From positions 29,144 through 93,143 of the forward strand of contig JAUSEN010000009.1 in NCBI GenBank assembly GCA_030650025.1: a DNA stretch of 64,000 nucleotides, written 5' to 3'. The translations under genes and the position numbers were made by a program. The stretch is from Candidatus Magasanikiibacteriota bacterium (lineage in GTDB: Bacteria; Patescibacteriota; Patescibacteriia; Magasanikbacterales; GWA2-37-8). Below the pieces are notes generated by a model that was not told the DNA's origin, did no database searches, and saw only the letters and a list, made by a program, of their open reading frames with translations. Of this stretch, positions 1 to 64,000 are shown piece after piece; within the stretch, counting starts at the first letter, position 1, and every line of letters starts with the position of its first letter.

Positions 1-320
1 AGTCTGAACAGCGTTTGCCCGGCGTAATAGCGGCCGCGCTCGATACTTTTGGCGAGATGGTAATGTATCAAGACCGCCCGGCGCTCGCTTTATATTTTGG
101 CCAGAGCCGCGGCCAAACCAAAACCTGGCCGAGTACCCAGCGCCCGCGCCCTTGGCTTAAAAGCGTTAAGACCAAATATGACTCGCCGCGCCGCGCTTCG
201 GGGCACGGCTATGGCATGAGCATGCACGATGCCAGAGAACGCGCCAGGCGCGACCTTTGGAGCTATACTGACATTCTCACTTATTACTACGCGAGTACTA
301 CGATAGAGAGGATGTATTAA
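1..320 (+). CDS. SpoIID/LytB-domain protein, C-terminal fragment; ORF is open to the window start.
   Basis: Tail motif GHGYGMSMHDA plus WSYTDILTYYY matches the SpoIID/LytB C-terminus (GHGVGMSQ, YY). There is no stop upstream in frame, and the first in-frame start in the window is TTG at 15. Confidence 0.5.
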   Translation, partial: SEQRLPGVIAAALDTFGEMVMYQDRPALALYFGQSRGQTKTWPSTQRPRPWLKSVKTKYDSPRRASGHGYGMSMHDARERARRDLWSYTDILTYYYASTTIERMY

Positions 321-370
321 TCCAGGAAGGCAGAGAGGTCTCGCAAACTAAATAAAATTATTTTTTCAAT

Positions 371-670
371 GTGAAATCTATGAATTTATTTTCCAAAAAG
401 ATCATTTTGCCGGTTGCATACAGCCTTACATTTTTTGCGGCTTTTAGCCTAAATTCGCAGTGTGCTGAAATGGGTTGTTTCATTACTTACTGGTTCATGT
501 CGTTTGTTTCCTTGCCATGGTCATTTATCACCAATTGGCTGGGTGCTTTTCACATTATTCCCTATGGGGGATTTTATGATATGGCCGACTACTACTTGGG
601 GATGTATTTACTAAACTTGATTATTTTTTTCTCTGTAGGTGTCTGGTTAGACAAAGTAGAAAAAGCGTAA
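371..670 (+). CDS. hypothetical small membrane protein
   Basis: 99-aa ORF with 3 predicted hydrophobic helices, followed by hairpin 676-720 (accgtgaaa...tttcacggt). Confidence 0.4.
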   Translation: MKSMNLFSKKIILPVAYSLTFFAAFSLNSQCAEMGCFITYWFMSFVSLPWSFITNWLGAFHIIPYGGFYDMADYYLGMYLLNLIIFFSVGVWLDKVEKA

Positions 671-775
671 TGACCGTGAAATTTACTGATTTTTTACAGA
701 TTTTCACGGTTATATTGACAAAAGAGTGAAAATAAATAGGCGTTGCGCCTAAAGAATAGCCGGAATGAAATCGTC

Positions 776-1366
776 TCAAACTTTATCGTGATGTCTTTTA
801 TCCTCGGCCGCGAGATCCATAATTGCTTGGCGGAGCATATGCGGGTCAGTTACATCTTCGCCGATCACTCGCGGCACCACATTGCCCGAAGTTTCAATGG
901 TAATATTGCCGTATTTAAAAAGGCTCGGGATAAAGCCCTTAATTTCCGAAGTCGCGTCTTGAATCTGGTATAAATCCACTTCAAAAATTGAACGGCTAAA
1001 CATACCGTGCTGGTTAATTCTAATTAAGCGGTCGTTGGTAATTACCAGAAGATCCAAATAAAAATCCACGAACCACGTGTAGAAAAATAAAATACAGAAT
1101 AAATAATATAAGCTAGCGCCCAGCACTGCCAGCGAATATACTACCGGCTCCAAAAGCAGGTTAGGAAATAAGCGGTCGAGTAGCCATTTTAAAGCTAGGG
1201 GCAAAATTAACAAGATTATTAAACCAATTACCGTGGGCACCAAAGTTATTAAGCTCCGGCGCACCATATAGACAATATGCTCGTAGGCTTTTTGGCGGAT
1301 AAGGGCGGTAAAGAGCATATTATTTGAAAGGAGAAAAAATTTGATCCGTGGTAAAAACTGTTCCAA
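776..1366 (-). CDS. membrane protein with bacterial PH-like domain (YdbT-like)
   Basis: Two N-terminal TM helices followed by a soluble domain. Overlaps the upstream YdbS-like ORF, as in ydbS-ydbT pairs. Confidence 0.4.
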   Translation of the reverse strand: MEQFLPRIKFFLLSNNMLFTALIRQKAYEHIVYMVRRSLITLVPTVIGLIILLILPLALKWLLDRLFPNLLLEPVVYSLAVLGASLYYLFCILFFYTWFVDFYLDLLVITNDRLIRINQHGMFSRSIFEVDLYQIQDATSEIKGFIPSLFKYGNITIETSGNVVPRVIGEDVTDPHMLRQAIMDLAAEDKRHHDKV

Positions 1367-1628
1367 ACCATCTATTATTCCAAATCGTTATTGGTGTCTG
1401 CCAGTCTGTGTTTAAGAGTAAATACCAAGTCAGCCAGCCAATAATAGCCACGAATGCGAAGCATAATAGCGTTACCACGAAACTTGGTAAGGTAAAAGTG
1501 CCCGTATGTATAAGATGGCCAATACTAACAAATATTAGCGTGGCAAAAAGCACCACCCCGGCTAAGTAAATAAAGAAAAATGAATATAACGCCAGCGTAA
1601 TCATGTCTATAGTATACCACTTTACCAC
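1320..1628 (-). CDS. small membrane protein (YdbS-like)
   Basis: 102 aa with 3 hydrophobic segments; overlaps the downstream gene by 47 nt. Confidence 0.35.
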   Translation of the reverse strand: MVKWYTIDMITLALYSFFFIYLAGVVLFATLIFVSIGHLIHTGTFTLPSFVVTLLCFAFVAIIGWLTWYLLLNTDWQTPITIWNNRWFGTVFTTDQIFSPFK

Positions 1629-1693
1629 CTCGCCCTCAACTTTTTTGGTTAAGAACTTGATAAATAATTAGTATGTATGTAGGTAATGTATCT

Positions 1694-1762
1694 GTCATTC
1701 CCGCGAAAGCGGGAATCTAGAAATTATCAATAAAACTGGATTCCCGCTTTCGCGGGAATGAC
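1694..1762. repeat. Double palindrome made of two inverted copies of ATTCCC-GCGAAAGC-GGGAAT (a dRS3-like ATTCCC-N8-GGGAAT unit).
   Basis: gtcattcccgcgaaagcgggaatc ... gattcccgctttcgcgggaatgac. Each arm is itself a hairpin with a GAAA loop. The element is intergenic, between two minus-strand genes. Confidence 0.6.
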
Positions 1763-1787
1763 ATGGCAGTGTTTACTCACTAAACTA

Positions 1788-2417
1788 TCAGTAAATTTTT
1801 TTGTGAATAAAAACCGTGGCCTCGCCCCACTTGAGATTGATTTTAAAACGGCCAATAATGTCGTAATACCCCGAATGTAGAGATTGCGACACGGTGATTA
1901 CCAAACTCCCTGGCCGGAGCATGGTTAAACGGCGCTTCAGCATTTCCATCATGCGTTCGTCAAAACAAGTGGTAGATACCAGCACTACATCGGCCTCCGA
2001 AAAATCCGCCCAAAAAATATTATCTCGAATAAACAATACTTCCGCTGTTGTTTTATTAACAGCGGTTTGATCACGAGGCTCTTGAGCCATCTGCAAAACT
2101 AATTTTTTCCTGGCCACCTCCGCGGCTTGGTAGAGAGCGGGGAGCAGTTCTATTCCCACTGTTTTTTTAAAATTAGCTAGCAAGGCCGCTAAAATTACGG
2201 CCTTGCCCGTGCCCGCGCCGAGATCATAAAAATTTTTGCCAGCAGTTTCGCCGAGCGCGCTGACAATTGCCTGCATGGCCTCAAAATTTATTTCGCCATA
2301 AGTGAGGGACGAATTTCGCAGGTTTAACTTTTGGCGCTCGGTAGTAGAAATTTCTGTGCCGTTAACAGCGGCATAGATATTATTAAAAATTTTTTCTGCG
2401 ACCAACTCGTTTTTCAT
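1788..2417 (-). CDS. class I SAM-dependent methyltransferase
   Basis: Gly-rich motif I DLGAGTGK and an acidic motif II downstream. Length is 209 aa. Confidence 0.6.
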   Translation of the reverse strand: MKNELVAEKIFNNIYAAVNGTEISTTERQKLNLRNSSLTYGEINFEAMQAIVSALGETAGKNFYDLGAGTGKAVILAALLANFKKTVGIELLPALYQAAEVARKKLVLQMAQEPRDQTAVNKTTAEVLFIRDNIFWADFSEADVVLVSTTCFDERMMEMLKRRLTMLRPGSLVITVSQSLHSGYYDIIGRFKINLKWGEATVFIHKKIY

Positions 2418-2560
2418 ATCGCCACGTTAGTACAACATAAATTTATGATTTCTATAGTAGCAGGGGAGAGGGGAGGGCGTCAATTTAAAAAACAAAAAAG
2501 CCGTAAGAATAAAAAAACCGTTTTTAACGGCTAAAAATATTTTAAATTTCTAGAGCCCGG

Positions 2561-2591
2561 CCCCGGCGCGCTAATCGCTAGCGCGCCGGGG
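2561..2591. terminator. GC-rich hairpin terminator of the high-GC island A gene
   Basis: ccccggcgcgcta-atcgc-tagcgcgccgggg: a 13-bp perfect stem immediately downstream of the minus-strand gene that ends at 2606. Confidence 0.6.
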
Positions 2592-2605
2592 CTTAGGCAG
2601 TGAGC

Positions 2606-3121
2606 TCACTCGAGGTACTCCCTGATCTCGATCGTGGTGATCGAGGTTCTGGCGCGGAGTTTCTGCATGATGTCGTCTACGATCAGGTGGCCGTCACCCT
2701 CCCAGCTCGCCCGCCGCGCTGGCGTGAGGCTCTGCGTGTAGTCGGCCACCACCACGTCGTGCTCATCGTGGCCGGTGTAGCCGAGCCACGGGTCCGGGTC
2801 GCCCGGCGTGTCGCCGATCTCGCCCACGGCGCCATCGATGTCGAAGTGGACCTCGACTTCAGCCACCTCGGGCGATTCGGCCACGGCGTACCAGACGAAC
2901 AGGATGCCCTCCCCCCGGCGCTCCAGGATGCCGTAGCCGTGGGCGAAGGCGCGCGCGTAGCCCTGGCGCGTCGGGTGTTCGGCAGCGAAGGCCGCCTGGT
3001 GCTCCGCGATGAAGTGCCTCTGGTGGTAGGCGTAGTGGATCACCCCGGTGAGGAGGACGACCCCGGCGAGAGCCAGGACAGCGCCGCCTGCAAGCAGAAC
3101 CAGGAACCAGTTCTTTTTCAT
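2606..3121 (-). CDS. hypothetical membrane-anchored or secreted protein (high-GC island A)
   Basis: N-terminus MKKNWFLVLLAGGAVLALAGVVLL is signal- or anchor-like. SD gaggtaatcgATG is present. The gene is about 68% GC, against the low-GC surroundings. Confidence 0.45.
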   Translation of the reverse strand: MKKNWFLVLLAGGAVLALAGVVLLTGVIHYAYHQRHFIAEHQAAFAAEHPTRQGYARAFAHGYGILERRGEGILFVWYAVAESPEVAEVEVHFDIDGAVGEIGDTPGDPDPWLGYTGHDEHDVVVADYTQSLTPARRASWEGDGHLIVDDIMQKLRARTSITTIEIREYLE

Positions 3122-3321
3122 CGATTACCTCGAGTTGAGGGAGCAGCTTTGGCCGATCTAGGCGGCCACAGCTACTCCGGTTGTTGGTGTTCAGGTCCGC
3201 CAGCCATCAATTTAGGGCCAGCGCTGAAACGCTTCATCTTAACAAGTTTTAGGCGAGCCGTCAAGGTGGCGCGGGCGGGTAAAGCTAATTATACATATTG
3301 ATAACGACCACCTGGGGATTG

Positions 3322-3356
3322 TTGACATAAAGTTAGATGTACGTTATTATGTACAT
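3322..3356 (+). promoter_or_regulatory. Sigma70-like promoter (TTGACA-17-TATTAT) with an overlapping palindromic operator ATGTAC-N8-GTACAT.
   Basis: ttgacataaagttagatgtacgttattatgtacat lies directly upstream of yefM-relE; autoregulation by the antitoxin is expected. Confidence 0.55.
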
Positions 3357-3365
3357 ATAAGACCT

Positions 3366-3725
3366 TTGCTTATGAATACCCAAACTACCATTGCTATTTC
3401 CGAAGCGCGCCGCCGGCTGTTTGACATTGCCGATGAGGTGCAACGTCCCGGCCGCTATTATACGTTTACCGATAAAGGCCGGCCAAAAACAGTTATGATG
3501 TCCGCCACCGAGTTCGAATCCTGGGCGGAAACGCTTGAGGTGATGCAGGATTTCCCGGATCTTAAAAAAGATATTGATCGCGTTAGTAAAGATATTGAAA
3601 GTGGCGCCTATCGCGATTATCCGACACTCGACGAAATATTGGCTAAACCCACTTCCAAAAAAGTTGTTACTAAAAAATATGCTATTCACCGTTCGCCTCG
3701 AGCCGCGCGCCGAAAAAGAACTTAA
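3366..3725 (+). CDS. YefM/Phd-family antitoxin
   Basis: Its N-terminus resembles the YefM fold (ISEARRRLFDIADEV...TFTDKGRPKTVMMSATEFESWAETLEV). It sits immediately upstream of and overlaps a RelE-like ORF. Confidence 0.7.
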   Translation: MLMNTQTTIAISEARRRLFDIADEVQRPGRYYTFTDKGRPKTVMMSATEFESWAETLEVMQDFPDLKKDIDRVSKDIESGAYRDYPTLDEILAKPTSKKVVTKKYAIHRSPRAARRKRT

Positions 3726-3933
3726 ACGGTTGCCATTAGATATTCAAAATCGCATTGGGGAGAACCTTCGTATTATTGCAACAAGCCCGTATTCTGGCAA
3801 AAAATTAAAGGGAGAACTCACTGGTTATTATTCTTATCGAGCGTGGCCATATCGGATAGTCTATCAAATTCTTAATCACGAATTGTTTGTCATCGTTATT
3901 CGCATCGGCCACCGACAGGGTGTTTATAAATAA
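3679..3933 (+). CDS. RelE/ParE-family toxin
   Basis: 85 aa starting MLFTVRLEPRAEKELKRLP...ILNHELFVIVIRIGHRQ, a typical RelE/ParE sequence. Start is refined to the internal ATG at 3679 of ORF 3574..3933. Confidence 0.7.
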   Translation: MLFTVRLEPRAEKELKRLPLDIQNRIGENLRIIATSPYSGKKLKGELTGYYSYRAWPYRIVYQILNHELFVIVIRIGHRQGVYK

Positions 3934-3958
3934 ATTATTTAATTTTAAAATCTAAAAT

Positions 3959-4354
3959 ATGGATGAAACAAAATCAGCTATCGATCATGAACCAGCCGAG
4001 CCGCATTTTACGTTTGGTATAAAAATAATTCAGGAAAGTTTGCCAGTGAAAAGAGGCTATAAAGATGATTTTGTTGTCTATGCAATAGATTTTAATGAAG
4101 GGTCACCGGGTACCGCCGAAGAAAAACGCCTTTTTAAGGAAGTTGTCAGGGAGTTATTTCCTAAGATATTATTACAGAGCGCACATCGGAGAAGCGGGTT
4201 ATATGATTCTCGCGCAGCCGAAGAAGCCGTTGCGGAAGCAGAAGGCAAAAAAATGGTGGCGATATTATCAGATACCGATTTTCAAAGAAAATGTATTAGT
4301 TTTTACAACGAATTATTAGCAATGCGCCGAGAGGTAGCTGGTAAATTACGGTAG
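3959..4354 (+). CDS. hypothetical protein
   Basis: 131-aa ORF followed by a bidirectional terminator. Confidence 0.35.
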   Translation: MDETKSAIDHEPAEPHFTFGIKIIQESLPVKRGYKDDFVVYAIDFNEGSPGTAEEKRLFKEVVRELFPKILLQSAHRRSGLYDSRAAEEAVAEAEGKKMVAILSDTDFQRKCISFYNELLAMRREVAGKLR

Positions 4355-4370
4355 TAATATAATTGTATTA

Positions 4371-4416
4371 AAAAACCGCTCTCATCCGCCGGCTGGCGGA
4401 GAGGGCGGTTTTTTTA
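4371..4416. terminator. rho-independent (bidirectional) terminator
   Basis: aaaaaccgctctcatccgccggctggcggagagggcggttttttt: nested GC stem flanked by A and T runs, between convergent genes. Confidence 0.7.
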
Positions 4417-4436
4417 TTAGTATCTTCGCAAGATAC

Positions 4437-5999
4437 TTACTTTTTTCGTTTCTTTCGTCGATTGTTTTTGGGCCGGTGGGTGGCTTCAGCCTGGCGAACT
4501 GCCATTTTGCGCGCTCCCAGACTCCGCAAAGCCCAAACACCGGCGCCCACTGCCGCTACGATTCCGGCAAAACCAAGTTTGCCGCAGGAATCGCGGCTTT
4601 CTTCGATGTGTAAATTTTGTTTGCCTGCCCCGGCATCGGCCGTCCGCGCTTGTTTGGTAAATGGCAGGCGCGCCTTAGACACCACTATAGATTTAAATTC
4701 TTGGCCGTGGCGAACGCGCTCTAACAATTTACGCCCCAAGTGCTCAACCTTATTGGCATCACCAGAAATTTCAACAATTTGGAACAAGGCTTGGTTGCGC
4801 GGGGTAACCGGAGTGTTGGCGCTAATTTTAATGCCGTAATAATCTGCCTCTTGCACTAATTCTTCGGCGGCCAGCTCGCGTAATTGCGCGCCTGCCATTT
4901 GGTGCCCTAAATCATCAACGTTGGCGGCATCTTCTGGCTTGGGCACATACAGCAAATCGTTGAGCGCTCCCAGTTTATCTTTGGCAAAAAGTAAATTACC
5001 AATCGCCCCGCGCGCTTCGCTCCGCCTGGCCGACAATTGCGCATACTTAGTTACTTCGGCCGAGGTTTTCATAAACGGCGGTTGTTCCCGCTCTCTAAAG
5101 TCAGGCTCAAAAGCGTGCATTAAATGCCCGGTTTCGTGGCTAATGATGTTATCAAGTTGATTAAAATTGCCGCGCAATAAATAACGGCGGTGCCTTCTCT
5201 GCGACGCGCCAATGTCAGCCCATTTGTCTTGGTCCGCCCCCTGCTTATCGGCAATATGGCCCATGATAAAGTCGTCCGTGATCATATTCAGATACTCTCG
5301 GTTAGCAACCGCCATTTGCCGTTCGGCACCGTGCTCGGCGGCCAGAGCCGGCTCATCTATAATAATATTGCCACTGTCGGTAAAGGCGGCAAAGTGCAGT
5401 AGCCGCGTATTTGTATCCGGCTGGTCAATGGCCAGGCTATTCACAAACAACACCGAACGTTCGCGCGGCTGGCCTTCAAACATTACGGTGTCCGAAGTTA
5501 TTTTATTAACATGATAAAAACCCGCTCGGGGTAATTCACTTACGATGGTGTCGCGGTCATCTTTAATTCGATCGGTACGGATAACAGTGGCAACACCAAA
5601 CGCGGCCAGCCGACGGGGAATTTCGGTAAAAAATGTTTGGTAAAATGCCGGTTCGCTGTACGCCGGCAAGTTTGGGAGTATTGTTTGGCAGGCCGCCCAA
5701 ACCCGCTGGTGATCACGGGCGTCTGGGATGCGGCCGGCCGCGACTATCGCCGGGATTGATTTTTGCAAGGCAATAATTTCCTGGACCAAGTTTTTAAGTT
5801 TTGGCGGCAGTTCGCGTTTCGCTTCCTGAAAATTAATTTTTTCATGCCTTTTGTCAAAATCGAGCTGCCGAATCAGGTTTTGTATTTCCAGACTTTGATC
5901 TTTAAATTCCTGGCCACAGGCTTCTTTTTCGCCAGCCCCGGAAATTACAGCGGCCCCAATCAGACCTATAAAATCGCGGCGGGTAATTCCTTCTCCCAT
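4437..5999 (-). CDS. secreted zinc metallopeptidase-like protein with Tat-type signal
   Basis: N-terminus TRRDFIGLIGAAV carries a twin-arginine motif. HETGH fits HExxH. The C-terminus has a hydrophobic anchor and a basic tail. Confidence 0.45.
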   Translation of the reverse strand: MGEGITRRDFIGLIGAAVISGAGEKEACGQEFKDQSLEIQNLIRQLDFDKRHEKINFQEAKRELPPKLKNLVQEIIALQKSIPAIVAAGRIPDARDHQRVWAACQTILPNLPAYSEPAFYQTFFTEIPRRLAAFGVATVIRTDRIKDDRDTIVSELPRAGFYHVNKITSDTVMFEGQPRERSVLFVNSLAIDQPDTNTRLLHFAAFTDSGNIIIDEPALAAEHGAERQMAVANREYLNMITDDFIMGHIADKQGADQDKWADIGASQRRHRRYLLRGNFNQLDNIISHETGHLMHAFEPDFREREQPPFMKTSAEVTKYAQLSARRSEARGAIGNLLFAKDKLGALNDLLYVPKPEDAANVDDLGHQMAGAQLRELAAEELVQEADYYGIKISANTPVTPRNQALFQIVEISGDANKVEHLGRKLLERVRHGQEFKSIVVSKARLPFTKQARTADAGAGKQNLHIEESRDSCGKLGFAGIVAAVGAGVWALRSLGARKMAVRQAEATHRPKNNRRKKRKK

Positions 6000-6038
6000 A
6001 TAATTGAATTGAGTTCTGACGTTTTAAATTTATAAAAT

Positions 6039-6509
6039 TTAGTGTCGGAACAAGCCACCCATCCCATGCTTTAATTTCTCCCACCAGGTGTCTTTCGTAC
6101 GCAGCTCAACTACCCCGAGGATAAACAGAATTGTCGAAGTTAAGGCCGAGCCAACGCAGTATATGCAAACAGCTTTAATAACATAGAGCTGGAGATACAC
6201 AAACCACGCCGAAGCCAAAAAGCCGAGCGGCGTCAGAATGGCCGCGGCGGTGAGCCATTTTTTATTTTGGCTTTCCAAATACGCCACGCTTAAGATCAAG
6301 ACTGCTAAATAATAAATAGCCCCGAGTAACGCCACGGGGATCTTAAATATCAGGGCGTATTTACTGGTGGTAACTAATTCACAGCCTACGATTACGGAAC
6401 ACGGCGGTACCACCCCGCGATAATGCTCAACCGCGAGGTAGCTCGCGTCCAAAAATCCTAAGAAGCTAACCAGCAAAAAAATTATTCCTAACAGTTGACG
6501 ACGAAGCAT
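6039..6509 (-). CDS. vitamin K epoxide reductase (VKOR) family membrane protein
   Basis: 4-5 TM helices with a CIYC (CxxC) motif and loop cysteines. Adjacent to DsbA-like genes. Confidence 0.7.
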   Translation of the reverse strand: MLRRQLLGIIFLLVSFLGFLDASYLAVEHYRGVVPPCSVIVGCELVTTSKYALIFKIPVALLGAIYYLAVLILSVAYLESQNKKWLTAAAILTPLGFLASAWFVYLQLYVIKAVCIYCVGSALTSTILFILGVVELRTKDTWWEKLKHGMGGLFRH

Positions 6510-6512
6510 AAG

Positions 6513-7319
6513 CTATTTGTTAAGGGCTTCTTGGACAGCCGTGCGCAAATCATTAAACGAACGAAGTTCCAGTTTGCGGCCGTTTAAGAAAAATGATGGC
6601 GTAGAGTTAACGCCGCTCGCTTCGCCGCCGCGCAATTGCGCCAGCACCGTGCTTTTTACCTCGGCGCTAGTTAAATCTTTGTTAAACCGGTCCATGTTTA
6701 ACCCCAGCTCTTGAGCAAAGCCAGTAAACATAGCGCGGGCGTTGTTGCTGTTGCTCCACGCTTGTTGGGTAGCGAATAATTTGTCATGCATCTCCCAAAA
6801 TTTGCCCTGGCGCGCGGCCGCTTCGGCTACTTCGGCGCTCAATTGGCCAAATTTGTGCGAGGGGAGAGGAAAGTAACGATAAACGAACCTCACTTCTGTT
6901 TGGAACTCGCTAATCAGATCTTTCACAAACGGTTCGGCATTGGCGCAAGCTGGGCATTGAAAATCGCTATACTCTATAAAAGTAGTGGAGGCGGCTAAGT
7001 TGCCCAGAATATTTTCCGTATTCAGAACCGGCGGCAAAGCCGCCACGCTCTCCCCGCTGTTCAGCGGCGCGCTCGGCGCGTCTGGCAGGCTGGCGCTTAG
7101 TTTAATTAAACCATATAGCACTCCGGCTACAACTACTACGACCGTGCCCCATACCAGCGCGCGCTGTTTAGATTGGGATTTAACAGCCGCGTCTTTCCGT
7201 TCTAGTTTAGCCTGCCTTTTAAGTTCACGCCTTTCTTTTTTAGTCAGATTTTTGTTTTCAATATCCATATCCATAAAAAAGTTCAATATAAAATGCGCGG
7301 AGCGCTTTAGAGAGCTCAT
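6513..7319 (-). CDS. DsbA-like thioredoxin-fold oxidoreductase, membrane anchored
   Basis: CPAC active site (FQCPACANAEP), N-terminal basic region plus TM. Confidence 0.7.
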   Translation of the reverse strand: MSSLKRSAHFILNFFMDMDIENKNLTKKERRELKRQAKLERKDAAVKSQSKQRALVWGTVVVVVAGVLYGLIKLSASLPDAPSAPLNSGESVAALPPVLNTENILGNLAASTTFIEYSDFQCPACANAEPFVKDLISEFQTEVRFVYRYFPLPSHKFGQLSAEVAEAAARQGKFWEMHDKLFATQQAWSNSNNARAMFTGFAQELGLNMDRFNKDLTSAEVKSTVLAQLRGGEASGVNSTPSFFLNGRKLELRSFNDLRTAVQEALNK

Positions 7320-7358
7320 TGCCCCCGCTCTCCGCGCACTTCGCTTAACAGTTTAATA

Positions 7359-8123
7359 TTATAATTTAGCGTCAATAGCCGCTTTGATCTGTTCGTAGGG
7401 CACGGCTCCAGAGATCAATTGCGCGTTGCCGTCCTTATCCACCAAAAACGAACCCGGTGTGCCCTGCACGCCCGCGGAGGCGCCCGCGTTCATCTGGTCT
7501 GTTACGCGGCTGGCATATTTGCCTGAATCCAAACAGGTTTGGAACTTGCTTTGGTTAACACCGACTTCGGCGGCCAAGGCGCCTAATTTGTCGAGCGCGA
7601 ACCCGTAGCCATTTGAAGTGGTGCGTTCAAAGATTTTATCAGCATACGCGTAAAATGCTTTACTTCCACCCTGTTCGCCAATACATTCCGCGGCCTCGGC
7701 TTCTTTTTGAGCGTTAGCATGGAACGAGAGCGGGTAGTGGCGGAAGACGATTTTTACTTTTCCCGCGTAATTATCCCGCACTTGTTTTACTGTGTCATGG
7801 AAACGTTTGCAGAATGGGCATTCAAAGTCCGTATAAGCGATTAACGTGAGTGGGGCATTTTTATCTCCCAAAATATAGTCATCTTTAGAGAGCGGCGGCA
7901 CAGTGCCAGTCGGGGCCGCGTCGGGGGCGGCGGTGGGCGCTCCGGTGGTTGGTACTGCCTGGTAGATGTCAGCGCTTCGGCCTTTAAGCATTATTCCCAG
8001 TAGAATAAAAAATCCAATGGCGCACAAAACTAATAGGCCACCCACGAGCCCGACTACTAATGCCGCTTTGGGCGACAGTTGGTTAAAAAAGCTAGCTTTG
8101 TTTTGGTTCTGATTTTCTTCCAT
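7359..8123 (-). CDS. DsbA-like thioredoxin-fold oxidoreductase, membrane anchored
   Basis: CPFC active site (FECPFCKRFH) and an N-terminal TM. Confidence 0.7.
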   Translation of the reverse strand: MEENQNQNKASFFNQLSPKAALVVGLVGGLLVLCAIGFFILLGIMLKGRSADIYQAVPTTGAPTAAPDAAPTGTVPPLSKDDYILGDKNAPLTLIAYTDFECPFCKRFHDTVKQVRDNYAGKVKIVFRHYPLSFHANAQKEAEAAECIGEQGGSKAFYAYADKIFERTTSNGYGFALDKLGALAAEVGVNQSKFQTCLDSGKYASRVTDQMNAGASAGVQGTPGSFLVDKDGNAQLISGAVPYEQIKAAIDAKL

Positions 8124-8212
8124 ATTTATTATGGTTAGATTAAAAGTTAATTAATTTGTTTAATAATTATAGCGGGTTGTAATTAAGACGTCAATGGGGA
8201 AAACTTGTTATT

Positions 8213-10549
8213 TTACTTCATTATTCCGGTGCTAAAACGGGCGAATTCCCAGAATAAGGCCGAGAAGAATAATGTCATGATGACAGGCGCCGCGAGTGAC
8301 ACCCAATTGCGCTTCCCGGGTTTAAACCAGCGCAACGTCAGAGAATTTGTCACGACTGAGACAGATGACAAGGCCATGGCCAGGCCGGCGAGTTCGGGTT
8401 TAAGCACGAGACCTATTCCCGCGAAAACTCGGGCCGCGATGGGGATCCCAACCACATTGTAAAACAAAGCAAAAAACAAATTTTGTTTAATTTTGTTCAT
8501 GGTTTGTTTCGAGAGTCCAATCGCTCCGACTACATCACGGAGGTCATTTTTCATGACTACCACTCCGCCTGTTTCCATCGCCACATCAGTTCCCGCGCCC
8601 ATCGCGATGCCGAGGTCTGCCTGCGCCAAAGCCGGCGCGTCATTAATTCCGTCACCCACCATCCCGACAAACATTTTTTTCTCTTGCAATTTCTTAATTT
8701 CCTCTACTTTGCCTTCTGGTAAAACTCCGGCAATAATATTACGAATTCCGGCTTGCGCTGCTATTGCTGTAGCCGTGCGTTCGTTATCCCCAGTTATCAT
8801 GTACACTTCTATTCCCATTTTCTCTAATTGTAAGACGGCTTCGCGCGATGTAGTTTTTAAGGTGTCTGCTACGGCCACTAGTCCCAATATTTTATTTTCA
8901 TCAGACACAATCATTACCGTTTTCCCCTCGCGCTCAAGGTTTATAACTGTTGTTTCGTCAGTAAGGCTTAATTTTAAGTTTTGCATTTTAAGTAACGCCC
9001 GGTTGCCGATAAAATATTTTTTCTCTCCAATCCGGCCCGCTATCCCTTGCCCGGGTATGGCTGTAAACTCACTGACCGCGATCAGTTCAACTTTATCTTC
9101 TTTAGTTTTGTTTACAATCGCTTCAGCCAAGGGGTGCTCGGATAAATTTTCAATCGATCCGGCAATCTGCAAGATATTGTCGTTATTTATTTTTAGGATG
9201 TCTGTTACTACCGGCTTTCCATTAGTAAGCGTGCCGGTTTTATCAAATACCATGGCGTTTATTTTGCAGGCCATCTCAAGTGGTTCGCCGCCTTTCACTA
9301 GTATCCCATATTCCGCGCCCTTGCCTGTGCCGACCATGAGGGCGGTGGGTGTCGCGAGGCCGAGCGCGCAAGGGCAAGCGATCACGATTACCGCGGTAAA
9401 AGTCATGAGCGCGAACGTAAGGGTACTGCCCAATACGAAGTACCAGATTATAAAAGCCAGGGCCGCCGCTACTAGCACCGTTGGCACAAAATATTGTGAG
9501 ACCCGATCCGCGAAATCTTGAATGCGGGCGCGCGAGCCTTGAGCCTCTTCCACCAGCCGAATAATTTGCGCCAAAACAGTTTCGTTACCCACTTTGGTTA
9601 CTGTAAATTCTAAACTGCCGAGTTTGTTTATAGTCGCGCCAACCACGCTGTCGCCCACCTGTTTTTCTACGGGCAAACTCTCGCCCGAGATCATGGATTC
9701 GTCCACCGACGAATGCCCGCGCGCGACCTTGCCATCCACGGGAATTTTCTCGCCTGGTTTTACGAGTACCATGTCGCCCGGTATAACTTCGTTAATTGGA
9801 ATATCAAAAGTTTTTCCGTCCCGAATGACATGCGCGATTTTTGGTTGTAGGCCCATCAACTTTTTAATCGCTTCCGAAGTTTTCCCTTTGGTCCTCGCTT
9901 CTAACCATTTGCCCATTGTTACAAACGTGATCAAGAAAGCGGCAGTTTCAAAATATAATTCGGGGATTTTGGCTCCCGCCAGCCCCAGCACGCTTTCTTT
10001 ACTAATAGCGTAAACCAAGAAATTAACCACGCTGTAAATATAAGCCGTGGTGGTCCCAATGGCAATCAAGCTATCCATGCCAAACATCTTCATGCGGATA
10101 CTGCTCCAAGTGCCTTTGTAAAACCCTCTGCCTACTATAAATTGAACTGGCGTCGCGAGTATAAAAGACACGATGCCGACATAGGGGAGTAGAACTGCGC
10201 CTCCTGGCAACCAACCAAAATAATCTAGCATCATGAAGTAAAGCATCGGCGCGGATAAAACTGCGCTCCACGCGAACAGCTTGAAGTAGTGGGCGATTTC
10301 CCGGGCGCGTTTGTGGCTTTCATGTTCCGTGTCGCTCGTATCCACGATCTCCGCGCCATAACCGGCCTTTTTCACTGCTTCTATAATTTTTTTGGTGGTA
10401 ATTTTTGCTTCGTCAAATTCCACTCGCGCTTTTTCGTTCGCAAAATTAACATTAGAGTTATTTATGCCCTCTGTTTTGCTAAGCGCCTTTTCAATTAATT
10501 TGGCACAACTGGCGCAGTGCATGCCTGATATAGTCAAATCTGTTTTCAT
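8213..10549 (-). CDS. copA: copper-translocating P1B-type ATPase
   Basis: N-terminal HMA domain GMHCASCA, a CPC motif in TM6 (ACPCALG), DKTGTLT phosphorylation site and a GDGINDAP hinge. Length is 778 aa. Confidence 0.9.
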
Positions 10550-10550
10550 A

Positions 10551-11945
10551 TTATTTAATGATTATTTTTCCTCGGTACATGCCCATGGAGCATGAGAAGG
10601 GAATTTCGCCGCTTACGGGGGCAGTAAATTCAATAATATTCTCCCCGGCGTTTAAACTGCGGCTAATCCCCAGGCTCGGCACCACAACAGAGCTGGCACA
10701 GCTAAACTGGCTGGTAGAATTGATAATCCAGCGAATTTTAGTGCCGGCTTTAACTGTTAGTATATTTGGCGAATATCCTCCGGCTGTCTGCGTCATTCTC
10801 ACTTCTTGCACGCTGTTGGCGTTAGTTTCTTGAGCTTGGGCGGTGTTGGCATTTTTAAAGCCGCCGAATAGCAATAATTGGCCATTAGATACATTGTACC
10901 AACCGAGAATTATTACGGCGATGCCCGCGGCCGCGAAGAACACTCTCGCTTTGGCGCCTTTGAAGACAGACGACAACCCGCCAAGCGAGAGCAGACCCGG
11001 AGCCGTGCCGAGCGCGAATAGGCCCATGATCAGCGCTCCTTTGGCAAGGCTACCGGTAGAGACCGCGTAGAGTTGCATCGCCTGCGTAAACCCGCACGGC
11101 AAGAAAAAGCTGGCCGCTCCGGCGTATAGAGCTGACTGGTGGCTGTATTCCTTAATATCAGTCGACATTCCGAAGAACCGCGCGAGTGATTTGGGTAGTG
11201 TCAGAGAGCTATTTTTTAGTTTCGGGAATATTTCAATCAACTTCAGACCTAAAAATAGCATCACTAACCCGACAATTATGGTAAAAAATCCTAAAAAAGT
11301 CGGCGAGGGTTTGAGGGCCGAGCCCACGGCGCCAATTACGCCACCAAGTATCGTATAGCCGAGAATTCTGCCCGCGTTAAAATATAAATGCGGTCGGAAT
11401 TTCTGCAGGCGCGTCGCTTCGGGGTGGCGTTCGGCGTGGCGCGCCGAGAGCCCCAGCACTAGTCCGCCAACGAGCGCCATACAAGTGGAGACTCCGGCCA
11501 CGAGGCCAACGATTAGAGCAATACCAACGCCTGCCTCGGCGCCGGAGTTAACTGAATAATTTAAAATTCCGAGCATTTTCGCGAGCCCATACACCACCCA
11601 GAGCGCCGCCGCGCCGAGGATTAAGTATTCGTAGTCCTTATAATTTTTGGAGATCCAGGGCAAGGGGCCGCTCGTGCCCATTGTGTACCCGGCCGCCTCC
11701 ACGGCTTGTTTTAATTTGTCTTGTAAGGAAGGCTGATCGGCGTTCCCGGCGTCAGCCGAGCGCGCCGGTTCCTCGTACGCAATGTTTGCGACACCAGTTT
11801 TATAGTTGACGTTGACCTTTGACACGCCCGGAATCTTTTTAATTTCACCCTCAATCAGGAGTTCACAGCTTTTACAGTGCATGCCCCGGATATTGATATT
11901 ACAACTAGGCATATATTTGCTAATAATAACAAAATCGCTTCTCAC
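10551..11945 (-). CDS. HMA-domain membrane protein (DsbD_2/TauE-like permease fold) with a C-terminal cupredoxin-like domain; putative metal transporter.
   Basis: N-terminal HMA domain (GMHCKSCE), then a multi-TM core with an FFLPCGF motif, then a soluble beta-rich tail. Its start abuts the copA stop. Confidence 0.5.
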
Positions 11946-11986
11946 TTAAACTGCCTACCACTTATATAAAATAGCGATAGACAAAC

Positions 11987-12424
11987 TTAACAAGAAGCGA
12001 AACTGCGTTGTTCCAAGAGTGTGAGCCAAGATAAAAAGTTTTTAGTATGGGTTTTAAATCTTTCCGCTCGGCCGTGTAACTTTAATTTTATTACATTTCT
12101 AATTCGCCACCAATTAAGTCGCTCTCGCCAGAGCGTAGCGAGCGCGCTCGCGGTAAACAAAAGGACTATTAAAGACAATATCTGTGTCCAGTCGGGCACT
12201 ACAAAAATTAGTGACCGAAAAAATGCCACGTGCGTTTGCAAGCACCCGGTCGGCGCTGTTTTTAAACTCTCGCCGCCGCTCTGGCTCATGCCCATTGGTG
12301 TTGCGCCCGCGCAGGGGGTTTTCATTCCTTGGGCCATAGTCATTTGGGGGCAAAACAGCAAAAACAGCGACGCTGTCAAAAACGCGCCTAAGGCGATCAC
12401 CGAAATAGTATTACGCAGTCGCAT
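11987..12424 (-). CDS. small membrane protein with a Met/Cys-rich loop (possible Cu-binding)
   Basis: Two TM helices flank CPQMTMAQGMKTPCAGATPMGMSQSGG. Same strand as the copper cluster. The antisense 164-aa ORF looks non-coding. Confidence 0.3.
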   Translation of the reverse strand: MRLRNTISVIALGAFLTASLFLLFCPQMTMAQGMKTPCAGATPMGMSQSGGESLKTAPTGCLQTHVAFFRSLIFVVPDWTQILSLIVLLFTASALATLWRERLNWWRIRNVIKLKLHGRAERFKTHTKNFLSWLTLLEQRSFASC

Positions 12425-12474
12425 ATATCTATATTTTTATTTTAAACCCGCTGGCTATAAAAGTCAAAGACTGT

Positions 12475-12969
12475 TTACAGAGTTTCAAACACCCCGATTT
12501 TCTCGTTTTTCTTAACATTATACCAGTCGAAGACTTTGCCGTTCATGGCGATATATACCCCGGGTGGTAGCACCTGGACAAATGCCACGGCGGTCCCCAA
12601 GTTAAACATGCTGTCCGAATTTACCAGCGAGTTCGGCATCATCGCCCCGGTCAAAACCACGGTTTTATTTTGCGTTAATTCTTTATTATCGCCGAGCATT
12701 TTAGCGGTCTCGGCCATGGTACTGGTGCCGTGGGTGATCAAGATTTTATCTTCCGGTGTGGCTAAGCAATTCTCCAAAATGGATTGTCGATCCGCGAAAG
12801 TCATTTTTAAGCTGTCAATCATCATAAGGGTGCGGATATCAAACTCGGCTTTACAGCGGGCAATCTCGAGCATCTTCGTCAGAGAAGTCTCTTTAAATTC
12901 CAGCTCCTCTTTTATTTCGTTGTAGACTTTATCAAACGACCCACCCGTCACAAAAATTTTTATAGACAT
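12475..12969 (-). CDS. asparaginase-family N-terminal-domain protein
   Basis: Has the ITHGTSTMAETA motif (asparaginase THGTDTMEETA) and an FVTGGS N-terminal turn. At 164 aa it is only half the usual length. Confidence 0.5.
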   Translation of the reverse strand: MSIKIFVTGGSFDKVYNEIKEELEFKETSLTKMLEIARCKAEFDIRTLMMIDSLKMTFADRQSILENCLATPEDKILITHGTSTMAETAKMLGDNKELTQNKTVVLTGAMMPNSLVNSDSMFNLGTAVAFVQVLPPGVYIAMNGKVFDWYNVKKNEKIGVFETL

Positions 12970-13105
12970 AGACGTAGAATTATTTAAAAGCTACCAGTAA
13001 TATACTGCTCGAACTGATTTTTGTAAAGCAGATGTATGGTACCAATGCAGCGGCTAGTGTAGAAATAAAAATATCCCGCCACAGCAGGATATTTTAAGAT
13101 TTTTT

Positions 13106-13167
13106 CAAGACCACCCTCGATATACCGGCAAGAACTTGTAAGTATATCGAGTGTGAAGGTGGTCTTG
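13106..13167. repeat. long imperfect hairpin at the left junction of high-GC island B
   Basis: caagaccaccctcgatatac ... gtatatcgagtgtgaaggtggtcttg. Confidence 0.5.
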
Positions 13168-13191
13168 TGTGTGTAGAACCGTTCGAGCGAA

Positions 13192-13222
13192 CCCTCCCTC
13201 CAGCGACACGCCGGAGGGAGGG
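13192..13222. terminator. GC-rich hairpin terminator of the island B gene
   Basis: ccctccctcc-agcgacacgcc-ggagggaggg: a 10-bp stem downstream of the minus-strand gene that ends at 13245. Confidence 0.6.
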
Positions 13223-13244
13223 TTGTACACCCAGCCGCGGCGCG

Positions 13245-13793
13245 TTACTCGTCGTCCAACTTCATCCGGGTATGAATCCGCGGCGGCGGGGCTCGCGGCG
13301 GATCCGGGGGCGGGGGCGGCGGTCGCGGAGCGACCAGGCGGGGTTCACGCTGGATCGCTTCCGCGATCGCGGCTTCGATCGCCGCGGCGAGCCCCGGCTC
13401 GCGGGGCGGCAGTCCACCGATGTCGAAGCCCAGGCTTCCCCAGCTCACGGTAGCGTCCGCGCGGAACTTGCCAGCGGATACAACCTGCCCCTGTCTGCGG
13501 TAGTCCACTTCCACCTCCTCCGCGCACTTCTCCGGGTCGCTGGCGAGTAGGGGGTGCTTTGTGTAGATGGCCACCAACCGCGCGTGCCGGTCAACGTTGC
13601 CGACCAGCAGGGTGCCGTCCGAGAGCAAGACGAGTTTCCCTACGTACTTGTGATGGTCGTACAGCCTCTCGAAAGTCGGAACTTCTGCTTCCGGGTAATT
13701 CTGGTGGCAGAATGCCACCACGTTCGTCACGTTCGTGGTGCGCATTGGTCGCCTCCTGCCCACCACCCTACGCAATTTTTTATGGGTTGTCAA
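13245..13793 (-). CDS. hypothetical protein with Pro-rich C-terminus (high-GC island B)
   Basis: 182 aa at about 66% GC with a strong SD (aggaggcgaccaATG). C-terminus reads PRPPPPPPDPPRAPPP. No recognisable family. Confidence 0.4.
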   Translation of the reverse strand: MTTHKKLRRVVGRRRPMRTTNVTNVVAFCHQNYPEAEVPTFERLYDHHKYVGKLVLLSDGTLLVGNVDRHARLVAIYTKHPLLASDPEKCAEEVEVDYRRQGQVVSAGKFRADATVSWGSLGFDIGGLPPREPGLAAAIEAAIAEAIQREPRLVAPRPPPPPPDPPRAPPPRIHTRMKLDDE

Positions 13794-13840
13794 ATAAAAA
13801 CAACAAAAAATATTTTCCGTAAAATTTTGGGTTAAACGAA

Positions 13841-13872
13841 GTAGGGAACCCCGCCAAGGCGGGGTTCCCTAC
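13841..13872. repeat. REP family-2 hairpin (GTAGGGA...TCCCTAC); also serves as the recA terminator.
   Basis: gtagggaaccccgccaaggcggggttccctac. Preceded by the conserved leader aaaaaatattttccgtaaaatttt that also sits at 18604-18630. Confidence 0.65.
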
Positions 13873-13894
13873 AAATAAATTAATTTAGATTCAA

Positions 13895-14980
13895 TTATTC
13901 TGTTCCAGCTAGCGCTGTGTCGGGTGAGGCGGCTGAAGCCGTTTCCGGTGGTTCGCCCCTGTCCACTACTTCCAGCACTTGATCACGGATTTTTTTCATT
14001 AGTTTGGGGTTGGCTTTGAGGTAAGCTTTAGCGGTTTCGCGCCCCACTCCTAATTTTTCTTCGCCCCCGTCTTTGGTGGGGTACAAATAACTATTTCCTT
14101 TTTTGTCCACTATTTTATAAAGCACTGCCGTGTCGAGCGTGTCGCCCGCGAGCGAAATGCCTTCGTTATACATGATGTCGAATTCGGTGGTGCGGAAGGG
14201 CGCGGCGACTTTATTTTTCACGATTTTAACCTTAACGCGGTTGCCGATAATTTTATCGCCCTGTTTAATTTGCGCCGCGCGGCGAATTTCAATGCGGATA
14301 GACGAATAAAATTTTAAAGCCATGCCTCCGGTGGTAGTTTCTGGGTTGCCAAACACAATGCCAATTTTCATGCGTGTTTGGTTGATAAAGATGACGATGG
14401 TTCGGGATTTACTCACAATGCCGGTGAGCTTACGCAGAGCCTGGCTCATAAGGCGAGCTTGTAACCCCATGTGCGAATCGCCCATGTCGCCATCAATTTC
14501 TTTCTGGGGTACGAGCGCCGCCACCGAATCAATTACTACCACATCCACGGCATTGCTTCGAACCAGTGTTTCCACGATTTCGAGCGCCTGTTCGCCCGTG
14601 TCTGGTTGCGAAATTAATAATTCATCAACTTTAACGCCGATTTTTTTGGCATAATCCGGGTCGAGGGCATGCTCGGCGTCCACAAACGCCGCCAGCCCGC
14701 CGAGCTTCTGTACCTCGGCTACAATGTGCTGGGCGAGCGTGGTTTTGCCGCTCGATTCTGGCCCGTAAATTTCAATGACGCGGCCGCGTGGCACGCCCTT
14801 GACGCCAAGCGCGATATCTAAGGATAGACAGCCGGTTGTTACCGCGTCTACCTGCATGGTTTTGGAGTCGCCAAATTTCATAATGGCGCCCGCGCCGAAT
14901 TTGGTTCTAATTTGTTCAATCGCCGTGGCGGCGGCCTTAGACTTTTCTGAATCCTCGTTTTTAATATTTGTTTTAGACAT
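13895..14980 (-). CDS. recA: recombinase RecA
   Basis: Walker [11 protein letters not shown]1/L2 regions and overall collinearity with RecA. Length is 361 aa. Confidence 0.95.
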
Positions 14981-15024
14981 AAAATATAACTGCGTTCCCC
15001 CAATCGCTTAGTATTAATTATAAA

Positions 15025-15738
15025 TTAATAGTTTGGTTCACTTGCTCCCAAACTAACTTTTTCGCCATATTTCGGCGCTCGTACCACCACGTGCCGCGTA
15101 ATGGTAGTTTTTTTGCCGTGCTTTTTTATAGCTTCAAAAGTTAAAGTACTCACACCTTCGGACACATCCACCTTCATGTTAAACCGGCCCGCTTCGTTTA
15201 CCATCACATCTTGGCCATTGACTTTTAAGGTTACTTCGGGTTCAGTTTGCCCCTGAATGGCGAGCGTCAGGCTGTTTACCAGCTCGCCTTCTTGCGGCGA
15301 AATTAGTGTCAGGCGCGGCGGTTGCAAAACGCCATGAATCTGCCAAAGTAAGTAGCCGGCAAATAATACCACCGCGCCTAGCAGTAAGCTGGTGCGCAGA
15401 GCGGTAGTAACGGACGCGAAGCGTGAAAACACAATTTGCCGGTGCGGGTGGACTTGCTCGGCGTCGAGGAGCCCGGCTTCGCGCGCCAATTGTTCTAAGC
15501 ATTCCTTTTCGTTAAGCCCGACTGCCTGCGCGAATTCTTTTATATAAGCGCGCCGAAATGCCACGGCTTTAGGCAATTTTTTAAATTCGCCATTTTCGAT
15601 TGCTTCCAGGTACGGCGTGGCAATGTGGGTGATTTGGCCAATATATTCGAGCGTTAACTTGGCCTCCTCGCGCGCTTCTTTTAATCTCTGGCCCAGGCGC
15701 CTGGTAGCCTCCAATTTTTTATAACAAAATATCGTCAT
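15025..15738 (-). CDS. RodZ-like HTH (XRE) membrane protein
   Basis: N-terminal HTH (RLKEAREEAKLTLEYIGQITHI), a single TM, and a C-terminal beta domain (DUF4115-like). Confidence 0.55.
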   Translation of the reverse strand: MTIFCYKKLEATRRLGQRLKEAREEAKLTLEYIGQITHIATPYLEAIENGEFKKLPKAVAFRRAYIKEFAQAVGLNEKECLEQLAREAGLLDAEQVHPHRQIVFSRFASVTTALRTSLLLGAVVLFAGYLLWQIHGVLQPPRLTLISPQEGELVNSLTLAIQGQTEPEVTLKVNGQDVMVNEAGRFNMKVDVSEGVSTLTFEAIKKHGKKTTITRHVVVRAPKYGEKVSLGASEPNY

Positions 15739-15743
15739 AATTA

Positions 15744-18188
15744 TTATTCAATCGCTTCAGGGTCATCGTTTGTTTTCTCGGCGCTATTTTCTTCAGCTGT
15801 TTTTTCTTCTAAACTCTCTTCATCGCTTGCGGTGGTAATTTTTTCTGGAGAGTCAAACACACTACCCCCCGCGTCCATGGTCTGTTTGTTTGGCTCTAAC
15901 TCTGGCTCCGCCGGTGGGCGAGAGTAACCCGCTGGCCTCGTCTGCCCCGGCGAATAAAAAGAATCACTCGGCGCGAAAACTTCACGCGGTTTCGCGCCTT
16001 CTCCTGGCCCTACTATACCATTCTCTTCGAGCTCGTCAAGGAGGCGCGCCGCTCGGGCATACCCCACTTTCATGCGCCGCTGGAGGAGCGAGGCCGAGGC
16101 CTTGCCCGATTCAATCACCAGGCGTTTGGCTTCTTCAAATAAAGGATCTTGGTCGTCGCTTGGCCCTCCAAACAGGCTCATCGTGCCGCTTACGCCGCCT
16201 TTAGATACAATCGAATCATCATATCGCGCTGGCTCATCACCCTGGAGGTAAGTAACCAGCGATTTCATTTCTTCTTCGGATACATAGGCTCCTTGCAAGC
16301 GTTTGGGTTTAGAGAGTTCCGCGGTCAAGAGGAGCATATCGCCGCGGCCAAGGAGTTTTTCCGCGCCCGGGCAGTCCAAAATAGTGCGCGAATCAATGAT
16401 GGACGCGACTGAAAACGCCAAACGCGCGGGGATATTGGCTTTCATGAGGCCGGTAATAACTTCAACGCTCGGCCGCTGGGTAGCCACAATTAGGTGGATG
16501 CCAACCGCGCGCGCCATTTGGGCAATGCGGATAATCCCGGCTTCCACTTCGGCCGGGGCCGTGGTCATTAAATCGGCCAGCTCGTCAATCACAAAAACAA
16601 TGTAAGGCAGTTTATCCGCGGTCGCTTTGTTATAAGACTGGATATCGCGTTTGCCCGCGGCCGAAAGTAAATCAAAGCGCCGATCCATTTCGCCAATCAC
16701 CCACTTTAAAGCATTGACTGTTTTGGCCGCGTCCGTGATCACGGGGGTTAGCAAATGGGGAATGCCGTTATAAAGAGTCAGTTCCACGCGCTTTGGGTCA
16801 ACCATTATTAGGCGTAATGTTTCGGGCGTATTTTGAAATAACAAACTCAAAATTACCGTATTAATACAAACTGTTTTACCGCTTCCCGTGGCACCCGCGA
16901 TTAGCATGTGCGGCATTTTGAGTAAATCTCCAAACCATACTTTGCCTGCCACATCTTTGCCGAGAGCCACCATCATGGAATGCTCGCGATTTTTATATTC
17001 CGGGCTTTCCAATAATTCGCGCAGTGTTACCATCGCCACTTTCTGATTAGGCACTTCAATGCCAACGAGGGCCTTACCCGGTATTGGCGCTTCAATGCGG
17101 ATCGGATGAGCCGCTAACGCCAAAGCCAAATCGTTTGACAGGCCAGTGATCCGGGCCAGTTTTACGCCCTTATCTGGTTTCAGCGAATATTGCGTTACCG
17201 TGGGGCCAACGCGCACTTCCCCCATCTCTACCTCAATGCCAAAATTATGCAGCATGTCTTTGATTACCGCGGCATTGCTTTTAATGTCCCCGCTGGTAGG
17301 TTTGCTTTTAGAAATATGCAGTAAGTCCAAACTCGGCAAATTTTTATAAACAATTTTTTCTTTAATGATTTCCATTTTATTTTTTTCTTCACCTTCTTCC
17401 GCGTCCCCATTTTTACCATTCTCGCGTTGCCCGGCCATTGCTTTATGCTTAAATATTCGCCGCTCTTCTTCCGCGCCGTCATCCTCGGCTTCTTCCTCGT
17501 CGGTTTTGGTGGTCGCTCTCTCTCGCTTGTTTCCTAACTCTTGGTTGGCCGTGTCGCCAATTTCATATTCGCCTTTAATTTTAAATCTAATTGGCTGGTC
17601 GGATTTTTCAAATTTACTAAACAACGCTACCACTCGCGCGCCCATCCAGCCAATGCTCGCCAAGAATTTTTTATGAATGTCCACGATATTAGCGAGCGAA
17701 GTATTAAAGAGCAAAATAATGCCAACCAGCATGAGCCCGATTAAAATCAAGAGTCCTCCCCAGTACCCGAGGTACATTAAAGCCGGCCAAGAGAGAACGA
17801 GGCCGGCGAGCCCGCCGCCAAAACCTTGGAGCGCGATCGAAACGAGCGCCTCGATCGGTTTTTGTATATGCACCAGCCCATTGAACGACAGTAAAAAAAT
17901 TACCGCTCCGATTAGGTGGGTGGGGCGGTATTTATATTCCGCGTCCTTAATTACAAAATAGATTAAAATCAAAAGCACTAATGGGAAGGCGTAGCGCACT
18001 TGGCCAAAAGTTATCGCGAGCAAAGAGTCCACAAATTTTCCGGCTACGCCCGCGCTGTCAAAAAAACTCAAAATAGATAGGCCGGCCACCACTAATAATA
18101 AAACCGCTAAAACGCCCCGATTAATGGGTGGGTTAACCTCGATTTTTTCGTACCACCTAACGCGGCTACGGCGGCGCGGTCTGTACAT
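15744..18188 (-). CDS. ftsK: DNA translocase FtsK/SpoIIIE
   Basis: N-terminal TM domain, a linker, an ATPase with Walker A GATGSGKTVCIN, and a C-terminal gamma/winged-helix domain. Length is 814 aa. Confidence 0.9.
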   Translation of the reverse strand: MYRPRRRSRVRWYEKIEVNPPINRGVLAVLLLVVAGLSILSFFDSAGVAGKFVDSLLAITFGQVRYAFPLVLLILIYFVIKDAEYKYRPTHLIGAVIFLLSFNGLVHIQKPIEALVSIALQGFGGGLAGLVLSWPALMYLGYWGGLLILIGLMLVGIILLFNTSLANIVDIHKKFLASIGWMGARVVALFSKFEKSDQPIRFKIKGEYEIGDTANQELGNKRERATTKTDEEEAEDDGAEEERRIFKHKAMAGQRENGKNGDAEEGEEKNKMEIIKEKIVYKNLPSLDLLHISKSKPTSGDIKSNAAVIKDMLHNFGIEVEMGEVRVGPTVTQYSLKPDKGVKLARITGLSNDLALALAAHPIRIEAPIPGKALVGIEVPNQKVAMVTLRELLESPEYKNREHSMMVALGKDVAGKVWFGDLLKMPHMLIAGATGSGKTVCINTVILSLLFQNTPETLRLIMVDPKRVELTLYNGIPHLLTPVITDAAKTVNALKWVIGEMDRRFDLLSAAGKRDIQSYNKATADKLPYIVFVIDELADLMTTAPAEVEAGIIRIAQMARAVGIHLIVATQRPSVEVITGLMKANIPARLAFSVASIIDSRTILDCPGAEKLLGRGDMLLLTAELSKPKRLQGAYVSEEEMKSLVTYLQGDEPARYDDSIVSKGGVSGTMSLFGGPSDDQDPLFEEAKRLVIESGKASASLLQRRMKVGYARAARLLDELEENGIVGPGEGAKPREVFAPSDSFYSPGQTRPAGYSRPPAEPELEPNKQTMDAGGSVFDSPEKITTASDEESLEEKTAEENSAEKTNDDPEAIE

Positions 18189-18348
18189 AAATAATTATAA
18201 GCATTCCGCCAAAGGCGGATTGTTAACTGACACAAAATTTTTCAAATTTTGGTCGTTAACAACAAAATTCGTGCCTTTATGCACTCGTCTCCCGTCTTTA
18301 TTATAGCACAAAAAAGCCCTCGAGCGTAGTCGAGAGGCTTGTGCACAG

Positions 18349-18510
18349 ACTCTGGCCAATTTACTGCGAGAAGAGCTGCATGTCTTAGCTAACGGACCGA
18401 ATCTAGAAAACGCTGCTAGAACACCGGAGTGTTCAAAGCAAGAGAGAGACTGTTTTTTAGCGTCCTGCCCGGTTGAGACATCAACTCTTTCGCAGTAAAC
18501 TGGCCACAGC
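18349..18510 (-). ncRNA. Candidate structured RNA or 5' leader upstream of ftsK.
   Basis: A 19/20-bp long-range helix (ggccaatttactgcgagaag pairs with cttTcgcagtaaActggcc) encloses about 120 nt with internal hairpins. It lies between the predicted ftsK promoter and the ftsK start. No family was identified. Confidence 0.3.
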
Positions 18511-18570
18511 AATTTATTTTTTTAGTTTTAGAGATGATTTAGATGTTATGAGAGTGGTTGGCAGTCTTTA

Positions 18571-18599
18571 ATTGTAGCGGAATTTAATAGTCTGTCAAG
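18571..18599 (-). promoter_or_regulatory. Sigma70-like promoter (TTGACA-17-TACAAT) reading toward ftsK.
   Basis: The reverse complement reads cacTTGACAgactattaaattccgcTACAAT. Confidence 0.5.
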
Positions 18600-18630
18600 T
18601 GTGACCAAAAAATATTGTCCGTAAAATTTT

Positions 18631-18659
18631 GTAGGGACAGGGCATTGCCCTGTCCCTAC
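18631..18659. repeat. REP family-2 hairpin
   Basis: gtagggacagggcattgccctgtccctac, with the same leader ...aatattgtccgtaaaattttg as the 13841 copy. Confidence 0.65.
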
Positions 18660-18679
18660 TTGGTTTCTCTAATTTTTTA

Positions 18680-18741
18680 GAAGTTCGCCACCCGGCTGTT
18701 TCCAAAAATTTTAGAAATAGCAGGGTAGTGGGGCGAACTTC
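18680..18741. repeat. imperfect long hairpin at the left junction of high-GC island C
   Basis: gaagttcgccacc...ggtagtggggcgaacttc. Confidence 0.45.
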
Positions 18742-18760
18742 AGCCTCTCTACCTTTCTTC

Positions 18761-19003
18761 TCACCGGCGGGCGTAGCGCCGCCTCTCCTGGTTGCAGCGC
18801 CAAGCCAGGAACCCTGCCAGGAGGCAGAGGCGCACGATGGTGAGCCAGGGGAGAGCGCTGGCCCGGGCGCTGATGAAGGCGAAGCTCATCGCCTGGCAAA
18901 CGCCCCTGACTTCTTTCCGCTTCACGATTTTCAGACCGCGCCGCAGCGCGGCCAGGTGGCAGCCCAGCGAGCAGGCTGCGATTTCGATCGTGTATCTTTT
19001 CAT
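18761..19003 (-). CDS. small (80 aa) membrane protein, high-GC island C
   Basis: MKRYTIEIAACSLGCHLAAL...LPWLTIVRLCLLAGFLAWRC with SD gaggaggctgccATG. The tool ORF runs to 19195, but the GC switch and SD favour the ATG at 19003. Confidence 0.35.
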   Translation of the reverse strand: MKRYTIEIAACSLGCHLAALRRGLKIVKRKEVRGVCQAMSFAFISARASALPWLTIVRLCLLAGFLAWRCNQERRRYARR

Positions 19004-19106
19004 GGCAGCCTCCTCAAGTTGGGGTTGACTGTTATCTAAACATGTTTTAAAAAAATAGGCAAATAAAAACCCTGTACCAGAACGGTACAGGGTTAATATA
19101 TTTTTG

Positions 19107-19172
19107 AAGTTCGTCGTCACCTTCTGGGGATAATTTAATATTTTCCCAAGAAGGTGATGCGACGACGAACTT
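19107..19172. repeat. imperfect long hairpin inside island C, between its two genes
   Basis: gaagttcgtcgtcaccttct ... agaaggtgatgcgacgacgaacttg. Confidence 0.45.
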
Positions 19173-19225
19173 GATACTGTTCGCTGTCGCACCACTTTGT
19201 GCGTGGTGCGTGTTGTCCCTTGGTG

Positions 19226-19837
19226 CTAGACGCGCGGGTGGCGCTCTCCGCGGCCGAGCAGGTTCTCGAAGAGCCCGTGCAGTTCTGCCGGGAGGTCGGC
19301 GAGCGCCTTTTCGAACGTGTCGGCCGGCTCGTGGCGGTCGATCTCGATCCTGATCCGGACCGAGAGCCCAGAGCGCGTGAAGCGCTCCTTGAGGTCGGGG
19401 CGGCTGTCGAACGCGGCCTTGAGCACCGCGCCCAGCTCCTGGGCGAGCGCCTCGGGCTCGTTGCTCTGGCTGGTCCCCGAGCCGTTGCCGCCCGCCGCCT
19501 GGTCGGTGGTGCCGCCCGTCCTGGCGGAGTTGAGCGGGTTGCCGAACATCTCGAAGAGCGAAGCGATCCCGGGCGGCATCTCGCGCGGCTGCGCGGCGAG
19601 GCCGTCGAGCTTACCTTCGTTCTGGAGACGGAGAACCTCGGCCGCGAGCGCCTTGCCCTCGGCTTTGGTGCCTCTCATGCCGAGCAGGTCGCCGACAGCG
19701 GTGTCGAGCTCGGCCCGGCTACCGAACACCACCTTCTTGCCGTCGGCGCGGTGGACCATGCCGTGCGCGCCGCAGTTGGTGCACATCTTGATCCTGGGCT
19801 TGGGCTGGTCACCCTGCCCCGTCTTCTTTCTGGTCAT
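19226..19837 (-). CDS. hypothetical protein with an N-terminal Cys cluster (high-GC island C)
   Basis: 203 aa with MCTNCGAHGMVH near the N-terminus and SD ggaaggaaggtggccaATG. Third-position GC exceeds first-position GC on this strand; the antisense ORFs show the opposite. Confidence 0.4.
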   Translation of the reverse strand: MTRKKTGQGDQPKPRIKMCTNCGAHGMVHRADGKKVVFGSRAELDTAVGDLLGMRGTKAEGKALAAEVLRLQNEGKLDGLAAQPREMPPGIASLFEMFGNPLNSARTGGTTDQAAGGNGSGTSQSNEPEALAQELGAVLKAAFDSRPDLKERFTRSGLSVRIRIEIDRHEPADTFEKALADLPAELHGLFENLLGRGERHPRV

Positions 19838-20092
19838 TGGCCACCTTCCTTCCGCTCCCTCGTGATTGAGGGGAAGAAAGTCGACAACTGTTATCGCCTA
19901 TCTTCCCATCAATACGAATCAGAAAATGACTAGGAAGTGTAGCAAAAAAAGAGATATGTGTAAAGGCTCAAAATTGAACGCTGACCTTACCCTGTGGATA
20001 ATTTTTATATAAAAAGTCGGCCAAACTATTTTTTTATCTAACTTTAGCCAAAAAATTACTGCTCTTGACAACCACTTATCCGCCAGTTCCAT

Positions 20093-20121
20093 TTGACAAA
20101 CTATTCATTATTATATATAAT
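20093..20121 (+). promoter_or_regulatory. Consensus sigma70 promoter TTGACA-17-TATAAT for rpoBC.
   Basis: tttgacaaactattcattattatataat. A second TTGACA lies 28 nt upstream. It is followed by a roughly 370-nt leader. Confidence 0.6.
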
Positions 20122-20493
20122 GCCGACACTTTCATAACTTTCGTCCGTGTACTCTGCTCGATTTTTGCTAAATTTAGCCTAAATTTGGGGAGTATGCTGC
20201 GCCCTTTGGGCGCCCTTGCCATGCGCTTTGCCATGCACTTTAGTTAGAATCAATTTCGCCAAACCCCGCCCGGGCGATTTTTTTGTTGTTAACTCTCGAA
20301 ATTTTCAAGCCTCGAGTTTATTACAGAGGCGAAGAAAATTTAGCAAGAGTTAACAATCCGCCGAAGTTCTGCGAAGCAGAACGTAGGCGGATAACTAAAT
20401 GGGCAAATAGCTGAATTGAAAAAAATTTAAGCGGCGCAAAATTTTGAAAATAAAAACAAAATTTAAATTTTTTTAAACTTAAACTCTTCCTCT

Positions 20494-23400
20494 ATGCCCA
20501 TGTTCAAACGCCAGCCTTTAAAAAAGTTTGAGCGGGTGTTTTTTGGTAACACGCAAAGTGCCATGCCGACTCCGGATTTAATTGAGATCCAAAAAAACTC
20601 TTATGACTGGTTTTTAAAATTTGGCATTAAAGAATTGTTTGAAGAAGTTTCGCCGATTACGGATTTTTCCGGGCGCGATTTAGAACTGCATTTAGACGGC
20701 TATTATTTGGACGAACCTCGTTTTGACGAAGTCACTTGCCGCCAGCGCAACATTACCTTTGAGGCTCCCCTGCGCGTTACCGCGCGCCTCCTTAATAAGC
20801 GCACTCAAGAAGTCAAGACCCAAGAAATTTATTTGGGCGATGTGCCGGTTATGACGGAACGGGGCACGTTTGTGGTTAACGGCATTGAGCGTGTGGTGGT
20901 TTCGCAATTGATTCGTTCCGCCGGCGCCTTTTTTACCGCCGAAAATGTCCGTGGCCGCCGCTACTATGGGGCCAAAATCATTCCTAATCGCGGCGCCTGG
21001 ATTGAAATTGAAACCGACCAGAGCAACGTTGTCTGGATTAAAGTAGACCGCAAGCGCAAAGTCGCGGCCACTTCTTTAATCCGCGCTTTTGGCATGAAAA
21101 GTAATGAAGATATTGCCCAGGCTTTCGCTGGTGTTAATAAACATCCGAGCCTTGATTTTGTGGAAGCCACCATTAAAAAAGACAACGCCACCAGCATGGA
21201 TGAAGGTTTAATTGAAGTGTACAAGCGCATCCGCCCGGGCGACCTCGCCACCGCCGACAATGCCAAGAGTTTGATTTACGCTATGTTCTTTAATTTTGAA
21301 CGCTATGATTTAGGTCGCGTTGGCGTTTACAAATTTAACACCAAATTCGACCTCGGTTATTCCTATGAGGATTTTGAGAAAAAAGAAAATCGTGTTTTGT
21401 CCCTCGAAAAATTATTATTAGTTCTTAAAGAAATAGTGCGCTTAAATATATCGCAAGAAGAACCGGATGATGTTGACCATCTTGGCAACCGCCGCGTGCG
21501 AGCGGTTGGCGAACTAACCCAAAACCGCTTCCGCGTGGGGTTAGCCCGCATGGAGCGCATTATCAAGGACCGCATGAGCACATATGATATTAACGACCTC
21601 TCTCCTAATAAACTCATCAACGCCCGGCCGGTCACGAGCGCCATTCGTGAATTTTTTATGAGTTCGCAGTTAAGTCAGTTCATGGACCAAACTAATCCTT
21701 TGGCCGAGCTCGAACACAAGCGCCGCCTTTCCGCCCTCGGGCCCGGTGGCTTATCGCGCGACCGCGCTGGCTTTGAAGTGCGCGACGTGCACACCACCCA
21801 CTATGGCCGCATTTGCCCGATTGCCACCCCCGAAGGCCCAAATATCGGCCTCGTTAACCACCTGTCTAGCTACGCGCGTATTAATGAATTTGGTTTTATC
21901 GAAACTCCTTACCGCAAAGTCCTGCGCGAAGTAGCGAATGACCCCAAGCTGTCCGAGGGCGAAATTGTGCGCGGCGATATTGCCGGCGCGAGTGATGGCG
22001 CGGTTATCACCGCCGACCTGGCCGCGAAACTCGCTAAAGCGAAGCTCAAAACTATTCCCGTTCGCTCCCGTCTCACCAACGAAATTATTTATCTCAATTC
22101 TTTTAAAGAAGAAAAAGTTATCACCGCCGCGGCTAGCGTGAAAACCGATGAGTCCGGCTATTTTCTCGAGCGTGAAGTGCCGGCCCGCGTTAATGGCAAA
22201 CCCAGTGTTTCTCTCACTGAAAATCTTGATTATGTTGACGTTGCCTCTAACGAAATTGTCAGCATCGCCACTTCAATGATCCCGTTTTTAGAGCATGATG
22301 ACGCCACCCGCGCCTTGATGGGCACTAACATGCAGCGCCAGGCCGTGCCTTGCATCCGCCCCGAGCCACCGCTCGTGGGCACTGGCATTGAACATGAAGG
22401 CGCCAAATATAGCGGCCAAGCTGTGATTGCCCCGGAGGATGGCGAAATCTCGGCTCTTGATGGCAGCCAAATTATTCTTAAGACCAAAAAAGGCAAGGAT
22501 ATTAAATTTGATCTCAATAAATTTGTCCGCTCCAACGCGTCTACCTGCATCAATCAGCATCCGTCCGTAAGTCTTGGCGACAAAGTTAAACGCGGTGATT
22601 TTCTCTCTGATGGGCCGAGCATCTCGCAAGGCGAGCTGGCTCTTGGCCAAAACGTGTTGGTGGCTTACATGGTGTGGGACGGTTTTAACTACGAAGACGC
22701 GGTGATCCTCTCCGAGCGCTTGGTGCAAAGCGATCGCTACAGCTCTATTCATATTGAAGACTATACTATTGATGTTTGCGAAACAAAACTTGGGCCCGAA
22801 GTTGTTACTAGCGATATCCCGAACGTCAGTGAAGAAAAACTTAAAAATCTTGATTCCGAGGGCATCATTCGCATCGGCGCCGAAGTAAAAAGCGGCGATA
22901 TTCTGGTAGGTAAAATTACTCCAAAAGGCGAGACCGAGCTCTCGGCCGAGGAAAGGCTCCTGCGCGCTATTTTTGGCGAAAAAGCCCGCGATGTGCGCGA
23001 TTCTTCGCTGTATCTCGAACATGGCGAGCATGGCAAAGTAATTGATATCAAAGTTTTCTCCGCGGAAAATGGCGATAAACTCGAACCTGGCGTTATTAAA
23101 CAAATTCAAGTCACCGTGGCGGATCTGCGCAAAATTCAAGTCGGCGACAAAATGGCTGGCCGCCACGGTAACAAAGGTGTTATTTCTCGCGTGGTGCCCG
23201 CGGCTGATATGCCGTTTTTAGAAGATGGCACTCCGGTAGACATCATTCTCTCGCCCCTCGGTGTTATTTCTCGTATGAACCTCGGCCAACTTCTCGAAAC
23301 TCACCTTGGCCTCGCGGCCAATGCTTTGGGTTACAAGGCCGCTTCTCCAGTTTTGAATGGCATAAAAGAAGAGCAGATTAAAGGTGAACTGCAAAAAGCG

Positions 23401-23931
23401 GGTATGCCTACTTCTGGCCAAGTTCAACTTTACGATGGCCGCACCGGCGAACCTTTTGACAATAAAACCACCATTGGTTACAACTACATGCTGAAATTAA
23501 ACCACATGGTAGAAGATAAAATTCACCAGCGCAGTATTGGGCCTTACAGCTTAATCACGCAACAGCCCCTTGGCGGTAAAGCGCAATTTGGCGGCCAGCG
23601 GTTTGGCGAAATGGAAGTTTGGGCGCTCGAAGCCTATGGCGCCGCGCACACTTTGCAAGAAATGCTCACTATCAAGAGCGACGATGTGCAGGGTCGCTCT
23701 AAAGCCTACGAAGCGATTATTAAGGGCGAACCAGTGAACAAAGTAAATATTCCGGAATCATTTAATGTTTTGGTTCGGGAACTTAAAGGTCTGTGTTTAG
23801 ACGTGGAACTTTTAAAGCGCTCCGAGTCTGGCGACTATCGCCCGGCCGAAGAAGTGCGCGCCGAAAACGAGCGCACCCGTCGCGCCGCTCCCTCCGCGTT
23901 GCCTGCCGGAGAGCCCGCCGCCGAGTCCTAA
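20494..23931 (+). CDS. rpoB: DNA-directed RNA polymerase subunit beta
   Basis: 1145 aa with conserved rif-region and catalytic motifs (NMQRQAVP, GDKMAGRHGNKG). Confidence 0.97.
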   Translation: MPMFKRQPLKKFERVFFGNTQSAMPTPDLIEIQKNSYDWFLKFGIKELFEEVSPITDFSGRDLELHLDGYYLDEPRFDEVTCRQRNITFEAPLRVTARLLNKRTQEVKTQEIYLGDVPVMTERGTFVVNGIERVVVSQLIRSAGAFFTAENVRGRRYYGAKIIPNRGAWIEIETDQSNVVWIKVDRKRKVAATSLIRAFGMKSNEDIAQAFAGVNKHPSLDFVEATIKKDNATSMDEGLIEVYKRIRPGDLATADNAKSLIYAMFFNFERYDLGRVGVYKFNTKFDLGYSYEDFEKKENRVLSLEKLLLVLKEIVRLNISQEEPDDVDHLGNRRVRAVGELTQNRFRVGLARMERIIKDRMSTYDINDLSPNKLINARPVTSAIREFFMSSQLSQFMDQTNPLAELEHKRRLSALGPGGLSRDRAGFEVRDVHTTHYGRICPIATPEGPNIGLVNHLSSYARINEFGFIETPYRKVLREVANDPKLSEGEIVRGDIAGASDGAVITADLAAKLAKAKLKTIPVRSRLTNEIIYLNSFKEEKVITAAASVKTDESGYFLEREVPARVNGKPSVSLTENLDYVDVASNEIVSIATSMIPFLEHDDATRALMGTNMQRQAVPCIRPEPPLVGTGIEHEGAKYSGQAVIAPEDGEISALDGSQIILKTKKGKDIKFDLNKFVRSNASTCINQHPSVSLGDKVKRGDFLSDGPSISQGELALGQNVLVAYMVWDGFNYEDAVILSERLVQSDRYSSIHIEDYTIDVCETKLGPEVVTSDIPNVSEEKLKNLDSEGIIRIGAEVKSGDILVGKITPKGETELSAEERLLRAIFGEKARDVRDSSLYLEHGEHGKVIDIKVFSAENGDKLEPGVIKQIQVTVADLRKIQVGDKMAGRHGNKGVISRVVPAADMPFLEDGTPVDIILSPLGVISRMNLGQLLETHLGLAANALGYKAASPVLNGIKEEQIKGELQKAGMPTSGQVQLYDGRTGEPFDNKTTIGYNYMLKLNHMVEDKIHQRSIGPYSLITQQPLGGKAQFGGQRFGEMEVWALEAYGAAHTLQEMLTIKSDDVQGRSKAYEAIIKGEPVNKVNIPESFNVLVRELKGLCLDVELLKRSESGDYRPAEEVRAENERTRRAAPSALPAGEPAAES

Positions 23932-23964
23932 AACCTTTTTTTCACGCACTTTTTTCTTACCCTT

Positions 23965-26900
23965 ATGACAACCAATCGCGACCAAATGCATTCCATGGAC
24001 TTTGACGCTATCCGTTTGCGTTTAGCCAGCCCCGAAGTAATAAGAGGCTGGAGCTATGGCGAAGTCTCTAAGCCCGAAACCATCAATTACCGCACCCAAA
24101 AACCGGAAAAAGGCGGCCTGTTTGCCGAAGAAATTTTTGGCCCTACCAAAGATTGGGAGTGTTATTGCGGCAAATATAAAAAAATCCGTTACAAAGGCAT
24201 TATCTGCGACAAGTGCGGCGTGGAGGTTACGCACTCGCTCGTGCGCCGCGAACGCATGGGGCATATCGAGTTGATCTCCCCGGTCACTCACATCTGGTTT
24301 TTGCGCTCGGTGCCTAGCAAAGTTGGCCTCGTTCTCGATCTTTCGGCCCAGGCTCTCGAGAAAGTTATTTATTTTGCTTCTTTTATTATTACGCACGTGG
24401 ATGATGACGGTAAAAAGCAAGCTTCGGATCAGTTGCGCCAAGAATACAAATCCAAGCGCAAACAAATCGACAGTGAGTTTGAAGCCGCCATTAAAACCGC
24501 CAATGATGAGAAGGCCAATGCCAAGGCTTTGAAGGCGATTCAAGATGAAACCGAACGCAAGCGCAAAGCTTTAGAGCAGGATTTTGTCCAAGCTGACAAA
24601 GAACTTAAAGAAATCCAGCTTCTGCGTATTGTTTCCGAAAATAAATACCAAGAGTTGTCCCTGCGTTATGGGCATTTGTTCGAAGCCTCGATTGGCGCCG
24701 AAGCGGTTTTCAATTTGCTTGCGCGCATTAATTTAGAGCAAACCATTGAGCACTTAACTACCGAACAACAGCAAGTAAAAGGGGCCAAATTGGAACGTAT
24801 TATTCGCCGGCGTAAACTTCTCAAGAGTTTGGCGCTTAACAAAATTCGCCCCGAATGGATGATTCTCAAAAATATCCCGGTTATTCCGCCGGATTTGCGC
24901 CCGATGGTCGCGCTCGATGGCGGCCGTTTTGCCACCAGCGACCTCAACGATTTATATCGCCGCGTTATTAACCGCAACAATCGTTTGCGCCGCCTGCTAG
25001 AACTTGATGCCCCCGAAGTTATCTGCCGTAACGAAAAGCGCATGCTTCAAGAAGCCGTGGACGCTCTGATTGATAATAGCGCCCGCCAAAGCAAAACTGT
25101 CACGGCTTCAACCGGTCAAAAACGGCAACTCCGTTCTTTGGCCGACATTCTCAAAGGCAAACAAGGGCGGTTCCGCCAAAATTTGCTTGGTAAACGCGTG
25201 GACTACTCTGGCCGCTCGGTGATCGTGGTTGGCCCCCAGCTTAACATTGACGAATGCGGCCTCCCGAAGCGCATGGCTCTAGAACTGTTCAAACCCTTTA
25301 TCATGGGCGAAATTATTAAACGGGAATTGGCCCATAATGTGCGTTCCGCCTCTCGCTTTATTGAAGCCGAACACGATGAGGTTTGGGACATTTTAGAAGA
25401 ACTTACCAAAAATACTCGCGTCTTATTAAATCGCGCCCCCACTTTGCATCGCCTTGGTATTCAGGCTTTTCACCCTCGCTTAGTTGAAGGTAAAGCCATT
25501 CAGCTTCACCCTTTGGTCTGCACGGCTTTTAACGCGGACTTTGACGGCGACCAAATGGCCGTGCACCTGCCCCTTACTGCCGAAGCGCGCGAGGAGGCCG
25601 ACACCTTAATGGCCGCGGAAAAAAATCTTCTTAAGCCCGCCACGGGCCAACCGGTTATTACCCCTAAGCAAGATATCGCGCTCGGCTGTTTTTACTTAAC
25701 CAAATACAACAGCGAGGATACCGCTCCGGTCACCAAGTTTTATGGCTCGGAAAAAGAAGCTAAACTCGCGTACAAAGCTCGCCAGGTAACTTTGCACGAA
25801 CGCATTAAAGTGCGTTTTGCCAACATGGAAAAATTCCCCGAGGGCACCTCGAATATGATCGAAACTTCGATTGGCCGGGTGATTTTTAATGATGTTATTC
25901 CGGGCAAATTGCCGTACTTCAACGAAACTATCAACGTCAAGCGCCTGGCCGAAATTATTAGGCTCTGCCTCGAAATTTATGGCCAGCAAGCGACCGCCTA
26001 CTTCTTGGACGAGCTTAAGAACATGGGCTACCGCTATGTGACGAAGAGCGGTTATTCGCTCGGCATGGACGATTTCCCTAGTATTGTGCAAAAGGGCGAC
26101 CTTATTAAAGCCGCCGACGAGATGATTCGCCAGACTGAAAGCGAATTTGGCGATGGTCTCTTGACGCAAGCCGAGCGCCACACCAAAATTTTAGAAGTCT
26201 GGACCACGACTAAAGACAAAATCCTCTCCCACACCAGGGGCGTGCTCGATAAAAATGGCCCGGTCTATGCCATGATCGATTCCGGCGCCCGCGGCACGTA
26301 TGGCCAGCTCGGCCAGGTTATGGGCATGAAGGGCTTGGTAGTTTCGCCTTCTGGCGATATCATCGAACTGCCGATTAAAGGCAACTTTAAAGAAGGCTTT
26401 GATGTGCTGGAATTTTTTATTTCAAGTCACGGCACCAGAAAAGGCCTCTCCGACACGGCCTTGCGCACTGCCAACGCCGGTTATTTAACCCGCCGTTTAG
26501 TGGATGTGTCCCAAGACGTGGTCGTTATTGAAGATAATTGTGGCGATACCTATGGCGAAATTTTCACGACCGAACAGTCCAAAGAAATGGGCGAGAAGTT
26601 AGCTGATCGCGTTTGGGGCCGCTATGTTCTGGCCGATGTTAAAGTTGGTCGCAAGACTATTGTTAAAGCGGACGAAGCGATTGATGACAAAGCCGCGCGC
26701 GTCATTGAAGAAGCTAACACAACTGGTAATCTCGACACTATTCACGTGCGTTCCATTATGCAGTGTAAATTGCCTAAAGGCGTTTGTCGCAAATGCTACG
26801 GGTTTGACCTCGCGACCAACGCCCCGGTTGCGACTGGCGCCGCGGTGGGCATTGTGGCCGCGCAAAGTATCGGCGAACCGGGCACCCAGCTTACCCTGCG

Positions 26901-27864
26901 CACCTTCCATACCGGTGGCGTCGCCGGCGGCGATATTACTCAAGGTTTGCCGCGCGTGGAAGAGTTGTTTGAAGTGCGCGTCCCCAAACATCAAGCCGTG
27001 CTCTCGGCCGTGGCCGGCCAGATAGAGATTGAAGATGCCGACGGCAAAATTATCACCTCCGCTTCAGGCAAAAAGATCTTCGAAGGCCGCCGCGGGCAGA
27101 AAATAATCAAGGTTCACTTTGAGGGCATGGATGAAATGAAAATTAAAACCAAATCCGAAGACGAAATTTTGATTAAAGATGGCGGTGAAGTTACCAAAGA
27201 CGACGTGGTCGTGGTGCGCGGCTCCTCGGGCGAAGAAATTCGCGCCAAGTATGACAGCGTCGTTAAAATCACCAAGAATACCGTGACGCTCTCTTACAAT
27301 GGCCCCAAAGTTCAAGAATATGTTGTCCCCCTGGGTTATAAACTTTTGGTTAAAGAGAAAGATATCGTAGTGAAGGGTCAGCAATTAACCGACGGCAGTA
27401 TCCATATGCAAGAATTGTACGAACTTAAGGATCGCTACGCCGTGCAACGCTATGTTTTGCAAGAAGTGCAAAACATTTATTCTTCGCAGGGTCAAAAAGT
27501 TAACGACAAACACGTTGAACTCCTCATCCGTCAAATGTTTAGCCGCGTGTATGTGGAAGACGCGGGCGATACTGATCTTCTCCCCGGCGAAATCGTGGAA
27601 AAAGGCCAGATGGTAATTGCCAACCGTTTGGCCAAAAAGGCTGGCGTTAAACTAGCCGCTGGCCGCGAGCTATTGCTTGGCATCTCTAAAGTCGCGCTCT
27701 CCACCCAAAGTTTCCTCTCTTCGGCCAGTTTCCAAGAAACCGCTCGCGTTCTCATCAACACCGCTTCCACCGGCAAAATCGATTATCTCGAGGGCCTTAA
27801 AGAAAATGTTATCATCGGCCGCCTAATTCCGGCTGGGACTGGGTTTAAACAGGCAGAAAAATAA
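23965..27864 (+). CDS. rpoC: DNA-directed RNA polymerase subunit beta'
   Basis: 1299 aa with zinc finger CGKYKKIRYKGIICDKCG and catalytic NADFDGDQM. Confidence 0.97.
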   Translation: MTTNRDQMHSMDFDAIRLRLASPEVIRGWSYGEVSKPETINYRTQKPEKGGLFAEEIFGPTKDWECYCGKYKKIRYKGIICDKCGVEVTHSLVRRERMGHIELISPVTHIWFLRSVPSKVGLVLDLSAQALEKVIYFASFIITHVDDDGKKQASDQLRQEYKSKRKQIDSEFEAAIKTANDEKANAKALKAIQDETERKRKALEQDFVQADKELKEIQLLRIVSENKYQELSLRYGHLFEASIGAEAVFNLLARINLEQTIEHLTTEQQQVKGAKLERIIRRRKLLKSLALNKIRPEWMILKNIPVIPPDLRPMVALDGGRFATSDLNDLYRRVINRNNRLRRLLELDAPEVICRNEKRMLQEAVDALIDNSARQSKTVTASTGQKRQLRSLADILKGKQGRFRQNLLGKRVDYSGRSVIVVGPQLNIDECGLPKRMALELFKPFIMGEIIKRELAHNVRSASRFIEAEHDEVWDILEELTKNTRVLLNRAPTLHRLGIQAFHPRLVEGKAIQLHPLVCTAFNADFDGDQMAVHLPLTAEAREEADTLMAAEKNLLKPATGQPVITPKQDIALGCFYLTKYNSEDTAPVTKFYGSEKEAKLAYKARQVTLHERIKVRFANMEKFPEGTSNMIETSIGRVIFNDVIPGKLPYFNETINVKRLAEIIRLCLEIYGQQATAYFLDELKNMGYRYVTKSGYSLGMDDFPSIVQKGDLIKAADEMIRQTESEFGDGLLTQAERHTKILEVWTTTKDKILSHTRGVLDKNGPVYAMIDSGARGTYGQLGQVMGMKGLVVSPSGDIIELPIKGNFKEGFDVLEFFISSHGTRKGLSDTALRTANAGYLTRRLVDVSQDVVVIEDNCGDTYGEIFTTEQSKEMGEKLADRVWGRYVLADVKVGRKTIVKADEAIDDKAARVIEEANTTGNLDTIHVRSIMQCKLPKGVCRKCYGFDLATNAPVATGAAVGIVAAQSIGEPGTQLTLRTFHTGGVAGGDITQGLPRVEELFEVRVPKHQAVLSAVAGQIEIEDADGKIITSASGKKIFEGRRGQKIIKVHFEGMDEMKIKTKSEDEILIKDGGEVTKDDVVVVRGSSGEEIRAKYDSVVKITKNTVTLSYNGPKVQEYVVPLGYKLLVKEKDIVVKGQQLTDGSIHMQELYELKDRYAVQRYVLQEVQNIYSSQGQKVNDKHVELLIRQMFSRVYVEDAGDTDLLPGEIVEKGQMVIANRLAKKAGVKLAAGRELLLGISKVALSTQSFLSSASFQETARVLINTASTGKIDYLEGLKENVIIGRLIPAGTGFKQAEK

Positions 27865-27882
27865 AATCGAATTTTATCAAAA

Positions 27883-27910
27883 ACACCCAGACGTAAAGCC
27901 GGGGTGTTTT
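27883..27910 (+). terminator. rho-independent terminator after rpoC
   Basis: acaccc-agacgtaaagccg-gggtgt followed by tttt. Confidence 0.55.
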
Positions 27911-27976
27911 GCTATTTGCGTTTTAATATTTTAGCGTAGAGATTTTTTTACCAAATCCGCGCTTATTTGCAAAGCA

Positions 27977-28180
27977 TTAAGCGCCATATTGTTCAAAGTA
28001 ATTTACCAACGCTAATTTTTTACCCGGATCAATATGCAGTTTTGGTAAAAATTTTTTAATCATGAGCGGATCAAGGCCGCGCAACTCCCCATAATTAATT
28101 TTACGTTCTAAAAACCACCGCCATTCGGGCGCTGTTTTTGGCCTCCAATTTTTGGTTATTTTATAATCCCACAGCTTCAT
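27977..28180 (-). CDS. hypothetical small protein (67 aa)
   Basis: Trp/Lys-rich ORF with no recognisable family. Confidence 0.25.
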   Translation of the reverse strand: MKLWDYKITKNWRPKTAPEWRWFLERKINYGELRGLDPLMIKKFLPKLHIDPGKKLALVNYFEQYGA

Positions 28181-28325
28181 AGTATTTGACGTTAATAGTG
28201 TATAGTATATGTTTCACCGTCACAGATGTCAATTTGACATTTGACTTGATATTTTTGACATTCAGACCCAAAAAAGCTAAACTACCATCAATTAAGTTAT
28301 TTATTTATATATTTAATTAACCACT

Positions 28326-28913
28326 ATGAATATGAAGAAATATCTCGTCGAAGGGTTTGGGGCGTTTTTGTTAACGCTCGTCGTGGGTTTTTCGCTCGCG
28401 GGCGACTTCTCGGTCGCGACCCCCATTTTAGCTGGCTTAACGCTCGGACTTTTTGTGTATACGGCGGGCGGCTTCTCGGGCGCCCATATTAACCCCGCAG
28501 TTACGATTGGCGTTTGGAGCCTCAAAAAAATTAGTACCAAAGACGCCCTTAGCTATATCATTGCCCAGTTTGTGGGCGCGGGCTTTGCTATGCTCGTGGT
28601 AGGCGCTTTTGCTATGCCAGCTCCTCTCGCTATCGCTAACACTTGGGCCGTGGGGTTGGCCGAAGCGCTCGGCACCATGGTCTTTACTTTTGGCATTGCG
28701 GCTGTGGTTTACGAAAGAGTTCCGGTGGATGCCCGCGGCCTGGTCATTGGTGGCTCGCTTCTTCTTGGCATCTCTATTGCCGCCGTGGCTTCTAACGGCG
28801 TATTAAATCCGGCCGTGGCATTTGGCATTGGTTCGTTTTCTTGGGTTTACGTTCTCTCTCCCATAGTCGGCTCTCTTCTCGGCATGAATTTATATCGGTG
28901 GTTTAACAAATAA
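28326..28913 (+). CDS. MIP/aquaporin-family channel
   Basis: Two NPA boxes (SGAHINPAVT and NPAVAFG) and 6 TM segments. At 195 aa it is shorter than canonical. Confidence 0.75.
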   Translation: MNMKKYLVEGFGAFLLTLVVGFSLAGDFSVATPILAGLTLGLFVYTAGGFSGAHINPAVTIGVWSLKKISTKDALSYIIAQFVGAGFAMLVVGAFAMPAPLAIANTWAVGLAEALGTMVFTFGIAAVVYERVPVDARGLVIGGSLLLGISIAAVASNGVLNPAVAFGIGSFSWVYVLSPIVGSLLGMNLYRWFNK

Positions 28914-28944
28914 TCATACGCCGTAAAAGCCTGCCGGATATTTT

Positions 28945-30021
28945 ATGAAATTCAAAAATTTATCAATTGGATTATTTTTTTCCGTTGTTTCGGCCGCGCT
29001 TATTTGTCTGATTTTTTATTTTTTCTCTAGCTCAGAGGCAACGCCAAACCAAGCTGGCACCCCAAGCCCTAACCAAAATAATTCGGTAACCAGTTATAGC
29101 GATGCGGCGTTTGGAATCTCTTTTTCCTATCCGTCCGCGGTGTTTAATTTAATACCAGCGAACAGCACTATTTGGCTGGAATCGCCTTATTATGTCCTAG
29201 AAAATTTTAAAGGCACGCCCGATGGCGAATTTAAACATGGCTTTACTATGCGGTTTGACTGGAAAGAGGAGCCGCTCGCCGCGTTGCTCCAAAAGGCTAA
29301 CGCCGAGGGCGCCAGCGCTATCACCACTTCCCGCGCCTTGTCTGGGTTTATGTTCGAACAGGGTATTGAGGGCATTAATATACGCACTTATTTCTTTCCA
29401 AAAAATGACCAAGAAACATTGGTAGTAGAAGTCAGCTATTTTACGGATTTTTTGAAGAGTAACGTGCGGCCTACCGCGTTTTCCGAAGCCGCTGTTATGT
29501 CTGCTATAGATACTGTGCTTAATTCGTTAGAATTTTTTAATTCTAAGAACGCCGCTAAAGTCCCGGCTGATTGGCCCACCTACCAGAATCGGGCTTTTCA
29601 CTACACCATTCAGTACCCGCCCGAGTTTTCTGCCTTGGAAGGAATCGATCCGGTAACGCAAAGCGGTATTCCGGCCGAGACTTCAAGCGCTTACGTCATA
29701 ATTAGCGACATGCCAAAAGTTGGCGAGATCCCGGGCCGCGAATATGCTGGCGTTCGGATTACAGTTTACTTTAATACCAATTTAGAATCTTGGCTTAAAA
29801 CTGATTTAGATAATTTTTCTGATTCCGCCGAGATAATTTCTAATCGTTCCACTACTTTTTCCGGCGCGCCGGCGCGCGAGGTGATCGGCTCGGGGAATTT
29901 AAGCTCGGTCTACCGGTTACTCGCAATCCCGCGCGAGCCGCATTTATTAATTATTTCGCAGGATTTAGAAACCCCGGAATTAAATCAAGTTCTTGAGTCC
30001 TTTGTTTTTCTAAATAGTTAA
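28945..30021 (+). CDS. hypothetical N-terminally anchored exported protein
   Basis: 358 aa with N-terminal TM FFSVVSAALICLIFYFF and a low-complexity linker. Confidence 0.4.
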   Translation: MKFKNLSIGLFFSVVSAALICLIFYFFSSSEATPNQAGTPSPNQNNSVTSYSDAAFGISFSYPSAVFNLIPANSTIWLESPYYVLENFKGTPDGEFKHGFTMRFDWKEEPLAALLQKANAEGASAITTSRALSGFMFEQGIEGINIRTYFFPKNDQETLVVEVSYFTDFLKSNVRPTAFSEAAVMSAIDTVLNSLEFFNSKNAAKVPADWPTYQNRAFHYTIQYPPEFSALEGIDPVTQSGIPAETSSAYVIISDMPKVGEIPGREYAGVRITVYFNTNLESWLKTDLDNFSDSAEIISNRSTTFSGAPAREVIGSGNLSSVYRLLAIPREPHLLIISQDLETPELNQVLESFVFLNS

Positions 30022-30310
30022 AGGAAATATTTTTGTAACCACTGATTCTGATTCACAGGAGGAGCGCCGCCAAAAAGGATTTGCTCGACTTTACATTGAC
30101 CACCACATCGCTCATGACGCCGCGTCTCATTATCCCGATCTTGAACGCGCCGTCTCTAAGTACGCCGCTGATCCTGAAAGTTTGGCAAAAATAGTGAGAG
30201 GCATGGAAATCATCAGCGCGGCAAAGCAGAAGTTCTATCAAAGTTTGGAGCCAATACAAGGCCAAAAATAAGCGGAGTATTTTTTCCAGTTAATTAATAA
30301 ATTCCTCACT

Positions 30311-30898
30311 ATGCTATATACAGCCAAAAATTACGACGCTCTCCTCGGCACGCCCGGGTTTAGCGACCAATTATTAAAAAATCATTTTACATTATATCAA
30401 GGGTACGTTACCAACGTAAATAAATTGTCCGAAATTTTAACGGCGATGTTAAACGATGGCCGTAGCAACACGCCGGAATTTGCCGAAACCAAACGCCGGT
30501 TTGGCTGGGAGTTTAACGGTATGCGCCTGCACGAACTGTACTTTGGCAATATGTCCAAAAACGGTTCAGAGCCAATAGCCAGTGGTTCAAAGTTGTACGA
30601 AAAAATAATCGCGGATTTTGGCTCCTTTGAGTCGTGGGAAAAAGATTTTAAAGCCGTGGGAATGATGCGCGGCATTGGCTGGGCGATTTTGTATCATGAT
30701 AAAGAAGCCGACCGCCTTTTTAACGTTTGGATTAATGAGCACGACGTGGGTCACTTTGCCGGTTGCGTTCCGCTTCTCGTTTTAGATGTTTTTGAACATG
30801 CCTTTATGCTGGACTATGGCACCAAACGGGCGGATTATATTACGGCGTTTATGAAGGCGATTGATTGGGGGGTTTCCGAGGGTAGATTGACAGCCTAG
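30311..30898 (+). CDS. sod: Fe/Mn-family superoxide dismutase
   Basis: Collinear with SodA/SodB: HFTLYQGYVTNVNKL (SodB HHQTYVTNLNNL) and LDVFEHAFMLDY (SodB VDVWEHAYYIDY), with His, Asp and His ligands retained. Confidence 0.8.
   Translation: MLYTAKNYDALLGTPGFSDQLLKNHFTLYQGYVTNVNKLSEILTAMLNDGRSNTPEFAETKRRFGWEFNGMRLHELYFGNMSKNGSEPIASGSKLYEKIIADFGSFESWEKDFKAVGMMRGIGWAILYHDKEADRLFNVWINEHDVGHFAGCVPLLVLDVFEHAFMLDYGTKRADYITAFMKAIDWGVSEGRLTA
30816..30898 (+). repeat. DR1: native sod 3' end. The last 27 codons are repeated twice downstream.
   Basis: atgctggactatggcaccaaacgggcggattatattacggcgtttatgaaggcgattgattggggggtttccgagggtagattgacagcctag. Confidence 0.8.
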
Positions 30899-30921
30899 CC
30901 AAGAATTGGTAGCATTGGTGT

Positions 30922-31209
30922 ATGACAAAAGCACTGCAGAATTTAAAAAAGCAAATTACCCCCACCTTGCGAAAATATTCGGTGGGACGGTCTTTTATTT
31001 TTGGCTCTACGGCTCGAGGCACGGCCAAAAAAACCAGCGATGTTGATCTAGTTGTTGATCTTCCAAAAAATGCCACTTTGCTGACTCTTATCTCTCTTCA
31101 GCAGGAGTTAGAAGATCGCCTCGGCCGTTCTTTCGACGTCACCACCTCTGCCGCGCTTTCACCGCGCCTGAAAAAAAATATCGCGCGTGATGCTGTTCGC
31201 GTGTTATGA
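30922..31209 (+). CDS. MNT-type nucleotidyltransferase (HepT-MNT antitoxin component)
   Basis: Minimal nucleotidyltransferase fold motifs GSTARG and DVDLVVDL. Length is 95 aa. Confidence 0.75.
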   Translation: MTKALQNLKKQITPTLRKYSVGRSFIFGSTARGTAKKTSDVDLVVDLPKNATLLTLISLQQELEDRLGRSFDVTTSAALSPRLKKNIARDAVRVL

Positions 31210-31538
31210 AAGATCAACAGGAATATATTGATCATATTTTAGCCAGCATCGCCGCGATAAAGACGTATGTGGAGCCGCACACTAAGCAATCATTTTTTAG
31301 AGATGCGCAAGCCCAAGACGCGGTAATCCGGCGGCTCGAAATTATTGGCGAAGCCGCCCGCCACTTGTCTGACGCGCTCACCAGCCGAACTTCGCATATA
31401 GAATGGCGAGCGGTAAAAGCAATGCGCAATTTTTTGATTCACGAATATTTTAATGTCGATCTGAATTTAGTTTGGAATGTGGCGCAAAAAGATTTGCCGG
31501 TGATGAAGAAAGTATTAAGTGAATTAAAAGGTATCTAA
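31206..31538 (+). CDS. HepT/DUF86 HEPN-domain toxin
   Basis: R-x4-HxY motif (RNFLIHEY) in the C-terminal helix. Overlaps the MNT gene by 4 nt (ATGA). Confidence 0.75.
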   Translation: MKDQQEYIDHILASIAAIKTYVEPHTKQSFFRDAQAQDAVIRRLEIIGEAARHLSDALTSRTSHIEWRAVKAMRNFLIHEYFNVDLNLVWNVAQKDLPVMKKVLSELKGI

Positions 31539-31542
31539 TTTT

Positions 31543-31632
31543 ATGCTTGACTATGGCACCAAGCGGGCCGATTATATTGAGGCGTTTATGAAAGCGATTG
31601 ATTGGGGGGTGGTAGAAAGTCGGTTAGAGTAA
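31543..31632 (+). repeat. DR2: diverged copy of the sod 3' end (about 85% identity).
   Basis: atgcttgactatggcaccaagcgggccgattatattgaggcgtttatgaaagcgattgattggggggtggtagaaagtcggttagagtaa, which translates to MLDYGTKRADYIEAFMKAIDWGV... Confidence 0.8.
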
Positions 31633-31640
31633 AAATTATT

Positions 31641-32342
31641 ATGGTAGAGACAAAAGATCCCGGGAGAAATGACGCATATTGGCCTCCAGGCCAACCAATC
31701 GAATACCCGTCCCAGCCAGCCACCGAGCCGGGGGAATTAAATATTGGATTGCCAAATACTACCGAGGACATTAGAAAATTGAAAAGTATTAATGGTATTC
31801 CCATTGATCAACTCGAACTTCGCATGCGGCCGTATGATCAAACCAAAGATTTTTTTACTCCGGTTGATCCCGCGCCTATTCCCGGAGCGGAGGAACATTT
31901 GCCTCGTTTCAGTCGGTCGCAGTATGGATTTTTAGGCGAGAAAGAGTCATTAATTGAAGTCTTAGCTGATGATAACGATGAAATCGGGGCTTATGGTATG
32001 ACTCACCAAAAAGTCGGGCGTTTATTATTTGATTTAATGGAGGCCGCAGGACATGGCACCACAGAATTTGCATGTCTTGGTAATAAAATTGTCCATGTTG
32101 CCGCGGGGTTTCCTAATGGTGTTCAGGATTCGCCTTTTGGCGATGGGGTAATGGTAAATGCTGGCGCTTTAAAATTTACTAATCAAACTACCGGGCGGAC
32201 TCTCTCCTTTGATCGTTTACTGCCGCATCTTATTTATCGCTATGGTTTTTATGAAGGGCACAGCACGCAGTACCGGCTTGAACCGAAAACGATTATGGAT
32301 TTTTTTGGAATAAAGAAAAAGGGAAAAGAGCCAAACAGTTGA
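31641..32342 (+). CDS. hypothetical protein (cassette 2)
   Basis: 233 aa from the internal ATG (MVETKDPG...). The first 13 codons of the tool ORF lie within the sod-tail repeat. Confidence 0.4.
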   Translation: MVETKDPGRNDAYWPPGQPIEYPSQPATEPGELNIGLPNTTEDIRKLKSINGIPIDQLELRMRPYDQTKDFFTPVDPAPIPGAEEHLPRFSRSQYGFLGEKESLIEVLADDNDEIGAYGMTHQKVGRLLFDLMEAAGHGTTEFACLGNKIVHVAAGFPNGVQDSPFGDGVMVNAGALKFTNQTTGRTLSFDRLLPHLIYRYGFYEGHSTQYRLEPKTIMDFFGIKKKGKEPNS

Positions 32343-32392
32343 TGGCGCTTTTTAAGGCGATTGATTGGGTGGTTTCCGAGGGAAGATTTTAA
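32341..32392 (+). repeat. DR3: third, partial copy of the sod 3' end.
   Basis: gatggcgctttttaaggcgattgattgggtggtttccgagggaagattttaa. Confidence 0.75.
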
Positions 32393-32437
32393 AATTTTCT
32401 ATGGTAGATGGGGAACGGGTATAAGTTTTAGTTTTTT

Positions 32438-32992
32438 ATGCGTCGGCCAAGTTCTAAAGAATTACTATTAGCCAGCACGTTGGCGGCGGCAGTTGGAGCC
32501 GACCACTATGGCCGCGGCCGGGCGGACAGTCCGCCGATAGCGGCATCAGCGCCATCTGCCAGCGAACCGGCGCCTAAACCGCCGGAGGTTTGTGGCGTGC
32601 CAGCGCCGTCTGCCGAGCCAGATTCCGAGCCGCGGCTGGCGTCAGTGTTGCCGCCGCCTTCGTTTGAGCGGCCAAAAAATCCCTCAGAAATACTTATGGA
32701 AAAAATACGATTGCTTAAACAATTAGTAAGCTGGGCGGTGCCGATTGATGATGTCCAGTCCCCGGGCGCGGCTAAGCCGAGCATTACCCAGCGGCAAGCG
32801 GCCGACCAAGAAATTTTAACGCTAACCAGGGACGCTCTGGAATTTACTTCGGCTAATAAACTTACAACGGACGATTGGATAGTGGCCGAATGGCGCGGCG
32901 TGGCGATAAACGCACACCTTAACCAGTTTCACCTCACGGGCGCCGAAATAGAAGCCGCTTTGCGGCGTTGGGATAGGAGAAATAAAAAATAA
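32438..32992 (+). CDS. hypothetical protein with Pro/Ala/Ser-rich N-terminal half
   Basis: 184 aa with a low-complexity GC-rich first 90 codons and a structured C-terminal half. Confidence 0.35.
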   Translation: MRRPSSKELLLASTLAAAVGADHYGRGRADSPPIAASAPSASEPAPKPPEVCGVPAPSAEPDSEPRLASVLPPPSFERPKNPSEILMEKIRLLKQLVSWAVPIDDVQSPGAAKPSITQRQAADQEILTLTRDALEFTSANKLTTDDWIVAEWRGVAINAHLNQFHLTGAEIEAALRRWDRRNKK

Positions 32993-32994
32993 TT

Positions 32995-34698
32995 ATGAAT
33001 AAGACCACCTGGCTCGTTCTCGGCGCTGTCGCCGCGGTTGTGATTATCGGTTTGGCTAGTTATTCAATTGGTTTGCAAGTGGCCAAAACAAGGATTTCCG
33101 CTGTCGCAGGTCCGGTCAAACTTGCGCCAGTTGTTACGAATACCCCAATGGATACGGCAATCACCGCGGTTACTACGCCCCCGCCCGAACCAACACCCAA
33201 AGAAAAGTATCCGCCATTTTCCGCGACCGAAATAATCAGTGGCGGTAAAATTGTCTGGCACGAACCACGTCCGATTGATTCCCTCAAGTTATTTGCTGTG
33301 GCGCAACCCGTTGACGGTTACTATGGATCAATCGAAAGCTCCGTTACCTATTATGAGGTTGGCGACATTACATATCAGGGCCAGTCGGGGAAGTTGGCTT
33401 TTATACTGGCCTATGCGGATGGTCTCGGACCGGCCGGGTATTATTTGGTGGCCAAGTATTCCACCGGCAAAGTTTTGCTAAAAAATTATTCGGATGAATT
33501 AGCGGAAGCCGCCGGGGAAATTGGGCCCGAAGGCCTCATCCGATCAGCCGTAACTCTGGACTCGGCCCTGGTAATTCCGTCTTTGACGTTTCCGGAAAAA
33601 ATTTACGGCCCCCAACCGCGGCAGACGCTGACATTTGTTCAACGCTATCACTGGCAGTGGATTCCCAATGATTTGATTAAATTATTTGACGATAAACAAG
33701 TGGGTACGGTATATACGGCTACGTCCACTAATGGCTTTTATCTCAAATCAGCCGGCCCGCTCGGCGGCGTTTACCGATTTAAGGCTGATTTTTTTGATGC
33801 CGACGAGTTAGTGCCGCAAATTATTTTTAATGATGGTACGAAAAATAAAAGCGAGTATGTTTATACGAATTTAAGCGGTTGCGGCAGTAGAGATTATGCC
33901 GCGGTCGTATCCACCGAAATTAATCGCGCTATTGATTTGCGATCGGTAGGTAAAAATGTTCACGGCGATGTCATTTATGAACTTAGGGATAATAATAGTC
34001 TGCGCTTAAAAGAACTTTATGAGCACGCTTATGTTCCGGATGGCCAGCTATCGTATGAACAATTTTTACAAATGCGTCCGCTTTTGTATTGGGTTGACCC
34101 TTTCGATCGGTTGATTGAATTAAAGAGCAGTAAATTACAGCCGGCCGCCGAATGCGGCAAGCCTGTCATTTATTTGTATCCAACAAAAACGACTCCAGTG
34201 TCGGTTAAGCTCGCGCCGCAGGGCGGCTTTACTTACAGTGAACCAGCCTATCAGGGTGGCTGGAGTGTCATCGCTGAACCAAATGGGCGGCTTACCGAAG
34301 TAAAATCCGGCCAACACTATCCCTATCTATTTTGGGAAGGCCGCGGCGGCCTTTACCAGACGCCGGATAAAGGCTGGGTGGTGCGACAGGCCGAAGTAGC
34401 TAATTTTTTAAGCGCCAAATTATCAGCTTTGGGATTAAATAGCGCCGAAATCGCCGACTTTAAAGATTTTTGGCTGCCGCGGATGCAGACTAAACCATAT
34501 TACTTTATCACCTTTATGGGCAACCGCACCATGGATCTGCTCGCGCCGCTCACGATAACGCCGCCGCCAGAAACCGTTATCCGCGTACTAATGGACTTTA
34601 CTCCGCTTGATGAGCCAAGAGCCGCAGCTGGCTTCAAAATTCGCACGCCCGAGCGCAAGGGTTTTACGGTAGTGGAATGGGGCGGAGTGTTGCGATAG
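32995..34698 (+). CDS. hypothetical N-terminally anchored large protein
   Basis: 567 aa with N-terminal TM WLVLGAVAAVVIIGLASY and a Thr/Pro linker. No known motif. Confidence 0.4.
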   Translation: MNKTTWLVLGAVAAVVIIGLASYSIGLQVAKTRISAVAGPVKLAPVVTNTPMDTAITAVTTPPPEPTPKEKYPPFSATEIISGGKIVWHEPRPIDSLKLFAVAQPVDGYYGSIESSVTYYEVGDITYQGQSGKLAFILAYADGLGPAGYYLVAKYSTGKVLLKNYSDELAEAAGEIGPEGLIRSAVTLDSALVIPSLTFPEKIYGPQPRQTLTFVQRYHWQWIPNDLIKLFDDKQVGTVYTATSTNGFYLKSAGPLGGVYRFKADFFDADELVPQIIFNDGTKNKSEYVYTNLSGCGSRDYAAVVSTEINRAIDLRSVGKNVHGDVIYELRDNNSLRLKELYEHAYVPDGQLSYEQFLQMRPLLYWVDPFDRLIELKSSKLQPAAECGKPVIYLYPTKTTPVSVKLAPQGGFTYSEPAYQGGWSVIAEPNGRLTEVKSGQHYPYLFWEGRGGLYQTPDKGWVVRQAEVANFLSAKLSALGLNSAEIADFKDFWLPRMQTKPYYFITFMGNRTMDLLAPLTITPPPETVIRVLMDFTPLDEPRAAAGFKIRTPERKGFTVVEWGGVLR

Positions 34699-34717
34699 CC
34701 GATAGAATTATCCCTCT

Positions 34718-36538
34718 ATGCCAGGGCGCAGGATTATTATTTTTTTTCTCGGCCTCGCCGTTTTAGTCGGTGCGAGTTCGTTTTGGTATGGCGCCAATAC
34801 CGCGCGCTTGACCGCGGCCCTGGCGGACAGTAGCCCGGAATTTTTAGCGTTACCCACGCACCGCGCCACCAGTCTCGACCGAAGTATGTTTGAGGCTTTT
34901 GGCGCGAGCGCCGGAGAAACTGTGGTGGAGCCGGAATTGGTCCGGAGCGGAGTTATTCCGCACCATTTAATTGCCGGAAAATATATTGCGGATTTTTTTA
35001 ATAAATTAAAAATCCAAAATCCGTCCGTGGTGGCGCTGATTGGGCCTAATCATTCCAACAGCGGTGGCAATAAATTGGCAACCAGCCAGTACGCCTGGCG
35101 CACACCCTACGGCGAGCTGGCGCCGGCCGCTGATATTATCGCCAGTCTGGCGGCGAGTAAATTGGTTGTGGTTGATGAAAAAGTTATTGCTACCGAACAT
35201 AGTATCGGCGCGCTCGTGCCTTTTATCAAGCGCGCCTGGCCTAAGGCCGCGTTCCTGCCGATAATTGTTAAGAGTACGGCGTCGACCTCAACCATCAAAG
35301 AATTAGCGGTCGCGCTCAATAATATTCTCCCTAAAAACAGTCTGGTGTTGGCGAGCGTTGATTTTTCCCACTATCTTCCCCAAACAGCCGCCAATTTTCA
35401 TGACGCGCTAGCGCTCAATGTTTTGGAAACCGGGGACGCGGAGCGCGTCAATAAGATGGAAATAGACAGCCCGCCCAGCCTTTATTTTTTATTACAATAT
35501 AATAAGCTAATTGGCGCGGAAAATTTTCGGTCGGTGTTCCATACCAACAGCGCCGCTATTGTCGGCCGCCCCGATCTGGCCGAGACCACCAGCCATATTG
35601 GCGGTTACTTTGTTTCGGGCGCTCCATCGGCCGATCACGTAGTTACTCTGCAATTTTTTGGCGACATTATGCTTGATCGCAATGTGGCCAAAGCCATGGG
35701 CAAAGAAGGCTTGGATTATATATTCGCGCCCTGGCAAGCCTCGGAATACAGATTCCTCCAGGGTATGGATGTTTTATTGGCCAACCTCGAAGGCCCGTTT
35801 GCTGTTAAGCGCGTTCCCACTAGCAAATCAATCGCTTTCCGGTTCGATCCAGTGTTTGCCAGTGAATTAAAAAAATATAATTTTTCAGCTTTTAGTTTGG
35901 CCAATAATCACAGCTATGACATGGGCAGGAAAAATGTTGAGTTCACTCGTCAAACTTTGGACGCGTCGGGGTTGGGATATTTTGGCGATGAGTTAAAAGA
36001 GGGCGTGGAGCTAACGTGGTTAGCGACTTCCACCCCCGAACCGGTCGCTTTCATCGGCCTGCACAACACCTATCACGAACCAGATTTAAAAAAAGTAGAG
36101 GAGGTTCTAAGCGTTGCCAAACAAACCGCCAAATATGTTATTGTTAACATTCATTGGGGCGAAGAATATAAACAAATTTCCAATCAAAAACAGCGTAAAC
36201 TCGCCCATTGGCTTGTTGACCACGGCGCCACGGTTATAGTCGGACACCACCCGCACGTCGTTCAGGAAATGGAGTTGTATAAAGATAAGCCAATTTTCTA
36301 TTCGCTCGGCAATTTTATTTTTGATCAATATTTTTCCGCGCCCACGCAAGAAGGCCTTTCGGTGGGGTTGACTTTAGAGGGCGGGGGAGTAAAATCCATT
36401 TATCTCTTCCCGTTCTATAGCGTCAAGTCGCAGGTGTTTATGATGGAAGGGGAGCGGCGGAAGAAGTTTTTAGAGTGGTTTGGAGAAAGCAGCCAGATTG
36501 ATGGTAAGAAAATTGAAGCTGGTAGAATTGAATTATGA
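34718..36538 (+). CDS. fusion protein: Memo/AmmeMemoRadiSam-B-like N-domain plus CapA/PgsA metallophosphatase-like C-domain.
   Basis: N-half has GVIPHHLIAGKY, GPNHS and SVDFSHY (Memo-like). C-half has LANNHSYDMG, GHHPHVVQ and YSLGNFIFDQ (PGA_cap/CapA). Confidence 0.55.
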   Translation: MPGRRIIIFFLGLAVLVGASSFWYGANTARLTAALADSSPEFLALPTHRATSLDRSMFEAFGASAGETVVEPELVRSGVIPHHLIAGKYIADFFNKLKIQNPSVVALIGPNHSNSGGNKLATSQYAWRTPYGELAPAADIIASLAASKLVVVDEKVIATEHSIGALVPFIKRAWPKAAFLPIIVKSTASTSTIKELAVALNNILPKNSLVLASVDFSHYLPQTAANFHDALALNVLETGDAERVNKMEIDSPPSLYFLLQYNKLIGAENFRSVFHTNSAAIVGRPDLAETTSHIGGYFVSGAPSADHVVTLQFFGDIMLDRNVAKAMGKEGLDYIFAPWQASEYRFLQGMDVLLANLEGPFAVKRVPTSKSIAFRFDPVFASELKKYNFSAFSLANNHSYDMGRKNVEFTRQTLDASGLGYFGDELKEGVELTWLATSTPEPVAFIGLHNTYHEPDLKKVEEVLSVAKQTAKYVIVNIHWGEEYKQISNQKQRKLAHWLVDHGATVIVGHHPHVVQEMELYKDKPIFYSLGNFIFDQYFSAPTQEGLSVGLTLEGGGVKSIYLFPFYSVKSQVFMMEGERRKKFLEWFGESSQIDGKKIEAGRIEL

Positions 36539-36562
36539 CTCGCATCCTCGCAAGGCCGCTCT

Positions 36563-36591
36563 TGACACTATATTCCAGTTATGATACAATA
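36563..36591 (+). promoter_or_regulatory. Sigma70-like promoter TTGACA-17-TACAAT for abiEi-abiEii.
   Basis: cttgacactatattccagttatgatacaat. Confidence 0.55.
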
Positions 36592-36602
36592 TCGTCATAA
36601 AT

Positions 36603-37217
36603 ATGGATTATAGAGTAATACTTATAAATCAGCTAAAATTATTGCCTTATTTTAGCAAAAAAGACATCCTGGCGCTAAGCCGCCAGTTTGGCATAAAGGC
36701 CGAAACAGTCGCCACTTACGTCAGCCGTTCTTTAGCGCGCAAGGACATTATTTCCCTTAGAAATGGTATGTATGTGACTACTGATTTTTATAACCGGCAC
36801 GCTGGGGATATTTCGTACACTTTTTATCTGGCCAATGTACTTCGTTCGCCATCGTATGTTAGCTCATGGTCAGCTTTGCAGTATTATAATTTAGCCACCG
36901 AAGCCATCGGTACGGTTACCTCGGTTACGACAAAGCATACCAGCGCGCACAATAATAAGGCCGGCAGTTTTGCGTATCAGTCGATTAAAAAGGATTTGTT
37001 TTCGAGCTTTACCGCGGTAAATGGCAAGTTTAATTTTTTTATTGCGAGCCCCGCTAAAGCACTTTTTGATCTAGTGTATCTTAAGACGAATCATTTTCGC
37101 TGGATTAATTTTAAGACGGTGGTTGGTCTGGTAGAAGATCTACGGGTTGATATTGATGAAATGGAAATTAAAGAGCGAGATAGTTTTTATGCGTTAGTTA
37201 AAAAGTATTTAAAATAG
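36603..37217 (+). CDS. AbiEi-family antitoxin / transcriptional regulator
   Basis: 204 aa immediately upstream of the NTase toxin with a 3-nt gap, as in the AbiE type IV TA architecture. Confidence 0.6.
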   Translation: MDYRVILINQLKLLPYFSKKDILALSRQFGIKAETVATYVSRSLARKDIISLRNGMYVTTDFYNRHAGDISYTFYLANVLRSPSYVSSWSALQYYNLATEAIGTVTSVTTKHTSAHNNKAGSFAYQSIKKDLFSSFTAVNGKFNFFIASPAKALFDLVYLKTNHFRWINFKTVVGLVEDLRVDIDEMEIKERDSFYALVKKYLK

Positions 37218-37219
37218 TT

Positions 37220-38500
37220 ATGGCTAACCAGCTGACCGCTATTCTTAAAAGTAAACTTGATGGTTTGTCCGCCTATGGTCCGGTGGATGCCGAAGTTAAA
37301 CGCAATGTTCTTAAAGAAGAATTACAGTTTTATGTTTTAAATTTTATTTTCCATCATCCCGTGTATGGCCAGTGGATTATGTATGGCGGGTCGGCCCTGC
37401 GAATTTGCCACAAGCTCAACCGGATGTCGGTGGATTTGGATTTTGAGATACCGCATTCGTGCGACGATAATTTTTTACGCACTTTAGCCAGCGATATTCA
37501 GAATCATTTTGTTAGCACTTACGCGGCCGGGGCGGAGTTTTTAGGCGGGTTAAAAATAACATCCGGGCGCGGTGTTACTTTAAAGTTTGTTTTGGACGGA
37601 GAATTAGACACCGGACACCACTCCAAGCAGTTGCATATTAAAATTGACCTTAATCATTTTGTTCCGCAAAAGTTAGTGATTGAAAGAATCCCCATCAACC
37701 ATGATCAGCTTTCGTTTGTCATCACTACGTATAATATGTCGGCCTTGATGGCCAGCAAAATTGCGGCAATTTTTTCGCGCAAAAAGCGCGGCGTAAATCA
37801 GGAAATATACGATGAAAAAGGCCGCGATATTTATGATTTATTGTGGTACATGGACAAAAAAATCATTCCTGATTTGGATTATTTAAAAGAGAAGGTTCCG
37901 GAAATCGCCGATTTTAAAGTATTATTTAACAAGCTCACTGTTAAAATGAATACCGTGAGCGATAAGAATTTGCGCGCTGATTTAACGCCGCTGTTTGTGG
38001 AGCAGTCATTTATCCAGAACTGGCTTAATAATTGGCGCAATAATTTTTTACGACTGGTTGAGTCTTATGATATTAGAACGGTTGTTAAATTAAAAAATAT
38101 AACAATCGGGAAGGAATTTAGGACAGATATTTTTTTCTTTCATTTCAGCTATGCGGCAAAAGAAGGACGTTTAGTTACATTCACCTATTCTTTAAGTGAT
38201 CATTGGCTAAAATTTCGAGAAGGGAATCTGTCTGAGCTAGATGTAATAGATATAAATAAAATAATTTCGTTGGTAGAGCTGATGCCAGGTCTGAAATTAG
38301 ATGACGGTCTTAAACAGTATATTTTTTTATTCTATAAAAAAATCGAAGAATATCTTAAAAAATCAAACCATGTGATTCTGGGTGATGGAATTAAAACGAA
38401 AACTATTCGTATGACTGCCGATAATCTAAATCAGGCAGAACAAATTGTACTTAATAAGTCGGCCTTACTTTCGTGTGAGTTAGAAGATTTATTAAAATAA
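37220..38500 (+). CDS. AbiEii/AbiGii-family nucleotidyltransferase toxin (DUF1814) with extended C-terminus
   Basis: Has the GGSAL...R.S.DLDFE NTase core. At 426 aa it is about 130 aa longer than typical. Confidence 0.65.
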   Translation: MANQLTAILKSKLDGLSAYGPVDAEVKRNVLKEELQFYVLNFIFHHPVYGQWIMYGGSALRICHKLNRMSVDLDFEIPHSCDDNFLRTLASDIQNHFVSTYAAGAEFLGGLKITSGRGVTLKFVLDGELDTGHHSKQLHIKIDLNHFVPQKLVIERIPINHDQLSFVITTYNMSALMASKIAAIFSRKKRGVNQEIYDEKGRDIYDLLWYMDKKIIPDLDYLKEKVPEIADFKVLFNKLTVKMNTVSDKNLRADLTPLFVEQSFIQNWLNNWRNNFLRLVESYDIRTVVKLKNITIGKEFRTDIFFFHFSYAAKEGRLVTFTYSLSDHWLKFREGNLSELDVIDINKIISLVELMPGLKLDDGLKQYIFLFYKKIEEYLKKSNHVILGDGIKTKTIRMTADNLNQAEQIVLNKSALLSCELEDLLK

Positions 38501-38501
38501 G

Positions 38502-38591
38502 GCCGCGCTTCAATGGAATGCGAGCCGAGCTTCAAAGGACACTGCTCGGCACGATTCTGTTGAATCGGGCATGATTTCGTCAAATCATATG
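38502..38591 (+). promoter_or_regulatory. Conserved upstream element, copy A: GCCGCGCTTCAAWGG ... hairpin ... GACACTGC ... palindrome ATGATTT-cgtca-AAATCAT, then ATG.
   Basis: Shares its 5' 15-mer, a GACACTGC box and a terminal 7-bp-arm palindrome with copy B at 42855-42923. The palindrome arms covary (ATGATTT/AAATCAT here, ATGAATT/AATTCAT in B). Confidence 0.55.
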
Positions 38592-39083
38592 CGAATCCTC
38601 GGCATTGACCCCGGTTTTGGCCGCCTTGGCTACGGCGTGATTGAACAAAAGAAATCCGGCCAAGATTGGCAGGCTCTTACTTACGGCTGTATTTCCACCA
38701 ACCCCAAAGCCACGTTCGTGGAGCGTCTTAAAGATATCCACGAAGAGCTGGTAGATTTAATTAAAGAATATCAGCCCACCCGCGTGGCCGTGGAACAAAT
38801 TTTTTATTTCAAAAACGCCAAGACGGTTATTGACGTGGCGCAGGCGCGCGGAGTAGTAATTCTGACGGCTGTGGAAGCCGGCCTCCCGGTAGACGAATTC
38901 ACGCCCCTCCAAGTTAAACAAGCCATCACCGGCTATGGCCGAGCCGAAAAAGGCCAGATGCAAAAAATGGTGGGAGTAATTTTAAAAATTAAAGAACCAA
39001 TTAAATCCGACGACGCGGCCGATGCCTTGGCCGTGGCATTGACGGCTGGGCAAACTTTATGGCTCAAAAAATTCTTGAAATAA
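38589..39083 (+). CDS. ruvC: Holliday junction resolvase RuvC
   Basis: MRILGIDPGFGRLGYGV matches the RuvC N-terminus with its catalytic Asp. The ATG at 38589 right after the palindrome is preferred over 38571. Confidence 0.85.
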   Translation: MRILGIDPGFGRLGYGVIEQKKSGQDWQALTYGCISTNPKATFVERLKDIHEELVDLIKEYQPTRVAVEQIFYFKNAKTVIDVAQARGVVILTAVEAGLPVDEFTPLQVKQAITGYGRAEKGQMQKMVGVILKIKEPIKSDDAADALAVALTAGQTLWLKKFLK

Positions 39084-39601
39084 ACCCTAAAAAATACCCG
39101 TTTGTTTTAACCGTGCCTAACATTAGGAGCGGCCACAATGTGGGTGCTATGTTTAGGACGGCCGACGGCGCGGGCGTAGATAAAATTTATCTCTGTGGCT
39201 ATAGCCCGCGCCCGCCGCACCATCAAGTTGACAAAGTATCGCTCGGCGCCGAAAAATCCGTGCCGTGGGTAGGGGCAAGGTATGCCTTGCCCCTACTTAA
39301 GAAACTCAAAATTGCGGGTTACCACCTGGTTGCCTTGGAGCAAACCCCAAATAGTGTTAGTATATATAGGTGGAGGCCTGCCCGACTGAATGGCAGTCGT
39401 TCGGGCGGGCCACAGTTTCCACTCGCGCTTATTGTCGGCAACGAGAAGACTGGCGTTCCCCCGCCAATTTTAAAACTTTGTGACACGGTTGTGCATTTGC
39501 CCATGCGTGGCGCCAAAAATAGTTTAAATGTCAGTGTCGCCGCCGGTATTGCTCTGTATTATATTTCCGCAAAATTAATCCACGGGCATTCCCACGCCTA
39601 G
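39059..39601 (+). CDS. SpoU/TrmH-family RNA 2'-O-methyltransferase
   Basis: SPOUT motifs GNEKTGVP and SLNVSVAAGIALY. A GC-rich in-frame palindromic insert at about 39380-39425 encodes RPARLNGSRSGGP. Confidence 0.65.
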   Translation: MAQKILEINPKKYPFVLTVPNIRSGHNVGAMFRTADGAGVDKIYLCGYSPRPPHHQVDKVSLGAEKSVPWVGARYALPLLKKLKIAGYHLVALEQTPNSVSIYRWRPARLNGSRSGGPQFPLALIVGNEKTGVPPPILKLCDTVVHLPMRGAKNSLNVSVAAGIALYYISAKLIHGHSHA

Positions 39602-39693
39602 CCGCGCTGTCCTCGCCCAGAGGACAAGCGGCGTGCGAACTAAAATTTATTGTCAGCGACAGCGTCCAATCAAATATAATCCTGGTTAAATTT

Positions 39694-40416
39694 ATGCAAT
39701 CCACTGTTGAACTTTTTCGTCATTTTATAAAATCACTTCCGCCTCTAGTGCCGGAGTCGCTATTCGCGCGCGCGAACCACGCCCTTGAGCATGTTGAGAA
39801 CGACCCCAGTGTTACCTTGCCCGAAGTGGAAGACACTATGATAGAATTTGGTTATGAGCTTTGGCCGTATATCCGGGCCTATCGAGAGTTTTTGTCGCTT
39901 TACGAGGCTAAGCTGGGCGAGCATTTTTTATTGCCGCGGCTTTCTCCGGCGCTAGCCGAGCGCTACCATAATTTTAAAGTTTGCGGCGGCACGCTTCGTG
40001 ATTTGCATAGTGGCAATGGAGCTCAATTTTTTTCCGACGAAGAAAGAGGCGAGCTGTGCGCCGCGCTGGTAGGCTTAACGGCCGACACCCGCCGTTATAC
40101 CGACCACCAGCTTAAGTCTGCCGATCGCCAAAAGTTTTTAGAGCGCGTGGCCGAGTTCAAAATTTTAATTTCTGACGTGGCTAATAGGCTAGGGAGCCTC
40201 CTGGCCCTGGCGGACAGCGAACAAGACCACCCTACCTTAGCCAGCGAAATTAGGCAGCGCGTGCGCGCTTTTGAGTATGGTCTCTGCTACTTAGGCCCCG
40301 CCCTCGATTACGCCGCTGTTTGCCAGGCTCCCGAGTTTTTTCATGGCCGCCGGCACGAACTGAATCGCTTGCGCGGCATTCACCAGCCGAGGGTGGCGAG
40401 TTTTAGCCAAAATTAG
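39694..40416 (+). CDS. hypothetical protein
   Basis: 240 aa with moderately elevated GC and no family recognised. Confidence 0.35.
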   Translation: MQSTVELFRHFIKSLPPLVPESLFARANHALEHVENDPSVTLPEVEDTMIEFGYELWPYIRAYREFLSLYEAKLGEHFLLPRLSPALAERYHNFKVCGGTLRDLHSGNGAQFFSDEERGELCAALVGLTADTRRYTDHQLKSADRQKFLERVAEFKILISDVANRLGSLLALADSEQDHPTLASEIRQRVRAFEYGLCYLGPALDYAAVCQAPEFFHGRRHELNRLRGIHQPRVASFSQN

Positions 40417-40427
40417 CGGCCTTTATC

Positions 40428-40456
40428 TTGACAAAGGCTAATTTTTCTGCTATAGT
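40428..40456 (+). promoter_or_regulatory. Sigma70-like promoter TTGACA-17-TATAGT ahead of the decarboxylase operon, followed by a structured leader of about 175 nt.
   Basis: cttgacaaaggctaatttttctgctatagt. Confidence 0.5.
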
Positions 40457-40630
40457 ATCTACGTTTTTTACAATTTTTCAAATCTGCCCCGTTGCCGCCC
40501 GTCGGCACGCTGGCTTTTATTCTTAACCTGCTAAGTCCTAACAATTCCCCTAAGTGAACCCGAGGATTTCTGCCGCCAAGGCAGAAGCCGAGGGTGAGCG
40601 ACAAGATAGTTGTAGGATGATAAAAGCGTC

Positions 40631-42022
40631 ATGGCCAATACCAAGAAAAATAATTTTAAGAAATTTTGGAAACTAGGAAAAAAAGAAAATAATACCCAGT
40701 ATTTTGACATCGATAAAAACGGCGATCTCATAATCTTCGAAGGCAATTATCAATACAATGTGCGGGAGCTAGCGGCGCGTTTTGGCACGCCGCTCAAAAT
40801 CATGTTGCCTTATATCATTGAACAGCGCGTCGAGGACATGATGGACCTGTTCGAGGATTGTATTCGCGAAAACAAATATCGCGGCCAGTTTTATTACCAC
40901 TACCCCATGAAAGTAAACCAAAGCCGCGAATTCGTCCTGCCCCTTATTTCCGAAGGCGCCAATTTGGAAACCACCTCGGCCAACGAACTTTGGGTGGTTA
41001 AGCGCATGTGGCAGCAGAACCGTTTTAACAGCCGCATTAAAGTGATTTGCAATGGTCCCAAAACCGAGCAATATGTTAGCTTAATCGCCGAACTTAAAGA
41101 CAACGGCCTCGATATTGTGCCGATTATTGAGGATTTAGAAGAAGCGGAAACACTTAAAGATTTTCGAGGGCAAGTAGGCGTGCGTTTTGACAACGATTTA
41201 AAAGTAGAGTCGCATTGGGACAAAAAGGTAGAGCGGTTTGGACTAAGTCTGGAAGAGCTCTATTCGCTCGGCAAAATCAAAAACCTCACCATGCTTCATT
41301 ACCACTTGGGCTGTGAAGTTAAGCGGGAGAAATATTTCGTGCAATCCCTTAAAAAGGCCATGGAGGTATATGTGCGCCTTAAAAAAATTAACCCTTCGCT
41401 CGACACCATTAATATGGGCGGCGGGTTTCGGGCTAATTACTATGTTGACCCGCGCGGTGGCTACACCTATTCCATGAATTCCGTGGTGCGGGCCATTATT
41501 AAATTTTTAAGCAAGTTTTGCGCTGAAAATAACATTCCCCACCCAAACATTATCAACGAATGGGGGTCCTACATTGCCGCCCCGGCGCAAATAACTGTTT
41601 ATTCGGTAATTTCCACCAAACGGCTCCCGCGTTCGGCCGCCAAACAGTGGTATATTATTGACGGCAGTCTGCAAACCCAGCTCCTCGACACTTGGGCGAT
41701 TCATAAACAATGGCATGTGGTGCCGGTAAACAACGCTCGAGCGCCGAAATTAACGCGCACCTGGCTGGCTGGCCTCTCTTGCGACGCGGATGATAAATAT
41801 ACTGCCGGCGGTGGGTATCTTCTTTTACCGCGCGTGGAGGATTTAGAAGAAAAGGAAAAACAGTATATTGCTTTTCTTGACACGGGTAATTATCAGGATG
41901 GTTTTACCAATCACCACTGCCTCAATGCCGCGCCCGCGAAAGTTATCTGCCAAAATGGCGATGTCAAATTAATCAAGAAGCGCGAAAGCCCGGAAGATAT
42001 TGGTAAATTATTTGGGTGGTAA
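40631..42022 (+). CDS. PLP-dependent (fold-type III) arginine/ornithine decarboxylase
   Basis: HYPMKVNQ (PLP lysine), GGGF Gly-rich loop, and a substrate-site CDADD motif. Operon neighbours are a DHS-like gene and agmatinase. Confidence 0.65.
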   Translation: MANTKKNNFKKFWKLGKKENNTQYFDIDKNGDLIIFEGNYQYNVRELAARFGTPLKIMLPYIIEQRVEDMMDLFEDCIRENKYRGQFYYHYPMKVNQSREFVLPLISEGANLETTSANELWVVKRMWQQNRFNSRIKVICNGPKTEQYVSLIAELKDNGLDIVPIIEDLEEAETLKDFRGQVGVRFDNDLKVESHWDKKVERFGLSLEELYSLGKIKNLTMLHYHLGCEVKREKYFVQSLKKAMEVYVRLKKINPSLDTINMGGGFRANYYVDPRGGYTYSMNSVVRAIIKFLSKFCAENNIPHPNIINEWGSYIAAPAQITVYSVISTKRLPRSAAKQWYIIDGSLQTQLLDTWAIHKQWHVVPVNNARAPKLTRTWLAGLSCDADDKYTAGGGYLLLPRVEDLEEKEKQYIAFLDTGNYQDGFTNHHCLNAAPAKVICQNGDVKLIKKRESPEDIGKLFGW

Positions 42023-42043
42023 GATTCTAAATTAAAGAAAATC

Positions 42044-42128
42044 ACGTAGAGACGTTGCACTGCAACGTCTCTTTGCACTGCAACGTCTCTTTGCACTGCA
42101 ACGTCTCTTTGCACTGCAACGTCTCTTT
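42044..42128. repeat. REP family-1 array: four tandem 18-nt units forming GAGACGTTGCA-c-TGCAACGTCTC hairpins.
   Basis: cacgtagagacgttgcactgcaacgtctctttgcactgcaacgtctcttt..., immediately 5' of the RAYT-1 start. Confidence 0.8.
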
Positions 42129-42135
42129 AAAAATT

Positions 42136-42780
42136 ATGATAGAAAAATTTAAAAATAAATATCGAATACCATCGGCACGTTTGCCTGATTGGGATTACAG
42201 CAATGCCGGTTTATATTTTGTAACAATTTGCACAAAAAATAGATTTTGTTATTTTGGCGATATTATTAAAAATAAGATGTGGTTATCTAAAATGGGTAAA
42301 ATTGCACAGCAATATTGGTCGGAAATTCCCAATCATTTTTCACATGTCTATCTGGATGAATATGTAATAATGCCTAATCATATTCACGGTATTATCAGAA
42401 TCACGGAAAACAATGTAAATCATAATCACGTAGAGACGTTGCACTGCAACGTCTCTTTGCACTGCAACGTCTCCGAAACAACATCGCCAAAAACGCCAGA
42501 GACGTTGCACTGCAACGTCTCTACGCAAACGATGATGCAGAAATCGCTAATGTCAAAAATTTCGCCTCGGACTGGTTCGCTAGGCACCATTATTCGTTCG
42601 TTTAAATCAATTTTTACCAGAACAATCAATCAAGACCCTACATTGCAATATTTTGGTTGGCAAGAACGCTACTACGAATCGATCATCCGCGATCAAAAAT
42701 CTCTGGAACACATTCGCGGATACATTCGTGATAATCCAAAGAATTGGGAAAAAGATGAATTATTCCCGCATATTAAATAA
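42136..42780 (+). CDS. IS200/IS605-family Y1 (HuH) transposase, REP-associated (RAYT-1)
   Basis: DWDYSNAGLYFVTICTKNR and HuH YVIMPNHIHGII, with YY in ...FGWQERYYESIIRD... at the presumptive catalytic Tyr. Start refined to MIEKF...; the first 27 tool-ORF codons are REP translation. Confidence 0.7.
   Translation: MIEKFKNKYRIPSARLPDWDYSNAGLYFVTICTKNRFCYFGDIIKNKMWLSKMGKIAQQYWSEIPNHFSHVYLDEYVIMPNHIHGIIRITENNVNHNHVETLHCNVSLHCNVSETTSPKTPETLHCNVSTQTMMQKSLMSKISPRTGSLGTIIRSFKSIFTRTINQDPTLQYFGWQERYYESIIRDQKSLEHIRGYIRDNPKNWEKDELFPHIK
42428..42523 (+). repeat. REP family-1 copies (2.5 units) inserted in-frame inside RAYT-1.
   Basis: cgtagagacgttgcactgcaacgtctctttgcactgcaacgtctcc ... cagagacgttgcactgcaacgtctcta, encoding ETLHCNVSLHCNVS...ETLHCNVST. 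Confidence 0.75.
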
Positions 42781-42854
42781 ATATTTTTAAACAAAACATT
42801 CGGCCTTGCATTTTCTCGCTATTTTGTTAAAATAAGCTAGTATTTTGTAATTGC

Positions 42855-42923
42855 GCCGCGCTTCAAAGGTCGTTCGCGACATCGCGAGAGACACTGCGCG
42901 GCATGAATTTGTCAATTCATATG
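42855..42923 (+). promoter_or_regulatory. Conserved upstream element, copy B (see 38502-38591), ending in palindrome ATGAATT-tgtca-AATTCAT, then ATG.
   Basis: gccgcgcttcaaagg...gagacactgcgcggcatgaatttgtcaattcatATG. The outer stem is GCCGCGC/GCGCGGC. Confidence 0.55.
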
Positions 42924-44030
42924 AATTCTAAACAACTCTCCAAACTTTCTCCCAAACTGCGCGGGCTGATTATTGCCGAGAATAGCGCTGGTTCCAAGCG
43001 CACGGGGGGCCTCGCGGCGCACATTGCCAAAGCGCGACGGCCGGTAACGCAGTTTGCCGAAGAGACTCTCAACCACCTCAATGCCGGCTCCACACTGCAG
43101 TCTGCGCTTTGGTTAAAAAAGCATTTAGATAATGGTGGTAAACTTGTAGTAACTTTAGCTGGGGCGCTAAGCAGTTTTGAAATCGGCGTGATGCTCGCGG
43201 ATTTAATTCGCGCTGGCAAAGTACATTTGGTTTCCGCGACCGGCGCTAACCACGAAGAATCGTATTATCGCTATGTGGCTTATTCGCACTACGCCTATAT
43301 CCCGCGCTATACAGAATTGACGCCGGAGCAAGAGGCCGAATTGCGCGACGCCGGCCTGCGCCGCATTACCGACACTTTTTTGCCAGAAGACGAGAGCGTG
43401 CGCCTTATGGAGCCGCATTTACTAAAGATGTGGAGAGAGGCCGAGAAAAAAGGGGAGAGTTATTACCCCCACGAATATTTTCGGAGACTGTTTAAAAAGA
43501 ATTTAATCAAGCCAGACAAGGGCGCTAACCAAGCCGATTGCTGGGCCTATGCCGCTTATCAAAAAAATATTCCCATCGTGATTCCGGGCTTTGAAGATTC
43601 AACAATGGGCAATATTTTTGCGAGTTATGTTTATAATGGCCCGCATAAGCCAACCGGGGACACGGTTTTGAGTGGTCGCGTTATGAAAACCGGTCTCGAC
43701 TATTTTGGCTTCATGTATGACTGGTATATGAAAGAATCCAAAAATACCCCCATCGCTTTTCTCCAGCTCGGTGGCGGCATCGCGGCCGACTTCCCAATTT
43801 GCGTAGTGCCTTCACTTAAACATGATCTAAAATTACATAATAAAGTCCGCGACTGGGCTGGGTTTATCGAAATTGGCTCTTCGCCCATGTCGTACGGTTC
43901 CTATTCCGGCGCCGGCGGCAAAGAAAAAATTACGTGGGACAAATTATCTACCAAAAGTTATTATCAAATTATCCAGAGCGATGTGACCGTGGTGTTTCCA
44001 TGGATGGCGGCGATTTTGCTTGGGTTGTAA
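42921..44030 (+). CDS. deoxyhypusine synthase-like / homospermidine synthase-like protein
   Basis: DHS-like blocks VSATGANHEES, IPIVIPGFEDSTMGN and LQLGGGIAADF. Start is placed at the ATG after the palindrome; the upstream ATG at 42903 is an alternative. Confidence 0.65.
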   Translation: MNSKQLSKLSPKLRGLIIAENSAGSKRTGGLAAHIAKARRPVTQFAEETLNHLNAGSTLQSALWLKKHLDNGGKLVVTLAGALSSFEIGVMLADLIRAGKVHLVSATGANHEESYYRYVAYSHYAYIPRYTELTPEQEAELRDAGLRRITDTFLPEDESVRLMEPHLLKMWREAEKKGESYYPHEYFRRLFKKNLIKPDKGANQADCWAYAAYQKNIPIVIPGFEDSTMGNIFASYVYNGPHKPTGDTVLSGRVMKTGLDYFGFMYDWYMKESKNTPIAFLQLGGGIAADFPICVVPSLKHDLKLHNKVRDWAGFIEIGSSPMSYGSYSGAGGKEKITWDKLSTKSYYQIIQSDVTVVFPWMAAILLGL

Positions 44031-45117
44031 TTTTATGAAGAGAAACAAGCTTAACAAACAACAAAAAATCGCCAGCTACGACCCCGGCATGATTTATGCC
44101 GAGCATGGCTTGTTTGGTTTGCCGTTTACTAACGAGGAGTCCGATGTGGTTTTAATTCCGATGCCCTGGGAGGTAACCACGTCATATCGGGATGGCACTG
44201 CCCAAGGTCCAGAATTTATGACTAAGTCTTCATATCAAGTAGATCTCTATGACGAGGATATAAAAAATGCTTGGCACGCTGGCATTGCCATGGAGTCTAT
44301 TTCTAAATATTGGTTAAAGAAGAACAAAGAATTGCGCCCGCTGGCCGAGAAATGTATTGCAAATATCGAGAAGGGTGGCACGCCTCAAGATAAAAAAGTT
44401 ATTAAATTCTACGAAAAAATTAACGCCGCCAGCCACGAGCTAAATACCTGGATGAAAGCTGAATCCGCCCGGCTGTTAAATGCCGGTAAGTTGGTAGGGG
44501 TAGTGGGCGGTGAGCATAGCGTTCCGTATGGCCTTATGCAAGCTCTTGGCGAAAAATATAATAAATATTCTATTTTACACATCGACGCTCACGCCGATTA
44601 CCGCCAAGCGTACGAAGGGTTTGCCCACTCGCACGCCTCTATCCAATACAACGCGGGGTTACTGCCGTGTGTAGAAAATCAGGTTTTGTTGTCTATTCGA
44701 GATTATTCCGAAGAAGAGGCTGGTTATATTGCCAAATCAAGAGGCAAGATTATCGCTTTTTCCGACCGTATTTTAAAACGCAACAGCTATACCGGCACGA
44801 CTTGGCAAAAGCAGTGTGAACAAATTATTAAGCCCCTCGGTGAGAATGTTTATATTAGTTTTGATATTGACGCGCTGGATCCGAGCCTCTGCCCGCATAC
44901 CGGCACGCCCGTACCAGGGGGCCTGGAGTTTGAACAAGTTTTTTATCTTCTAGAGTCACTCCTCAAAGCCGGTAAAAAAATAATAGGCTTTGATCTGTGC
45001 GAAGTCGCTCCCGGCGCCGGAAGTAATGGCGAGTGGGACGCCATCGTCGGCGCCCGAGCGTTGTATCGGTTGAGCCTGCTTCTTGCCAAGTCGCATGGTA
45101 AAAAAGTAGGGCAGTAG
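44020..45117 (+). CDS. agmatinase (ureohydrolase family)
   Basis: Mn-binding motifs GGEHS, HIDAHADY and SFDIDALDPSLCPHTGTPVPGG. Confidence 0.8.
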   Translation: MGCNFMKRNKLNKQQKIASYDPGMIYAEHGLFGLPFTNEESDVVLIPMPWEVTTSYRDGTAQGPEFMTKSSYQVDLYDEDIKNAWHAGIAMESISKYWLKKNKELRPLAEKCIANIEKGGTPQDKKVIKFYEKINAASHELNTWMKAESARLLNAGKLVGVVGGEHSVPYGLMQALGEKYNKYSILHIDAHADYRQAYEGFAHSHASIQYNAGLLPCVENQVLLSIRDYSEEEAGYIAKSRGKIIAFSDRILKRNSYTGTTWQKQCEQIIKPLGENVYISFDIDALDPSLCPHTGTPVPGGLEFEQVFYLLESLLKAGKKIIGFDLCEVAPGAGSNGEWDAIVGARALYRLSLLLAKSHGKKVGQ

Positions 45118-45133
45118 CTTTTTAGCTTTAGCT

Positions 45134-45667
45134 ATGCCCAAAAAAGTTCTCCTTATCATCGCCCACGAAGGTTTTCAGCCCATGGAATACAGCGCGCCGA
45201 AAAAAGTTTTGGCTGATGCCGGGGTAACGGTAGTAACCGCGAGCGACGCGTCCGGGATTGCAACGTCCGCCCACACTGGCGAGCGGGTTATGGTAGATTT
45301 GACGCTCCTCGAAGTCCGAGCGGTTGATTATGACGGTATTTTTTTTATCGGCGGCCAGGGAGCCTTGGATCATTTAGATAACGAAGATTCGTACCGAGTA
45401 GCGCGCGAGGCCGCCGCTTCCGGCAAACTCTGGGGCGCGATTTGCGTTTCACCCCGCATTCTGGCTAACGCCGGGGTGCTCAAAAACAAAATCGCCACTG
45501 GTTGGGATGGCGATAATGAGCTGGCCGGAATTTTAGCGGCCGCCGGCGCCACTTACCAGCGGGAATCAGTAGTCCAAGATGGTCAATTAATTACGGGGAG
45601 CGGCCCGGCCGCGGCCGAGGAATTTGGGAAAACAATTTTGGCGGTGTTGACTATGGTATTGGCTTGA
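45134..45667 (+). CDS. DJ-1/PfpI-family protein
   Basis: Nucleophile elbow AICVSP and a class I glutamine-amidotransferase-like fold. Length is 177 aa. Confidence 0.8.
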   Translation: MPKKVLLIIAHEGFQPMEYSAPKKVLADAGVTVVTASDASGIATSAHTGERVMVDLTLLEVRAVDYDGIFFIGGQGALDHLDNEDSYRVAREAAASGKLWGAICVSPRILANAGVLKNKIATGWDGDNELAGILAAAGATYQRESVVQDGQLITGSGPAAAEEFGKTILAVLTMVLA

Positions 45668-46457
45668 GCTGAACTGTTGGTTTGATTTTAATAGTTTTGA
45701 TAATCGCGTCCATTATTTTGGTATTTGTTTCCGCAAATATCTGCCGCGCGCGATTACAATCCGCGTCATCGGTCGCACACCCTTGGGTCGCGATTCCGTA
45801 GGTAAACTGGAAAGTAAACACATAATCATTTTGCTCGAGATTTATATAGTAATCGTGCGTTTGCCCTCCTTCCGCGTAGCCAGTAACGTATTCTTTACGT
45901 GGCCGTGTTAGGCCCGAAATAGTTACCGTATCAATTTTCGGCTTGACTATTTTTGAATCATCGCCAGCATAATCATCAACCACGACTTCAGTTCGATAAT
46001 CGTCTTTGGGTACAACCGTAACGGAAAGTTGTAATGGAAAAGGACTGCCCGGATCCCCGGCAAAAAATGGCCGCCCCATACTCAAATTAAAATATCCCGG
46101 CCGGGAATAGATCACTTCTTTTTTAATCTTCCATGACAAGGGGTGAAAAAAATAAAAAGAATAATTTTTAAGGCTGGTCCTGGAGGTGAACTTTGGCCAA
46201 GTGGCTGCTTGGTTCAATTCTGTCTGAAGAATAACCAGATCGTTCCCAGAACTATCCTGATAAAATTCGTTTGTAGTTTCCGGTATTAAAGAAACTGGCT
46301 TGAGAGCAGTACTCGTGGGCATTTGTGATTCAAGCGGTGGTGAGCTGGTAACAACCATTCGGATAGATTGTTTGGCAGAACAGCCAATGCCAGTTAGCAA
46401 AAGCAAAGCAATGCCTACCCAAGCAAGTCCATATTGCCTACGGGGTGGTAGATACAT
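45651..46457 (-). CDS. hypothetical exported protein or lipoprotein
   Basis: N-terminal signal with ...LLLLTGIGCSAK. Confidence 0.4.
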   Translation of the reverse strand: MYLPPRRQYGLAWVGIALLLLTGIGCSAKQSIRMVVTSSPPLESQMPTSTALKPVSLIPETTNEFYQDSSGNDLVILQTELNQAATWPKFTSRTSLKNYSFYFFHPLSWKIKKEVIYSRPGYFNLSMGRPFFAGDPGSPFPLQLSVTVVPKDDYRTEVVVDDYAGDDSKIVKPKIDTVTISGLTRPRKEYVTGYAEGGQTHDYYINLEQNDYVFTFQFTYGIATQGCATDDADCNRARQIFAETNTKIMDAIIKTIKIKPTVQLKPIP

Positions 46458-46495
46458 ACAATTATGGCAGGAAGTTTTTATACAGCTAACGAAGG

Positions 46496-47491
46496 TCAGT
46501 TAAGTTTTTCTGGTTTAACAGTTGGAAATCGCTCGATCATTTTTTCAATCTCGGTTTGATTTAACAACAGCCCCGCGTGCGGCCCGTGCGCCGAAATAAC
46601 CCCCGTGCTGTTCGCTGTTCCCCATTCTAGGGCGTGAGGCAGGTCATGCCGCGCCAGGCGCGCCGCGAGGTACCCGGCCGAGAAAGCGTCGCCCGCGCCG
46701 GTTTTGGACACTACCTTTACCGGGTAACTGCCAATTTGCCAAACCTCTTCTTTACTGCCCGCGAAGGCTCCGCGCGGGCCGTTTGTCAATATTACTTCTT
46801 TAGCGCCCAACAGAAGTAACGCTTCAATTAAGGCTTTTTCCGATTTTGCCGCGGCGAGACTCTGGCCGCTAATTTTTTCCGCCTCTTCTAAATTAACAAT
46901 TAAAATATCGGCGTGGCGGGCGGCTTCGCGCAAGTCCTCCCGCGCGTTTTTTAGCATGTATGACCCCGGGTTGACGGCCAAGCGCACGCTTTTGTGAGTG
47001 TCTAGAAAGGCTAGCAAATTTTTTTGAATGTTCTCAAAACCTTCAGATAATCCGCTATAAAATATCCACGAACATTCCGGAATCGGCTCGGGCCAGATAT
47101 AATTTTTCTTTTCCGCGTAAGATAAAATTGTGCGCTCCGCTTTGTAGTTTAAAACAATTGAGTAGCGCGTGTCGGCCCCGGCTTCTTTAGTTATTAAGCT
47201 CGTGTCGACTTTGAATTTTTTAAATAAGTCTATCACTAGCTGGCCATTAGAATCATCGCCGACGGTTGAGATAAAAGCGGTTTTGAGGCCAAGTCGACTT
47301 AAGGCCACAGTGGTGTTGGCGGCGTTACCCCCCAGTGTCTGGAAGCTGTCTGCAATTGATATTTTAGCGCCATACTCTAAACACAGCTGCTTTCTTCCGG
47401 CAATTTCCTTTAATTCTACCTCGTTGGTTTTATCGCCAATCTGAACGTGGGTATCAATAATCGGGTCGCCGATTCCAAGGACATCAAACAT
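46496..47491 (-). CDS. PfkB-family carbohydrate/nucleoside kinase
   Basis: GG motif GGNAANT and the C-terminal anion hole TGAGDAFSAGYL. Confidence 0.8.
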   Translation of the reverse strand: MFDVLGIGDPIIDTHVQIGDKTNEVELKEIAGRKQLCLEYGAKISIADSFQTLGGNAANTTVALSRLGLKTAFISTVGDDSNGQLVIDLFKKFKVDTSLITKEAGADTRYSIVLNYKAERTILSYAEKKNYIWPEPIPECSWIFYSGLSEGFENIQKNLLAFLDTHKSVRLAVNPGSYMLKNAREDLREAARHADILIVNLEEAEKISGQSLAAAKSEKALIEALLLLGAKEVILTNGPRGAFAGSKEEVWQIGSYPVKVVSKTGAGDAFSAGYLAARLARHDLPHALEWGTANSTGVISAHGPHAGLLLNQTEIEKMIERFPTVKPEKLN

Positions 47492-47521
47492 ATGATTTAT
47501 TCGAAATCATGCCGCGCAACG

Positions 47522-47869
47522 TCAGTTGAAGCGCGGCGACATCTTTCCGTCGTTATGTTCGTATTTTTCCGTATTAGCTACCGTATGGTGGTGCTTGCCG
47601 CGCCAAATTTGTATTAACTCGCGGCCCGCCACCAGAATCATGCCAACTGTGGCGAACATTATTACGTAATCCTGGCGCACTAGGGCGTATACAAACAGCG
47701 ACGCCGCCCCAACCACGAACACGGCATCCTGCCGCCGCTCGGCTTCGAGGAGGATGGCGTACATTAAGGCCAAGCCTCCCATGAATCCAATTACTATAAC
47801 CGCCAGGTTAACATAGCTAAAGTCCATTCCCGGCACCGAGTTTACAACGAAGTTAAGAAATTTATCCAT
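47522..47869 (-). CDS. hypothetical small membrane protein
   Basis: 115 aa with 3 TM segments. Confidence 0.3.
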   Translation of the reverse strand: MDKFLNFVVNSVPGMDFSYVNLAVIVIGFMGGLALMYAILLEAERRQDAVFVVGAASLFVYALVRQDYVIMFATVGMILVAGRELIQIWRGKHHHTVANTEKYEHNDGKMSPRFN

Positions 47870-47914
47870 AGCAATTAAAATTTTAAAAATTAATTAGTTA
47901 ATTTAAATTTTATT

Positions 47915-48169
47915 TCACTTAAAAATCGCTATTAATTTCCCCCGCCAGCTTATTTTTTGATGCCAGTGGTACCAAGTAACCACAATGTACACGCTCTGCA
48001 AAATTATAAATATTAAGTCTTTTAGATAAACACTATAGATTAAGAGGAACAAACCGCCAAAAATAAACCAGCGGTCGCGCTTCTCGCTGGCGCGTATCAG
48101 CACCCCGCGGCTAATAGCGAGCAAGCCTAAAACTCCGCAAGTCTTAAAAATAATTGGTGTGAGTAACAT
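47915..48169 (-). CDS. hypothetical small membrane protein
   Basis: 84 aa with 2-3 TM segments. Confidence 0.3.
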   Translation of the reverse strand: MLLTPIIFKTCGVLGLLAISRGVLIRASEKRDRWFIFGGLFLLIYSVYLKDLIFIILQSVYIVVTWYHWHQKISWRGKLIAIFK

Positions 48170-48224
48170 GATATTGATTAAGTCTATAATATACCGTATT
48201 TATACTGTTTCGACAATAAAATTT

Positions 48225-49172
48225 TTAGGGTTTCCACGTATTCACATACCCAATCGCTTCGAGCGCGGCCACCACCCCGGTGCCCGCGGCAATCGCGATT
48301 TGTTTATGAGGAATATTGGTAACGTCGCCCGCCGCGAAGATGCCCGGGACGCTGGTATGGCAGAGCTGGTCAGTCACAATTTCGCCGAGCGAATTTTTTT
48401 TGAGCTTACTAGCGAATTGAGAATTAGGAATCATGCCAATATGAACCATGACGCCTTGCACGACAATAGTTTTATTTTCGCCCGCGGCGGTTTTATATTT
48501 TAACGCCTCTACTTTAGTGTCACCCACAATTTCGGTCGTATCCGCTTCGTAAATTATTTCGATATTATTTAACGCTTTTACTTTTTCAATCAAAATCGCG
48601 TCTCCCTTCGGGAAGCCGCCTTGGAATTCGGGCGTATTTTTAAATTTGGTTAAGAGGTATTCTTTTTCCGCGAGGCTACCCATCATAAGAGCGCTCTCGA
48701 GCGCCGAGTTTCCCGCGCCAATCGTGGCCGTGATCTTCTTTTTATAAAGCGGGCCATCGCAAACCGTGCAATACGTCACACCCTTGCGGTCGAGCTTGTC
48801 TTCTCCGGGCACGCCAAGGCGCTTGGGGTGGATGCCAGTGCCGATAATTACGGTTTTGGTTTCGAGCGCTACGGCTTCGCCGTTCGATTTTTCAGCGCGA
48901 ACTACGTGGTAATTTTTTGTGGGGACAATGTCCGTCACGCGCCAACCTTCTTCTATATTAACATCATAGCTTTTGGCGTGCTCGGCGAATTTTTGCGCCA
49001 AATCAAAGCCATCGATGCTGATGATGCCCGGCCAGTTATTGGTTTCGCCGCTCAAAGCCACTTCGCCGCCGATATTTTCGGTAATTAAGCGAAAATTTAA
49101 TTTGCGCCGCGCCGCGTAAATGGCCGCGCTACAGCCTACCGCCGCGCCGCCGATAATCACTAAATCCAGCAT
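48225..49172 (-). CDS. trxB: thioredoxin-disulfide reductase
   Basis: FAD site IIGGAAVGCSAAIYAAR, redox-active CTVCDG, and an NADPH GxGxxA motif. Confidence 0.85.
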   Translation of the reverse strand: MLDLVIIGGAAVGCSAAIYAARRKLNFRLITENIGGEVALSGETNNWPGIISIDGFDLAQKFAEHAKSYDVNIEEGWRVTDIVPTKNYHVVRAEKSNGEAVALETKTVIIGTGIHPKRLGVPGEDKLDRKGVTYCTVCDGPLYKKKITATIGAGNSALESALMMGSLAEKEYLLTKFKNTPEFQGGFPKGDAILIEKVKALNNIEIIYEADTTEIVGDTKVEALKYKTAAGENKTIVVQGVMVHIGMIPNSQFASKLKKNSLGEIVTDQLCHTSVPGIFAAGDVTNIPHKQIAIAAGTGVVAALEAIGYVNTWKP

Positions 49173-49188
49173 ATGATTTATTCGAGAT

Positions 49189-49593
49189 TTAACTGATCTG
49201 TGATAAAATTTCTTCTAGGCCAAGCCTCTTGGTTTTAGAATAATCCCTCATTTCTTTAATTGTCAGTTGGAACATTTCCACGGCTCTTCTCCGGCCTTCT
49301 ATATCGGTCGCTTGAGCAAAATGTCCGGCTTGGACATCAGCGTCGCGCATTGAATCTGCCATAAAAGCATCAGATAAAATTTTTGTTTGGGTTGAATTGA
49401 TTTCATTTTTCGCATCTCTTTTATTAATGGCATCTCTTAAGGCGTTATGCCTATTGGCTAAAAACAATGGCGGCAGTTTTAAAGGATCATTCTTTACTGC
49501 TGAGGCTAAGCTATGTCCAAAATTAATTTCCGGTTCTTCTTGTTTCTTCTTGGCTTCCTTCCGGCCTCCTCCTTCCATTGCTCTTAATACCAT
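49189..49593 (-). CDS. hypothetical protein
   Basis: 134-aa charged ORF with no family recognised. Confidence 0.3.
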   Translation of the reverse strand: MVLRAMEGGGRKEAKKKQEEPEINFGHSLASAVKNDPLKLPPLFLANRHNALRDAINKRDAKNEINSTQTKILSDAFMADSMRDADVQAGHFAQATDIEGRRRAVEMFQLTIKEMRDYSKTKRLGLEEILSQIS

Positions 49594-49598
49594 ACAAT

Positions 49599-50246
49599 CT
49601 AAATTAATGTTTTAACTAATTCATTATACGCCGCTTCCATATCCGCGGCTTTAGTAAAAAAACTACCCACATTTAAAATTTCCGCGCCGGCCGCCACCAA
49701 CTGGGGCGCAGTCTCCAAATTTACCCCGCCATCTACCGCGCAAAGCGGCCGTGTCGCCCCATTCTCTTTTGTAAACTCTTTAATTTTTTCTAGCACTGCT
49801 GGCACAAATGGCGCGCCTTGGGCTCCGGGGTGCACGGTCATGAATAATAGCACTTCGATATCAGACCAATATTTTTTTACTTTATTTAAATCTGTTTCCG
49901 GGTTAATAACGATGCCAACGCTCCAACCTTGGTTCTTGGCAAAAGCAACGCAATCCGTTGGGTTGTCCTCTGCCTCGATTGGGAAGATCACCCGAAAAAC
50001 ATTTTTCACGTGCGCCCAGGTTTTCATCTCGGCCAAGGGGTGCGCCACCATCAAATGCAATTCATATTTTAAATTTAGTTTTAGACTGTTTATTTCAATT
50101 CGCTCCGCGAATGACGTACCGGGCACAAATTGGCCGTCCATCACGTCTATTTGGATATAGGGCAAAAAATTCTGCGCTATCTCGGCTTGTTTTTTAAATT
50201 CCTCAAAATTATTTGTTAGAATTGTCAGAGTAACAACTGGCGGCAT
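49599..50246 (-). CDS. rpe: ribulose-phosphate 3-epimerase
   Basis: IDVMDGQFVP, MTVHPGAQG and VDGGV motifs. Confidence 0.85.
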   Translation of the reverse strand: MPPVVTLTILTNNFEEFKKQAEIAQNFLPYIQIDVMDGQFVPGTSFAERIEINSLKLNLKYELHLMVAHPLAEMKTWAHVKNVFRVIFPIEAEDNPTDCVAFAKNQGWSVGIVINPETDLNKVKKYWSDIEVLLFMTVHPGAQGAPFVPAVLEKIKEFTKENGATRPLCAVDGGVNLETAPQLVAAGAEILNVGSFFTKAADMEAAYNELVKTLI

Positions 50247-50260
50247 AGTTTAGTCTTGGG

Positions 50261-50725
50261 TTATTTTTCTAAACTCTCAATTTTTTTAAGCCTTCGCAAA
50301 AATCTGGGGTCATTATCGTATTTTTCGTTTAAAAATGTTTTCACCATTTGGGCCGCGTGTTCGCTGGAACAATATTCCGCCGCCAAGCACAGCACATTGG
50401 CATGGTCGTCGCGCACTGTCCATTTTACGTTTTCAATGCTAAAACCCATCATCGCCCGGATGCCCGCGATTTTATTGGCCGTCATCGCCATGCCCTGCCC
50501 GCCGCGGCAAATTAAAATTCCGCGGTTCCCGCCTTCGCGGCGGGCAGGATTTTTATTTTTTACGACTTTTTTGGCGAGGAGCGCGGCAAAATCCTGTAAA
50601 TCATCGGTAGCTACATATTTTTTTGGCCCTAAATCTACCGCCTTAATCTTGAGTTGGTTTTTAAAATAGCGCAGTAAATATTTTTTTAGCTGGTAACCGC
50701 CGTGATCCGAAGCAATATAGAGCAT
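50261..50725 (-). CDS. rpiB: ribose-5-phosphate isomerase B
   Basis: RpiB/LacAB family ILICRGGQGMAMTANK plus the N-terminal SDHGG. Confidence 0.85.
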   Translation of the reverse strand: MLYIASDHGGYQLKKYLLRYFKNQLKIKAVDLGPKKYVATDDLQDFAALLAKKVVKNKNPARREGGNRGILICRGGQGMAMTANKIAGIRAMMGFSIENVKWTVRDDHANVLCLAAEYCSSEHAAQMVKTFLNEKYDNDPRFLRRLKKIESLEK

Positions 50726-50848
50726 AATTTAGCAAAAAAACAAAAATCCAACAATTTTATTCCTCATGATTATTCACTATTATACCGCCAATCGCACTTT
50801 CTTGGCAAGGCTTAAAAAGCCGCAATTTAGCGAAATATAGCGAAATCC

Positions 50849-50877
50849 TTGACAAAAACCGTGATTTTGTATATGAT
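50849..50877 (+). promoter_or_regulatory. Sigma70-like promoter TTGACA-17-TATGAT, AT-rich, driving the high-GC island D gene.
   Basis: cttgacaaaaaccgtgattttgtatatgat, preceded by the direct repeat tagcgaaat x2. Confidence 0.5.
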
Positions 50878-50979
50878 TATTTGTTCAGAGCGGTGGCCAT
50901 GCCCAGCGCCGCTTTGGTTATTCGTTCCCTGGGCTAAAACAAAGGAAAAAAGAAGTACGATACGAAAGGTAGGCAAGAA

Positions 50980-51729
50980 ATGGGATCGAGGAATCTGAAG
51001 AGTGGAAGCCTGGTTCTCCAGGAGGACGTCAGGAAGGACTTCCGCGGGTCGGAAGGCATGCTGGAGCTCCTCATGACCGTTCTCACCGGTCTCCTGACGG
51101 GAACCGTGATCATCCGCTACATGGACCGGGTGAAGGGTGGCCCCGGACATCAGAGCCAGGTGCGAGCCGTCCGGTTCGATAACGTTCGCCACCAGATCAT
51201 CCTGACGGCCCAGCCGGGCGACAACAAGACCCACTGGCGGCTGTCACTCACTCTGGCGCGAACAACCGACTTAAGCAAGGTGTACGCCGCGCTCGTCGCA
51301 AGGCTCGGTGTTACTCCGGCAGAAGTAGTCGGTAACAACGGCTCACCGGGCGACCAAGCCGCTCTGCGCGTCGAGCTGGCGCGGCTCGAACAGCTTCATG
51401 GCGAGCAGAAGGCCGAGCATGATCGTCATCAGGCGGCCGAAGCCGAGCGCGCAGTTCAGCGTGAGGGGCTCGTAAATGATCGCAGGGCGCTCGAAGAGCT
51501 CATCGTCGAGGTCGACGAGGAGAGTCGGCGCGCCACTGCCGCCCGGGCCGCGGCCGAAGAAGCCCTCGAACAGACCGAGCTTGAGCTCGACGAGGTCAGG
51601 GACAAGCTCGAGGCCATCAGGAAGAAGGCCGATGCCCTCGCTGCCGCGCGTCAGCTCCTGGCCGAGGCCAACCTCGACCTCGCTGACCCGGGCGTGCTCG
51701 CGGCCCTGCGCGGAGAGCCGGCCAAGTAG
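50980..51729 (+). CDS. hypothetical TM plus coiled-coil protein (high-GC island D)
   Basis: 249 aa with TM LLMTVLTGLLTGTVII and a long Ala/Glu/Arg-rich coiled coil. The gene is about 68% GC, and the composition switch falls within about 15 nt of the start codon. Confidence 0.4.
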   Translation: MGSRNLKSGSLVLQEDVRKDFRGSEGMLELLMTVLTGLLTGTVIIRYMDRVKGGPGHQSQVRAVRFDNVRHQIILTAQPGDNKTHWRLSLTLARTTDLSKVYAALVARLGVTPAEVVGNNGSPGDQAALRVELARLEQLHGEQKAEHDRHQAAEAERAVQREGLVNDRRALEELIVEVDEESRRATAARAAAEEALEQTELELDEVRDKLEAIRKKADALAAARQLLAEANLDLADPGVLAALRGEPAK

Positions 51730-51765
51730 GGTTCCGCCACCCCAACGTACTTCCATTTCCAACCC

Positions 51766-51790
51766 CTGCCGGTCCCGAGGCGACCGGCAG
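51766..51790 (+). terminator. GC-rich hairpin terminator of the island D gene
   Basis: ctgccggtc-ccgaggc-gaccggcag. Confidence 0.55.
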
Positions 51791-52104
51791 TACTCACAAA
51801 ACATCACTATTCAAGTGGTGTTTTTTGATGCCACAGATTTTGAAATACAAATAATTGACAAAATTTAGCATTTTTAGTACTCTTAAATTAAGACGTTTTG
51901 CCCATTATCGACGGGCAGAGCTCGTCCGCCGCGGCGGGCGGGATCGCGTTAAGAGCAGAAATCCTGCGACCATCAGTCGTTGGAGAGTAGACCTCTTCGG
52001 GAATGCCCGTTACAGCTCAAAATTAAGCGAAAGCACAAGATGGTACCGTCCAGTCATTCGACCGGACTCTTGGCACGAATATTTTCGTGTTTTTTTATTG
52101 AAAA

Positions 52105-52518
52105 TTAGCAATGAGCAACTAACAATTAACAAGTGAGTATGAACGAAAAGCAGAATCCGTTGTTTGTAAAGGCAGATTTATTGGCAAAAGAGGCATATCA
52201 AATTGCCCAAAAATTTCCTAAACATGAGATGTACGGGCTAACGTCTCAATTGAGACGTGCGGGATTGTCGGTTATTCTAAATATTGTTGAAGGTTTTGCC
52301 AGGCAGAGCAAAGCTGAATTTCGTAGGTTTTTAATAATATCCTTTGGCTCATTAAAAGAAACAAAATATTTATTGAATTTTGCCAAAGAACAAAAATATT
52401 TAACAGATAAAAAATACAGCGAGGTTTTAGGAATGACGGAGGAAGTAGCTCGCATATTATGGTCATCAATAAAGTCTCTAAAATAGGTTTGTTAATTGTT
52501 CATTGCTAATTGTTAATT
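52105..52518 (+). mobile_element. Small TIR-flanked insertion (IVS-like element) carrying a four-helix-bundle gene, inserted at the ileS start.
   Basis: Left TIR attagcaatgagcaactaacaattaacaa. Right TIR ttgttaattgttcattgctaattgttaatt is its near-perfect reverse complement. Confidence 0.55.
52133..52486 (+). CDS. four-helix-bundle protein (23S rRNA intervening-sequence protein family)
   Basis: 117 aa of all-helical pattern with PKHEMYGLTSQLRRAGLSVILNIVEGFAR, typical of the PF05635/TIGR02436 family. Confidence 0.65.
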   Translation: MSMNEKQNPLFVKADLLAKEAYQIAQKFPKHEMYGLTSQLRRAGLSVILNIVEGFARQSKAEFRRFLIISFGSLKETKYLLNFAKEQKYLTDKKYSEVLGMTEEVARILWSSIKSLK

Positions 52519-52523
52519 CGTGT

Positions 52524-55500
52524 ATGTACGACGCCAATTCCGAAGAACAAAAAATTTTAGAATTCTGGGAAAAGGACAAAACGTTTGCCAAATCCGTCAA
52601 TGAACGTCCGGAAAATAAGCCCTATGTCTTTTACGACGGCCCGCCGTTTGCCACGGGCCTCCCGCACTACGGGCATATTTTAGCGTCCGTTATTAAAGAC
52701 GTGGTGCCGCGCTACTTTACTATGAAGGGGTTTAGCGTGCGCCGCCGTTGGGGGTGGGATTGCCACGGCCTCCCAATTGAAAGCCTCGTTGAAAAAGAAC
52801 TAAATATTTCCGGTAAAAAAGACATCGCGGATAAATTAGGCGTTGATAAATTTAACAACGCTTGTCGTTCTAAAGTTTTGCAGTATACCGAGGAGTGGAA
52901 AAAGATGGTGGCGCGCGTGGGCCGCTGGGTGGAATTTGATAATTCGTATAAAACCATGGATCCCACCTATATGGAGAGTGTCTGGTGGGCCCTCAAAACC
53001 ATTTGGGATAAAAATTTAATTTACGAAGGCCGCAAAGTTTTAATGTACTGCCCGCACTGCGAAACGCCAGTCAGTAAAGCCGAAATCGCCATGGACAACA
53101 GCTATAAAGATATTACCGAAGAAGCGGTAACGGCACGGTTTAAAGTAATTGAACCAGCTAAGCATGGTCTGCCTAAAAATTCTTTTATTTTGGCCTGGAC
53201 TACCACTCCGTGGACACTACCGGGCAATGTGGCGCTCGCGGTCGGCGAAAAAATACTTTATTCGGCCGTAGAGTTAAACGGTGAAGTTTTAATTGTGGCG
53301 GACGATTTGGTTGAGAAAATTTTTGTCGGGCAACCTGCCCGCAATGCTGCGCATAGCGCTGCAGGCGGGGAGTTTAAAAAAATAAAATCATTTCCCGGCA
53401 ACAGTTTAGTTGGCATTAAATACGAGCCGCTTTTTGATATGCCGGCTATGCGAGAGGCCGAGAGTAAAAAAGTTTACGAAGTGGTAGCCGCTGATTTTGT
53501 GAATACCGATGAGGGCACCGGCGTGGTGCACACGGCCGTAGTGTATGGCGAAGATGATTATAATTTGGGAATGGCCGAGGGGCTCCCAGCCGTGCCCATG
53601 TTAAATGATAAGGGTGAGTATAATAAAGTCGCTCCCGCCTTCCTGCAGGGCAAGTTTATTAAACAAGCCGAAAAAGAAATTAAAAAATATTTAGATGAAA
53701 AAGGGTTTTTATTTGCTAAAAATCAGAACACACATTCGTATCCACACTGCTGGCGTTGTGATACGCCGCTTATTTATAACGCTATTTCGGCCTGGTTTAT
53801 TAATATCCAAACCATTAAACCGCGTTTAATAGAATTAAACGAAAAAATTAATTGGTACCCCGAGCACCTAAAACATGGCCGTTTTAAAAATATTTTAGAA
53901 ACCGCGCCGGATTGGAACATCTCCCGCAACCGCTATTGGGCCACGCCCCTGCCGTTTTGGAAGTGTGCAAATCAAGAAAGCAAAAAAACAAAAAAACAAA
54001 AAAACAATTCCCAGTGCGACAATGTGGTGTGTGTGGGGAGTGTAGCGGAGTTGAAAGAGAAGGCAATTAATTTCTCCGAGGTTTTTTCTTCTGATAAAGT
54101 TGTCGAATTGGATTTGCACAAACACATCGTGGATAAAATTAAATTAAAATGCGATCAGTGCGGCGGTAGTATGGAGCGCATTCCAGAAGTGATTGATTGC
54201 TGGGTAGAATCGGGGAGCATGCCTTTTGCCGAATATCATTACCCGTTTGAAAACAAAGCCGTCTTTCACAAACGTTTTCCCGGGCAATACATTGCCGAAT
54301 ACATTAACCAAACTCGGGCTTGGTTTTATTATATGCATGCCATGGCGGGGTTACTTTTTGATAGCAACAGTTTTGAAAATTGCGTTACCACCGGCGAAAT
54401 TCAAAACGAAAAAGGCGAGAAATTGTCTAAATCAAAGAAAAATTATCCGGACCCTTGGATTATCATAGAAAAGTACGGCGTTGACGCTCTGCGTTATTAT
54501 TTAATGACCAGCCCGGTGATGGAAGCGGAAAATTTATTATTTAACGAGCGCGAAATACGCGAAATTTACAACAAGGTCGTCAACATTTTATGGAACGTGG
54601 TAGAGTTTTATAAATTGTACGCGTCCGAAAGTCCATGGTCCGAAGTCCCTGCCTCACCGGCAGGCAGGCAGGGTCCAGAGTCTAAACATGTTTTAGACCA
54701 GTGGATTCTCGCTAAGCTCCAAATTCTAGTCAAAGAAGCAACCGAACAAATGGACATTTACAATACCGTCAAAGCCGCCCGGCCGATCCGCGAATTTATT
54801 GATGAGTTATCCACCTGGTACGTGCGCCGCTCGCGCGATCGGTTTAAGAGTGAGAACAAGGCAGACCAGGCCGCGGCCCTTGCGACTCTAAAGTTAGTAT
54901 TAGAGACACTGGCTAAACTTATGGCTCCGTTTACTCCGTTTCTTGCCGAGAAAATCTGGTACATCGTAACTGGCGCAAAAACGAGCGTGCATTTGGAGAT
55001 GTGGCCGGTAGTAGACGAAAAATATTTAAACACAGAACTTATCGGGTCAATGTCGACTGTCCGTAAACTAATTGAAACGGCTCTCTCATTGCGCGCCGAG
55101 CATAAAATTAAGGTAAGACAACCACTGGCCTCGTTACAATTTTTTGGGTTTACGCCCTCAAAGATTATCGGCACATCTGAGTGGTATAAAATAATGGAAG
55201 AAGAGTTGAATGTAAAGAAAGTTTCTTCTCTAGAAATGGAAAGTGGTGATTATAGCAATGTTTCGCCGGGTGAAAACAAGGTAATGAAGGAAGCTGACGG
55301 AGTCAAAGTGATATTAGATATTAATATTACCCCCGAGCTTAAACAAGAAGGCCTGACGCGCGAAATTATCCGCACTATCAACCAGATGCGCAAAGAACAA
55401 AAACTTACTATTCAAGATGAAGTGATAGTAAAATATGCGACCGAAGACGCCCTGCTTAAAAAAGTTTTGGCTAATTTTAGCCAAGAAATTTTACGCGCCA

Positions 55501-55595
55501 CCTTAGCCAAAAAAATTATTGAAAGTCCGGAAGCTAGCCAAAAAATCGCTATTGATGGCGCGGAAATAAATTTTTCAGTGGAAAAAAACGGTTGA
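52524..55595 (+). CDS. ileS: isoleucyl-tRNA synthetase (type 2, eukaryote/archaeal-like)
   Basis: HIGH region PHYGHIL, GWDCHGLPIE, KMSKS as KLSKSKKN, and a CP1 editing domain. Start set at MYDANSEEQ...; the first 7 tool-ORF codons lie in the element's right TIR. Confidence 0.85.
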   Translation: MYDANSEEQKILEFWEKDKTFAKSVNERPENKPYVFYDGPPFATGLPHYGHILASVIKDVVPRYFTMKGFSVRRRWGWDCHGLPIESLVEKELNISGKKDIADKLGVDKFNNACRSKVLQYTEEWKKMVARVGRWVEFDNSYKTMDPTYMESVWWALKTIWDKNLIYEGRKVLMYCPHCETPVSKAEIAMDNSYKDITEEAVTARFKVIEPAKHGLPKNSFILAWTTTPWTLPGNVALAVGEKILYSAVELNGEVLIVADDLVEKIFVGQPARNAAHSAAGGEFKKIKSFPGNSLVGIKYEPLFDMPAMREAESKKVYEVVAADFVNTDEGTGVVHTAVVYGEDDYNLGMAEGLPAVPMLNDKGEYNKVAPAFLQGKFIKQAEKEIKKYLDEKGFLFAKNQNTHSYPHCWRCDTPLIYNAISAWFINIQTIKPRLIELNEKINWYPEHLKHGRFKNILETAPDWNISRNRYWATPLPFWKCANQESKKTKKQKNNSQCDNVVCVGSVAELKEKAINFSEVFSSDKVVELDLHKHIVDKIKLKCDQCGGSMERIPEVIDCWVESGSMPFAEYHYPFENKAVFHKRFPGQYIAEYINQTRAWFYYMHAMAGLLFDSNSFENCVTTGEIQNEKGEKLSKSKKNYPDPWIIIEKYGVDALRYYLMTSPVMEAENLLFNEREIREIYNKVVNILWNVVEFYKLYASESPWSEVPASPAGRQGPESKHVLDQWILAKLQILVKEATEQMDIYNTVKAARPIREFIDELSTWYVRRSRDRFKSENKADQAAALATLKLVLETLAKLMAPFTPFLAEKIWYIVTGAKTSVHLEMWPVVDEKYLNTELIGSMSTVRKLIETALSLRAEHKIKVRQPLASLQFFGFTPSKIIGTSEWYKIMEEELNVKKVSSLEMESGDYSNVSPGENKVMKEADGVKVILDINITPELKQEGLTREIIRTINQMRKEQKLTIQDEVIVKYATEDALLKKVLANFSQEILRATLAKKIIESPEASQKIAIDGAEINFSVEKNG

Positions 55596-55620
55596 CAAAA
55601 CAAGGGCAAACCGGTATACT
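55592..55620 (+). promoter_or_regulatory. Sigma70-like promoter TTGACA-17-TATACT overlapping the ileS stop.
   Basis: gttgacaaaacaagggcaaaccggtatact. Confidence 0.45.
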
Positions 55621-55763
55621 GGATTAGTTAAAAATTCCAAATATTATTTATGGAATTGACTAGTTCGAAAGACGACGCAGATCCTGTACCGGCCAATTTG
55701 CTAAAAATTTGCAACAAAACTATTAACCCAAACGGGCGCAAGCTCCTTTGGGTTTTTTAATTT

Positions 55764-57314
55764 ATGGAAGCAATTGATTCGCCAGCTCGTCAGTCATCCA
55801 TCAAAGATTTTGAGAGGTTACGAGAAAAAGTTTTTGTTGAGCGTCCAGTATTAGCCGATATTATAACCAAGCATGGAGAGATGAGTTTGTATGAGTATGC
55901 CTTAGATTATTTAGATGTTAACGAAACCGCGCTATATAAATCTCGTCGGCCGGAATTTTTATCATCATTTTCTGCTCTGGCTGGAAAATTTTTACCGCCC
56001 GCAGTGGCGCAATCCGCATGTCAGCAATTAGAAAAATATTTTTTTGTTTCCACGTCTGACCATCATGGACCTCTCACGCATCCATTTTTTTTAAGTTCCA
56101 ACCTTCTCAACGCAGTCGTAGCTCTGGAAGCAAACGACCCGGTGCTGGAAAATATTATCGTCTTGGCTTGCGGGAGCGTTTCATTAGATAACAGTAGCTT
56201 TCCGCGCGGTTTGGTATTTAATTCGCCGCTCAACAGCACCAATCAATTACTGCGTTCCGCTTTTTTTTCCAGTCACGAGCGCCCGTCATTAGTGCACTTA
56301 TTGCGTCCGTATAGTAAGGCAGAATTAGATAAAGGTAAAAGTAGCTTAGATCACTATGTTAAACAAAAAGTTATTAGTCCACAGGTAGTAGAGATGGTAG
56401 GCGCGATTATTGATGAAATTTATGCCCCGTTAATTACCAAGGGCCTCCCTAGTTATGCGGCGCAAGTTACCGCGTCCAACTATAATCTTTGGCGCAAATT
56501 TTTTTCTCACGCTGATTTTAAAAAAATTCCTAATTTAGTCTACCTAGAGTTGGAAGATATGGTAAGCCGACTGCTTGTTGATTATCACCTAAAAAGTGGT
56601 TCTTATATTTACGATTTGTTATTTAATGACGATTTTCAGAATTCCGTTATTAAATATTTAGATGGCAAACTTGGATCTTTTTGTTTGGACCACAAAACCG
56701 ACACCTTTTTATTTTGGGCGGTGCCCAATGGGGAGCGTTATCGTAAACAGTTGTGGAAGAATGGCAATAGACTGTGCTCTGATGATGGTCAGTACAGCAT
56801 AGACTTAACGCCTGAGGCCATAAAAAAAGCTTTAGAAAAAAAAGAAATTATGCCTAGTTTGCTGTTAGATTTTGTTGTTTTAGCTTTGTACTATGGGCTT
56901 AAATGTCTAGGCGGCTTTAGCCAGGTCAACTATCTTACTGGCATGAAGCAAGGGTTTATTCAAGTTTTGACTGAACTTGGAAAAAGCGAGGAAATTTCGT
57001 CCTTAGAAGTAGTGCAGACCAAAGAGTTGGTTGGAGACATTACTTTAGCTTTTATAAAAACGCAAGATGGCCAAACGATACCTGCGACTGGTTTAGACTT
57101 GGCGCTGTATGCTAATGGAAATTTATGGAGCACGCTTATTAGCCAATCAAAAATAATTACATTGAAAGAAGCAATGAGTCCGATGATGCCGGAGTTTTAT
57201 CGGATGATTTATTTTGAAACAGAACGCGAACCGGCATTATCCGCTGTAACTTCGGAAACGATAGCCCGCTTGATACAACTAGATAAAAAAATTAAACCGT
57301 GTATAGTTTTTTAA
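55764..57314 (+). CDS. hypothetical protein (516 aa)
   Basis: No recognisable motif. Followed directly by DapF-like and M15 peptidase genes. Confidence 0.4.
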   Translation: MEAIDSPARQSSIKDFERLREKVFVERPVLADIITKHGEMSLYEYALDYLDVNETALYKSRRPEFLSSFSALAGKFLPPAVAQSACQQLEKYFFVSTSDHHGPLTHPFFLSSNLLNAVVALEANDPVLENIIVLACGSVSLDNSSFPRGLVFNSPLNSTNQLLRSAFFSSHERPSLVHLLRPYSKAELDKGKSSLDHYVKQKVISPQVVEMVGAIIDEIYAPLITKGLPSYAAQVTASNYNLWRKFFSHADFKKIPNLVYLELEDMVSRLLVDYHLKSGSYIYDLLFNDDFQNSVIKYLDGKLGSFCLDHKTDTFLFWAVPNGERYRKQLWKNGNRLCSDDGQYSIDLTPEAIKKALEKKEIMPSLLLDFVVLALYYGLKCLGGFSQVNYLTGMKQGFIQVLTELGKSEEISSLEVVQTKELVGDITLAFIKTQDGQTIPATGLDLALYANGNLWSTLISQSKIITLKEAMSPMMPEFYRMIYFETEREPALSAVTSETIARLIQLDKKIKPCIVF

Positions 57315-57315
57315 T

Positions 57316-58101
57316 ATGCAGAAGATTTTTTACAATAAATTATGGCCAGGCGGCAATATTACAGCTTTAGTAGAAGGCATTTCTGATAGGAGTAAGTATG
57401 CCACCATTTCGAATGAGATAATGGCGACAGATACGGAGGTCGAGCAAGTTGGATTTATTGAGGTAGCAAGTTCAAAAGAGTCCCAGATTCGCCTTCAAAT
57501 GATGGGGGGCGAATTTTGTGGCAATGCCGCGCGTTCCGCGGGCTTTCTATTTGCAAAACGGACTAATTGTGATAAGGTTACACTTGAGGTTTCTGGTTTG
57601 CCATGTGGGTTAGGGTTTGTGGTAAAAGAAGATGGGAATACCACGTTGGAAATTCCAGGAAATTTTTTTCGTAAAGTAAATACTATTCCAGGTGGCTACC
57701 TCGTTGATTTAATTGGTATTAGGCACCTAATAATTTTACAAAAAAATAACGACGCAGTAATGACGTTGGTTGATACGTATAAAGAAGATTTCCCAGCACT
57801 TGGTGTAATATATGCTAAGGAAATGAACGGAGAAATAGTTATTGATCCTACGGTCTGGGTAAGAAATACCAACACGCTAATTGCCGAAACCGGATGCGGT
57901 TCTGGAAGTATCGCCGTGGCCATCGTGTGGAGCCTGTTCGCTAAAGCAAAAGAGTCTTTTACCATATTGCAACCGAGTGGTGAAAAATATACTATAAACT
58001 TAATAAGTCAAGACGGCGGTGAATCGCAATATCAAACGATAGAGTTGTGTGGTACGATAAAAATTTTAGGTAACAAATTTGTTGAGATAAAGAACGCCTA
58101 G
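57316..58101 (+). CDS. diaminopimelate-epimerase-like (DapF/PhzF fold) protein
   Basis: Two catalytic-Cys contexts, GGEFCGNAARS and ETGCGSGSIAVA, at the spacing expected for DapF. Length is 261 aa. Confidence 0.5.
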   Translation: MQKIFYNKLWPGGNITALVEGISDRSKYATISNEIMATDTEVEQVGFIEVASSKESQIRLQMMGGEFCGNAARSAGFLFAKRTNCDKVTLEVSGLPCGLGFVVKEDGNTTLEIPGNFFRKVNTIPGGYLVDLIGIRHLIILQKNNDAVMTLVDTYKEDFPALGVIYAKEMNGEIVIDPTVWVRNTNTLIAETGCGSGSIAVAIVWSLFAKAKESFTILQPSGEKYTINLISQDGGESQYQTIELCGTIKILGNKFVEIKNA

Positions 58102-58112
58102 TTAAAAAATTT

Positions 58113-59258
58113 ATGAATCCTGAACTTTTCAACCAGGAGCATCTTCAAGAACAGCTACCCCCGATACCACAAGAATCCGTTGAAGGTTGGAAAGAAAAAC
58201 GTATTAAGGGCCTAAACGAAGACATGGTGGCTATAGGAGCTTTTACGGAATTTTCTGACTGTGACACCTCTGGAATTTATTTTGGAGAAAGAGGCCCTGG
58301 CCCTGAACTAAGTTTTGCAGGACCGAACAATTTTGTTAATAGAAATATAGACCGTGATAAAAGCCTGCTCTCTAATTTTGTGCGTCGAGGAGTTCTGGAG
58401 AAGTTAAAACGCGCCCAGGAGTTGTTGCCAAAAGGATATTATTTTAGATTTTTTGATACATTTAGACCACTTTCTGTCCAAGGGGAGTTATTTTATGCTC
58501 AAAAAATTAAGGTTGAGAAAGAGCACCCTGAGTGGGATGCGGTAAAAGATAAAGAGAAAATTGAAGCTGAAACGCACAAATTCGTTGCCCTTCCTCCCGC
58601 GGACGCAGAATCAATTAAAGATCGTCCGTCCCCTCATCTTACAGGCGCCGCTATTGATTTAGGGCTTATAAAATTAAGCGCTGAGGGTTTGGGAATGTTA
58701 CAAGATTTAGAAAATAGAAAAGTGTCTGGAAAATTAAATTATGCAGTGAAACCGAAGGATCAGGAATTTTTTTCACAGGCGAATGAGTGGGTGGAGAAGC
58801 TTAAATTACCCGATAAAATGAAGAAGAATTGGTTAGCCGAGTACCGCTATGGATTCGAGAAAGCCCTTATCTTCAGAAAACATAGCAAGACAGTAGATAT
58901 GGGTACGCCCTTTGATTATTTTGGTCCAGAAGCAACCACCAATTTTTATGAAACCAAGTCTGAAGCTAATTTTGGCACGAAAGATTACGAAATAAAAAAT
59001 AACCGGCGACTTTTTTTTAAGGTTTTAAAAGATGCTGGCTTTTCAAATTACCCCGATGAATGGTGGCATTGGAGTTATGGCGATCAAGAATGGGCAGCAA
59101 ATCTCAAAAAAGACGAAGCTCTATATGGTAAAATAGATTTAAATGAAGGTAATATGGCGCTTGAGAAAGCTAGGAGAATGGTATACTTAAAAACGATTCG
59201 CGACGTGAGAAAAAATCAAAATGCTATTTTTATAGATTCAGAAGATAAAAAAGACTAA
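58113..59258 (+). CDS. M15-family zinc D-Ala-D-Ala dipeptidase-like (VanX-like) protein with N-terminal extension
   Basis: SPHLTGAAIDL (SxHxxGxAxD) and a C-terminal DEWWHW. Confidence 0.5.
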   Translation: MNPELFNQEHLQEQLPPIPQESVEGWKEKRIKGLNEDMVAIGAFTEFSDCDTSGIYFGERGPGPELSFAGPNNFVNRNIDRDKSLLSNFVRRGVLEKLKRAQELLPKGYYFRFFDTFRPLSVQGELFYAQKIKVEKEHPEWDAVKDKEKIEAETHKFVALPPADAESIKDRPSPHLTGAAIDLGLIKLSAEGLGMLQDLENRKVSGKLNYAVKPKDQEFFSQANEWVEKLKLPDKMKKNWLAEYRYGFEKALIFRKHSKTVDMGTPFDYFGPEATTNFYETKSEANFGTKDYEIKNNRRLFFKVLKDAGFSNYPDEWWHWSYGDQEWAANLKKDEALYGKIDLNEGNMALEKARRMVYLKTIRDVRKNQNAIFIDSEDKKD

Positions 59259-59308
59259 CTTAGTCAATTTTTAACAGGCAAATTTATATTTATTTATTTT
59301 AAAAAAAT

Positions 59309-60280
59309 ATGCTTACCGTAAAACAAATTTTTGATCTCGGAATTAAAATCGGAATCGCGTCCGATCCGCGCGGAGTTCAAGGAATAAAAAAATATCTGGC
59401 GCGGCAGAAAAAAGAATACGACGATCTCAAGCCGAAAGACAAGGGATTTTTTGATCGCGAGACTCTCACCAATCCATTTCCCGACAGCGGCATCCACGTT
59501 GACGACGGCAAAAGCAATGTAAAAATGGTAATGGCTGGCATCGATATTAATGCTCCGGAAATTTTGCTTGCCAGCCAGCTTAATGAGAGAGGGAAAAAAA
59601 TTGGCTTAGTCATTGCCCATCACCCCGAAGGTAAGGCGCTTGGCAAACTGCACGAAGTGATGGAGATGGGCGTGGATATTGGCATGGCGCTGGGTCTGCC
59701 GGTACATTTGGCGGAAAAAATTATGGAGGAGCGGATGCGCGAAGTGGCGCGTAGCTTGAGCGCGGCAAACCTCTACCAGGCAGTGAATGTGGCCGAACAC
59801 TTGGGCATTAATTTTATAAATGCTCACACTATTACCGATAATTTGGTGCACACCTTTATCGCTAATCTCATTGCCAAACGCCAGCCGGAAACGATTGCTG
59901 ATCTAATGGATCTTCTGATGGAAATTCCCGAGTACCAGATGGCTAAACGGCTTGGTTTTGGGCCGGTAATTTTTGCCGGCACTCCAAGAAATCGCGTTGG
60001 CAAAATAATGATAGAAATGACCGGCGGAACCGAACCGTCGCCAAAGGTGTATCCGGAACTTTCACGTATTGGCATTAGCACCATCGTTGGCATGCATATG
60101 CGTAAGGAGACTTTGGAAAAATCTAATGAGGCGCAATTAAATGTAGTGGTTGCCGGGCATATGTCTTCGGATTCCCTCGGTATGAATTTATTTTTGGATG
60201 AACTGGAGAAAAAAGGCATCGAAATTGTCCCCTGCGGTGGCCTAATTCGCGTGAGCCGGGTGAAGAAAGGGAAAAAATAG
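59309..60280 (+). CDS. Nif3-family (YqfO-like) dinuclear metal centre protein
   Basis: GLVIAHHPEG in the N-domain and VVVAGHMSSDS at the C-terminus. Confidence 0.45.
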   Translation: MLTVKQIFDLGIKIGIASDPRGVQGIKKYLARQKKEYDDLKPKDKGFFDRETLTNPFPDSGIHVDDGKSNVKMVMAGIDINAPEILLASQLNERGKKIGLVIAHHPEGKALGKLHEVMEMGVDIGMALGLPVHLAEKIMEERMREVARSLSAANLYQAVNVAEHLGINFINAHTITDNLVHTFIANLIAKRQPETIADLMDLLMEIPEYQMAKRLGFGPVIFAGTPRNRVGKIMIEMTGGTEPSPKVYPELSRIGISTIVGMHMRKETLEKSNEAQLNVVVAGHMSSDSLGMNLFLDELEKKGIEIVPCGGLIRVSRVKKGKK

Positions 60281-60308
60281 GTCATAAATTATTTTATCAA
60301 TCGATTTT

Positions 60309-60341
60309 GTAGGGACCCCGACGTTACGTCGGGGTCCCTAC
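60309..60341. repeat. REP family-2 hairpin 5' of RAYT-2
   Basis: gtagggaccccgacgttacgtcggggtccctac. Confidence 0.65.
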
Positions 60342-60392
60342 GTTGTTTTCAAATTTGATTTTGTTTACATACAGTGCTAATATTACCATGTT

Positions 60393-60977
60393 ATGCCAGT
60401 TCGGCCAGCTCGTAAATTGAATCGTTGGCACAAATGGGATTATAGTAATTTTGGGTTCTATTTTGTAACAATATGCACGCAAGGTCGCCAGCAGTATTTT
60501 GGTGAAATCAGAAACGGTTTAAAGATTTTAAACAAATGCGGGAAAATTGTCGAAAATTTTTTGGGAGAAATCGAAGGCCATTTTAAAAATGTATATCTGG
60601 ATGAATTTGTGGTGATGCCAAACCACGTGCATGCGATAATTTTGGTTGATAATCAGGTGAATGGAAAAAGAACACAAACAATTGTAGGGAACGTATTCGC
60701 GCAAACGCGCGTAGGGACAGGGCAGTGCCCTGTCCCTACAAGGCGAAATAGCGCTAGATATGGGTTGTTATCTAAAATAATAAATGGTTTAAAAAACGTC
60801 GTCACAAAAGAGATCAGAAAACAATTTCGTTATAATGAATTCGGCTGGCAGCGGTCATTTCACGATCACATCATTCGCACTCCCACAGAATTAAACCGTG
60901 TTCGGCAATATATTGCGGCTAATCCAGAGAATTGGGAAGAGGACAGAAATAACCCAAAAAATTTTAAAAAATTATGA
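60393..60977 (+). CDS. IS200/IS605-family Y1 transposase homologue, REP-associated (RAYT-2), possibly catalytically degenerate.
   Basis: HKWDYSNFGFYFVTICTQGR and HuH FVVMPNHVHAII. The presumptive catalytic YY of RAYT-1 is F-H here (FGWQRSFHDHIIRT). Overlaps ruvA by 4 nt. Confidence 0.65.
   Translation: MPVRPARKLNRWHKWDYSNFGFYFVTICTQGRQQYFGEIRNGLKILNKCGKIVENFLGEIEGHFKNVYLDEFVVMPNHVHAIILVDNQVNGKRTQTIVGNVFAQTRVGTGQCPVPTRRNSARYGLLSKIINGLKNVVTKEIRKQFRYNEFGWQRSFHDHIIRTPTELNRVRQYIAANPENWEEDRNNPKNFKKL
60711..60739. repeat. REP family-2 hairpin inserted in-frame inside RAYT-2 (encodes RVGTGQCPVPT).
   Basis: gtagggacagggcagtgccctgtccctac, a 1-nt variant of the 18631 copy. A partial gtagggaac...gcgcaaacgcgc sits just upstream. 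Confidence 0.7.
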
Positions 60978-61549
60978 TCTCTCAAATTATTGGCAAAGTT
61001 ATCAGCAATAATGGATCAGATGTAGTTTTGTCCACCGCGGGTGGGGTCGGGTATAAAATTGCCGTCAGCCCTAAGGCAATCGAATTATGTTTAGTAGGTA
61101 AAGATGTATCCCTAGAAACATATTTGGTCGTGCGCGAAGATGCTCTTGACCTGTTTGGTTTTGCCAATAACTCCGAACGAGAATTATTTAAAAATTGTTT
61201 ATCGGTTTCGGGTATCGGGCCCAAGAGCGCTTTGAATATTTTAAAACTGGGAAGTGTGGAGGAAATTACGCTCGCGATCGCGCGCGGTGATATTGGTTAT
61301 CTTACCAAAGTCAGCGGCATTGGCAAAAAAACCGCCGAGCGCTTAGTGGTGGAACTCCGTGGTAAAGCGGCCAAGGGTTTGAGCGAAGAAGATTTAGTAA
61401 AACCAGCTGGAGTTTTGGGAGATGTGGTAGAAGCTTTAATGACGCTTGGCTACTCGGCCGAAGTGGCGCGCGATGTTGCTAAGAGTCTGAAGCAAGAAGG
61501 CAAGACGAGCGAACAGTTACTTCGCGAAGCGCTGAAGATGATGAAGTAG
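60974..61549 (+). CDS. ruvA: Holliday junction branch-migration protein RuvA
   Basis: OB domain, two HhH motifs (GIGPKSA and GIGKKTA), and the C-terminal domain III. Confidence 0.9.
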   Translation: MISQIIGKVISNNGSDVVLSTAGGVGYKIAVSPKAIELCLVGKDVSLETYLVVREDALDLFGFANNSERELFKNCLSVSGIGPKSALNILKLGSVEEITLAIARGDIGYLTKVSGIGKKTAERLVVELRGKAAKGLSEEDLVKPAGVLGDVVEALMTLGYSAEVARDVAKSLKQEGKTSEQLLREALKMMK

Positions 61550-61585
61550 AAAAATAATTGCGTTGATAGTATTAAAAAGTAGTGC

Positions 61586-61632
61586 GCGGCCGTCCTAATA
61601 AACATCTGGTGTGATGTCTGTCAGGACGGCCG
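61586..61632. terminator. GC-rich hairpin terminator of the island E gene
   Basis: gcggccgtcctaa...tcaggacggccg. Confidence 0.5.
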
Positions 61633-61656
61633 TTGTGGTTTTGCCGGTGAGCTCTC

Positions 61657-62112
61657 CTAGGCATGCTGTGCCAGCAGGTTTTCGAACGCCCGGGCCGACT
61701 CGGCCATGGCTTCGTCCTGCCGGTCCTGCCGATCCGCTACTTCTGCGGCGACCAGGGTCGCGAGCGCGAGCGCGTCGCTCGGCAAGATCTTCTCGCCAAG
61801 GTGCCGGCAGAGGATGCGCGCGAGCATCAGGCCTTGGTCAGTCTCGGGCGTGGCGGCCGAGACGCGCACGAGCCCATTTGCCAGCCGCGTGAGGATCACA
61901 GCCTTGATGTGCTCTCCGCTTCCGAGGCCGCGCTCCCGCGTGTACGCCGCGATAGCCGCGAGGAGCACCTTGGCCATCTTCGGGACGAGGTGCTCGAGGT
62001 GGGCGAGTTCGGTAGGCAGGGGAGAGATCTGCCCCGTAGCGCCAACCGCCATCGCTCCGAGTTCGAGAATGGTCCACGCCATCCTCTCTTTCACTTGCGG
62101 AACAGTGGTCAT
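61657..62112 (-). CDS. hypothetical protein (high-GC island E)
   Basis: 151 aa, about 66% GC, with SD aaaggagcggccATG. All-helical and Ala/Leu-rich. Confidence 0.35.
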   Translation of the reverse strand: MTTVPQVKERMAWTILELGAMAVGATGQISPLPTELAHLEHLVPKMAKVLLAAIAAYTRERGLGSGEHIKAVILTRLANGLVRVSAATPETDQGLMLARILCRHLGEKILPSDALALATLVAAEVADRQDRQDEAMAESARAFENLLAQHA

Positions 62113-62201
62113 GGCCGCTCCTTTCTTCTATCGAAGGTGGTTTTGCCCGGCCGCCACAGAGGCCAAAAAGCCACTCTGGCAAGTGGGCAAAAGTTTTAAC
62201 G

Positions 62202-63194
62202 TCATGAGCGCTCTGCTTGTTTTTTAGCTTCCGCGTTCATATACTCCGTATACCAAGAATATTCCGAACCGAGCAAATTGGAAATTAATTCAAACACCAG
62301 TTTCGCGGTTTTGGCGTCTATGTCTTTAGTCACAACCTGTTCGGCGATATCCAGCCCGACTACCGGGCAAAGTCGGCCGATATATTTCGCGATGAGCGTT
62401 ATTTCCCGATACGTTAAACCTCCTGCGGTGGACATGAGCGTTGCCGGAGCATACTCTTTATCAATGGCGTCAATATCAACGCTTACCCAGATATTTTTTA
62501 CGCGGCTGGCTAAAGCTTTAATTTTTTCTGTCACTTGGTGGAGGCCGTGCGTCGCGAGATCAAGCATGGTAACAGCCTCTAGTTTTTCGCGGCGAATCAG
62601 GTCAATTTCCGTTTGGTCCAAGTCTTTCAGGCCAATGAAAAGCCAATTAGCAGGTTTTACTTTGGCTCCTGGCCGCAGAATATTAACCAGCCGCGGGTGG
62701 CCAAAGCCCATTAAAGCCGCCGCTGGCATGCCGTGGATATTGCCCGAAAGCGTAGTTTCCGGAGTATTCATGTCGCCATGAGCGTCAATCCAAATCACAC
62801 CAAGTTCGTCTTCTGTTCCGGCCGCCGCGCCGCTAATTGTACCGAGCGACATCGAATGGTCGCCGCCGAGCGCCACTACTTTGTGGCCCGCTTTAACGCT
62901 TGAGGCTATCAGGGCGGCCACTTCTTCACTGATCTTTGCTATGGCTTCAAGGTATTTACAGTTTTTGTCGCCTTTAATAAGTGATTCGCCGTTTTGGGGG
63001 CAATCTAAGTCGCCCAAATCATTTACGTTGAAACCCAGCGCCGCGAGCATTTTTAAAAGCCCTTGGCTGCGCAAATATTTGGGAGCCTCTGCTGTTCCCG
63101 CCGCGTCTTTGCCAATGTCAATGGGGATCCCAATCACATCAACCGTGCCAGCGAGGGTTTTGGTTTCGTAAAAACTAAGTGAGTCAGAGTTCAT
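62202..63194 (-). CDS. arginase-family ureohydrolase (arginase-like)
   Basis: GGDHSMSLG, DAHGDMNTP...SGNIHGMP and SVDIDAIDKEYAPATLMSTAGGLTYRE motifs. Confidence 0.75.
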   Translation of the reverse strand: MNSDSLSFYETKTLAGTVDVIGIPIDIGKDAAGTAEAPKYLRSQGLLKMLAALGFNVNDLGDLDCPQNGESLIKGDKNCKYLEAIAKISEEVAALIASSVKAGHKVVALGGDHSMSLGTISGAAAGTEDELGVIWIDAHGDMNTPETTLSGNIHGMPAAALMGFGHPRLVNILRPGAKVKPANWLFIGLKDLDQTEIDLIRREKLEAVTMLDLATHGLHQVTEKIKALASRVKNIWVSVDIDAIDKEYAPATLMSTAGGLTYREITLIAKYIGRLCPVVGLDIAEQVVTKDIDAKTAKLVFELISNLLGSEYSWYTEYMNAEAKKQAERS

Positions 63195-63338
63195 AGTACA
63201 AAAAAACAGCCACCTTTTCGGGTGGCCGCTATGAAATGGGTAAATTAAATTGGGGTAGAAAATTTCTCATGCTTAGGCTAGTTTAGCACTACGTGAATGG
63301 TTGGTCAAAGGCGTTTATACACAGCATAGAGAAGTTGT

Positions 63339-63371
63339 CACCACTCACCGCGCTTCGCGCGGTGAGTGGTG
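63339..63371 (-). terminator. GC-rich perfect hairpin terminator after upp
   Basis: caccactcaccgcgc-ttc-gcgcggtgagtggtg. Confidence 0.55.
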
Positions 63372-63382
63372 GCTGGTGGCTC

Positions 63383-64000
63383 TCAGCCGCTCCGGATGAC
63401 GGCATCGGAGGGCCCGTTGAGCTTGTTTCCCATGTCGCCGGCGCCCGGCCAGATATAGTCGTACGCCGTGAGCCCCCCGTCAAGCGCGCCCGTAAAGAGG
63501 TGCGCGTTGGGGATGGCGTTCAAGAACCGCTCGGCGCCCTCGGGCGCCGCGATCAGGCTGAGCGCCACGTGCCAGCATGCCGTTCCCGGCAAGCTGGCGT
63601 AGTGCTCTACGGCCCTAAGCAGCGAGCCGCCGGTTGCGAGCATCGGGTCCGGGTAGACCACGATCGCACCGTTGACGGTACTCCCCGTCTTGCTTCCTTG
63701 GATTTCCACTCCGTTGACGTGGCCGGTCGCGTCGGTCGTCCGGTTCATGGTGAGGATGTCCATGCGCGCGTTCTCGAACCCGAGCGCCGTCAGCGCATCG
63801 AGCACGACATCCGAGGGGAGGAGTCCGCCGCGCGCGATCGCCGTCACCACCACGCTCGTCTGGGTGTTCGGCACCAGGCCGCGCCAAACCCCTCTCTCGC
63901 CCAACTCGGTCTGGAGCGGGGTGGGCACGCTGGCCTCACGCAGCAGGAACAGCTGGTTGATCATCTCCATCGTGAGGAGGTGGTAGAGCTCGCGCACCCA
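63383..64000 (-). CDS. upp: uracil phosphoribosyltransferase (high-GC island F); N-terminus at or beyond the window edge.
   Basis: PRPP loop DPMLATGGS, AAPEG, and a C-terminal YIWPGAGDMGNKL. About 68% GC. Confidence 0.8.
   Translation of the reverse strand, partial: WVRELYHLLTMEMINQLFLLREASVPTPLQTELGERGVWRGLVPNTQTSVVVTAIARGGLLPSDVVLDALTALGFENARMDILTMNRTTDATGHVNGVEIQGSKTGSTVNGAIVVYPDPMLATGGSLLRAVEHYASLPGTACWHVALSLIAAPEGAERFLNAIPNAHLFTGALDGGLTAYDYIWPGAGDMGNKLNGPSDAVIRSG

Follow-up and report, generated by a model that had tools for sequence, protein, structure and literature searches.

Single GC-rich genes of probable high-GC origin in intergenic slots of a Candidatus Magasanikbacteria chromosome

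The window, the whole 64-kb stretch of DNA that was analysed, belongs to a Candidatus Magasanikbacteria MAG and not, as a preliminary description had considered, to a Saccharibacteria-like organism. Six short GC-rich islets, designated A to F, lie in it between native genes, and their flanks are the core genes recA, FtsK, rpoB, rpiB, ileS, ruvA and gatB. The seven genes of the islets are as follows:

2606..3121, minus strand: islet A gene, 171 aa (NCBI Q7K39_01545; GC1/2/3 = 0.70/0.42/0.89)
13245..13745, minus strand: islet B gene, 166 aa, with a Pro-rich C-terminus (Q7K39_01605; GC3 0.78 for a 182-aa ORF)
18761..19003, minus strand: islet C gene C1, a putative Cys-rich membrane peptide of 80 aa (G3 + C3 = 0.84)
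19226..19837, minus strand: islet C gene C2, 203 aa (Q7K39_01625; GC3 0.92)
50980..51729, plus strand: islet D gene, 249 aa (Q7K39_01790; GC3 0.77)
61657..62112, minus strand: islet E gene, 151 aa, predicted to be all-helical (Q7K39_01835; GC3 0.81)
63383..64000 and past the window end, minus strand: islet F gene, a predicted divergent uracil phosphoribosyltransferase (UPRTase; GC3 0.89)

With a 150-nt GC window and a threshold of 0.60, the boundaries of the islets were placed at 2543-3208 (A), 13138-13688 (B), 18683-19029 and 19140-19898 (C), 50981-51838 (D), 61576-62180 (E) and from 63292 to the window end (F). The six islets sum to 4,495 nt, 7.0% of the window, with a pooled GC of 0.649. 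The GC of the individual islets was 0.61-0.66, while that of the remaining window was about 0.46 (window mean, 0.473; native GC without the islets, 0.459), so that the islets stood 3.1-4.2 SD over the native 500-nt windows, the maximum of which was 0.58. Gene GC3 was bimodal, 0.49 ± 0.075 (range 0.32-0.63) in 52 native genes and 0.77-0.92 in the seven island genes. All six islands claimed initially were recovered by sliding-window GC and GC3 as coding units of one or two genes each, and the codon bias attributed to them, GC3 above GC1, was confirmed, the order of the codon positions being GC3 > GC1 > GC2. The GARP/FYMINK ratio was 1.7-2.7 for the island proteins and 0.6-1.0 for the native proteins. 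The RSCU of the island genes correlated with that of the native genes at 0.34 and with that of high-GC references at 0.82-0.93, and these values were equally high for the Actinomycetota, Myxococcota and Chloroflexota references; the codon style, first called actinobacterial, suits any other high-GC lineage just as well. In islet A, about 170 nt of moderately GC-rich sequence lie upstream of the start codon. The observation of GC-rich islets holds: they are coding units, foreign in composition, between native genes, and such a composition is typical of genuine genes from high-GC genomes.

The units have a common layout, a Shine-Dalgarno (SD) site, the CDS and a GC hairpin that lacks a U-tract, framed by an AT-rich promoter-like site on one side and a native U-tract terminator on the other. 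The elements are:

2516..2532, minus strand: native AT-type intrinsic terminator (hairpin and U-run) downstream of islet A, from a terminator scan and the sequence
2560..2592, minus strand: islet A GC hairpin, perfect 14-bp stem, no U-tract, 13 nt past the stop codon (-24.4 kcal/mol, z = -5.4)
3236..3264, minus strand: promoter-like site upstream of gene A, TTGACG-17-TAAGAT (TG-extended)
13068..13095, minus strand: native U-tract terminator downstream of islet B
13190..13224, minus strand: islet B GC hairpin without U-tract, 16-nt arms 94% complementary
19068..19094, minus strand: native U-tract terminator between C2 and C1
19936..19964, minus strand: promoter-like site upstream of C2, TTTACA-17-TACACT
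50849..50877, plus strand: AT-rich promoter-like site upstream of islet D, TTGACA-17-TATGAT (11/12 matches)
51767..51791, plus strand: islet D 9-bp GC hairpin without U-tract
about 51794-51826, plus strand: native hairpin with U-run after the islet D GC hairpin
61587..61632, minus strand: imperfect 46-nt hairpin 3' of gene E, GC-rich outer stem, 20-nt arms 85% complementary (z = -6.2)
63339..63371, minus strand: islet F GC hairpin without U-tract, perfect 15-bp stem

An SD site and a perfect GC stem of 9-15 bp had been ascribed to every ORF. The SD sites were borne out, as were the perfect stems of A (14 bp) and F (15 bp) and a 9-bp stem in D, but the stems of B and E are imperfect and C1 has only a long imperfect hairpin. 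Rfam gave zero matches in the window at gathering thresholds, and at relaxed E-values both the ileS-side leader and the UPRTase leader were unmatched.

The sharp boundaries of the islets are also what would be expected if the reads of a high-GC organism had been spliced into a low-GC contig by assembly or binning. Logan contigs from run SRR13727527, made with a different assembler, were 100% identical to the window at 1737-9121 (on a contig of 12,447 nt that also carries B), 14232-21243, 47494-53363 and 60712-63326. Every A-E junction lies inside these unbranched contigs, so the junctions of A-E are not assembler chimeras, although the identity tests the assembler and not the sample; the Logan contigs and the MAG probably derive from the same reads. 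One Logan contig does break at 63303-63326, exactly the 3' edge of islet F. However, the native syntenic gene order resumes after 350-860 nt, six times, all of the islets are intergenic and have a promoter-like site, an SD site and a terminator in frame with them, and similar units occur in a single-cell genome (L005) and in other MAGs. The chimera raised as an alternative in the preliminary description was rejected for A-E, and a chimeric origin of the islets as a whole deserves hardly any credence.

The proteins of islets A-E gave no significant match to Pfam, PHROG, NCBIfam or PADLOC, all of the matches being sub-threshold (E >= 0.002, under the curated cut-offs), and all of the island proteins were singletons at 90% identity in an exact-cluster look-up. 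At the N-terminus of protein A there is a putative membrane helix, and the domain behind it lies outside known families; in an AlphaFold2 model calculated without an alignment (pLDDT 49), the helix at residues 3-48 was the sole confident part, and a search of 5.8e9 clusters and 1.84e9 representatives returned only the protein itself. Similarly, a large protein-database search with C2 returned C2 alone, and C2 had no sequence match in the PDB. Protein B is Pro-rich as first described but shorter, 166 aa rather than 182 aa in the NCBI annotation, and its only matches among PDB sequences were spurious ones to interleukin-11 (E = 0.03). Protein D is predicted to consist of a membrane helix and a coiled coil, and its start differs between the NCBI annotation (51058, 223 aa) and the Logan call (249 aa). 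The AlphaFold2 model of protein E, again without an alignment, had a pLDDT of 54, and the values for A and E were both too low to draw on the fold for a function. For B, C1, D and E the homology searches comprised the exact-cluster look-up, family libraries, phage and plasmid collections and IMG/VR. Judged by these searches, A, B, C1, C2, D and E appear to be lineage-specific proteins outside known families, three of the six being predicted to be membrane-anchored.

The actinobacterial donor proposed earlier was rejected: in these searches the island proteins had no actinobacterial match (A and C2 matched only themselves), and codon usage cannot discriminate between high-GC phyla. No donor homologue was found for A-E, so that it is composition together with presence or absence, and not phylogeny, that speaks for their foreign origin.

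A moron is a single transcription unit with its own promoter and terminator, a deviant composition and a small orphan protein as its product. The islets have the same architecture and compositional contrast, being single units with a promoter-like site, a terminator and small orphan proteins, and toxin-antitoxin and abortive-infection genes (ParE/Phd, HepT/MNT and AbiEii) lie nearby; they could therefore be morons delivered by phages, or degraded remnants of prophages or plasmids, from high-GC hosts. However, no protein of A-E had a significant PHROG match (best E = 0.002). In a tblastn search of 50,697 phage and 72,556 plasmid records with the concatenated island proteins, only the upp part was matched, at about 30% identity, and A-E had no match; B, D and E had no relative in IMG/VR. 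Unlike morons, the islets show no similarity to viral proteins and lie in a housekeeping chromosomal setting, flanked by core genes rather than phage genes, and a phage or plasmid delivery is very doubtful.

The slots of C, D, E and F were covered by related loci, and the sites of A and B were not. The spacer between rpiB and ileS is 260-400 bp in three relatives (L098, L091 and L096) and 1.8 kb in the window, where D lies between the two genes. The UPRTase gene and ruvA are directly adjacent in L082, L085 and L171, while here an arginase gene of native GC and islet E intervene. In the sister L002, the slot between FtsK and rpoB holds a GC-rich gene unrelated to C1 or C2. The claim that the islands are inserted units of one or two genes was upheld, the slots of the relatives being empty (D, E) or otherwise filled (C), which identifies these slots as variable hot spots. 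The nearest relatives have rpoB 81% identical (L002) or ileS 64% identical and are too distant for the insertion boundaries to be located at the nucleotide level. Comparable GC-rich genes are found elsewhere: a unit in L002 (2316-2870, GC3 0.80), a gene of the single-cell genome L005 (3697-3954, GC3 0.77 compared with 0.37 for the locus) and GC3 outliers in L004, L098 and L121. Seven of eight GC3-outlier genes in other Patescibacteria had no Pfam family.

The long imperfect hairpins noted earlier at several junctions were confirmed at three positions (z = -6.4 to -8.9 compared with shuffled sequences):

13106..13167, minus strand: bulged 62-nt hairpin at the islet B 3' junction, 10-bp outer stem, one-sided 6-nt bulge and inner stem (z = -7.5)
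18680..18741, minus strand: bulged 62-nt hairpin at the C1 3' junction (z = -6.4)
19107..19172, minus strand: bulged 66-nt hairpin at the C2 3' junction (z = -8.9)

These hairpins (62-67 nt) have one architecture, with a one-sided bulge of 5-6 nt, and lie in the same orientation 3' of B, C1 and C2. Their ends have the form SAAGWYC...GRWCTTS, and the hairpins at 18680-18741 and 19107-19172 share the ends GAAGTTCG...CGAACTTC. An architecture scan, used since a MAFFT alignment of the three was structurally inconsistent, detected these three alone in the window, and across 824 kb of related loci no copy was convincing. Two identifications were considered and rejected. The hairpins are not attC sites, because the ends do not fit the R''/R' core-site consensus RYYYAAC...GTTRRRY, and they are not terminators, because a U-run is missing after them on both strands.

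The hairpins could nevertheless be the recombination sites of a hairpin-directed, orientation-specific capture, integron-like or linked to Y1/RAYT proteins, of which the islets would be the cassettes. Several observations are consistent with this possibility, 1) three hairpins of one architecture with SAAG...CTTS ends lie at 3' junctions in one orientation and nowhere else in the window, 2) the units are shaped like cassettes (SD site, CDS, hairpin), with C1 and C2 in tandem, 3) the window contains two Y1_Tnp-family (RAYT-like) ORFs, of which one lies 0.6 kb away from islet E, and 4) it contains GTAG-headed palindromes, two of which adjoin islets B and C. Like integron cassettes and CALINs, the islets have an ORF that lies close to its promoter behind a short 5' leader, and mostly orphan proteins with a composition unlike that of the host. 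B, C1 and C2 also have the imperfect 3' hairpin with unpaired bases, in a size that falls within the range of about 57-141 nt for attC hairpins. In contrast to these systems, the hairpin accompanies only three of the seven island genes, its ends are not those of attC, and neither IntI nor an attI/Pc platform is present in the 64-kb window, where the scanned proteins included no integrase, of the tyrosine-recombinase type or any other. The units are dispersed rather than arrayed, every one of them having a separate promoter-like site and native terminator, and the islets of L002 and L005 have no such hairpin. Moreover, it is REPs and not cargo genes that RAYTs are known to move. Capture of this kind is considered improbable.

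Islet F differs from the others in having a recognizable product, which, judged by its sequence, is a divergent UPRTase for pyrimidine salvage. The full-length protein of 238 aa (P0002) matched the Pfam UPRTase family PF14681 (E = 6.7e-19, 68.6 bits, cut-off 27) and, over its full length, the UPRTases in the PDB (E ~1e-15), and it conserves the PRPP-loop motif DPMLATGGS, as canonical Upp (PF14681, TIGR01091) does. Unlike canonical Upp, it scored below both NCBIfam equivalog cut-offs (77.8 compared with 114, and 77.6 compared with 208), and the C-terminal, uracil-binding motif is altered, PGAGDMGNK instead of the PGLGDAGDR of the more typical homologues returned. The subfamily is small and has so far been found in CPR genomes and in a Myxococcota MAG of 65% GC, which has the closest non-CPR homologues (36-38% identity); in an NJ tree the Myxococcota group falls among the CPR sequences. 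In the window, the gene is preceded by a native promoter and a leader with a hairpin and U-run, and in several CPR lineages the UPRTase-like gene adjoins gatB or ruvA. In some other relatives, de novo pyr genes lie beside ruvA in the place of the UPRTase gene.

The reading first proposed for the islands was not supported for F: its closest relatives are genes of CPR genomes with a lower GC, in the corresponding syntenic position, and the GC3 of these relatives is also raised (0.63-0.71 compared with about 0.5), which the preliminary description had named as evidence against its own reading. The GC3 of the UPRTase-like gene was 0.89, 0.70, 0.71, 0.68 and 0.67 in five CPR lineages with flanks of 0.38-0.56, and weakly raised in a sixth (0.63 compared with 0.58). 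Rather than having been captured recently, islet F is probably a resident of longer standing or one that has been exchanged repeatedly. The identities of the UPRTase proteins, 24-52%, imply that synonymous sites are saturated; a recent transfer followed by amelioration does not explain the raised GC3 of F across the CPR lineages, and repeated exchange or a gene-specific force is needed. In principle, the other islets could be subject to such a force as well.

If so, the high GC would not be a trace of recent transfer but a gene-specific, lineage-wide property of long-standing residents, and selection, biased gene conversion or continual re-copying from a high-GC partner would keep it up. The raised GC3 of the UPRTase-like gene in a constant gatB/ruvA neighbourhood is in accord with this explanation, as is the divergence within the group formed by the window, L082 and L085, where the UPRTase (49-52% identity) tracks its neighbours tmk (54%) and DHFR (46%); a nucleoside phosphorylase gene in L092 also has a raised GC3 (0.61 compared with 0.38). 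However, the UPRTases of L171 and L092 are only 24% identical while the gatB products are 75% identical, and the L171 enzyme is closer to the Myxococcota protein (38%), an incongruence that favours gene replacement. The UPRTase-like gene is also missing beside ruvA in L097-L099, and the highly expressed native genes rpoB, rpoC and recA have ordinary GC3. Furthermore, A and C2 are without relatives, as are B, C1, D and E in their clusters at 90% identity, and L002 holds other genes in the same slot, so that A-E are not conserved residents. Intrinsically GC-rich resident genes are thus an unlikely explanation of the islets.

The islets are probably single genes that were acquired horizontally from high-GC donors and now occupy variable intergenic hot-spot slots. 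The island genes would have evolved in genomes of about 62-70% GC, or in mobile elements of such genomes, and come to sit singly in such slots on the chromosome of Candidatus Magasanikbacteria, a member of the CPR/Patescibacteria. The units retain a donor-type RBS, CDS and U-less GC hairpin, and lie between AT-rich promoter-like sites of the sigma-70 type and native U-tract terminators. They may have been taken up as DNA and integrated by illegitimate or homology-facilitated recombination, and may have spread among related CPR lineages through homologous flanks, with the non-coding donor flanks later lost by deletion. A-E would be young, and F older or exchanged repeatedly. A high-GC host in physical association with the cell could have been the donor, though nothing found here supports this.

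In Patescibacteria, genes transferred one at a time and islands, accounting for as much as 13% of the genome length, have been reported (PMC12455944). Like the compositional islets at integration hot spots described there, the islets of the window have deviant composition and codon usage, core-gene flanks, cargo that varies between relatives at a given slot and many proteins without a known family. Unlike classical islets, they are only 350-860 nt long and trimmed tightly to SD site, CDS and hairpin, they lack an integrase, the 64-kb window contains no tRNA, and no direct repeats were found flanking them. The GC3 contrast is extreme (about +0.35), there are seven such genes in 64 kb, and the donor is not identifiable.

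A more speculative proposal, which we regard as quite improbable, is that this CPR lineage has a dedicated, orientation-specific capture process, in which transcript-shaped foreign units acquire a host-type bulged hairpin of 62-67 nt and enter the chromosome upstream of native terminators. The SD/CDS/terminator-hairpin units might then have been copied from the mRNA of a high-GC partner, a functional analogue of integron cassette formation with other sites and enzymes. If so, the lasting high GC of the UPRTase gene would reflect ongoing re-capture from the same partner, and the islets would bear a readable signature of an unknown host.

Taken as the horizontal acquisition of single genes, the islets are a well-documented case of a known process with two puzzles, the bulged hairpins at the junctions and a GC-rich UPRTase gene across lineages. 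In this housekeeping region, cleanly delimited genes of about 65% GC make up 7% of the sequence, which suggests that reduced genomes still gain and express single foreign genes at fixed hot spots. The hosts and the routes of gene flow of most CPR/Patescibacteria are unknown; if the donor of the islets were found in the same community, they would point directly to the physical partner of this Magasanikbacterium.

The mean GC content of the window was 47.3%. A 150-nt sliding window recovered the same six GC-rich regions (islets A-F) that had been singled out in the preliminary description, with boundaries at 2543-3208, 13138-13688, 18683-19029 plus 19140-19898, 50981-51838, 61576-62180 and 63292 to the window end. 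Together they comprised 4,495 nt, 7.0% of the window, with a GC content of 64.9%, while the remainder had 45.9%; each islet was 3.1-4.2 SD above the native 500-nt windows, for which the maximum was 58% GC. GC3 per gene was bimodal across the window. The native genes (n = 52) had a mean GC3 of 0.49 +/- 0.075 and a maximum of 0.63, while the island genes had values of 0.77-0.92 in the order GC3 > GC1 > GC2, which bears out the earlier claim that GC3 exceeds GC1. The island proteins had a high content of Gly, Ala, Arg and Pro, with a GARP/FYMINK ratio of 1.7-2.7 compared to 0.6-1.0 for native proteins. The three-base periodicity and the GARP-rich make-up mark the island genes as true coding sequences shaped under a high-GC regime, not random GC-rich DNA.

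The genes, promoter-like sites and native terminators of the islets are as follows.

2606-3121, minus strand: gene A, 171 aa
13245-13745, minus strand: gene B, 166 aa
18761-19003, minus strand: gene C1, 80 aa
19226-19837, minus strand: gene C2, 203 aa
50980-51729, plus strand: gene D, 249 aa (NCBI call, 223 aa)
61657-62112, minus strand: gene E, 151 aa
63383 to beyond 64000, minus strand: gene F, full protein 238 aa
Promoter-like site of A: TTGACG-17-TAAGAT, AT-rich, sigma-70-like, by scan
Promoter-like site of C2: TTTACA-17-TACACT, AT-rich, sigma-70-like, by scan
Promoter-like site of D: TTGACA-17-TATGAT, AT-rich, sigma-70-like, by scan
Promoter-like site of B: TTGACA-17-TAGGGT, seen by eye in the sequence, under the scan threshold
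2532-2516, 13095-13068 and 19094-19068: native AT-type U-run terminators, by scan
About 51794-51826: native terminator of D, from sequence and fold

Each open reading frame had been credited with a Shine-Dalgarno (SD) sequence and a GC stem-loop; GGAGG-type ribosome-binding sites were indeed found for all seven genes, and a strong GC hairpin lay 3' of every gene except C1. On the gene strand, the order was promoter-like site, SD and coding sequence, GC hairpin with no U-run after it, and native U-run terminator, so that the GC-rich stretch comprises little more than SD, coding sequence and 3' hairpin. Membrane helices predicted in A, C1 and D suggest envelope roles for these proteins. AlphaFold2 without alignments gave no usable model of A or E.

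The long imperfect hairpins previously noted at several junctions were found in B (13106-13167), C1 (18680-18741) and C2 (19107-19172) as extra 62-67-nt hairpins that separate the foreign part from the native terminator. Each had a 10-11-bp outer stem, a one-sided 5-6-nt bulge in the 5' arm, an inner stem, SAAG...CTTS ends followed by an A-run, and native-like GC. They are not terminators because a U-run is absent after them on both strands. These hairpins and the cassette shape of the units could reflect hairpin-directed, cassette-like capture, but this is distinctly unlikely, since their ends do not fit the core sites of integron attC, an integrase is missing and four units have no such hairpin. 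A scan for the bulged architecture found no further copy in the window, and 824 kb of related loci yielded none that was convincing.

The island proteins were placed by exact look-up on contigs of Logan, a separate public assembly of sequencing runs (run SRR13727527). Logan contigs matched the window at 100% identity over 1737-9121, 14232-21243, 47494-53363 and 60712-63326, the first of these segments being part of a 12,447-nt contig on which B is also found, so all junctions of islets A-E are inside unbranched contigs from a different assembler. The exception was the 3' edge of islet F, where one Logan contig gives way to another, the two overlapping by 24 nt at 63303-63326, a break that may point to a strain variant. 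Since the Logan contigs and the MAG probably share their reads, the comparison tests the assembler, not the sample. Similar units were present in other MAGs and in one single-cell genome (L005; L numbers denote loci of relatives). A chimeric assembly, the alternative raised earlier for the sharp boundaries, is exceedingly improbable given the position of the A-E junctions within these identical contigs.

The host is a member of the CPR/Patescibacteria and not the Saccharibacteria-like organism initially envisaged; NCBI assigns the island proteins to a Candidatus Magasanikbacteria bacterium MAG (Q7K39_01545 to Q7K39_01835, 184,627-nt contig). The rpoB of the nearest genome available, L002, was 81% identical to that of the window, and the nearest ileS match was 64% identical. 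The records of L002 (CAZPCV010000003.1) and L008 are titled 'uncultured Gammaproteobacteria', labels that look wrong because their rpoB (81% and 65% identity) is much nearer to that of this CPR genome than is the rpoB of the non-CPR records that came up alongside them (about 60% at best). The recA-FtsK gene order is common to L002 and the window.

A search with protein A of 5.8 billion clusters, and then exhaustively of 1.84 billion representatives, returned only the protein itself, as did a large protein database search with C2, and all island proteins were singletons at 90% identity. Nothing significant was found for A-E in Pfam, PHROG, NCBIfam and PADLOC, where the few hits (E at least 0.002) were under the curated cut-offs; tblastn of A-E against phage and plasmid collections gave no match, and B, D and E had no relative in IMG/VR. 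That the islets are phage morons or degraded mobile elements is very improbable, as viral similarity is absent and the flanks are core genes. Islet codon usage resembled Actinomycetota, Myxococcota and GC-rich Chloroflexota references about equally (r = 0.82-0.93). Judging from these comparisons, with the large-database searches covering A and C2, an actinobacterial signal appears to be absent.

The positions of the islets varied among relatives. The distance between the divergent neighbours rpiB and ileS is 260-400 bp in L098, L091 and L096 and 1.8 kb in the window, where D and a bAvd-like gene intervene. The uracil phosphoribosyltransferase (UPRTase) gene and ruvA, adjacent in L082, L085 and L171, are separated in the window by a native-GC arginase gene and islet E, and nif3 and ruvA, adjacent in many relatives, by a RAYT-like gene. 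In the sister L002, the FtsK-rpoB slot is occupied by another GC-rich gene (9124-9477, GC3 0.72), and a second islet lies elsewhere in L002 (2316-2870, GC3 0.80); neither gene resembled an islet of the window. Outliers in GC3 were likewise seen among the genes of L004, L005, L098 and L121, and seven of the eight outliers tested in relatives had no Pfam family, the exception being a nucleoside phosphorylase in L092. Variation of this kind characterises integration hot spots that lie between core genes and exchange their cargo quickly. In 125 aquifer Patescibacteria, islands and individually transferred genes are reported to make up as much as 13% of genome length, the transfers being mostly among Patescibacteria and the putative donors diverse (PMC12455944). 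With the L092 gene (913-1785, PNP_UDP_1, upstream of ileS; GC3 0.61, locus median 0.38), a second nucleotide-salvage gene of a CPR genome looks foreign in composition.

Islet F encodes a full-length UPRTase homologue (Pfam E = 6.7e-19; PDB UPRTases about 1e-15) that scored below both NCBIfam equivalog cut-offs, has an altered C-terminal motif, PGAGDMGNK, and would serve in pyrimidine salvage. Its nearest relatives, 46-52% identical, are on CPR contigs that share the order tmk-DUF7847-gatB-UPRTase-ruvA, and have the same leader type, a promoter and a hairpin with a U-run; remoter versions in the same neighbourhood were 27% (L171/L172) and 33% (L092) identical. GC3 was 0.89 in the window against about 0.52 in the flanks, and in homologues 0.70 and 0.71 (against about 0.5), 0.68 (0.42-0.55), 0.67 (0.38) and 0.63 (0.58). 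UPRTase divergence tracks that of neighbouring genes within the window/L082/L085 group, but not across groups: L171 and L092 share 24% identity in UPRTase, yet 75% in gatB. The CPR versions were each 29-38% identical to a protein of a 65%-GC Myxococcota MAG, and in a neighbour-joining tree the Myxococcota group was nested among CPR sequences. Synteny, GC3 and identity thus indicate that F was not captured recently. As an accessory salvage gene of the ruvA/gatB hot spot, it is old, repeatedly exchanged, or both. Among the six islands, F is the one with best matches in low-GC relatives and GC raised throughout, the finding that the preliminary description had said would refute its proposal. Simple amelioration does not explain its persistently high GC. 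A gene-specific force that keeps GC high, supported by F and by no other islet, is unlikely.

The conserved UPRTase leader occurs in three CPR lineages (L088 6770-6890, L082 9838-9930 and L176 1480-1590); its design, a consensus promoter and then a hairpin and U-run directly before the start codon, suggests pyrimidine-sensitive attenuation, and it had no match in Rfam. Loci L097-L099 have no UPRTase-like gene, and ruvA is instead adjoined by genes that, read from translations, resemble pyrF, pyrE and pyrD and that have native GC (L097 17029-21655; L098 18670-22914; L099 17422-20609), which suggests that salvage replaced de novo pyrimidine synthesis at this locus in the lineage of the window.

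Other elements were observed in the window.

60393-60977, plus strand: RAYT-like Y1 transposase ORF (Pfam Y1_Tnp, E = 9.9e-8) between nif3 and ruvA, with HUH motif NHVHAII and C-terminal RQYIAANP
13841-13872, 18631-18659, 60309-60341 and 60711-60739: GTAG-headed palindromes, GTAGGGA-N15-19-TCCCTAC (four; chance expectation 0.01)
42055-42780, plus strand: second Y1_Tnp-family ORF (E = 3.7e-6), within a polyamine cluster (arginine decarboxylase, deoxyhypusine-synthase-like gene, agmatinase)
42048-42126 and 42429-42525: AGAGACGTTGCACTGCAACGTCTCT repeats, the palindrome family of this second ORF, at its 5' end and inside it
51870-52091: structured leader ending in a U-tract terminator (52072-52091), upstream of the bAvd-like/23S-rRNA-IVP gene (52133-52486) and ileS
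62202-63194: arginase-family gene, with upstream elements at 63205-63230 and 63280-63308, minus strand
1693-1763: intergenic, near-perfect 28-nt inverted repeat, 96% complementary, -33.7 kcal/mol
3366-3933, 30922-31538 and 37220-38500: toxin-antitoxin/abortive-infection modules (Phd/ParE adjoining islet A, an MNT/HepT pair and an AbiEii-family toxin)

One GTAG palindrome is in frame within the RAYT-like ORF and one just upstream, and the two others double as terminator-like hairpins adjoining islets B and C. The leader at 51870-52091 looks like a T-box-type attenuator and matched nothing in Rfam, even at E = 0.1. Upstream of the arginase-family gene are a promoter-like site and, nearer the gene, a terminator-like U-run hairpin that ends 10 nt before the start codon and may be another attenuator.

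The islets are foreign in composition, their units are intact and, by prediction, framed for expression, the slots are variable and the gene content is lineage-specific. Foreign DNA would have been taken up and inserted into intergenic spacers by illegitimate or homology-facilitated recombination, could have spread between related CPR lineages through homologous flanks, and useless donor flanks would have been deleted in the streamlined genome. Of the original proposal of repeated single-gene acquisition from a high-GC donor, the foreign origin and the repeated, single acquisition probably hold, while the organism, the actinobacterial donor and a recent arrival of F are either wrong or lack support. 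The islets are a clean new instance of an already known process.

Follow-up and report, generated by a model that had tools for sequence, protein, structure and literature searches.

The window analyzed here, a 64-kb stretch of a Candidatus Magasanikbacteria MAG, carries five short hairpins of one REP family among genes that include recA, ftsK, a NIF3-like gene, an RNA methyltransferase gene and two RAYT genes, RAYT-1 and RAYT-2. A structured ncRNA with its own promoter lies upstream of ftsK, and a short AT-rich segment, hereafter the leader, stands next to two of the hairpins. RAYT-2, RecA and the methyltransferase each match a protein of a Candidatus Magasanikbacteria MAG with 100% identity. 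The positions of these features, counted from the first nucleotide of the window, are collected in Table 1.

Table 1. Position and strand of the features described in the 64-kb window.
Feature	Position	Strand	Description
REP copy 1	13841..13872	.	Double-foot GTAG REP, GTAGGGAAC...GTTCCCTAC subtype; 15-bp perfect stem, -30 kcal/mol
REP copy 2	18631..18659	.	GTAGGGACAGGGCA-N-TGCCCTGTCCCTAC subtype
REP copy 3	60309..60341	.	5' flank of the RAYT-2 REPtron
REP copy 4	60711..60739	.	In frame in the RAYT-2 linker, in the HuH-Tyr interval; encodes VGTGQCPVPT
REP copy 5	39269..39296	.	Foot variant GTAGGGG...CCCCTAC; in frame in the methyltransferase gene; encodes VGARYALPL
Leader copy 1	13804..13829	+	26 nt, AT-rich, CAAAAAATATTTTCCGTAAAATTTTG; 11 nt from hairpin 1
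Leader copy 2	18606..18631	+	26 nt, 25/26 identical to leader copy 1; abuts hairpin 2 with a 1-nt overlap
Candidate weak promoter near copy 1	13765..13793	-	TTGACA-17-TAGGGT, toward the island-B ORF
Predicted sigma-70-type promoter of the ncRNA upstream of ftsK	18571..18598	-	TTGACA-16-TACAAT; 11/12 in the consensus scan
Conserved structured ncRNA	18305..18563	-	Long hairpin plus intrinsic terminator (18336-18317), between the promoter and ftsK
RAYT-2 (TnpA-REP, subclass-2.4-like)	60393..60977	+	Y1_Tnp; motifs PNHVH (HuH), GWQ and YIAANP; 194 aa
RAYT-1 REPtron (second Y1_Tnp gene)	42046..42780	+	ATG at 42139; own REP family-1, GTAGAGACGTTGCACTGCAACGTCTCT

REP hairpins

A search for the pattern GTAGGGA-N(10-25)-TCCCTAC returned exactly four matches in the 64-kb window and none in 100 shuffles (0 expected by chance), recovering REP copies 1 to 4 at the coordinates where a sequence-only reading of this DNA had placed them. 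The gene context given in that reading for copy 1 (after recA), copy 3 (5' of RAYT-2) and copy 4 (inside RAYT-2) also agrees with the gene calls. A fifth copy, GTAGGGGCAAGGTATGCCTTGCCCCTAC, which the reading did not include, was found by scanning the window for all perfect stems of 10 bp or more, and it carries a compensated A-to-G change in the foot. Copies 1 to 4 are perfect palindromes with stems of 14-16 bp, folding energies of -27 to -31 kcal/mol and z of about -7 to -8; taken together, the five copies measure 28-33 nt and have perfect stems of 12-16 bp, energies in the same range and z of -6.6 to -8. A GTAG start and a CTAC end, at the base of a GC-rich stem, are present in 5/5 copies. 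The inner stems fall into subtypes, with GTAGGGA(A)CCCCG common to copies 1 and 3, and with a loop base as the sole difference between copies 2 and 4.

Within the 64 kb, two copies are intergenic and far from the RAYT-2 gene, one is intragenic and two are located at the RAYT-2 gene. The recA gene occupies 13895-14980 on the minus strand (Pfam RecA, E=1.5e-133), its stop being 22 nt from copy 1, and copy 3 is located between the NIF3-like gene, whose stop is 28 nt away, and RAYT-2, whose start is 51 nt away. No inverted REP pair with a short spacer (the REPIN arrangement) occurs in the window, where every copy is a singleton. Directly before copy 4, at 60684-60710, there is a degenerate half-copy (GTAGGGAAC...) that encodes VGNVFAQTR.

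Copy 5 lies within a SpoU/TrmH-type RNA methyltransferase gene (39059-39601), in which its peptide stands for the EYxKQTGRL of the homologs, so that nine residues are swapped and the length is unchanged. Since this length equals that of the homologs, insertion at copy 5 is not demonstrated. Further along the same gene, at about 39370-39405, a partly palindromic stretch rich in GC encodes an insertion of 11 residues (ARLNGSRSGGP), which none of the 11 aligned homologs has.

Six relatives (recA 82-85% identical), compared over syntenic sequence of about 100 kb in all, have no such hairpins, which would fit a lineage-specific acquisition of the REP/RAYT system. Three further perfect palindromes that have no relation to the REPs were identified at or inside GC-rich islands of the window, at 2560-2592 (GCCCCGGCGCGC...), 19068-19094 (AACCCTGTACC...) and 63339-63371 (CACCACTCACCGCGC...), the second of them with the appearance of a bidirectional terminator.

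RAYT genes

RAYT-2 scored 32.6 bits against Pfam Y1_Tnp, above the cutoff, and 58.8 bits against NCBIfam REP_Tyr_transpos, under the cutoff of 80. A profile of the RAYT-2 family matched the E. coli TnpA-REP structure 4ER8 (Ton-Hoang, 2012; Messing, 2012) with E=2e-6; phmmer with the single RAYT-2 sequence gave no match in PDB, and 4ER8 is thus reached by the family profile only. [quoted passage not shown] The linkers of the homologs are full of translated GTAG...CTAC palindromes, which appear as VETLHCNVST, VETRQCLVST, VGTGQCPVPT and VGNxxxRSLQ.

The hairpin of copies 2 and 4 was further detected at 24 loci in metagenome contigs, always as a single copy per locus. Eight of these 24 hairpins occupy the same linker site in RAYTs 46-52% identical to RAYT-2, and the remainder are intergenic; in the eight RAYTs the 29-nt hairpin is identical and the 45 nt on each side are at background identity. 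Around RAYT-2 itself, copy 3 is the only flanking REP and lies 5' of the gene; at the 3' edge the stop of RAYT-2 overlaps the start of ruvA, which is why no REP is found there. The proposed link between the REP family and the neighbouring RAYT is supported.

RAYT-1 has a REP family of its own, family-1, which is found at the 5' edge of the gene and again inside it, in the equivalent linker. Family-1 is confined to the edge and interior of this gene (42046-42125 and 42430-42524). Behind it, its 3' half is repeated in tandem in units of 18 nt, which appear as HCNVSL repeats in the long ORF call. A similar half-hairpin slippage is present in a metagenomic RAYT (L024, QCPVPT three times), and a RAYT homolog from Candidatus Uhrbacteria (P0019) encodes VGTGQCPVPT twice, in the usual linker and in an insertion in the N-terminal half. 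At two loci (L021:1780-1808 and L030:5156-5184, in large contigs of 1.66 Mb and 395 kb) the hairpin is lengthened by TTAATTA / TAATTAA flanks into a longer palindrome.

Terminators and promoters next to the hairpins

The hairpins had been read as elements that double as terminators, and this description may suit some of the copies. On the minus strand, the strand of recA, copy 1 has the tail TTCGTTTAAC (TTCGTTT), and on the plus strand, the strand of the NIF3-like gene, copy 3 has the tail TTGTTTTCAA (TTGTTTT); both pass the terminator scan, with U-tracts that are short and interrupted. A terminator role is plausible for these two copies from their position (22 and 28 nt after a stop) and their shape (a strong stem and a T-rich tail), and copy 1 plausibly takes the place of the ordinary A-stem-T terminator that the relatives have at the same spot after recA. 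Copies 4 and 5 are intragenic. The description is not supported for copy 2 after island C, for which termination had been claimed on the minus strand: its tail there, AAAATTTTAC, is not a U-tract, and the copy passes the terminator scan on the plus strand only, where no gene ends.

The sequence-only reading had also assigned to the element a -35 box for outward promoters at copies 1 and 2. The TTGACA next to copy 2 is a real-looking -35, as the reading supposed, but the promoter would drive the ncRNA, which has its own terminator, and not ftsK directly. In five syntenic relatives (L032, L033, L035, L036 and L037), TTGACA-17-TAAAAT/TACAAT is present at the same place, and these genomes have neither REP nor leader. 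Since the promoter is shared with relatives in which REP and leader are both missing, we regard this TTGACA as resident and not as imported by the element, and the claim that the element supplies the -35 is not supported. Judged from this comparison of sequences, the copy-2 promoter would be the ancestral promoter of the conserved ncRNA that precedes ftsK. At copy 1 the consensus scan gave no promoter call, because the -10 (TAGGGT) matches only 3/6, and the outward promoter claimed there was not upheld. The island-B ORF, with an ATG at 13745 and GGAGG just before it, is a plausible gene after the copy-1 hexamer.

The ncRNA folds with -95.4 kcal/mol (z -7.25), and covariation was observed at 21/38 predicted pairs across 6 genomes; in the relatives, the gene order is promoter, conserved RNA, its terminator and then ftsK. 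It measures about 200-260 nt in six Magasanikbacteria-like genomes, is located immediately upstream of ftsK (L032:5360-5570, L033:6500-6712, L035:3669-3892, L036:3663-3875 and L037:3360-3565 in the relatives), and displays a long closing stem, a conserved CUGCG...CGCAG and a conserved UCUCUC stretch. Rfam gave no match at the gathering threshold in the whole window and nothing credible at E up to 1 in 18100-19250, and ARAGORN predicted no tRNA or tmRNA. The ncRNA is possibly a divergent 6S-like RNA.

GC-rich islands and the rpoB-ftsK spacer

Six short GC-rich islands (60-74% GC) are present in this genome of roughly 45% GC, at about 2500-3300, 13100-13760, 18700-19900, 51000-52000, 61500-62200 and 63500-64000. 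Their ORFs have no Pfam matches, and the islands are mutually dissimilar; a search with the island-B protein returned a few small homologs, along with heterogeneous matches to large repeat proteins that look compositional. The rpoB-ftsK spacer measures 2.3 kb here versus 0.7-1.1 kb in L032 and L035-L037, that is, in four of the five measurable relatives, and is longer still in L033, where it holds three extra genes. The greater length of the spacer here than in four of five relatives suggests that this site is variable and that island C was inserted there.

The sole perfect DnaA box of the window (TTATCCACA, 19993-20001, minus strand) is located in the divergent rpoB/ftsK spacer, and perfect DnaA boxes were also identified in the same spacer of L032, L035, L036 and L037. 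Furthermore, gene orientation changes from minus to plus at about 20 kb, and the cumulative GC skew reaches its minimum, a broad one, in the region of about 20-30 kb. The rpoB/ftsK spacer may act as a replication origin or be under DnaA regulation.

AT-rich leader

The leader, CAAAAAATATT[T/G]TCCGTAAAATTTTG, is identical at 25/26 positions between its two sites, and no further match with up to 3 mismatches occurs in the 64-kb window (0 expected). It is made up of two AT palindromes, AAAATATTTT and AAAATTTT, with CCGT between them, and a TGTCAA hexamer is found further upstream of the core, at a distance of 10 nt at copy 1 and of 7 nt at copy 2. Local alignment of the flanks of copies 1 and 2 showed significant homology in a core of 25-26 nt alone (score 45; best of 300 shuffles, 27) and no continuation beyond the hairpins (score 14, against a null mean of 14.6). 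The two copies had been credited with a shared upstream segment of roughly 45 nt; the shared sequence is real but shorter, a 26-nt core plus a separate hexamer, since the alignment recovers the core only. On the minus strand, direct repeats of the order hairpin-leader-TTGACA bracket the block formed by the ncRNA, ftsK, a rodZ-like gene and recA.

The two hairpins that bear the leader are of different subtypes, copy 1 resembling copy 3 and copy 2 being near-identical to copy 4. Neither terminal inverted repeats nor target duplications were seen at the edges of the TGTCAA...hairpin stretch at either locus. The leader was absent beside all 24 metagenomic copies of the copy-2 hairpin, no composite of leader plus hairpin was found in the metagenome contigs, and the GTDB representative genomes contained seven unrelated single matches to the leader, none of them beside a GTAGGGA hairpin; these results apply to the two collections, neither of which includes the source genome.

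Other identities considered for the leader were discarded. A CodY-like box had 4 of 15 mismatches and belongs to the wrong phylum, and an IHF site was a poor match. An origin as the end of the GC-rich islands was rejected because the two loci have their islands on opposite sides of the unit, and because the islands have no mutual DNA or protein similarity. A leader-like CAAATTTTAC upstream of the orthologous promoter in L032 was too short and AT-rich, and it is absent in L033 and L035-L037.

Discussion

Our data make it highly probable that the hairpins are double-foot GTAG REPs of the RAYT-2 REPtron and that the AT-rich leader is a separate sequence. In this context, RAYT-2 would be a TnpA-REP tyrosine HuH enzyme of a subclass that embeds its own REP in frame in the linker that joins the HuH motif to the Tyr motif. 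If it acts like the TnpA-REP of E. coli, it would recognise the folded single-stranded hairpin through the GTAG foot and would maintain or spread the REP copies, and dispersed copies would persist at sites that tolerate a strong hairpin or benefit from it. Copies 4 and 5 would occupy variable protein loops, and at copies 1 and 3 the transcribed hairpin with its T-rich tail could terminate transcription or stabilise the upstream mRNA. An identical 29-nt hairpin has been kept across RAYT genes otherwise diverged to about 50% identity. Given this conservation at the nucleotide level, the in-gene REP could conceivably act as a cis-regulatory handle by which the enzyme senses its own gene.

The terminator-like placement and shape of copies 1 and 3 would also be expected if the hairpins were ordinary intrinsic terminators, alike by convergence and forming no repeat family. 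However, two copies lie inside ORFs, the relatives use unrelated A-stem-T terminators, 0 pattern matches are expected by chance, and the same 29-mer recurs in 24 metagenome contigs, including eight in which it occupies the shared linker site in a RAYT homolog. We give this explanation almost no credence, as the shuffle null, the metagenomic recurrence and the shared RAYT linker site effectively refute it. The leader calls for a separate explanation: it is not part of the REP but a separate sequence, placed upstream of the -35 hexamer at each of its two sites. Most probably it is a promoter-upstream (UP-element-like) segment that was duplicated locally and that two different REP variants now adjoin. 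It is possible that the direct repeats on the minus strand reflect this duplication, as bracketing repeats would fit a local (tandem) event. Otherwise, the leader may be a REP-associated accessory motif, comparable to those of E. coli BIMEs, or it may mark an insertion-target preference. The sequence-only reading had favored a composite, MITE-like unit, under which leader and hairpin transpose jointly as a MITE/BIME-like cassette that has a terminator at one end and an outward -35/UP element at the opposite end. E. coli BIMEs provide a general precedent, a REP adjoins the 25/26 identical leader at both sites, and the minus-strand order of hairpin, leader and TTGACA is shared by both. Such a unit is nevertheless difficult to reconcile with the remaining evidence: the leader is present at only 2/5 copies and missing from the other three; the inner stems of the two hairpins are entirely different, yet their leaders are 96% identical; the spacing varies both to the hairpin (11 vs 0 nt) and to TTGACA (10 vs 7 nt); terminal inverted repeats and target duplications were not seen; the 24 metagenomic hairpins have no leader, the composite scan gave 0 and the GTDB leader scan gave 7 unrelated single matches; and the -35/-10 pair at copy 2 is ancestral. 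We consider joint transposition improbable.

Somewhat less improbable, although still unlikely in our judgment, is that the leader is a protein-binding site (an operator, a nucleoid-protein site or a UP-type element) that recurs at several promoters, with REPs adjoining it by coincidence or because AT-rich spacers tolerate insertions. The TTGACA 7-10 nt from the leader at both sites and the two AT palindromes around CCGT speak in its favor, and the position of the leader relative to the -35 roughly fits the -57 to -44 zone of UP elements (Estrem/Gourse consensus). Against it, only two copies occur in 64 kb holding about 60 genes, the leader is not upstream of the orthologous ncRNA promoter in the relatives, the best match in 295 kb of compared loci has at least 3 mismatches and comes from unrelated organisms, and no candidate regulator is known. 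There is only a slim chance that the leader is a genuine accessory module, travelling with or attracting REPs and forming with the hairpin a portable insulator cassette (terminator, then UP/-35); if true, such a cassette would rewire transcription at gene boundaries, for example by switching on newly acquired genes of GC-rich islands. A locally duplicated promoter-upstream segment remains our preferred reading of the leader.

In brief, no new mechanism is revealed by this locus, and the proposed terminator-plus-promoter cassette was not borne out. For annotation, the value of these REPs is that they explain odd peptides in predicted proteins, such as VGTGQCPVPT, VETLHCNVS and VGARYALPL, and flag the places where a REP may stand in for a terminator.

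Comparison with known REP/RAYT systems

With MITEs and Correia-type elements, the locus shares the idea, put forward in the sequence-only reading, of a short repeat that provides a hairpin terminator and a -35. The elements differ, in that terminal inverted repeats and target duplications are absent here, the leader is inconstant and the -35 at copy 2 is resident.

The GTAG REP superfamily has been described near the 3' ends of upstream ORFs and as in-frame intragenic REPs, also in housekeeping genes (Di Nocera, De Gregorio and Rocco, 2013; BMC Genomics 14:522, PMC3733652). The present copies resemble these REPs in the GTAG tag, in their place within tandem gene pairs, close to where the upstream ORF ends, and in the in-frame REPs in housekeeping genes. 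Copy 5 is unlike the intragenic GTAG REPs, as it swaps nine residues at constant length and adds none.

The E. coli REP/BIME system and its TnpA-REP share with this locus GTAG-footed hairpins and a HuH/Tyr enzyme that is related at the profile level (E=2e-6). BIMEs of E. coli are REPs combined with other short conserved motifs, and they are the nearest precedent for a leader. A further likeness concerns REPs in 3' UTRs, for which a role as terminator or mRNA stabiliser is established in E. coli (bioRxiv 10.64898/2026.03.23.713779). In contrast, E. coli REPs are single-foot, with imperfect stems, and usually form inverted pairs (REPINs/BIMEs), whereas the copies described here are perfect symmetric singletons; moreover, the NCBIfam equivalog model for TnpA-REP is unreached here (58.8 bits vs the cutoff of 80).

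The closest match is subclass 2.4 of TnpA-Y1, which corresponds to group 4 of Bertels et al. (2017). This subclass has "double foot" REPs with 5' GT[AG]G and 3' C[TC]AC, REPs inserted in tnpA-REP with the reading frame kept, and the enzyme motifs NH[IFV]H / WQ / YIxNNP, and its named hosts are Cyanobacteria, Bacteroidetes and "various phyla" (Quentin et al., 2018; BMC Genomics 19:475, PMC6006769). The locus described here agrees with it in the GTAG/CTAC feet on a long perfect stem, in the REP beside the gene and the in-frame REP between the HuH and Tyr motifs, in the highly variable linker with short DNA repeats, and in the motifs NHVH, WQ and YIxxNP of a protein of about 194 aa. It departs from it in the missing 3'-side REP, in one deviation of the Tyr motif (YIAANP instead of YIxNNP) and in the host, a Candidatus Magasanikbacteria (Patescibacteria/CPR) MAG. 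Because the arrangement matches subclass 2.4 (Quentin et al., 2018), the identity of the REP family is settled and already known, and the novelty is the host lineage, not the kind of element. This extends the subclass-2.4 RAYT/REP system, together with its in-gene REP, to a small-genome lineage of Patescibacteria.

Follow-up and report, generated by a model that had tools for sequence, protein, structure and literature searches.

Two small gene modules interleaved with copies of a superoxide dismutase gene tail in an uncultured Magasanikbacteria genome

Organization of the sod locus

The DNA analyzed here is a 64 kb stretch (64,000 nt, referred to as the window) of an uncultured member of the Magasanikbacteria (CPR), in which two small gene modules lie directly behind the superoxide dismutase gene (sod). 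The SOD protein was found to be 100% identical to an NCBI protein of a Ca. Magasanikbacteria MAG, and its family is spread at 63-74% amino acid identity across CPR, DPANN, Methanoperedens, Nitrospirota, Acidobacteriota and other groups. The array itself is known from one genome only. A contig of the Logan assembly (L001, 13,008 bp, run SRR13727527) carries the locus at 100% identity, and this run is possibly also the source of the window; exact-protein look-ups of SOD, HepT and u184 returned the same 13 kb contig alone. The features of the locus are as follows.

30311..30898, + strand: sod, complete gene for a 195-aa Fe/Mn-family superoxide dismutase (Pfam Sod_Fe_C, 3e-26), the anchor of the array
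30803..30898, + strand: tail copy 1, the live sod tail (codons 165-195 and stop), with the lineage-specific Ser189
30887..30915, + strand: promoter-like site TTGACA-17-TAGCAT with TG before the -10 (10/12 matches plus TG)
30922..31538, + strand: module 1, genes for an MntA-like nucleotidyltransferase antitoxin (30922-31209) and a HepT RNase toxin (31206-31538), overlapping by 4 nt
31540..31632, + strand: tail copy 2 (codons 165-194 and stop), reading FMLDYGTKRADYIEAFMKAIDWGVVESRLE and then stop; intact and consensus-like, starting 2 nt past the HepT stop
31633..31648, + strand: post-stop box of copy 2, AAATTATTATGGTAGA, which contains the ATG of the 233-aa ORF
31641..32342, + strand: module 2, ORF for u233, a 233-aa protein of a rare uncharacterised family
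32342..32392, + strand: tail copy 3 (codons 178-193 and stop), reading MALFKAIDWVVSEGRF and then stop; a decayed relic with Ser189 as in the live gene
32393..32408, + strand: post-stop box of copy 3, AATTTTCTATGGTAGA, leading into a 7-codon stub (MVDGERV and stop)
32438..32992, + strand: u184, a Pro/Ala-rich 184-aa protein encoded by a variable-slot gene, present in relative L162 (57% amino acid identity) and absent from L175, L165 and L174
32995..36538, + strand: u567 and a Memo-CapA fusion, conserved neighbours that bound the slot and lie outside the array (homologues in the same order in L175, 47% and 52% amino acid identity)
36603..38500, + strand: AbiEi/AbiEii pair between Memo-CapA and RuvC, with no flanking repeats

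The two genes of module 1 were matched to NTP_transf_2/MntA (PF01909/PF18765) and HepT (PF01934) domains, and matches to NF047752 and NF047751 fell below the cut-offs. In type VII MntA-HepT toxin-antitoxin systems, a gene for a minimal nucleotidyltransferase overlaps a neighbouring one for a HepT/HEPN RNase, and on its domains and gene order module 1 is assigned to this type, in agreement with the MNT-HepT pair named by the first-pass annotation of this DNA. That annotation had also described module 2 as a 233-aa unknown protein whose stop overlaps the start of copy 3, and this description held: u233 matched no family in Pfam, NCBIfam or PADLOC, its AF2 model (pLDDT 78) had no significant neighbour in PDB, and the ATG of copy 3 overlaps the TGA stop of its ORF. 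Homologues of u233 were located in three unrelated contexts (between a Trp-repressor-like gene and DnaB; beside an ABC transporter and SmpB; between 6PGD and FtsY) and never near sod or a sod fragment, and the view of u233 as a sod-associated gene was dropped. A donor genome with sod followed by u233 was not found.

The repeats are 3' ends of sod from different alleles

All three tail copies are in direct orientation, and their recurrence is far above chance. Copies 1 and 2 align over 71 nt (30803-30873 with 31540-31610) at 92% identity (blastn E=7e-22, within the window), and the homologous frame of copy 2 runs on past 31610, strongly diverged, up to the stop codon at 31632. Copies 1 and 3 align over 45 nt (30844-30888 with 32344-32388) at 89% identity (E=7e-9). 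The motif GCGATTGATTGGGGGGT occurs exactly at 30857 and 31594 and with one mismatch at 32357, a count reached in 0 of 100 shuffles, and no other gene-tail direct repeats were detected in the 64 kb window. Three sod-tail copies had been proposed from first inspection, and all three were recovered in place, except that the repeat begins at codon 165 (30803) and not at 30816; on alignment they proved to be true sod 3' ends and not low-complexity matches.

Among the 30 codons compared, 8 differ synonymously and 4 nonsynonymously between copies 1 and 2, and at these 4 the residues of copy 2 are ones frequent in the sod family. This combination of mostly synonymous change and family-consensus residues indicates that copy 2 evolved within a functional sod gene. 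Copy 3 differs from copy 1 by 5 nonsynonymous changes and 1 synonymous change, and its changes, which include replacement of the invariant F180 by L, suggest relaxed constraint. Copies 1 and 3 have Ser189 in common, a residue found in 1 of 120 homologues, namely the SOD of this genome; its presence in both copy 3 and the live gene indicates that the old tail was of this lineage. As judged from these comparisons, the copies are 3' ends of different sod alleles, which agrees with the earlier proposal of separate events or donors.

Similarity between copies 1 and 2 is sharply interrupted. Up to codon 187, 6 of 69 nt differ (91% identity), and beyond it 12 of 21 nt differ (43% identity; p=1e-5), with the breakpoint right after GATTGGGGGGT. 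On sequence grounds this breakpoint at codon 187/188 is read as the signature of a crossover within the tail. The left ends of the copies are unequal (codon 165 for copies 1 and 2, codon 178 for copy 3), and a single run, 13 nt long (16-17 nt in pairwise comparison) and next to the breakpoint, is identical in all three.

An origin by local decay was considered quite improbable. According to this explanation, two or three ancestral tandem sod genes, each with a downstream gene and arising by duplication or repeated horizontal acquisition, suffered deletions that left only the distal tails. The wide spread of the sod family makes repeated acquisition plausible, copy 2 resembles part of a once-functional gene, and relative L110 has a sod pseudogene fragment one gene downstream of its full sod. 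However, two independent deletions would be needed, each ending 0-2 nt from the stop of the upstream gene, tandem full-length sod genes were present in none of the relatives examined, and the sharp mosaic of copy 2 is not expected. The L110 fragment, which lies behind a cytidylate-kinase-like/BON gene, is an internal piece of sod (codons 127-184, 95% identical) with sharp limits at both ends; it was rejected as a second example of the array and classed as a pseudogene relic.

That the locus is an assembly chimera of strain variants of the interval behind sod appears extremely remote. The sequence is of metagenomic origin, the interval varies between relatives, and SRR13727527 is the only run known to contain the sequence; however, contig L001 is identical over 13 kb, and the copies differ by 8-11% from each other and share 3-6 nt with the sequences joined to them, leaving no k-mer bridge. 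Junctions that share so few nucleotides make a k-mer assembly chimera unlikely.

The interval behind sod is a variable slot in related genomes

Comparison of gene order identifies the interval directly behind sod as a flexible-gene slot in this Magasanikbacteria clade. The slot is empty in L165-170 and L174, where sod is followed by a terminator and then CapA, and it holds a HicB-like gene in L164, a terminator and a 118-aa gene in L163, and a 635-aa gene in L175, in which sod runs directly to the u567 homologue. Both the empty sites and the alternative contents for which the first-pass annotation had advised a search were present in relatives.

The closest long relative, L162, was found to be collinear with the window through sod, MNT and HepT, as far as an ATG that both have shortly beyond the HepT stop. 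Nucleotide identity is uniform at 76-79% over rpoC, sod, MNT and HepT, and the MNT-HepT pair of L162 is orthologous and in the same place (76% and 79% identity for the two genes). Past the common ATG, L162 leads directly to a u184 homologue and a sod-tail copy is missing; the block of copy 2, u233 and copy 3 is absent as a whole. In the window, homology to L162 is regained after the copy 3 stub, with the sequence that precedes the u184 homologue of L162. Since L162 is devoid of a tail copy, the window and L162 were not separated by att x att excision or integration. Empty sites were found only in relatives more distant than L162.

The extra block of the window has an ATG at each end (31543-31545 and 32407-32409). 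The putative HepT/copy 2 joint falls at ATG (possibly TTTATG) and the putative u233/copy 3 joint at TTGA, and the ATG-bounded ends and the TTGA joint look like microhomology joints. A resemblance of the L162 HepT 3' end to copy 3 was dismissed as chance, this being AT-rich coding sequence orthologous to the HepT of the window.

Evidence for and against a site-specific integration system

The first-pass annotation had proposed serial site-specific integration, with each incoming element carrying a replacement tail. The locus is taken to show repeated tail-replacing insertion at one hotspot, and that part of the proposal is supported; a dedicated cassette-integration system is not proven. In its full form, this explanation holds that a recombinase encoded elsewhere in the genome or by a helper element targets the sod 3' end, at a putative core of GCGATTGATTGGG(G/T)GGT and/or the TATGGTAGA box, and inserts small circular modules by tandem accretion, each with its own replacement tail. 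Its analogues would be integron cassettes, pdif modules and the integrase-less satellites of tycheposon-type islands. We regard it as possible but rather unlikely.

Several observations are in its favor. Each module is flanked by direct repeats of the target gene 3' end, the breakpoint between copies 1 and 2 falls right after a block identical in all copies, the modules are tightly bounded, and the right-hand end is common to copies 2 and 3. Beyond the breakpoint copy 2 has a fully functional-looking replacement tail, and relatives with empty sites exist. For elements that target tRNA genes, accretion with displacement of older elements from the target gene has been documented (10.1101/2020.12.28.424599).

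By contrast, no tyrosine or serine recombinase was detected: Phage_integrase, Resolvase and Recombinase domains were absent from the ORFs scanned in the 64 kb window, as the first-pass annotation had also noted. The Pfam scan covered the main non-overlapping ORFs of at least 120 aa and the ORFs of the locus, several syntenic housekeeping ORFs being identified by homology to relatives only. The sole HUH enzymes in the window are two RAYT-like genes, at 42055 and 60393, far off and with unrelated REP-like repeats of their own. The copies revealed no hairpin potential or attC-like structure (single-strand folding z-scores of -0.1 to +0.6, both strands). With no hairpins at the module ends and the RAYT-like genes distant, mobilisation by IS200/IS605 or RAYT (HUH Y1) enzymes was not supported.

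Also against a site-specific system, no repeat follows the MNT-HepT pair that L162 has at this position, and the left ends of the copies differ. No second tail was found at some 119 other sod loci, each with over 1.5 kb of sequence downstream, apart from the internal fragment of L110. Viral contigs carry no sod-tail sequence, by protein or DNA pattern, and u233 homologues elsewhere have no sod tail nearby. The Ser189 common to copies 1 and 3 is not predicted by a strict reciprocal model unless elements circulate solely among very close relatives. Finally, the conserved block is explained by coding: GCGATTGATTGGG comprises the codons for the conserved residues A-I-D-W and is identical in unrelated sod genes, so that its conservation alone is not evidence of a recombination core, although the copy 1/copy 2 breakpoint nevertheless lies directly after it. 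The earlier suggestion that this shared motif could be the crossover core was not supported.

A further reading, which we consider doubtful, is cassette capture in CPR bacteria with no integrase in cis. Circles of one gene each would be inserted by a recombinase encoded elsewhere, at a core within the final codons of sod, and would supply a replacement tail together with a stop-straddling promoter; sod would then act, much like attI, as the platform for defence and toxin-antitoxin genes.

A promoter-like element straddles the sod stop codon

The boxes that follow copies 2 and 3 are identical at 13 of 17 nt, with TATGGTAGA exact in both, and after copy 1 only TGGTAG matches. The promoter-like site at the end of sod has its -35 inside the last sod codons and its -10 at the TGGTAG box, with TGGTAGCAT (30907-30915) as the candidate extended -10 after copy 1. 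An equivalent site of the same layout occurs in L162 (TTGACA-17-TATTAT, 11/12), and TGnTAnnnT is found at the same place after the live sod genes of L164, L104 and L085. Based on the occurrence of the same element after live sod genes and of TTGACA 17 nt upstream in the window and L162, the TATGGTAG box (TGGTAG) resembles an extended -10 promoter element, TGnTAnnnT, more closely than a crossover core, and it was dropped as a candidate core. The box reported after two of the copies is indeed common to copies 2 and 3; it is its role that is revised. The site at the sod stop probably drives MNT-HepT. With a promoter straddling the sod stop codon, the transferable transcription unit of a slot gene would naturally carry sod tail sequence.

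Proposed origin of the array

We propose, at an even level of confidence, that serial single-crossover insertions stacked at least two slot contents behind sod. Around the repeats, allelic differences, breakpoint, variable slot and empty sites described above, we infer an order of events, a source of DNA and an enzyme. Each event would be a single-crossover (Campbell-type) or one-ended recombination within the final ~30 codons of sod, with donor DNA made up of a sod 3' end, the short promoter region behind it and a cargo gene. From then on sod would end in the newly arrived tail, and the tail it replaced would persist downstream of the cargo as a dead fragment. Copy 3 would be the oldest relic, the decayed tail of this lineage itself, and copy 2 the still-intact tail of a closely related sod allele. 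Donors would be related strains with different genes in the same slot. Joining would have been by general recombination, with RecA-type pairing in sod and a microhomology join at the other end and no dedicated integrase; genes for RecA, RuvA and RuvC are all present within the 64 kb window.

Certain features argue against general recombination. The tight joints (copy 2 at 2 nt past the HepT stop, copy 3 overlapping the u233 stop) look more like defined cassette boundaries than like joints made by random illegitimate recombination, as does the end of similarity between copies 2 and 3 at the same point, after TATGGTAGA. The common run of 13 nt (16-17 nt pairwise) is short for a RecA-dependent crossover, and duplication instead of replacement requires a circular donor or unequal exchange.

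Homology-facilitated illegitimate recombination occurs during natural transformation in Acinetobacter, Streptococcus pneumoniae and Pseudomonas stutzeri. The array resembles its products in having a one-sided homologous anchor (sod), a putative microhomology joint of 3-6 nt (ATG, TTGA) and foreign genes added beside a conserved gene with no mobile-element enzyme, whereas classical events replace or delete recipient DNA and here the anchor is partly duplicated. The term is used in PMC6382021 and PMC8116780.

Tycheposon islands of Prochlorococcus and SGI1-type islands at the trmE 3' end are examples of integrative elements that accrete in tandem at the 3' end of a tRNA or protein gene, with displacement of older insertions and partial target copies and with integrase-less remnants (10.1101/2020.12.28.424599; PMC8409611). 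The array is like both in the repeats of the target 3' end, in incoming DNA that restores the gene and in the displacement of older pieces. It differs in that its modules are only 0.6-0.7 kb, are single transcription units and have no integrase or fragment of one, in that the target is sod in a CPR bacterium, and in that behind the same module the closest relative has no repeat where one would be expected. Of the features that mark an integrative element, flanking repeats are present, and a nearby recombinase, precise presence/absence with one att copy and recurrent use of the site were not found in the ORFs scanned and the relatives compared.

Integron and pdif (XerC/D) arrays likewise consist of single-gene modules, often toxin-antitoxin, in one orientation with a repeated site between them and an upstream promoter. 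Unlike those arrays, the sod array has no IntI, no folded attC-like site and no recognised dif-like 28-bp site, and its repeat is a piece of a coding gene. C-terminal displacement and orphan modules at Rhs/CdiA polymorphic toxin loci are usually attributed to recombination within the conserved region of the gene, whereby a new tip is acquired and its predecessor stays behind downstream (PMC3150448). The order is similar here, with a full-length gene, cargo and then 5'-truncated 3' fragments of the same gene with variant C-termini. However, SOD is a housekeeping enzyme that lacks a variable toxin domain, and its tails are Sod_Fe_C ends of the ordinary kind. In place of immunity genes, the array carries a toxin-antitoxin pair and an orphan protein as cargo, and nothing points to reuse of the silent tails.

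Mobile elements and the entry of accessory genes are poorly known in the tiny, streamlined genomes of CPR bacteria. A literature search on sod as a site of integration and on integrative elements of CPR bacteria turned up nothing relevant. The sod locus preserves a record of two or more successive gains downstream of a conserved gene, with the displaced tails as timestamps. If general recombination was responsible, toxin-antitoxin and orphan genes can accumulate in a flexible slot with no mobile-element machinery; if a recombinase was, a housekeeping gene would here underlie a new cassette platform. Two concrete features, the codon 187/188 breakpoint and the stop-straddling promoter, can be used to screen other genomes.

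Downstream neighbours of the slot

The first-pass annotation had placed u184, u567, Memo-CapA and AbiE together in a further accessory block. For u567 and Memo-CapA this was not borne out: the order in L175 is sod, u567 homologue, Memo-CapA and RuvC, and a CapA homologue lies within ~1 kb after sod in L003, L004, L013, L082, L089 and L165. The rest of the block was retained in part, with u184, for which a homologue search returned only the query itself, as a variable-slot gene. The AbiE pair is accessory but, by comparison with L175, in which RuvC directly follows Memo-CapA, is a separate insertion.

The sod 3' end is present in three direct copies

The DNA is from the genome of an uncultured Candidatus Magasanikbacteria (Patescibacteria/CPR), and an NCBI MAG protein encoded on a 184,627-bp contig matches its SOD exactly. 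The 3' end of sod was found twice more downstream, in direct orientation. The layout is a complete sod gene and then the cargoes, with a sod tail truncated at its 5' end behind each:

30311-30898, + strand: complete sod gene, ending in the live tail (copy 1)
Between copies 1 and 2: overlapping MntA-like (MNT)/HepT pair
31540-31610 against 30803-30873, direct: copy 2, 71 nt at 92% identity, reading frame continuing as far as the stop at 31632
Between copies 2 and 3: 233-aa ORF (u233), with its TGA stop overlapping copy 3 at the first codon
32344-32388 against 30844-30888, direct: copy 3, 45 nt at 89% identity, in-frame span 32342-32392

The three module-flanking tails reported in the first-pass annotation were confirmed by blastn within the window (E = 7e-22 for copy 2 and 7e-9 for copy 3) and by shuffling, as the 17-mer noted there was confined to the three copies at 0-1 mismatch and its observed count was reached in 0/100 shuffles. 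The sod copies were the only gene-tail direct repeats in the 64 kb window. An assembly chimera is a highly improbable origin of the array, since a Logan contig (run SRR13727527) shows 100% identity across 13,008 bp covering the entire locus and the joints are without any shared k-mer.

Origin of copies 2 and 3

Copy 2 (translated as FMLDYGTKRADYIEAFMKAIDWGVVESRLE followed by a stop) differs from the live tail by 8 synonymous and 4 nonsynonymous codons out of 30, with family-common residues such as E178 and V189 at the nonsynonymous sites. From this pattern, copy 2 evolved as a piece of a functional sod allele. It is a mosaic: codons up to 187 are near those of the live tail (6/69 nt different) and those beyond are foreign (12/21 nt; Fisher p=1e-5), which places a recombination breakpoint directly 3' of GATTGGGGGGT. 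In copy 3 (translated as MALFKAIDWVVSEGRF and a stop), 5 of the changes relative to the live tail are nonsynonymous and 1 is synonymous; they include F180L at a residue invariant across the family alignment, and the copy looks decayed. Copy 3 and the live sod have Ser189 in common; among 120 homologues this residue is Ser only in the window's own protein (1/120), Val in 100 and Ala in 16. Based on this shared residue, copy 3 is either a relic of the lineage's own tail or the product of sequence exchange with the live one. The earlier suggestion that copy divergence reflects separate events or donors is thus borne out in the form of different source alleles. After their stop codons copies 2 and 3 are identical at 13/17 nt, with TATGGTAGA exact in both, and are wholly divergent past this stretch.

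This anatomy, with the decayed native tail in the distal position, fits nested single-crossover insertions. Decay of tandem sod paralogues is an improbable alternative: locus L110 shows that sod pseudogene fragments do arise, but at this locus two deletions would be required, each ending at a stop codon. L110 has, at 1416-3228, a complete sod extended at the N-terminus (236 aa), then a cytidylate-kinase-like/BON gene and, beyond it, a sharp-ended internal piece of sod (codons 127-184, 95% identical, with one frameshift). This piece looks like an independent pseudogene relic in an unrelated lineage.

A putative promoter straddles the sod stop codon

Upstream of MNT, positions 30887-30915 read TTGACA-17-TAGCAT with TG before the -10 (10/12 promoter match), the TTGACA lying within codons R-L-T at the extreme 3' end of sod. 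The closest long relative, L162, has TTGACA-17-TATTAT (11/12) at the equivalent site (3996-4024). This layout upstream of MNT-HepT, with the -35 in the last sod codons and the -10 past the stop, is conserved between the two. The live sod genes of L164, L104 and L085 are followed within a few nt of the stop by (T/A)TATGGTA(G/A)nnT, in L085 with a perfect TTGACA 17 nt upstream. The extended -10 consensus of Gram-positive promoters is TGnTAnnnT. Given the shared layout, the TGGTAG box, which had been proposed as a crossover core, is better read as a putative extended -10 of a promoter straddling the sod stop codon. Neither the box behind copy 2 nor the one behind copy 3 has the final T or a good -35, and both look like promoter relics. 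The other proposed core, GCGATTGATTGGG, codes for A-I-D-W and is shared unchanged by distant sod genes (e.g., L005, L082, L164), so nothing special need be invoked for its identity among the three copies; in its favor as a core, the copy 1/copy 2 breakpoint adjoins it.

The interval downstream of sod in relatives

The comparison set was 160 sod loci, drawn from both reference genomes and metagenomes, together with contigs of the closest SOD relatives. The Magasanikbacteria backbone is rpoB, rpoC, (MIP), sod, CapA, (YebC), RuvC, SpoU/TrmH, a 240-aa protein, ornithine decarboxylase, deoxyhypusine synthase and arginase. L165-170 and L174 provide the empty sites that the first-pass annotation advised looking for: only an intrinsic terminator separates sod from CapA. 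Alternative contents were likewise found. The sod genes of the window, L162, L163 and L164 are the four closest and about equidistant (76-79% nt), and the content directly after their stops differs: MNT-HepT in the window and L162, a HicB-like antitoxin in L164, and a terminator followed by a 118-aa gene on the opposite strand in L163. Thus, the post-sod interval is a fast-turnover slot, often with toxin-antitoxin genes. The 5' flank of sod is variable too, as MIP and sod are separated in L162 by a gene for a 23S_rRNA_IVP/bAvd-like four-helix bundle (2999-3397), and an unrelated 358-aa gene occupies this place in the window. The compact 190-200-aa SOD family (63-74% identity; L002-L161) extends across CPR, DPANN and other archaea (Methanoperedens, Thermoplasmata) as well as Nitrospirota, Acidobacteriota, Chloroflexota and Brocadia, a distribution suggesting that the gene itself is often transferred horizontally.

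Not all genes beyond copy 3 belong to an accessory block, as had been thought. Relative L175 has the order u358-like gene, sod, u567 homologue (47% aa), Memo-CapA fusion (52% aa) and RuvC, which makes u567 and Memo-CapA conserved neighbors. AbiEi/AbiEii does remain an accessory insertion, yet a separate one between Memo-CapA and RuvC; no flanking repeats were detected around it by a direct-repeat search of the window.

Collinearity between the window and L162 runs from rpoC via sod, MNT and HepT, with uniform divergence (78, 76, 76 and 79% nt identity, respectively), up to an ATG just 3' of the HepT stop. After this ATG, L162 has no sod-tail copy and runs straight into the u184-homologue upstream sequence (GAACGTGT...), the counterpart of which in the window (GAACGGGT...) picks up only past copy 3 and its box. 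The window-specific block (31546-32412; copy 2, u233, copy 3, box) has ATG at either end. A recombinase acting on the repeats would add or remove one module and one repeat; the difference from L162 therefore argues against simple att x att events. Either L162 would have lost the entire block by microhomology deletion or the window would have acquired it through an ATG join.

Mechanism of insertion

In the reading that we prefer, with about even confidence, related strains with differing genes in the slot would exchange DNA by pairing within sod, the opposite end being joined by a few nt of microhomology (ATG at HepT/copy 2, TTGA at u233/copy 3). The incoming DNA would provide a new sod end and displace the old one. 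Functional imports would bring the sod tail along because the slot-gene promoter overlaps it.

A recombinase encoded outside the window and acting in trans at a defined site is a less favored, rather unlikely explanation. The very tight module boundaries, the right end shared by copies 2 and 3, and the short identity run at the breakpoint (16-17 nt) speak for such a site, but the expected features of a site-specific system were not found. As originally noted, no tyrosine or serine recombinase was detected in any scanned ORF of the window. The tail copies had no hairpin potential, no second array was detected among ~119 sod loci with enough downstream sequence, viral contigs had no sod-tail sequence, and u233 homologues elsewhere had no sod fragment nearby. 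Of the serial insertion with replacement tails originally proposed, the tail-replacing insertion is thus retained, and a dedicated site-specific system is disfavored.

Two RAYT-like genes, 11 and 29 kb distant and accompanied by REP-like repeats of their own, encode the only HUH enzymes in the window. An integron, a pdif array and an IS200/RAYT product were excluded based on the missing recombinase and hairpins and the distance of the RAYT-like genes.

Tail-replacing insertion with displaced target-gene ends is a known type of event. In tycheposon islands, older elements are displaced into the island, together with their partial tRNA copies, as newer ones arrive (10.1101/2020.12.28.424599). 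The sod array resembles this tandem accretion at tRNA/gene 3' ends, but is without an integrase and has far smaller modules. It is also similar in pattern to C-terminal displacement in Rhs/CdiA loci (PMC3150448), although sod has no toxin tip. The array is a single instance; unusual are sod as the target, the CPR genome and the very small modules.

Other features of the window and relatives

The first RAYT-like (REP-associated tyrosine transposase) ORF (42040-42780) separates the ornithine decarboxylase and deoxyhypusine synthase genes, neighbors in relatives. Perfect 18-nt tandem/palindromic units (TTGCACTGCAACGTCTCT) occur at the 5' end of this ORF (42055-42128) and at two further places inside it (42439-42473 and 42498-42525). 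The second (60393-60977) has a 44-nt stretch in common with the first (60435-60478 and 42190-42233) and contains a 29-nt palindrome (60711-60739) found also at 18629-18659. In L171, a contig with a u233 homologue (P0122), two 35-nt copies (91%) of the palindrome GCATAACTACCAnnCACTGTAGnGTGGTAGTTAT (1245-1279 and 1843-1877) surround a Trp-repressor-like gene that adjoins the homologue, and look like operator sites; L172 and L173 have an equal arrangement. A copper-handling and disulfide-chemistry gene cluster at 6039-11945 (- strand) includes VKOR, two DsbA-like thioredoxins, a copper P-type ATPase and an HMA-DsbD-cupredoxin fusion protein.
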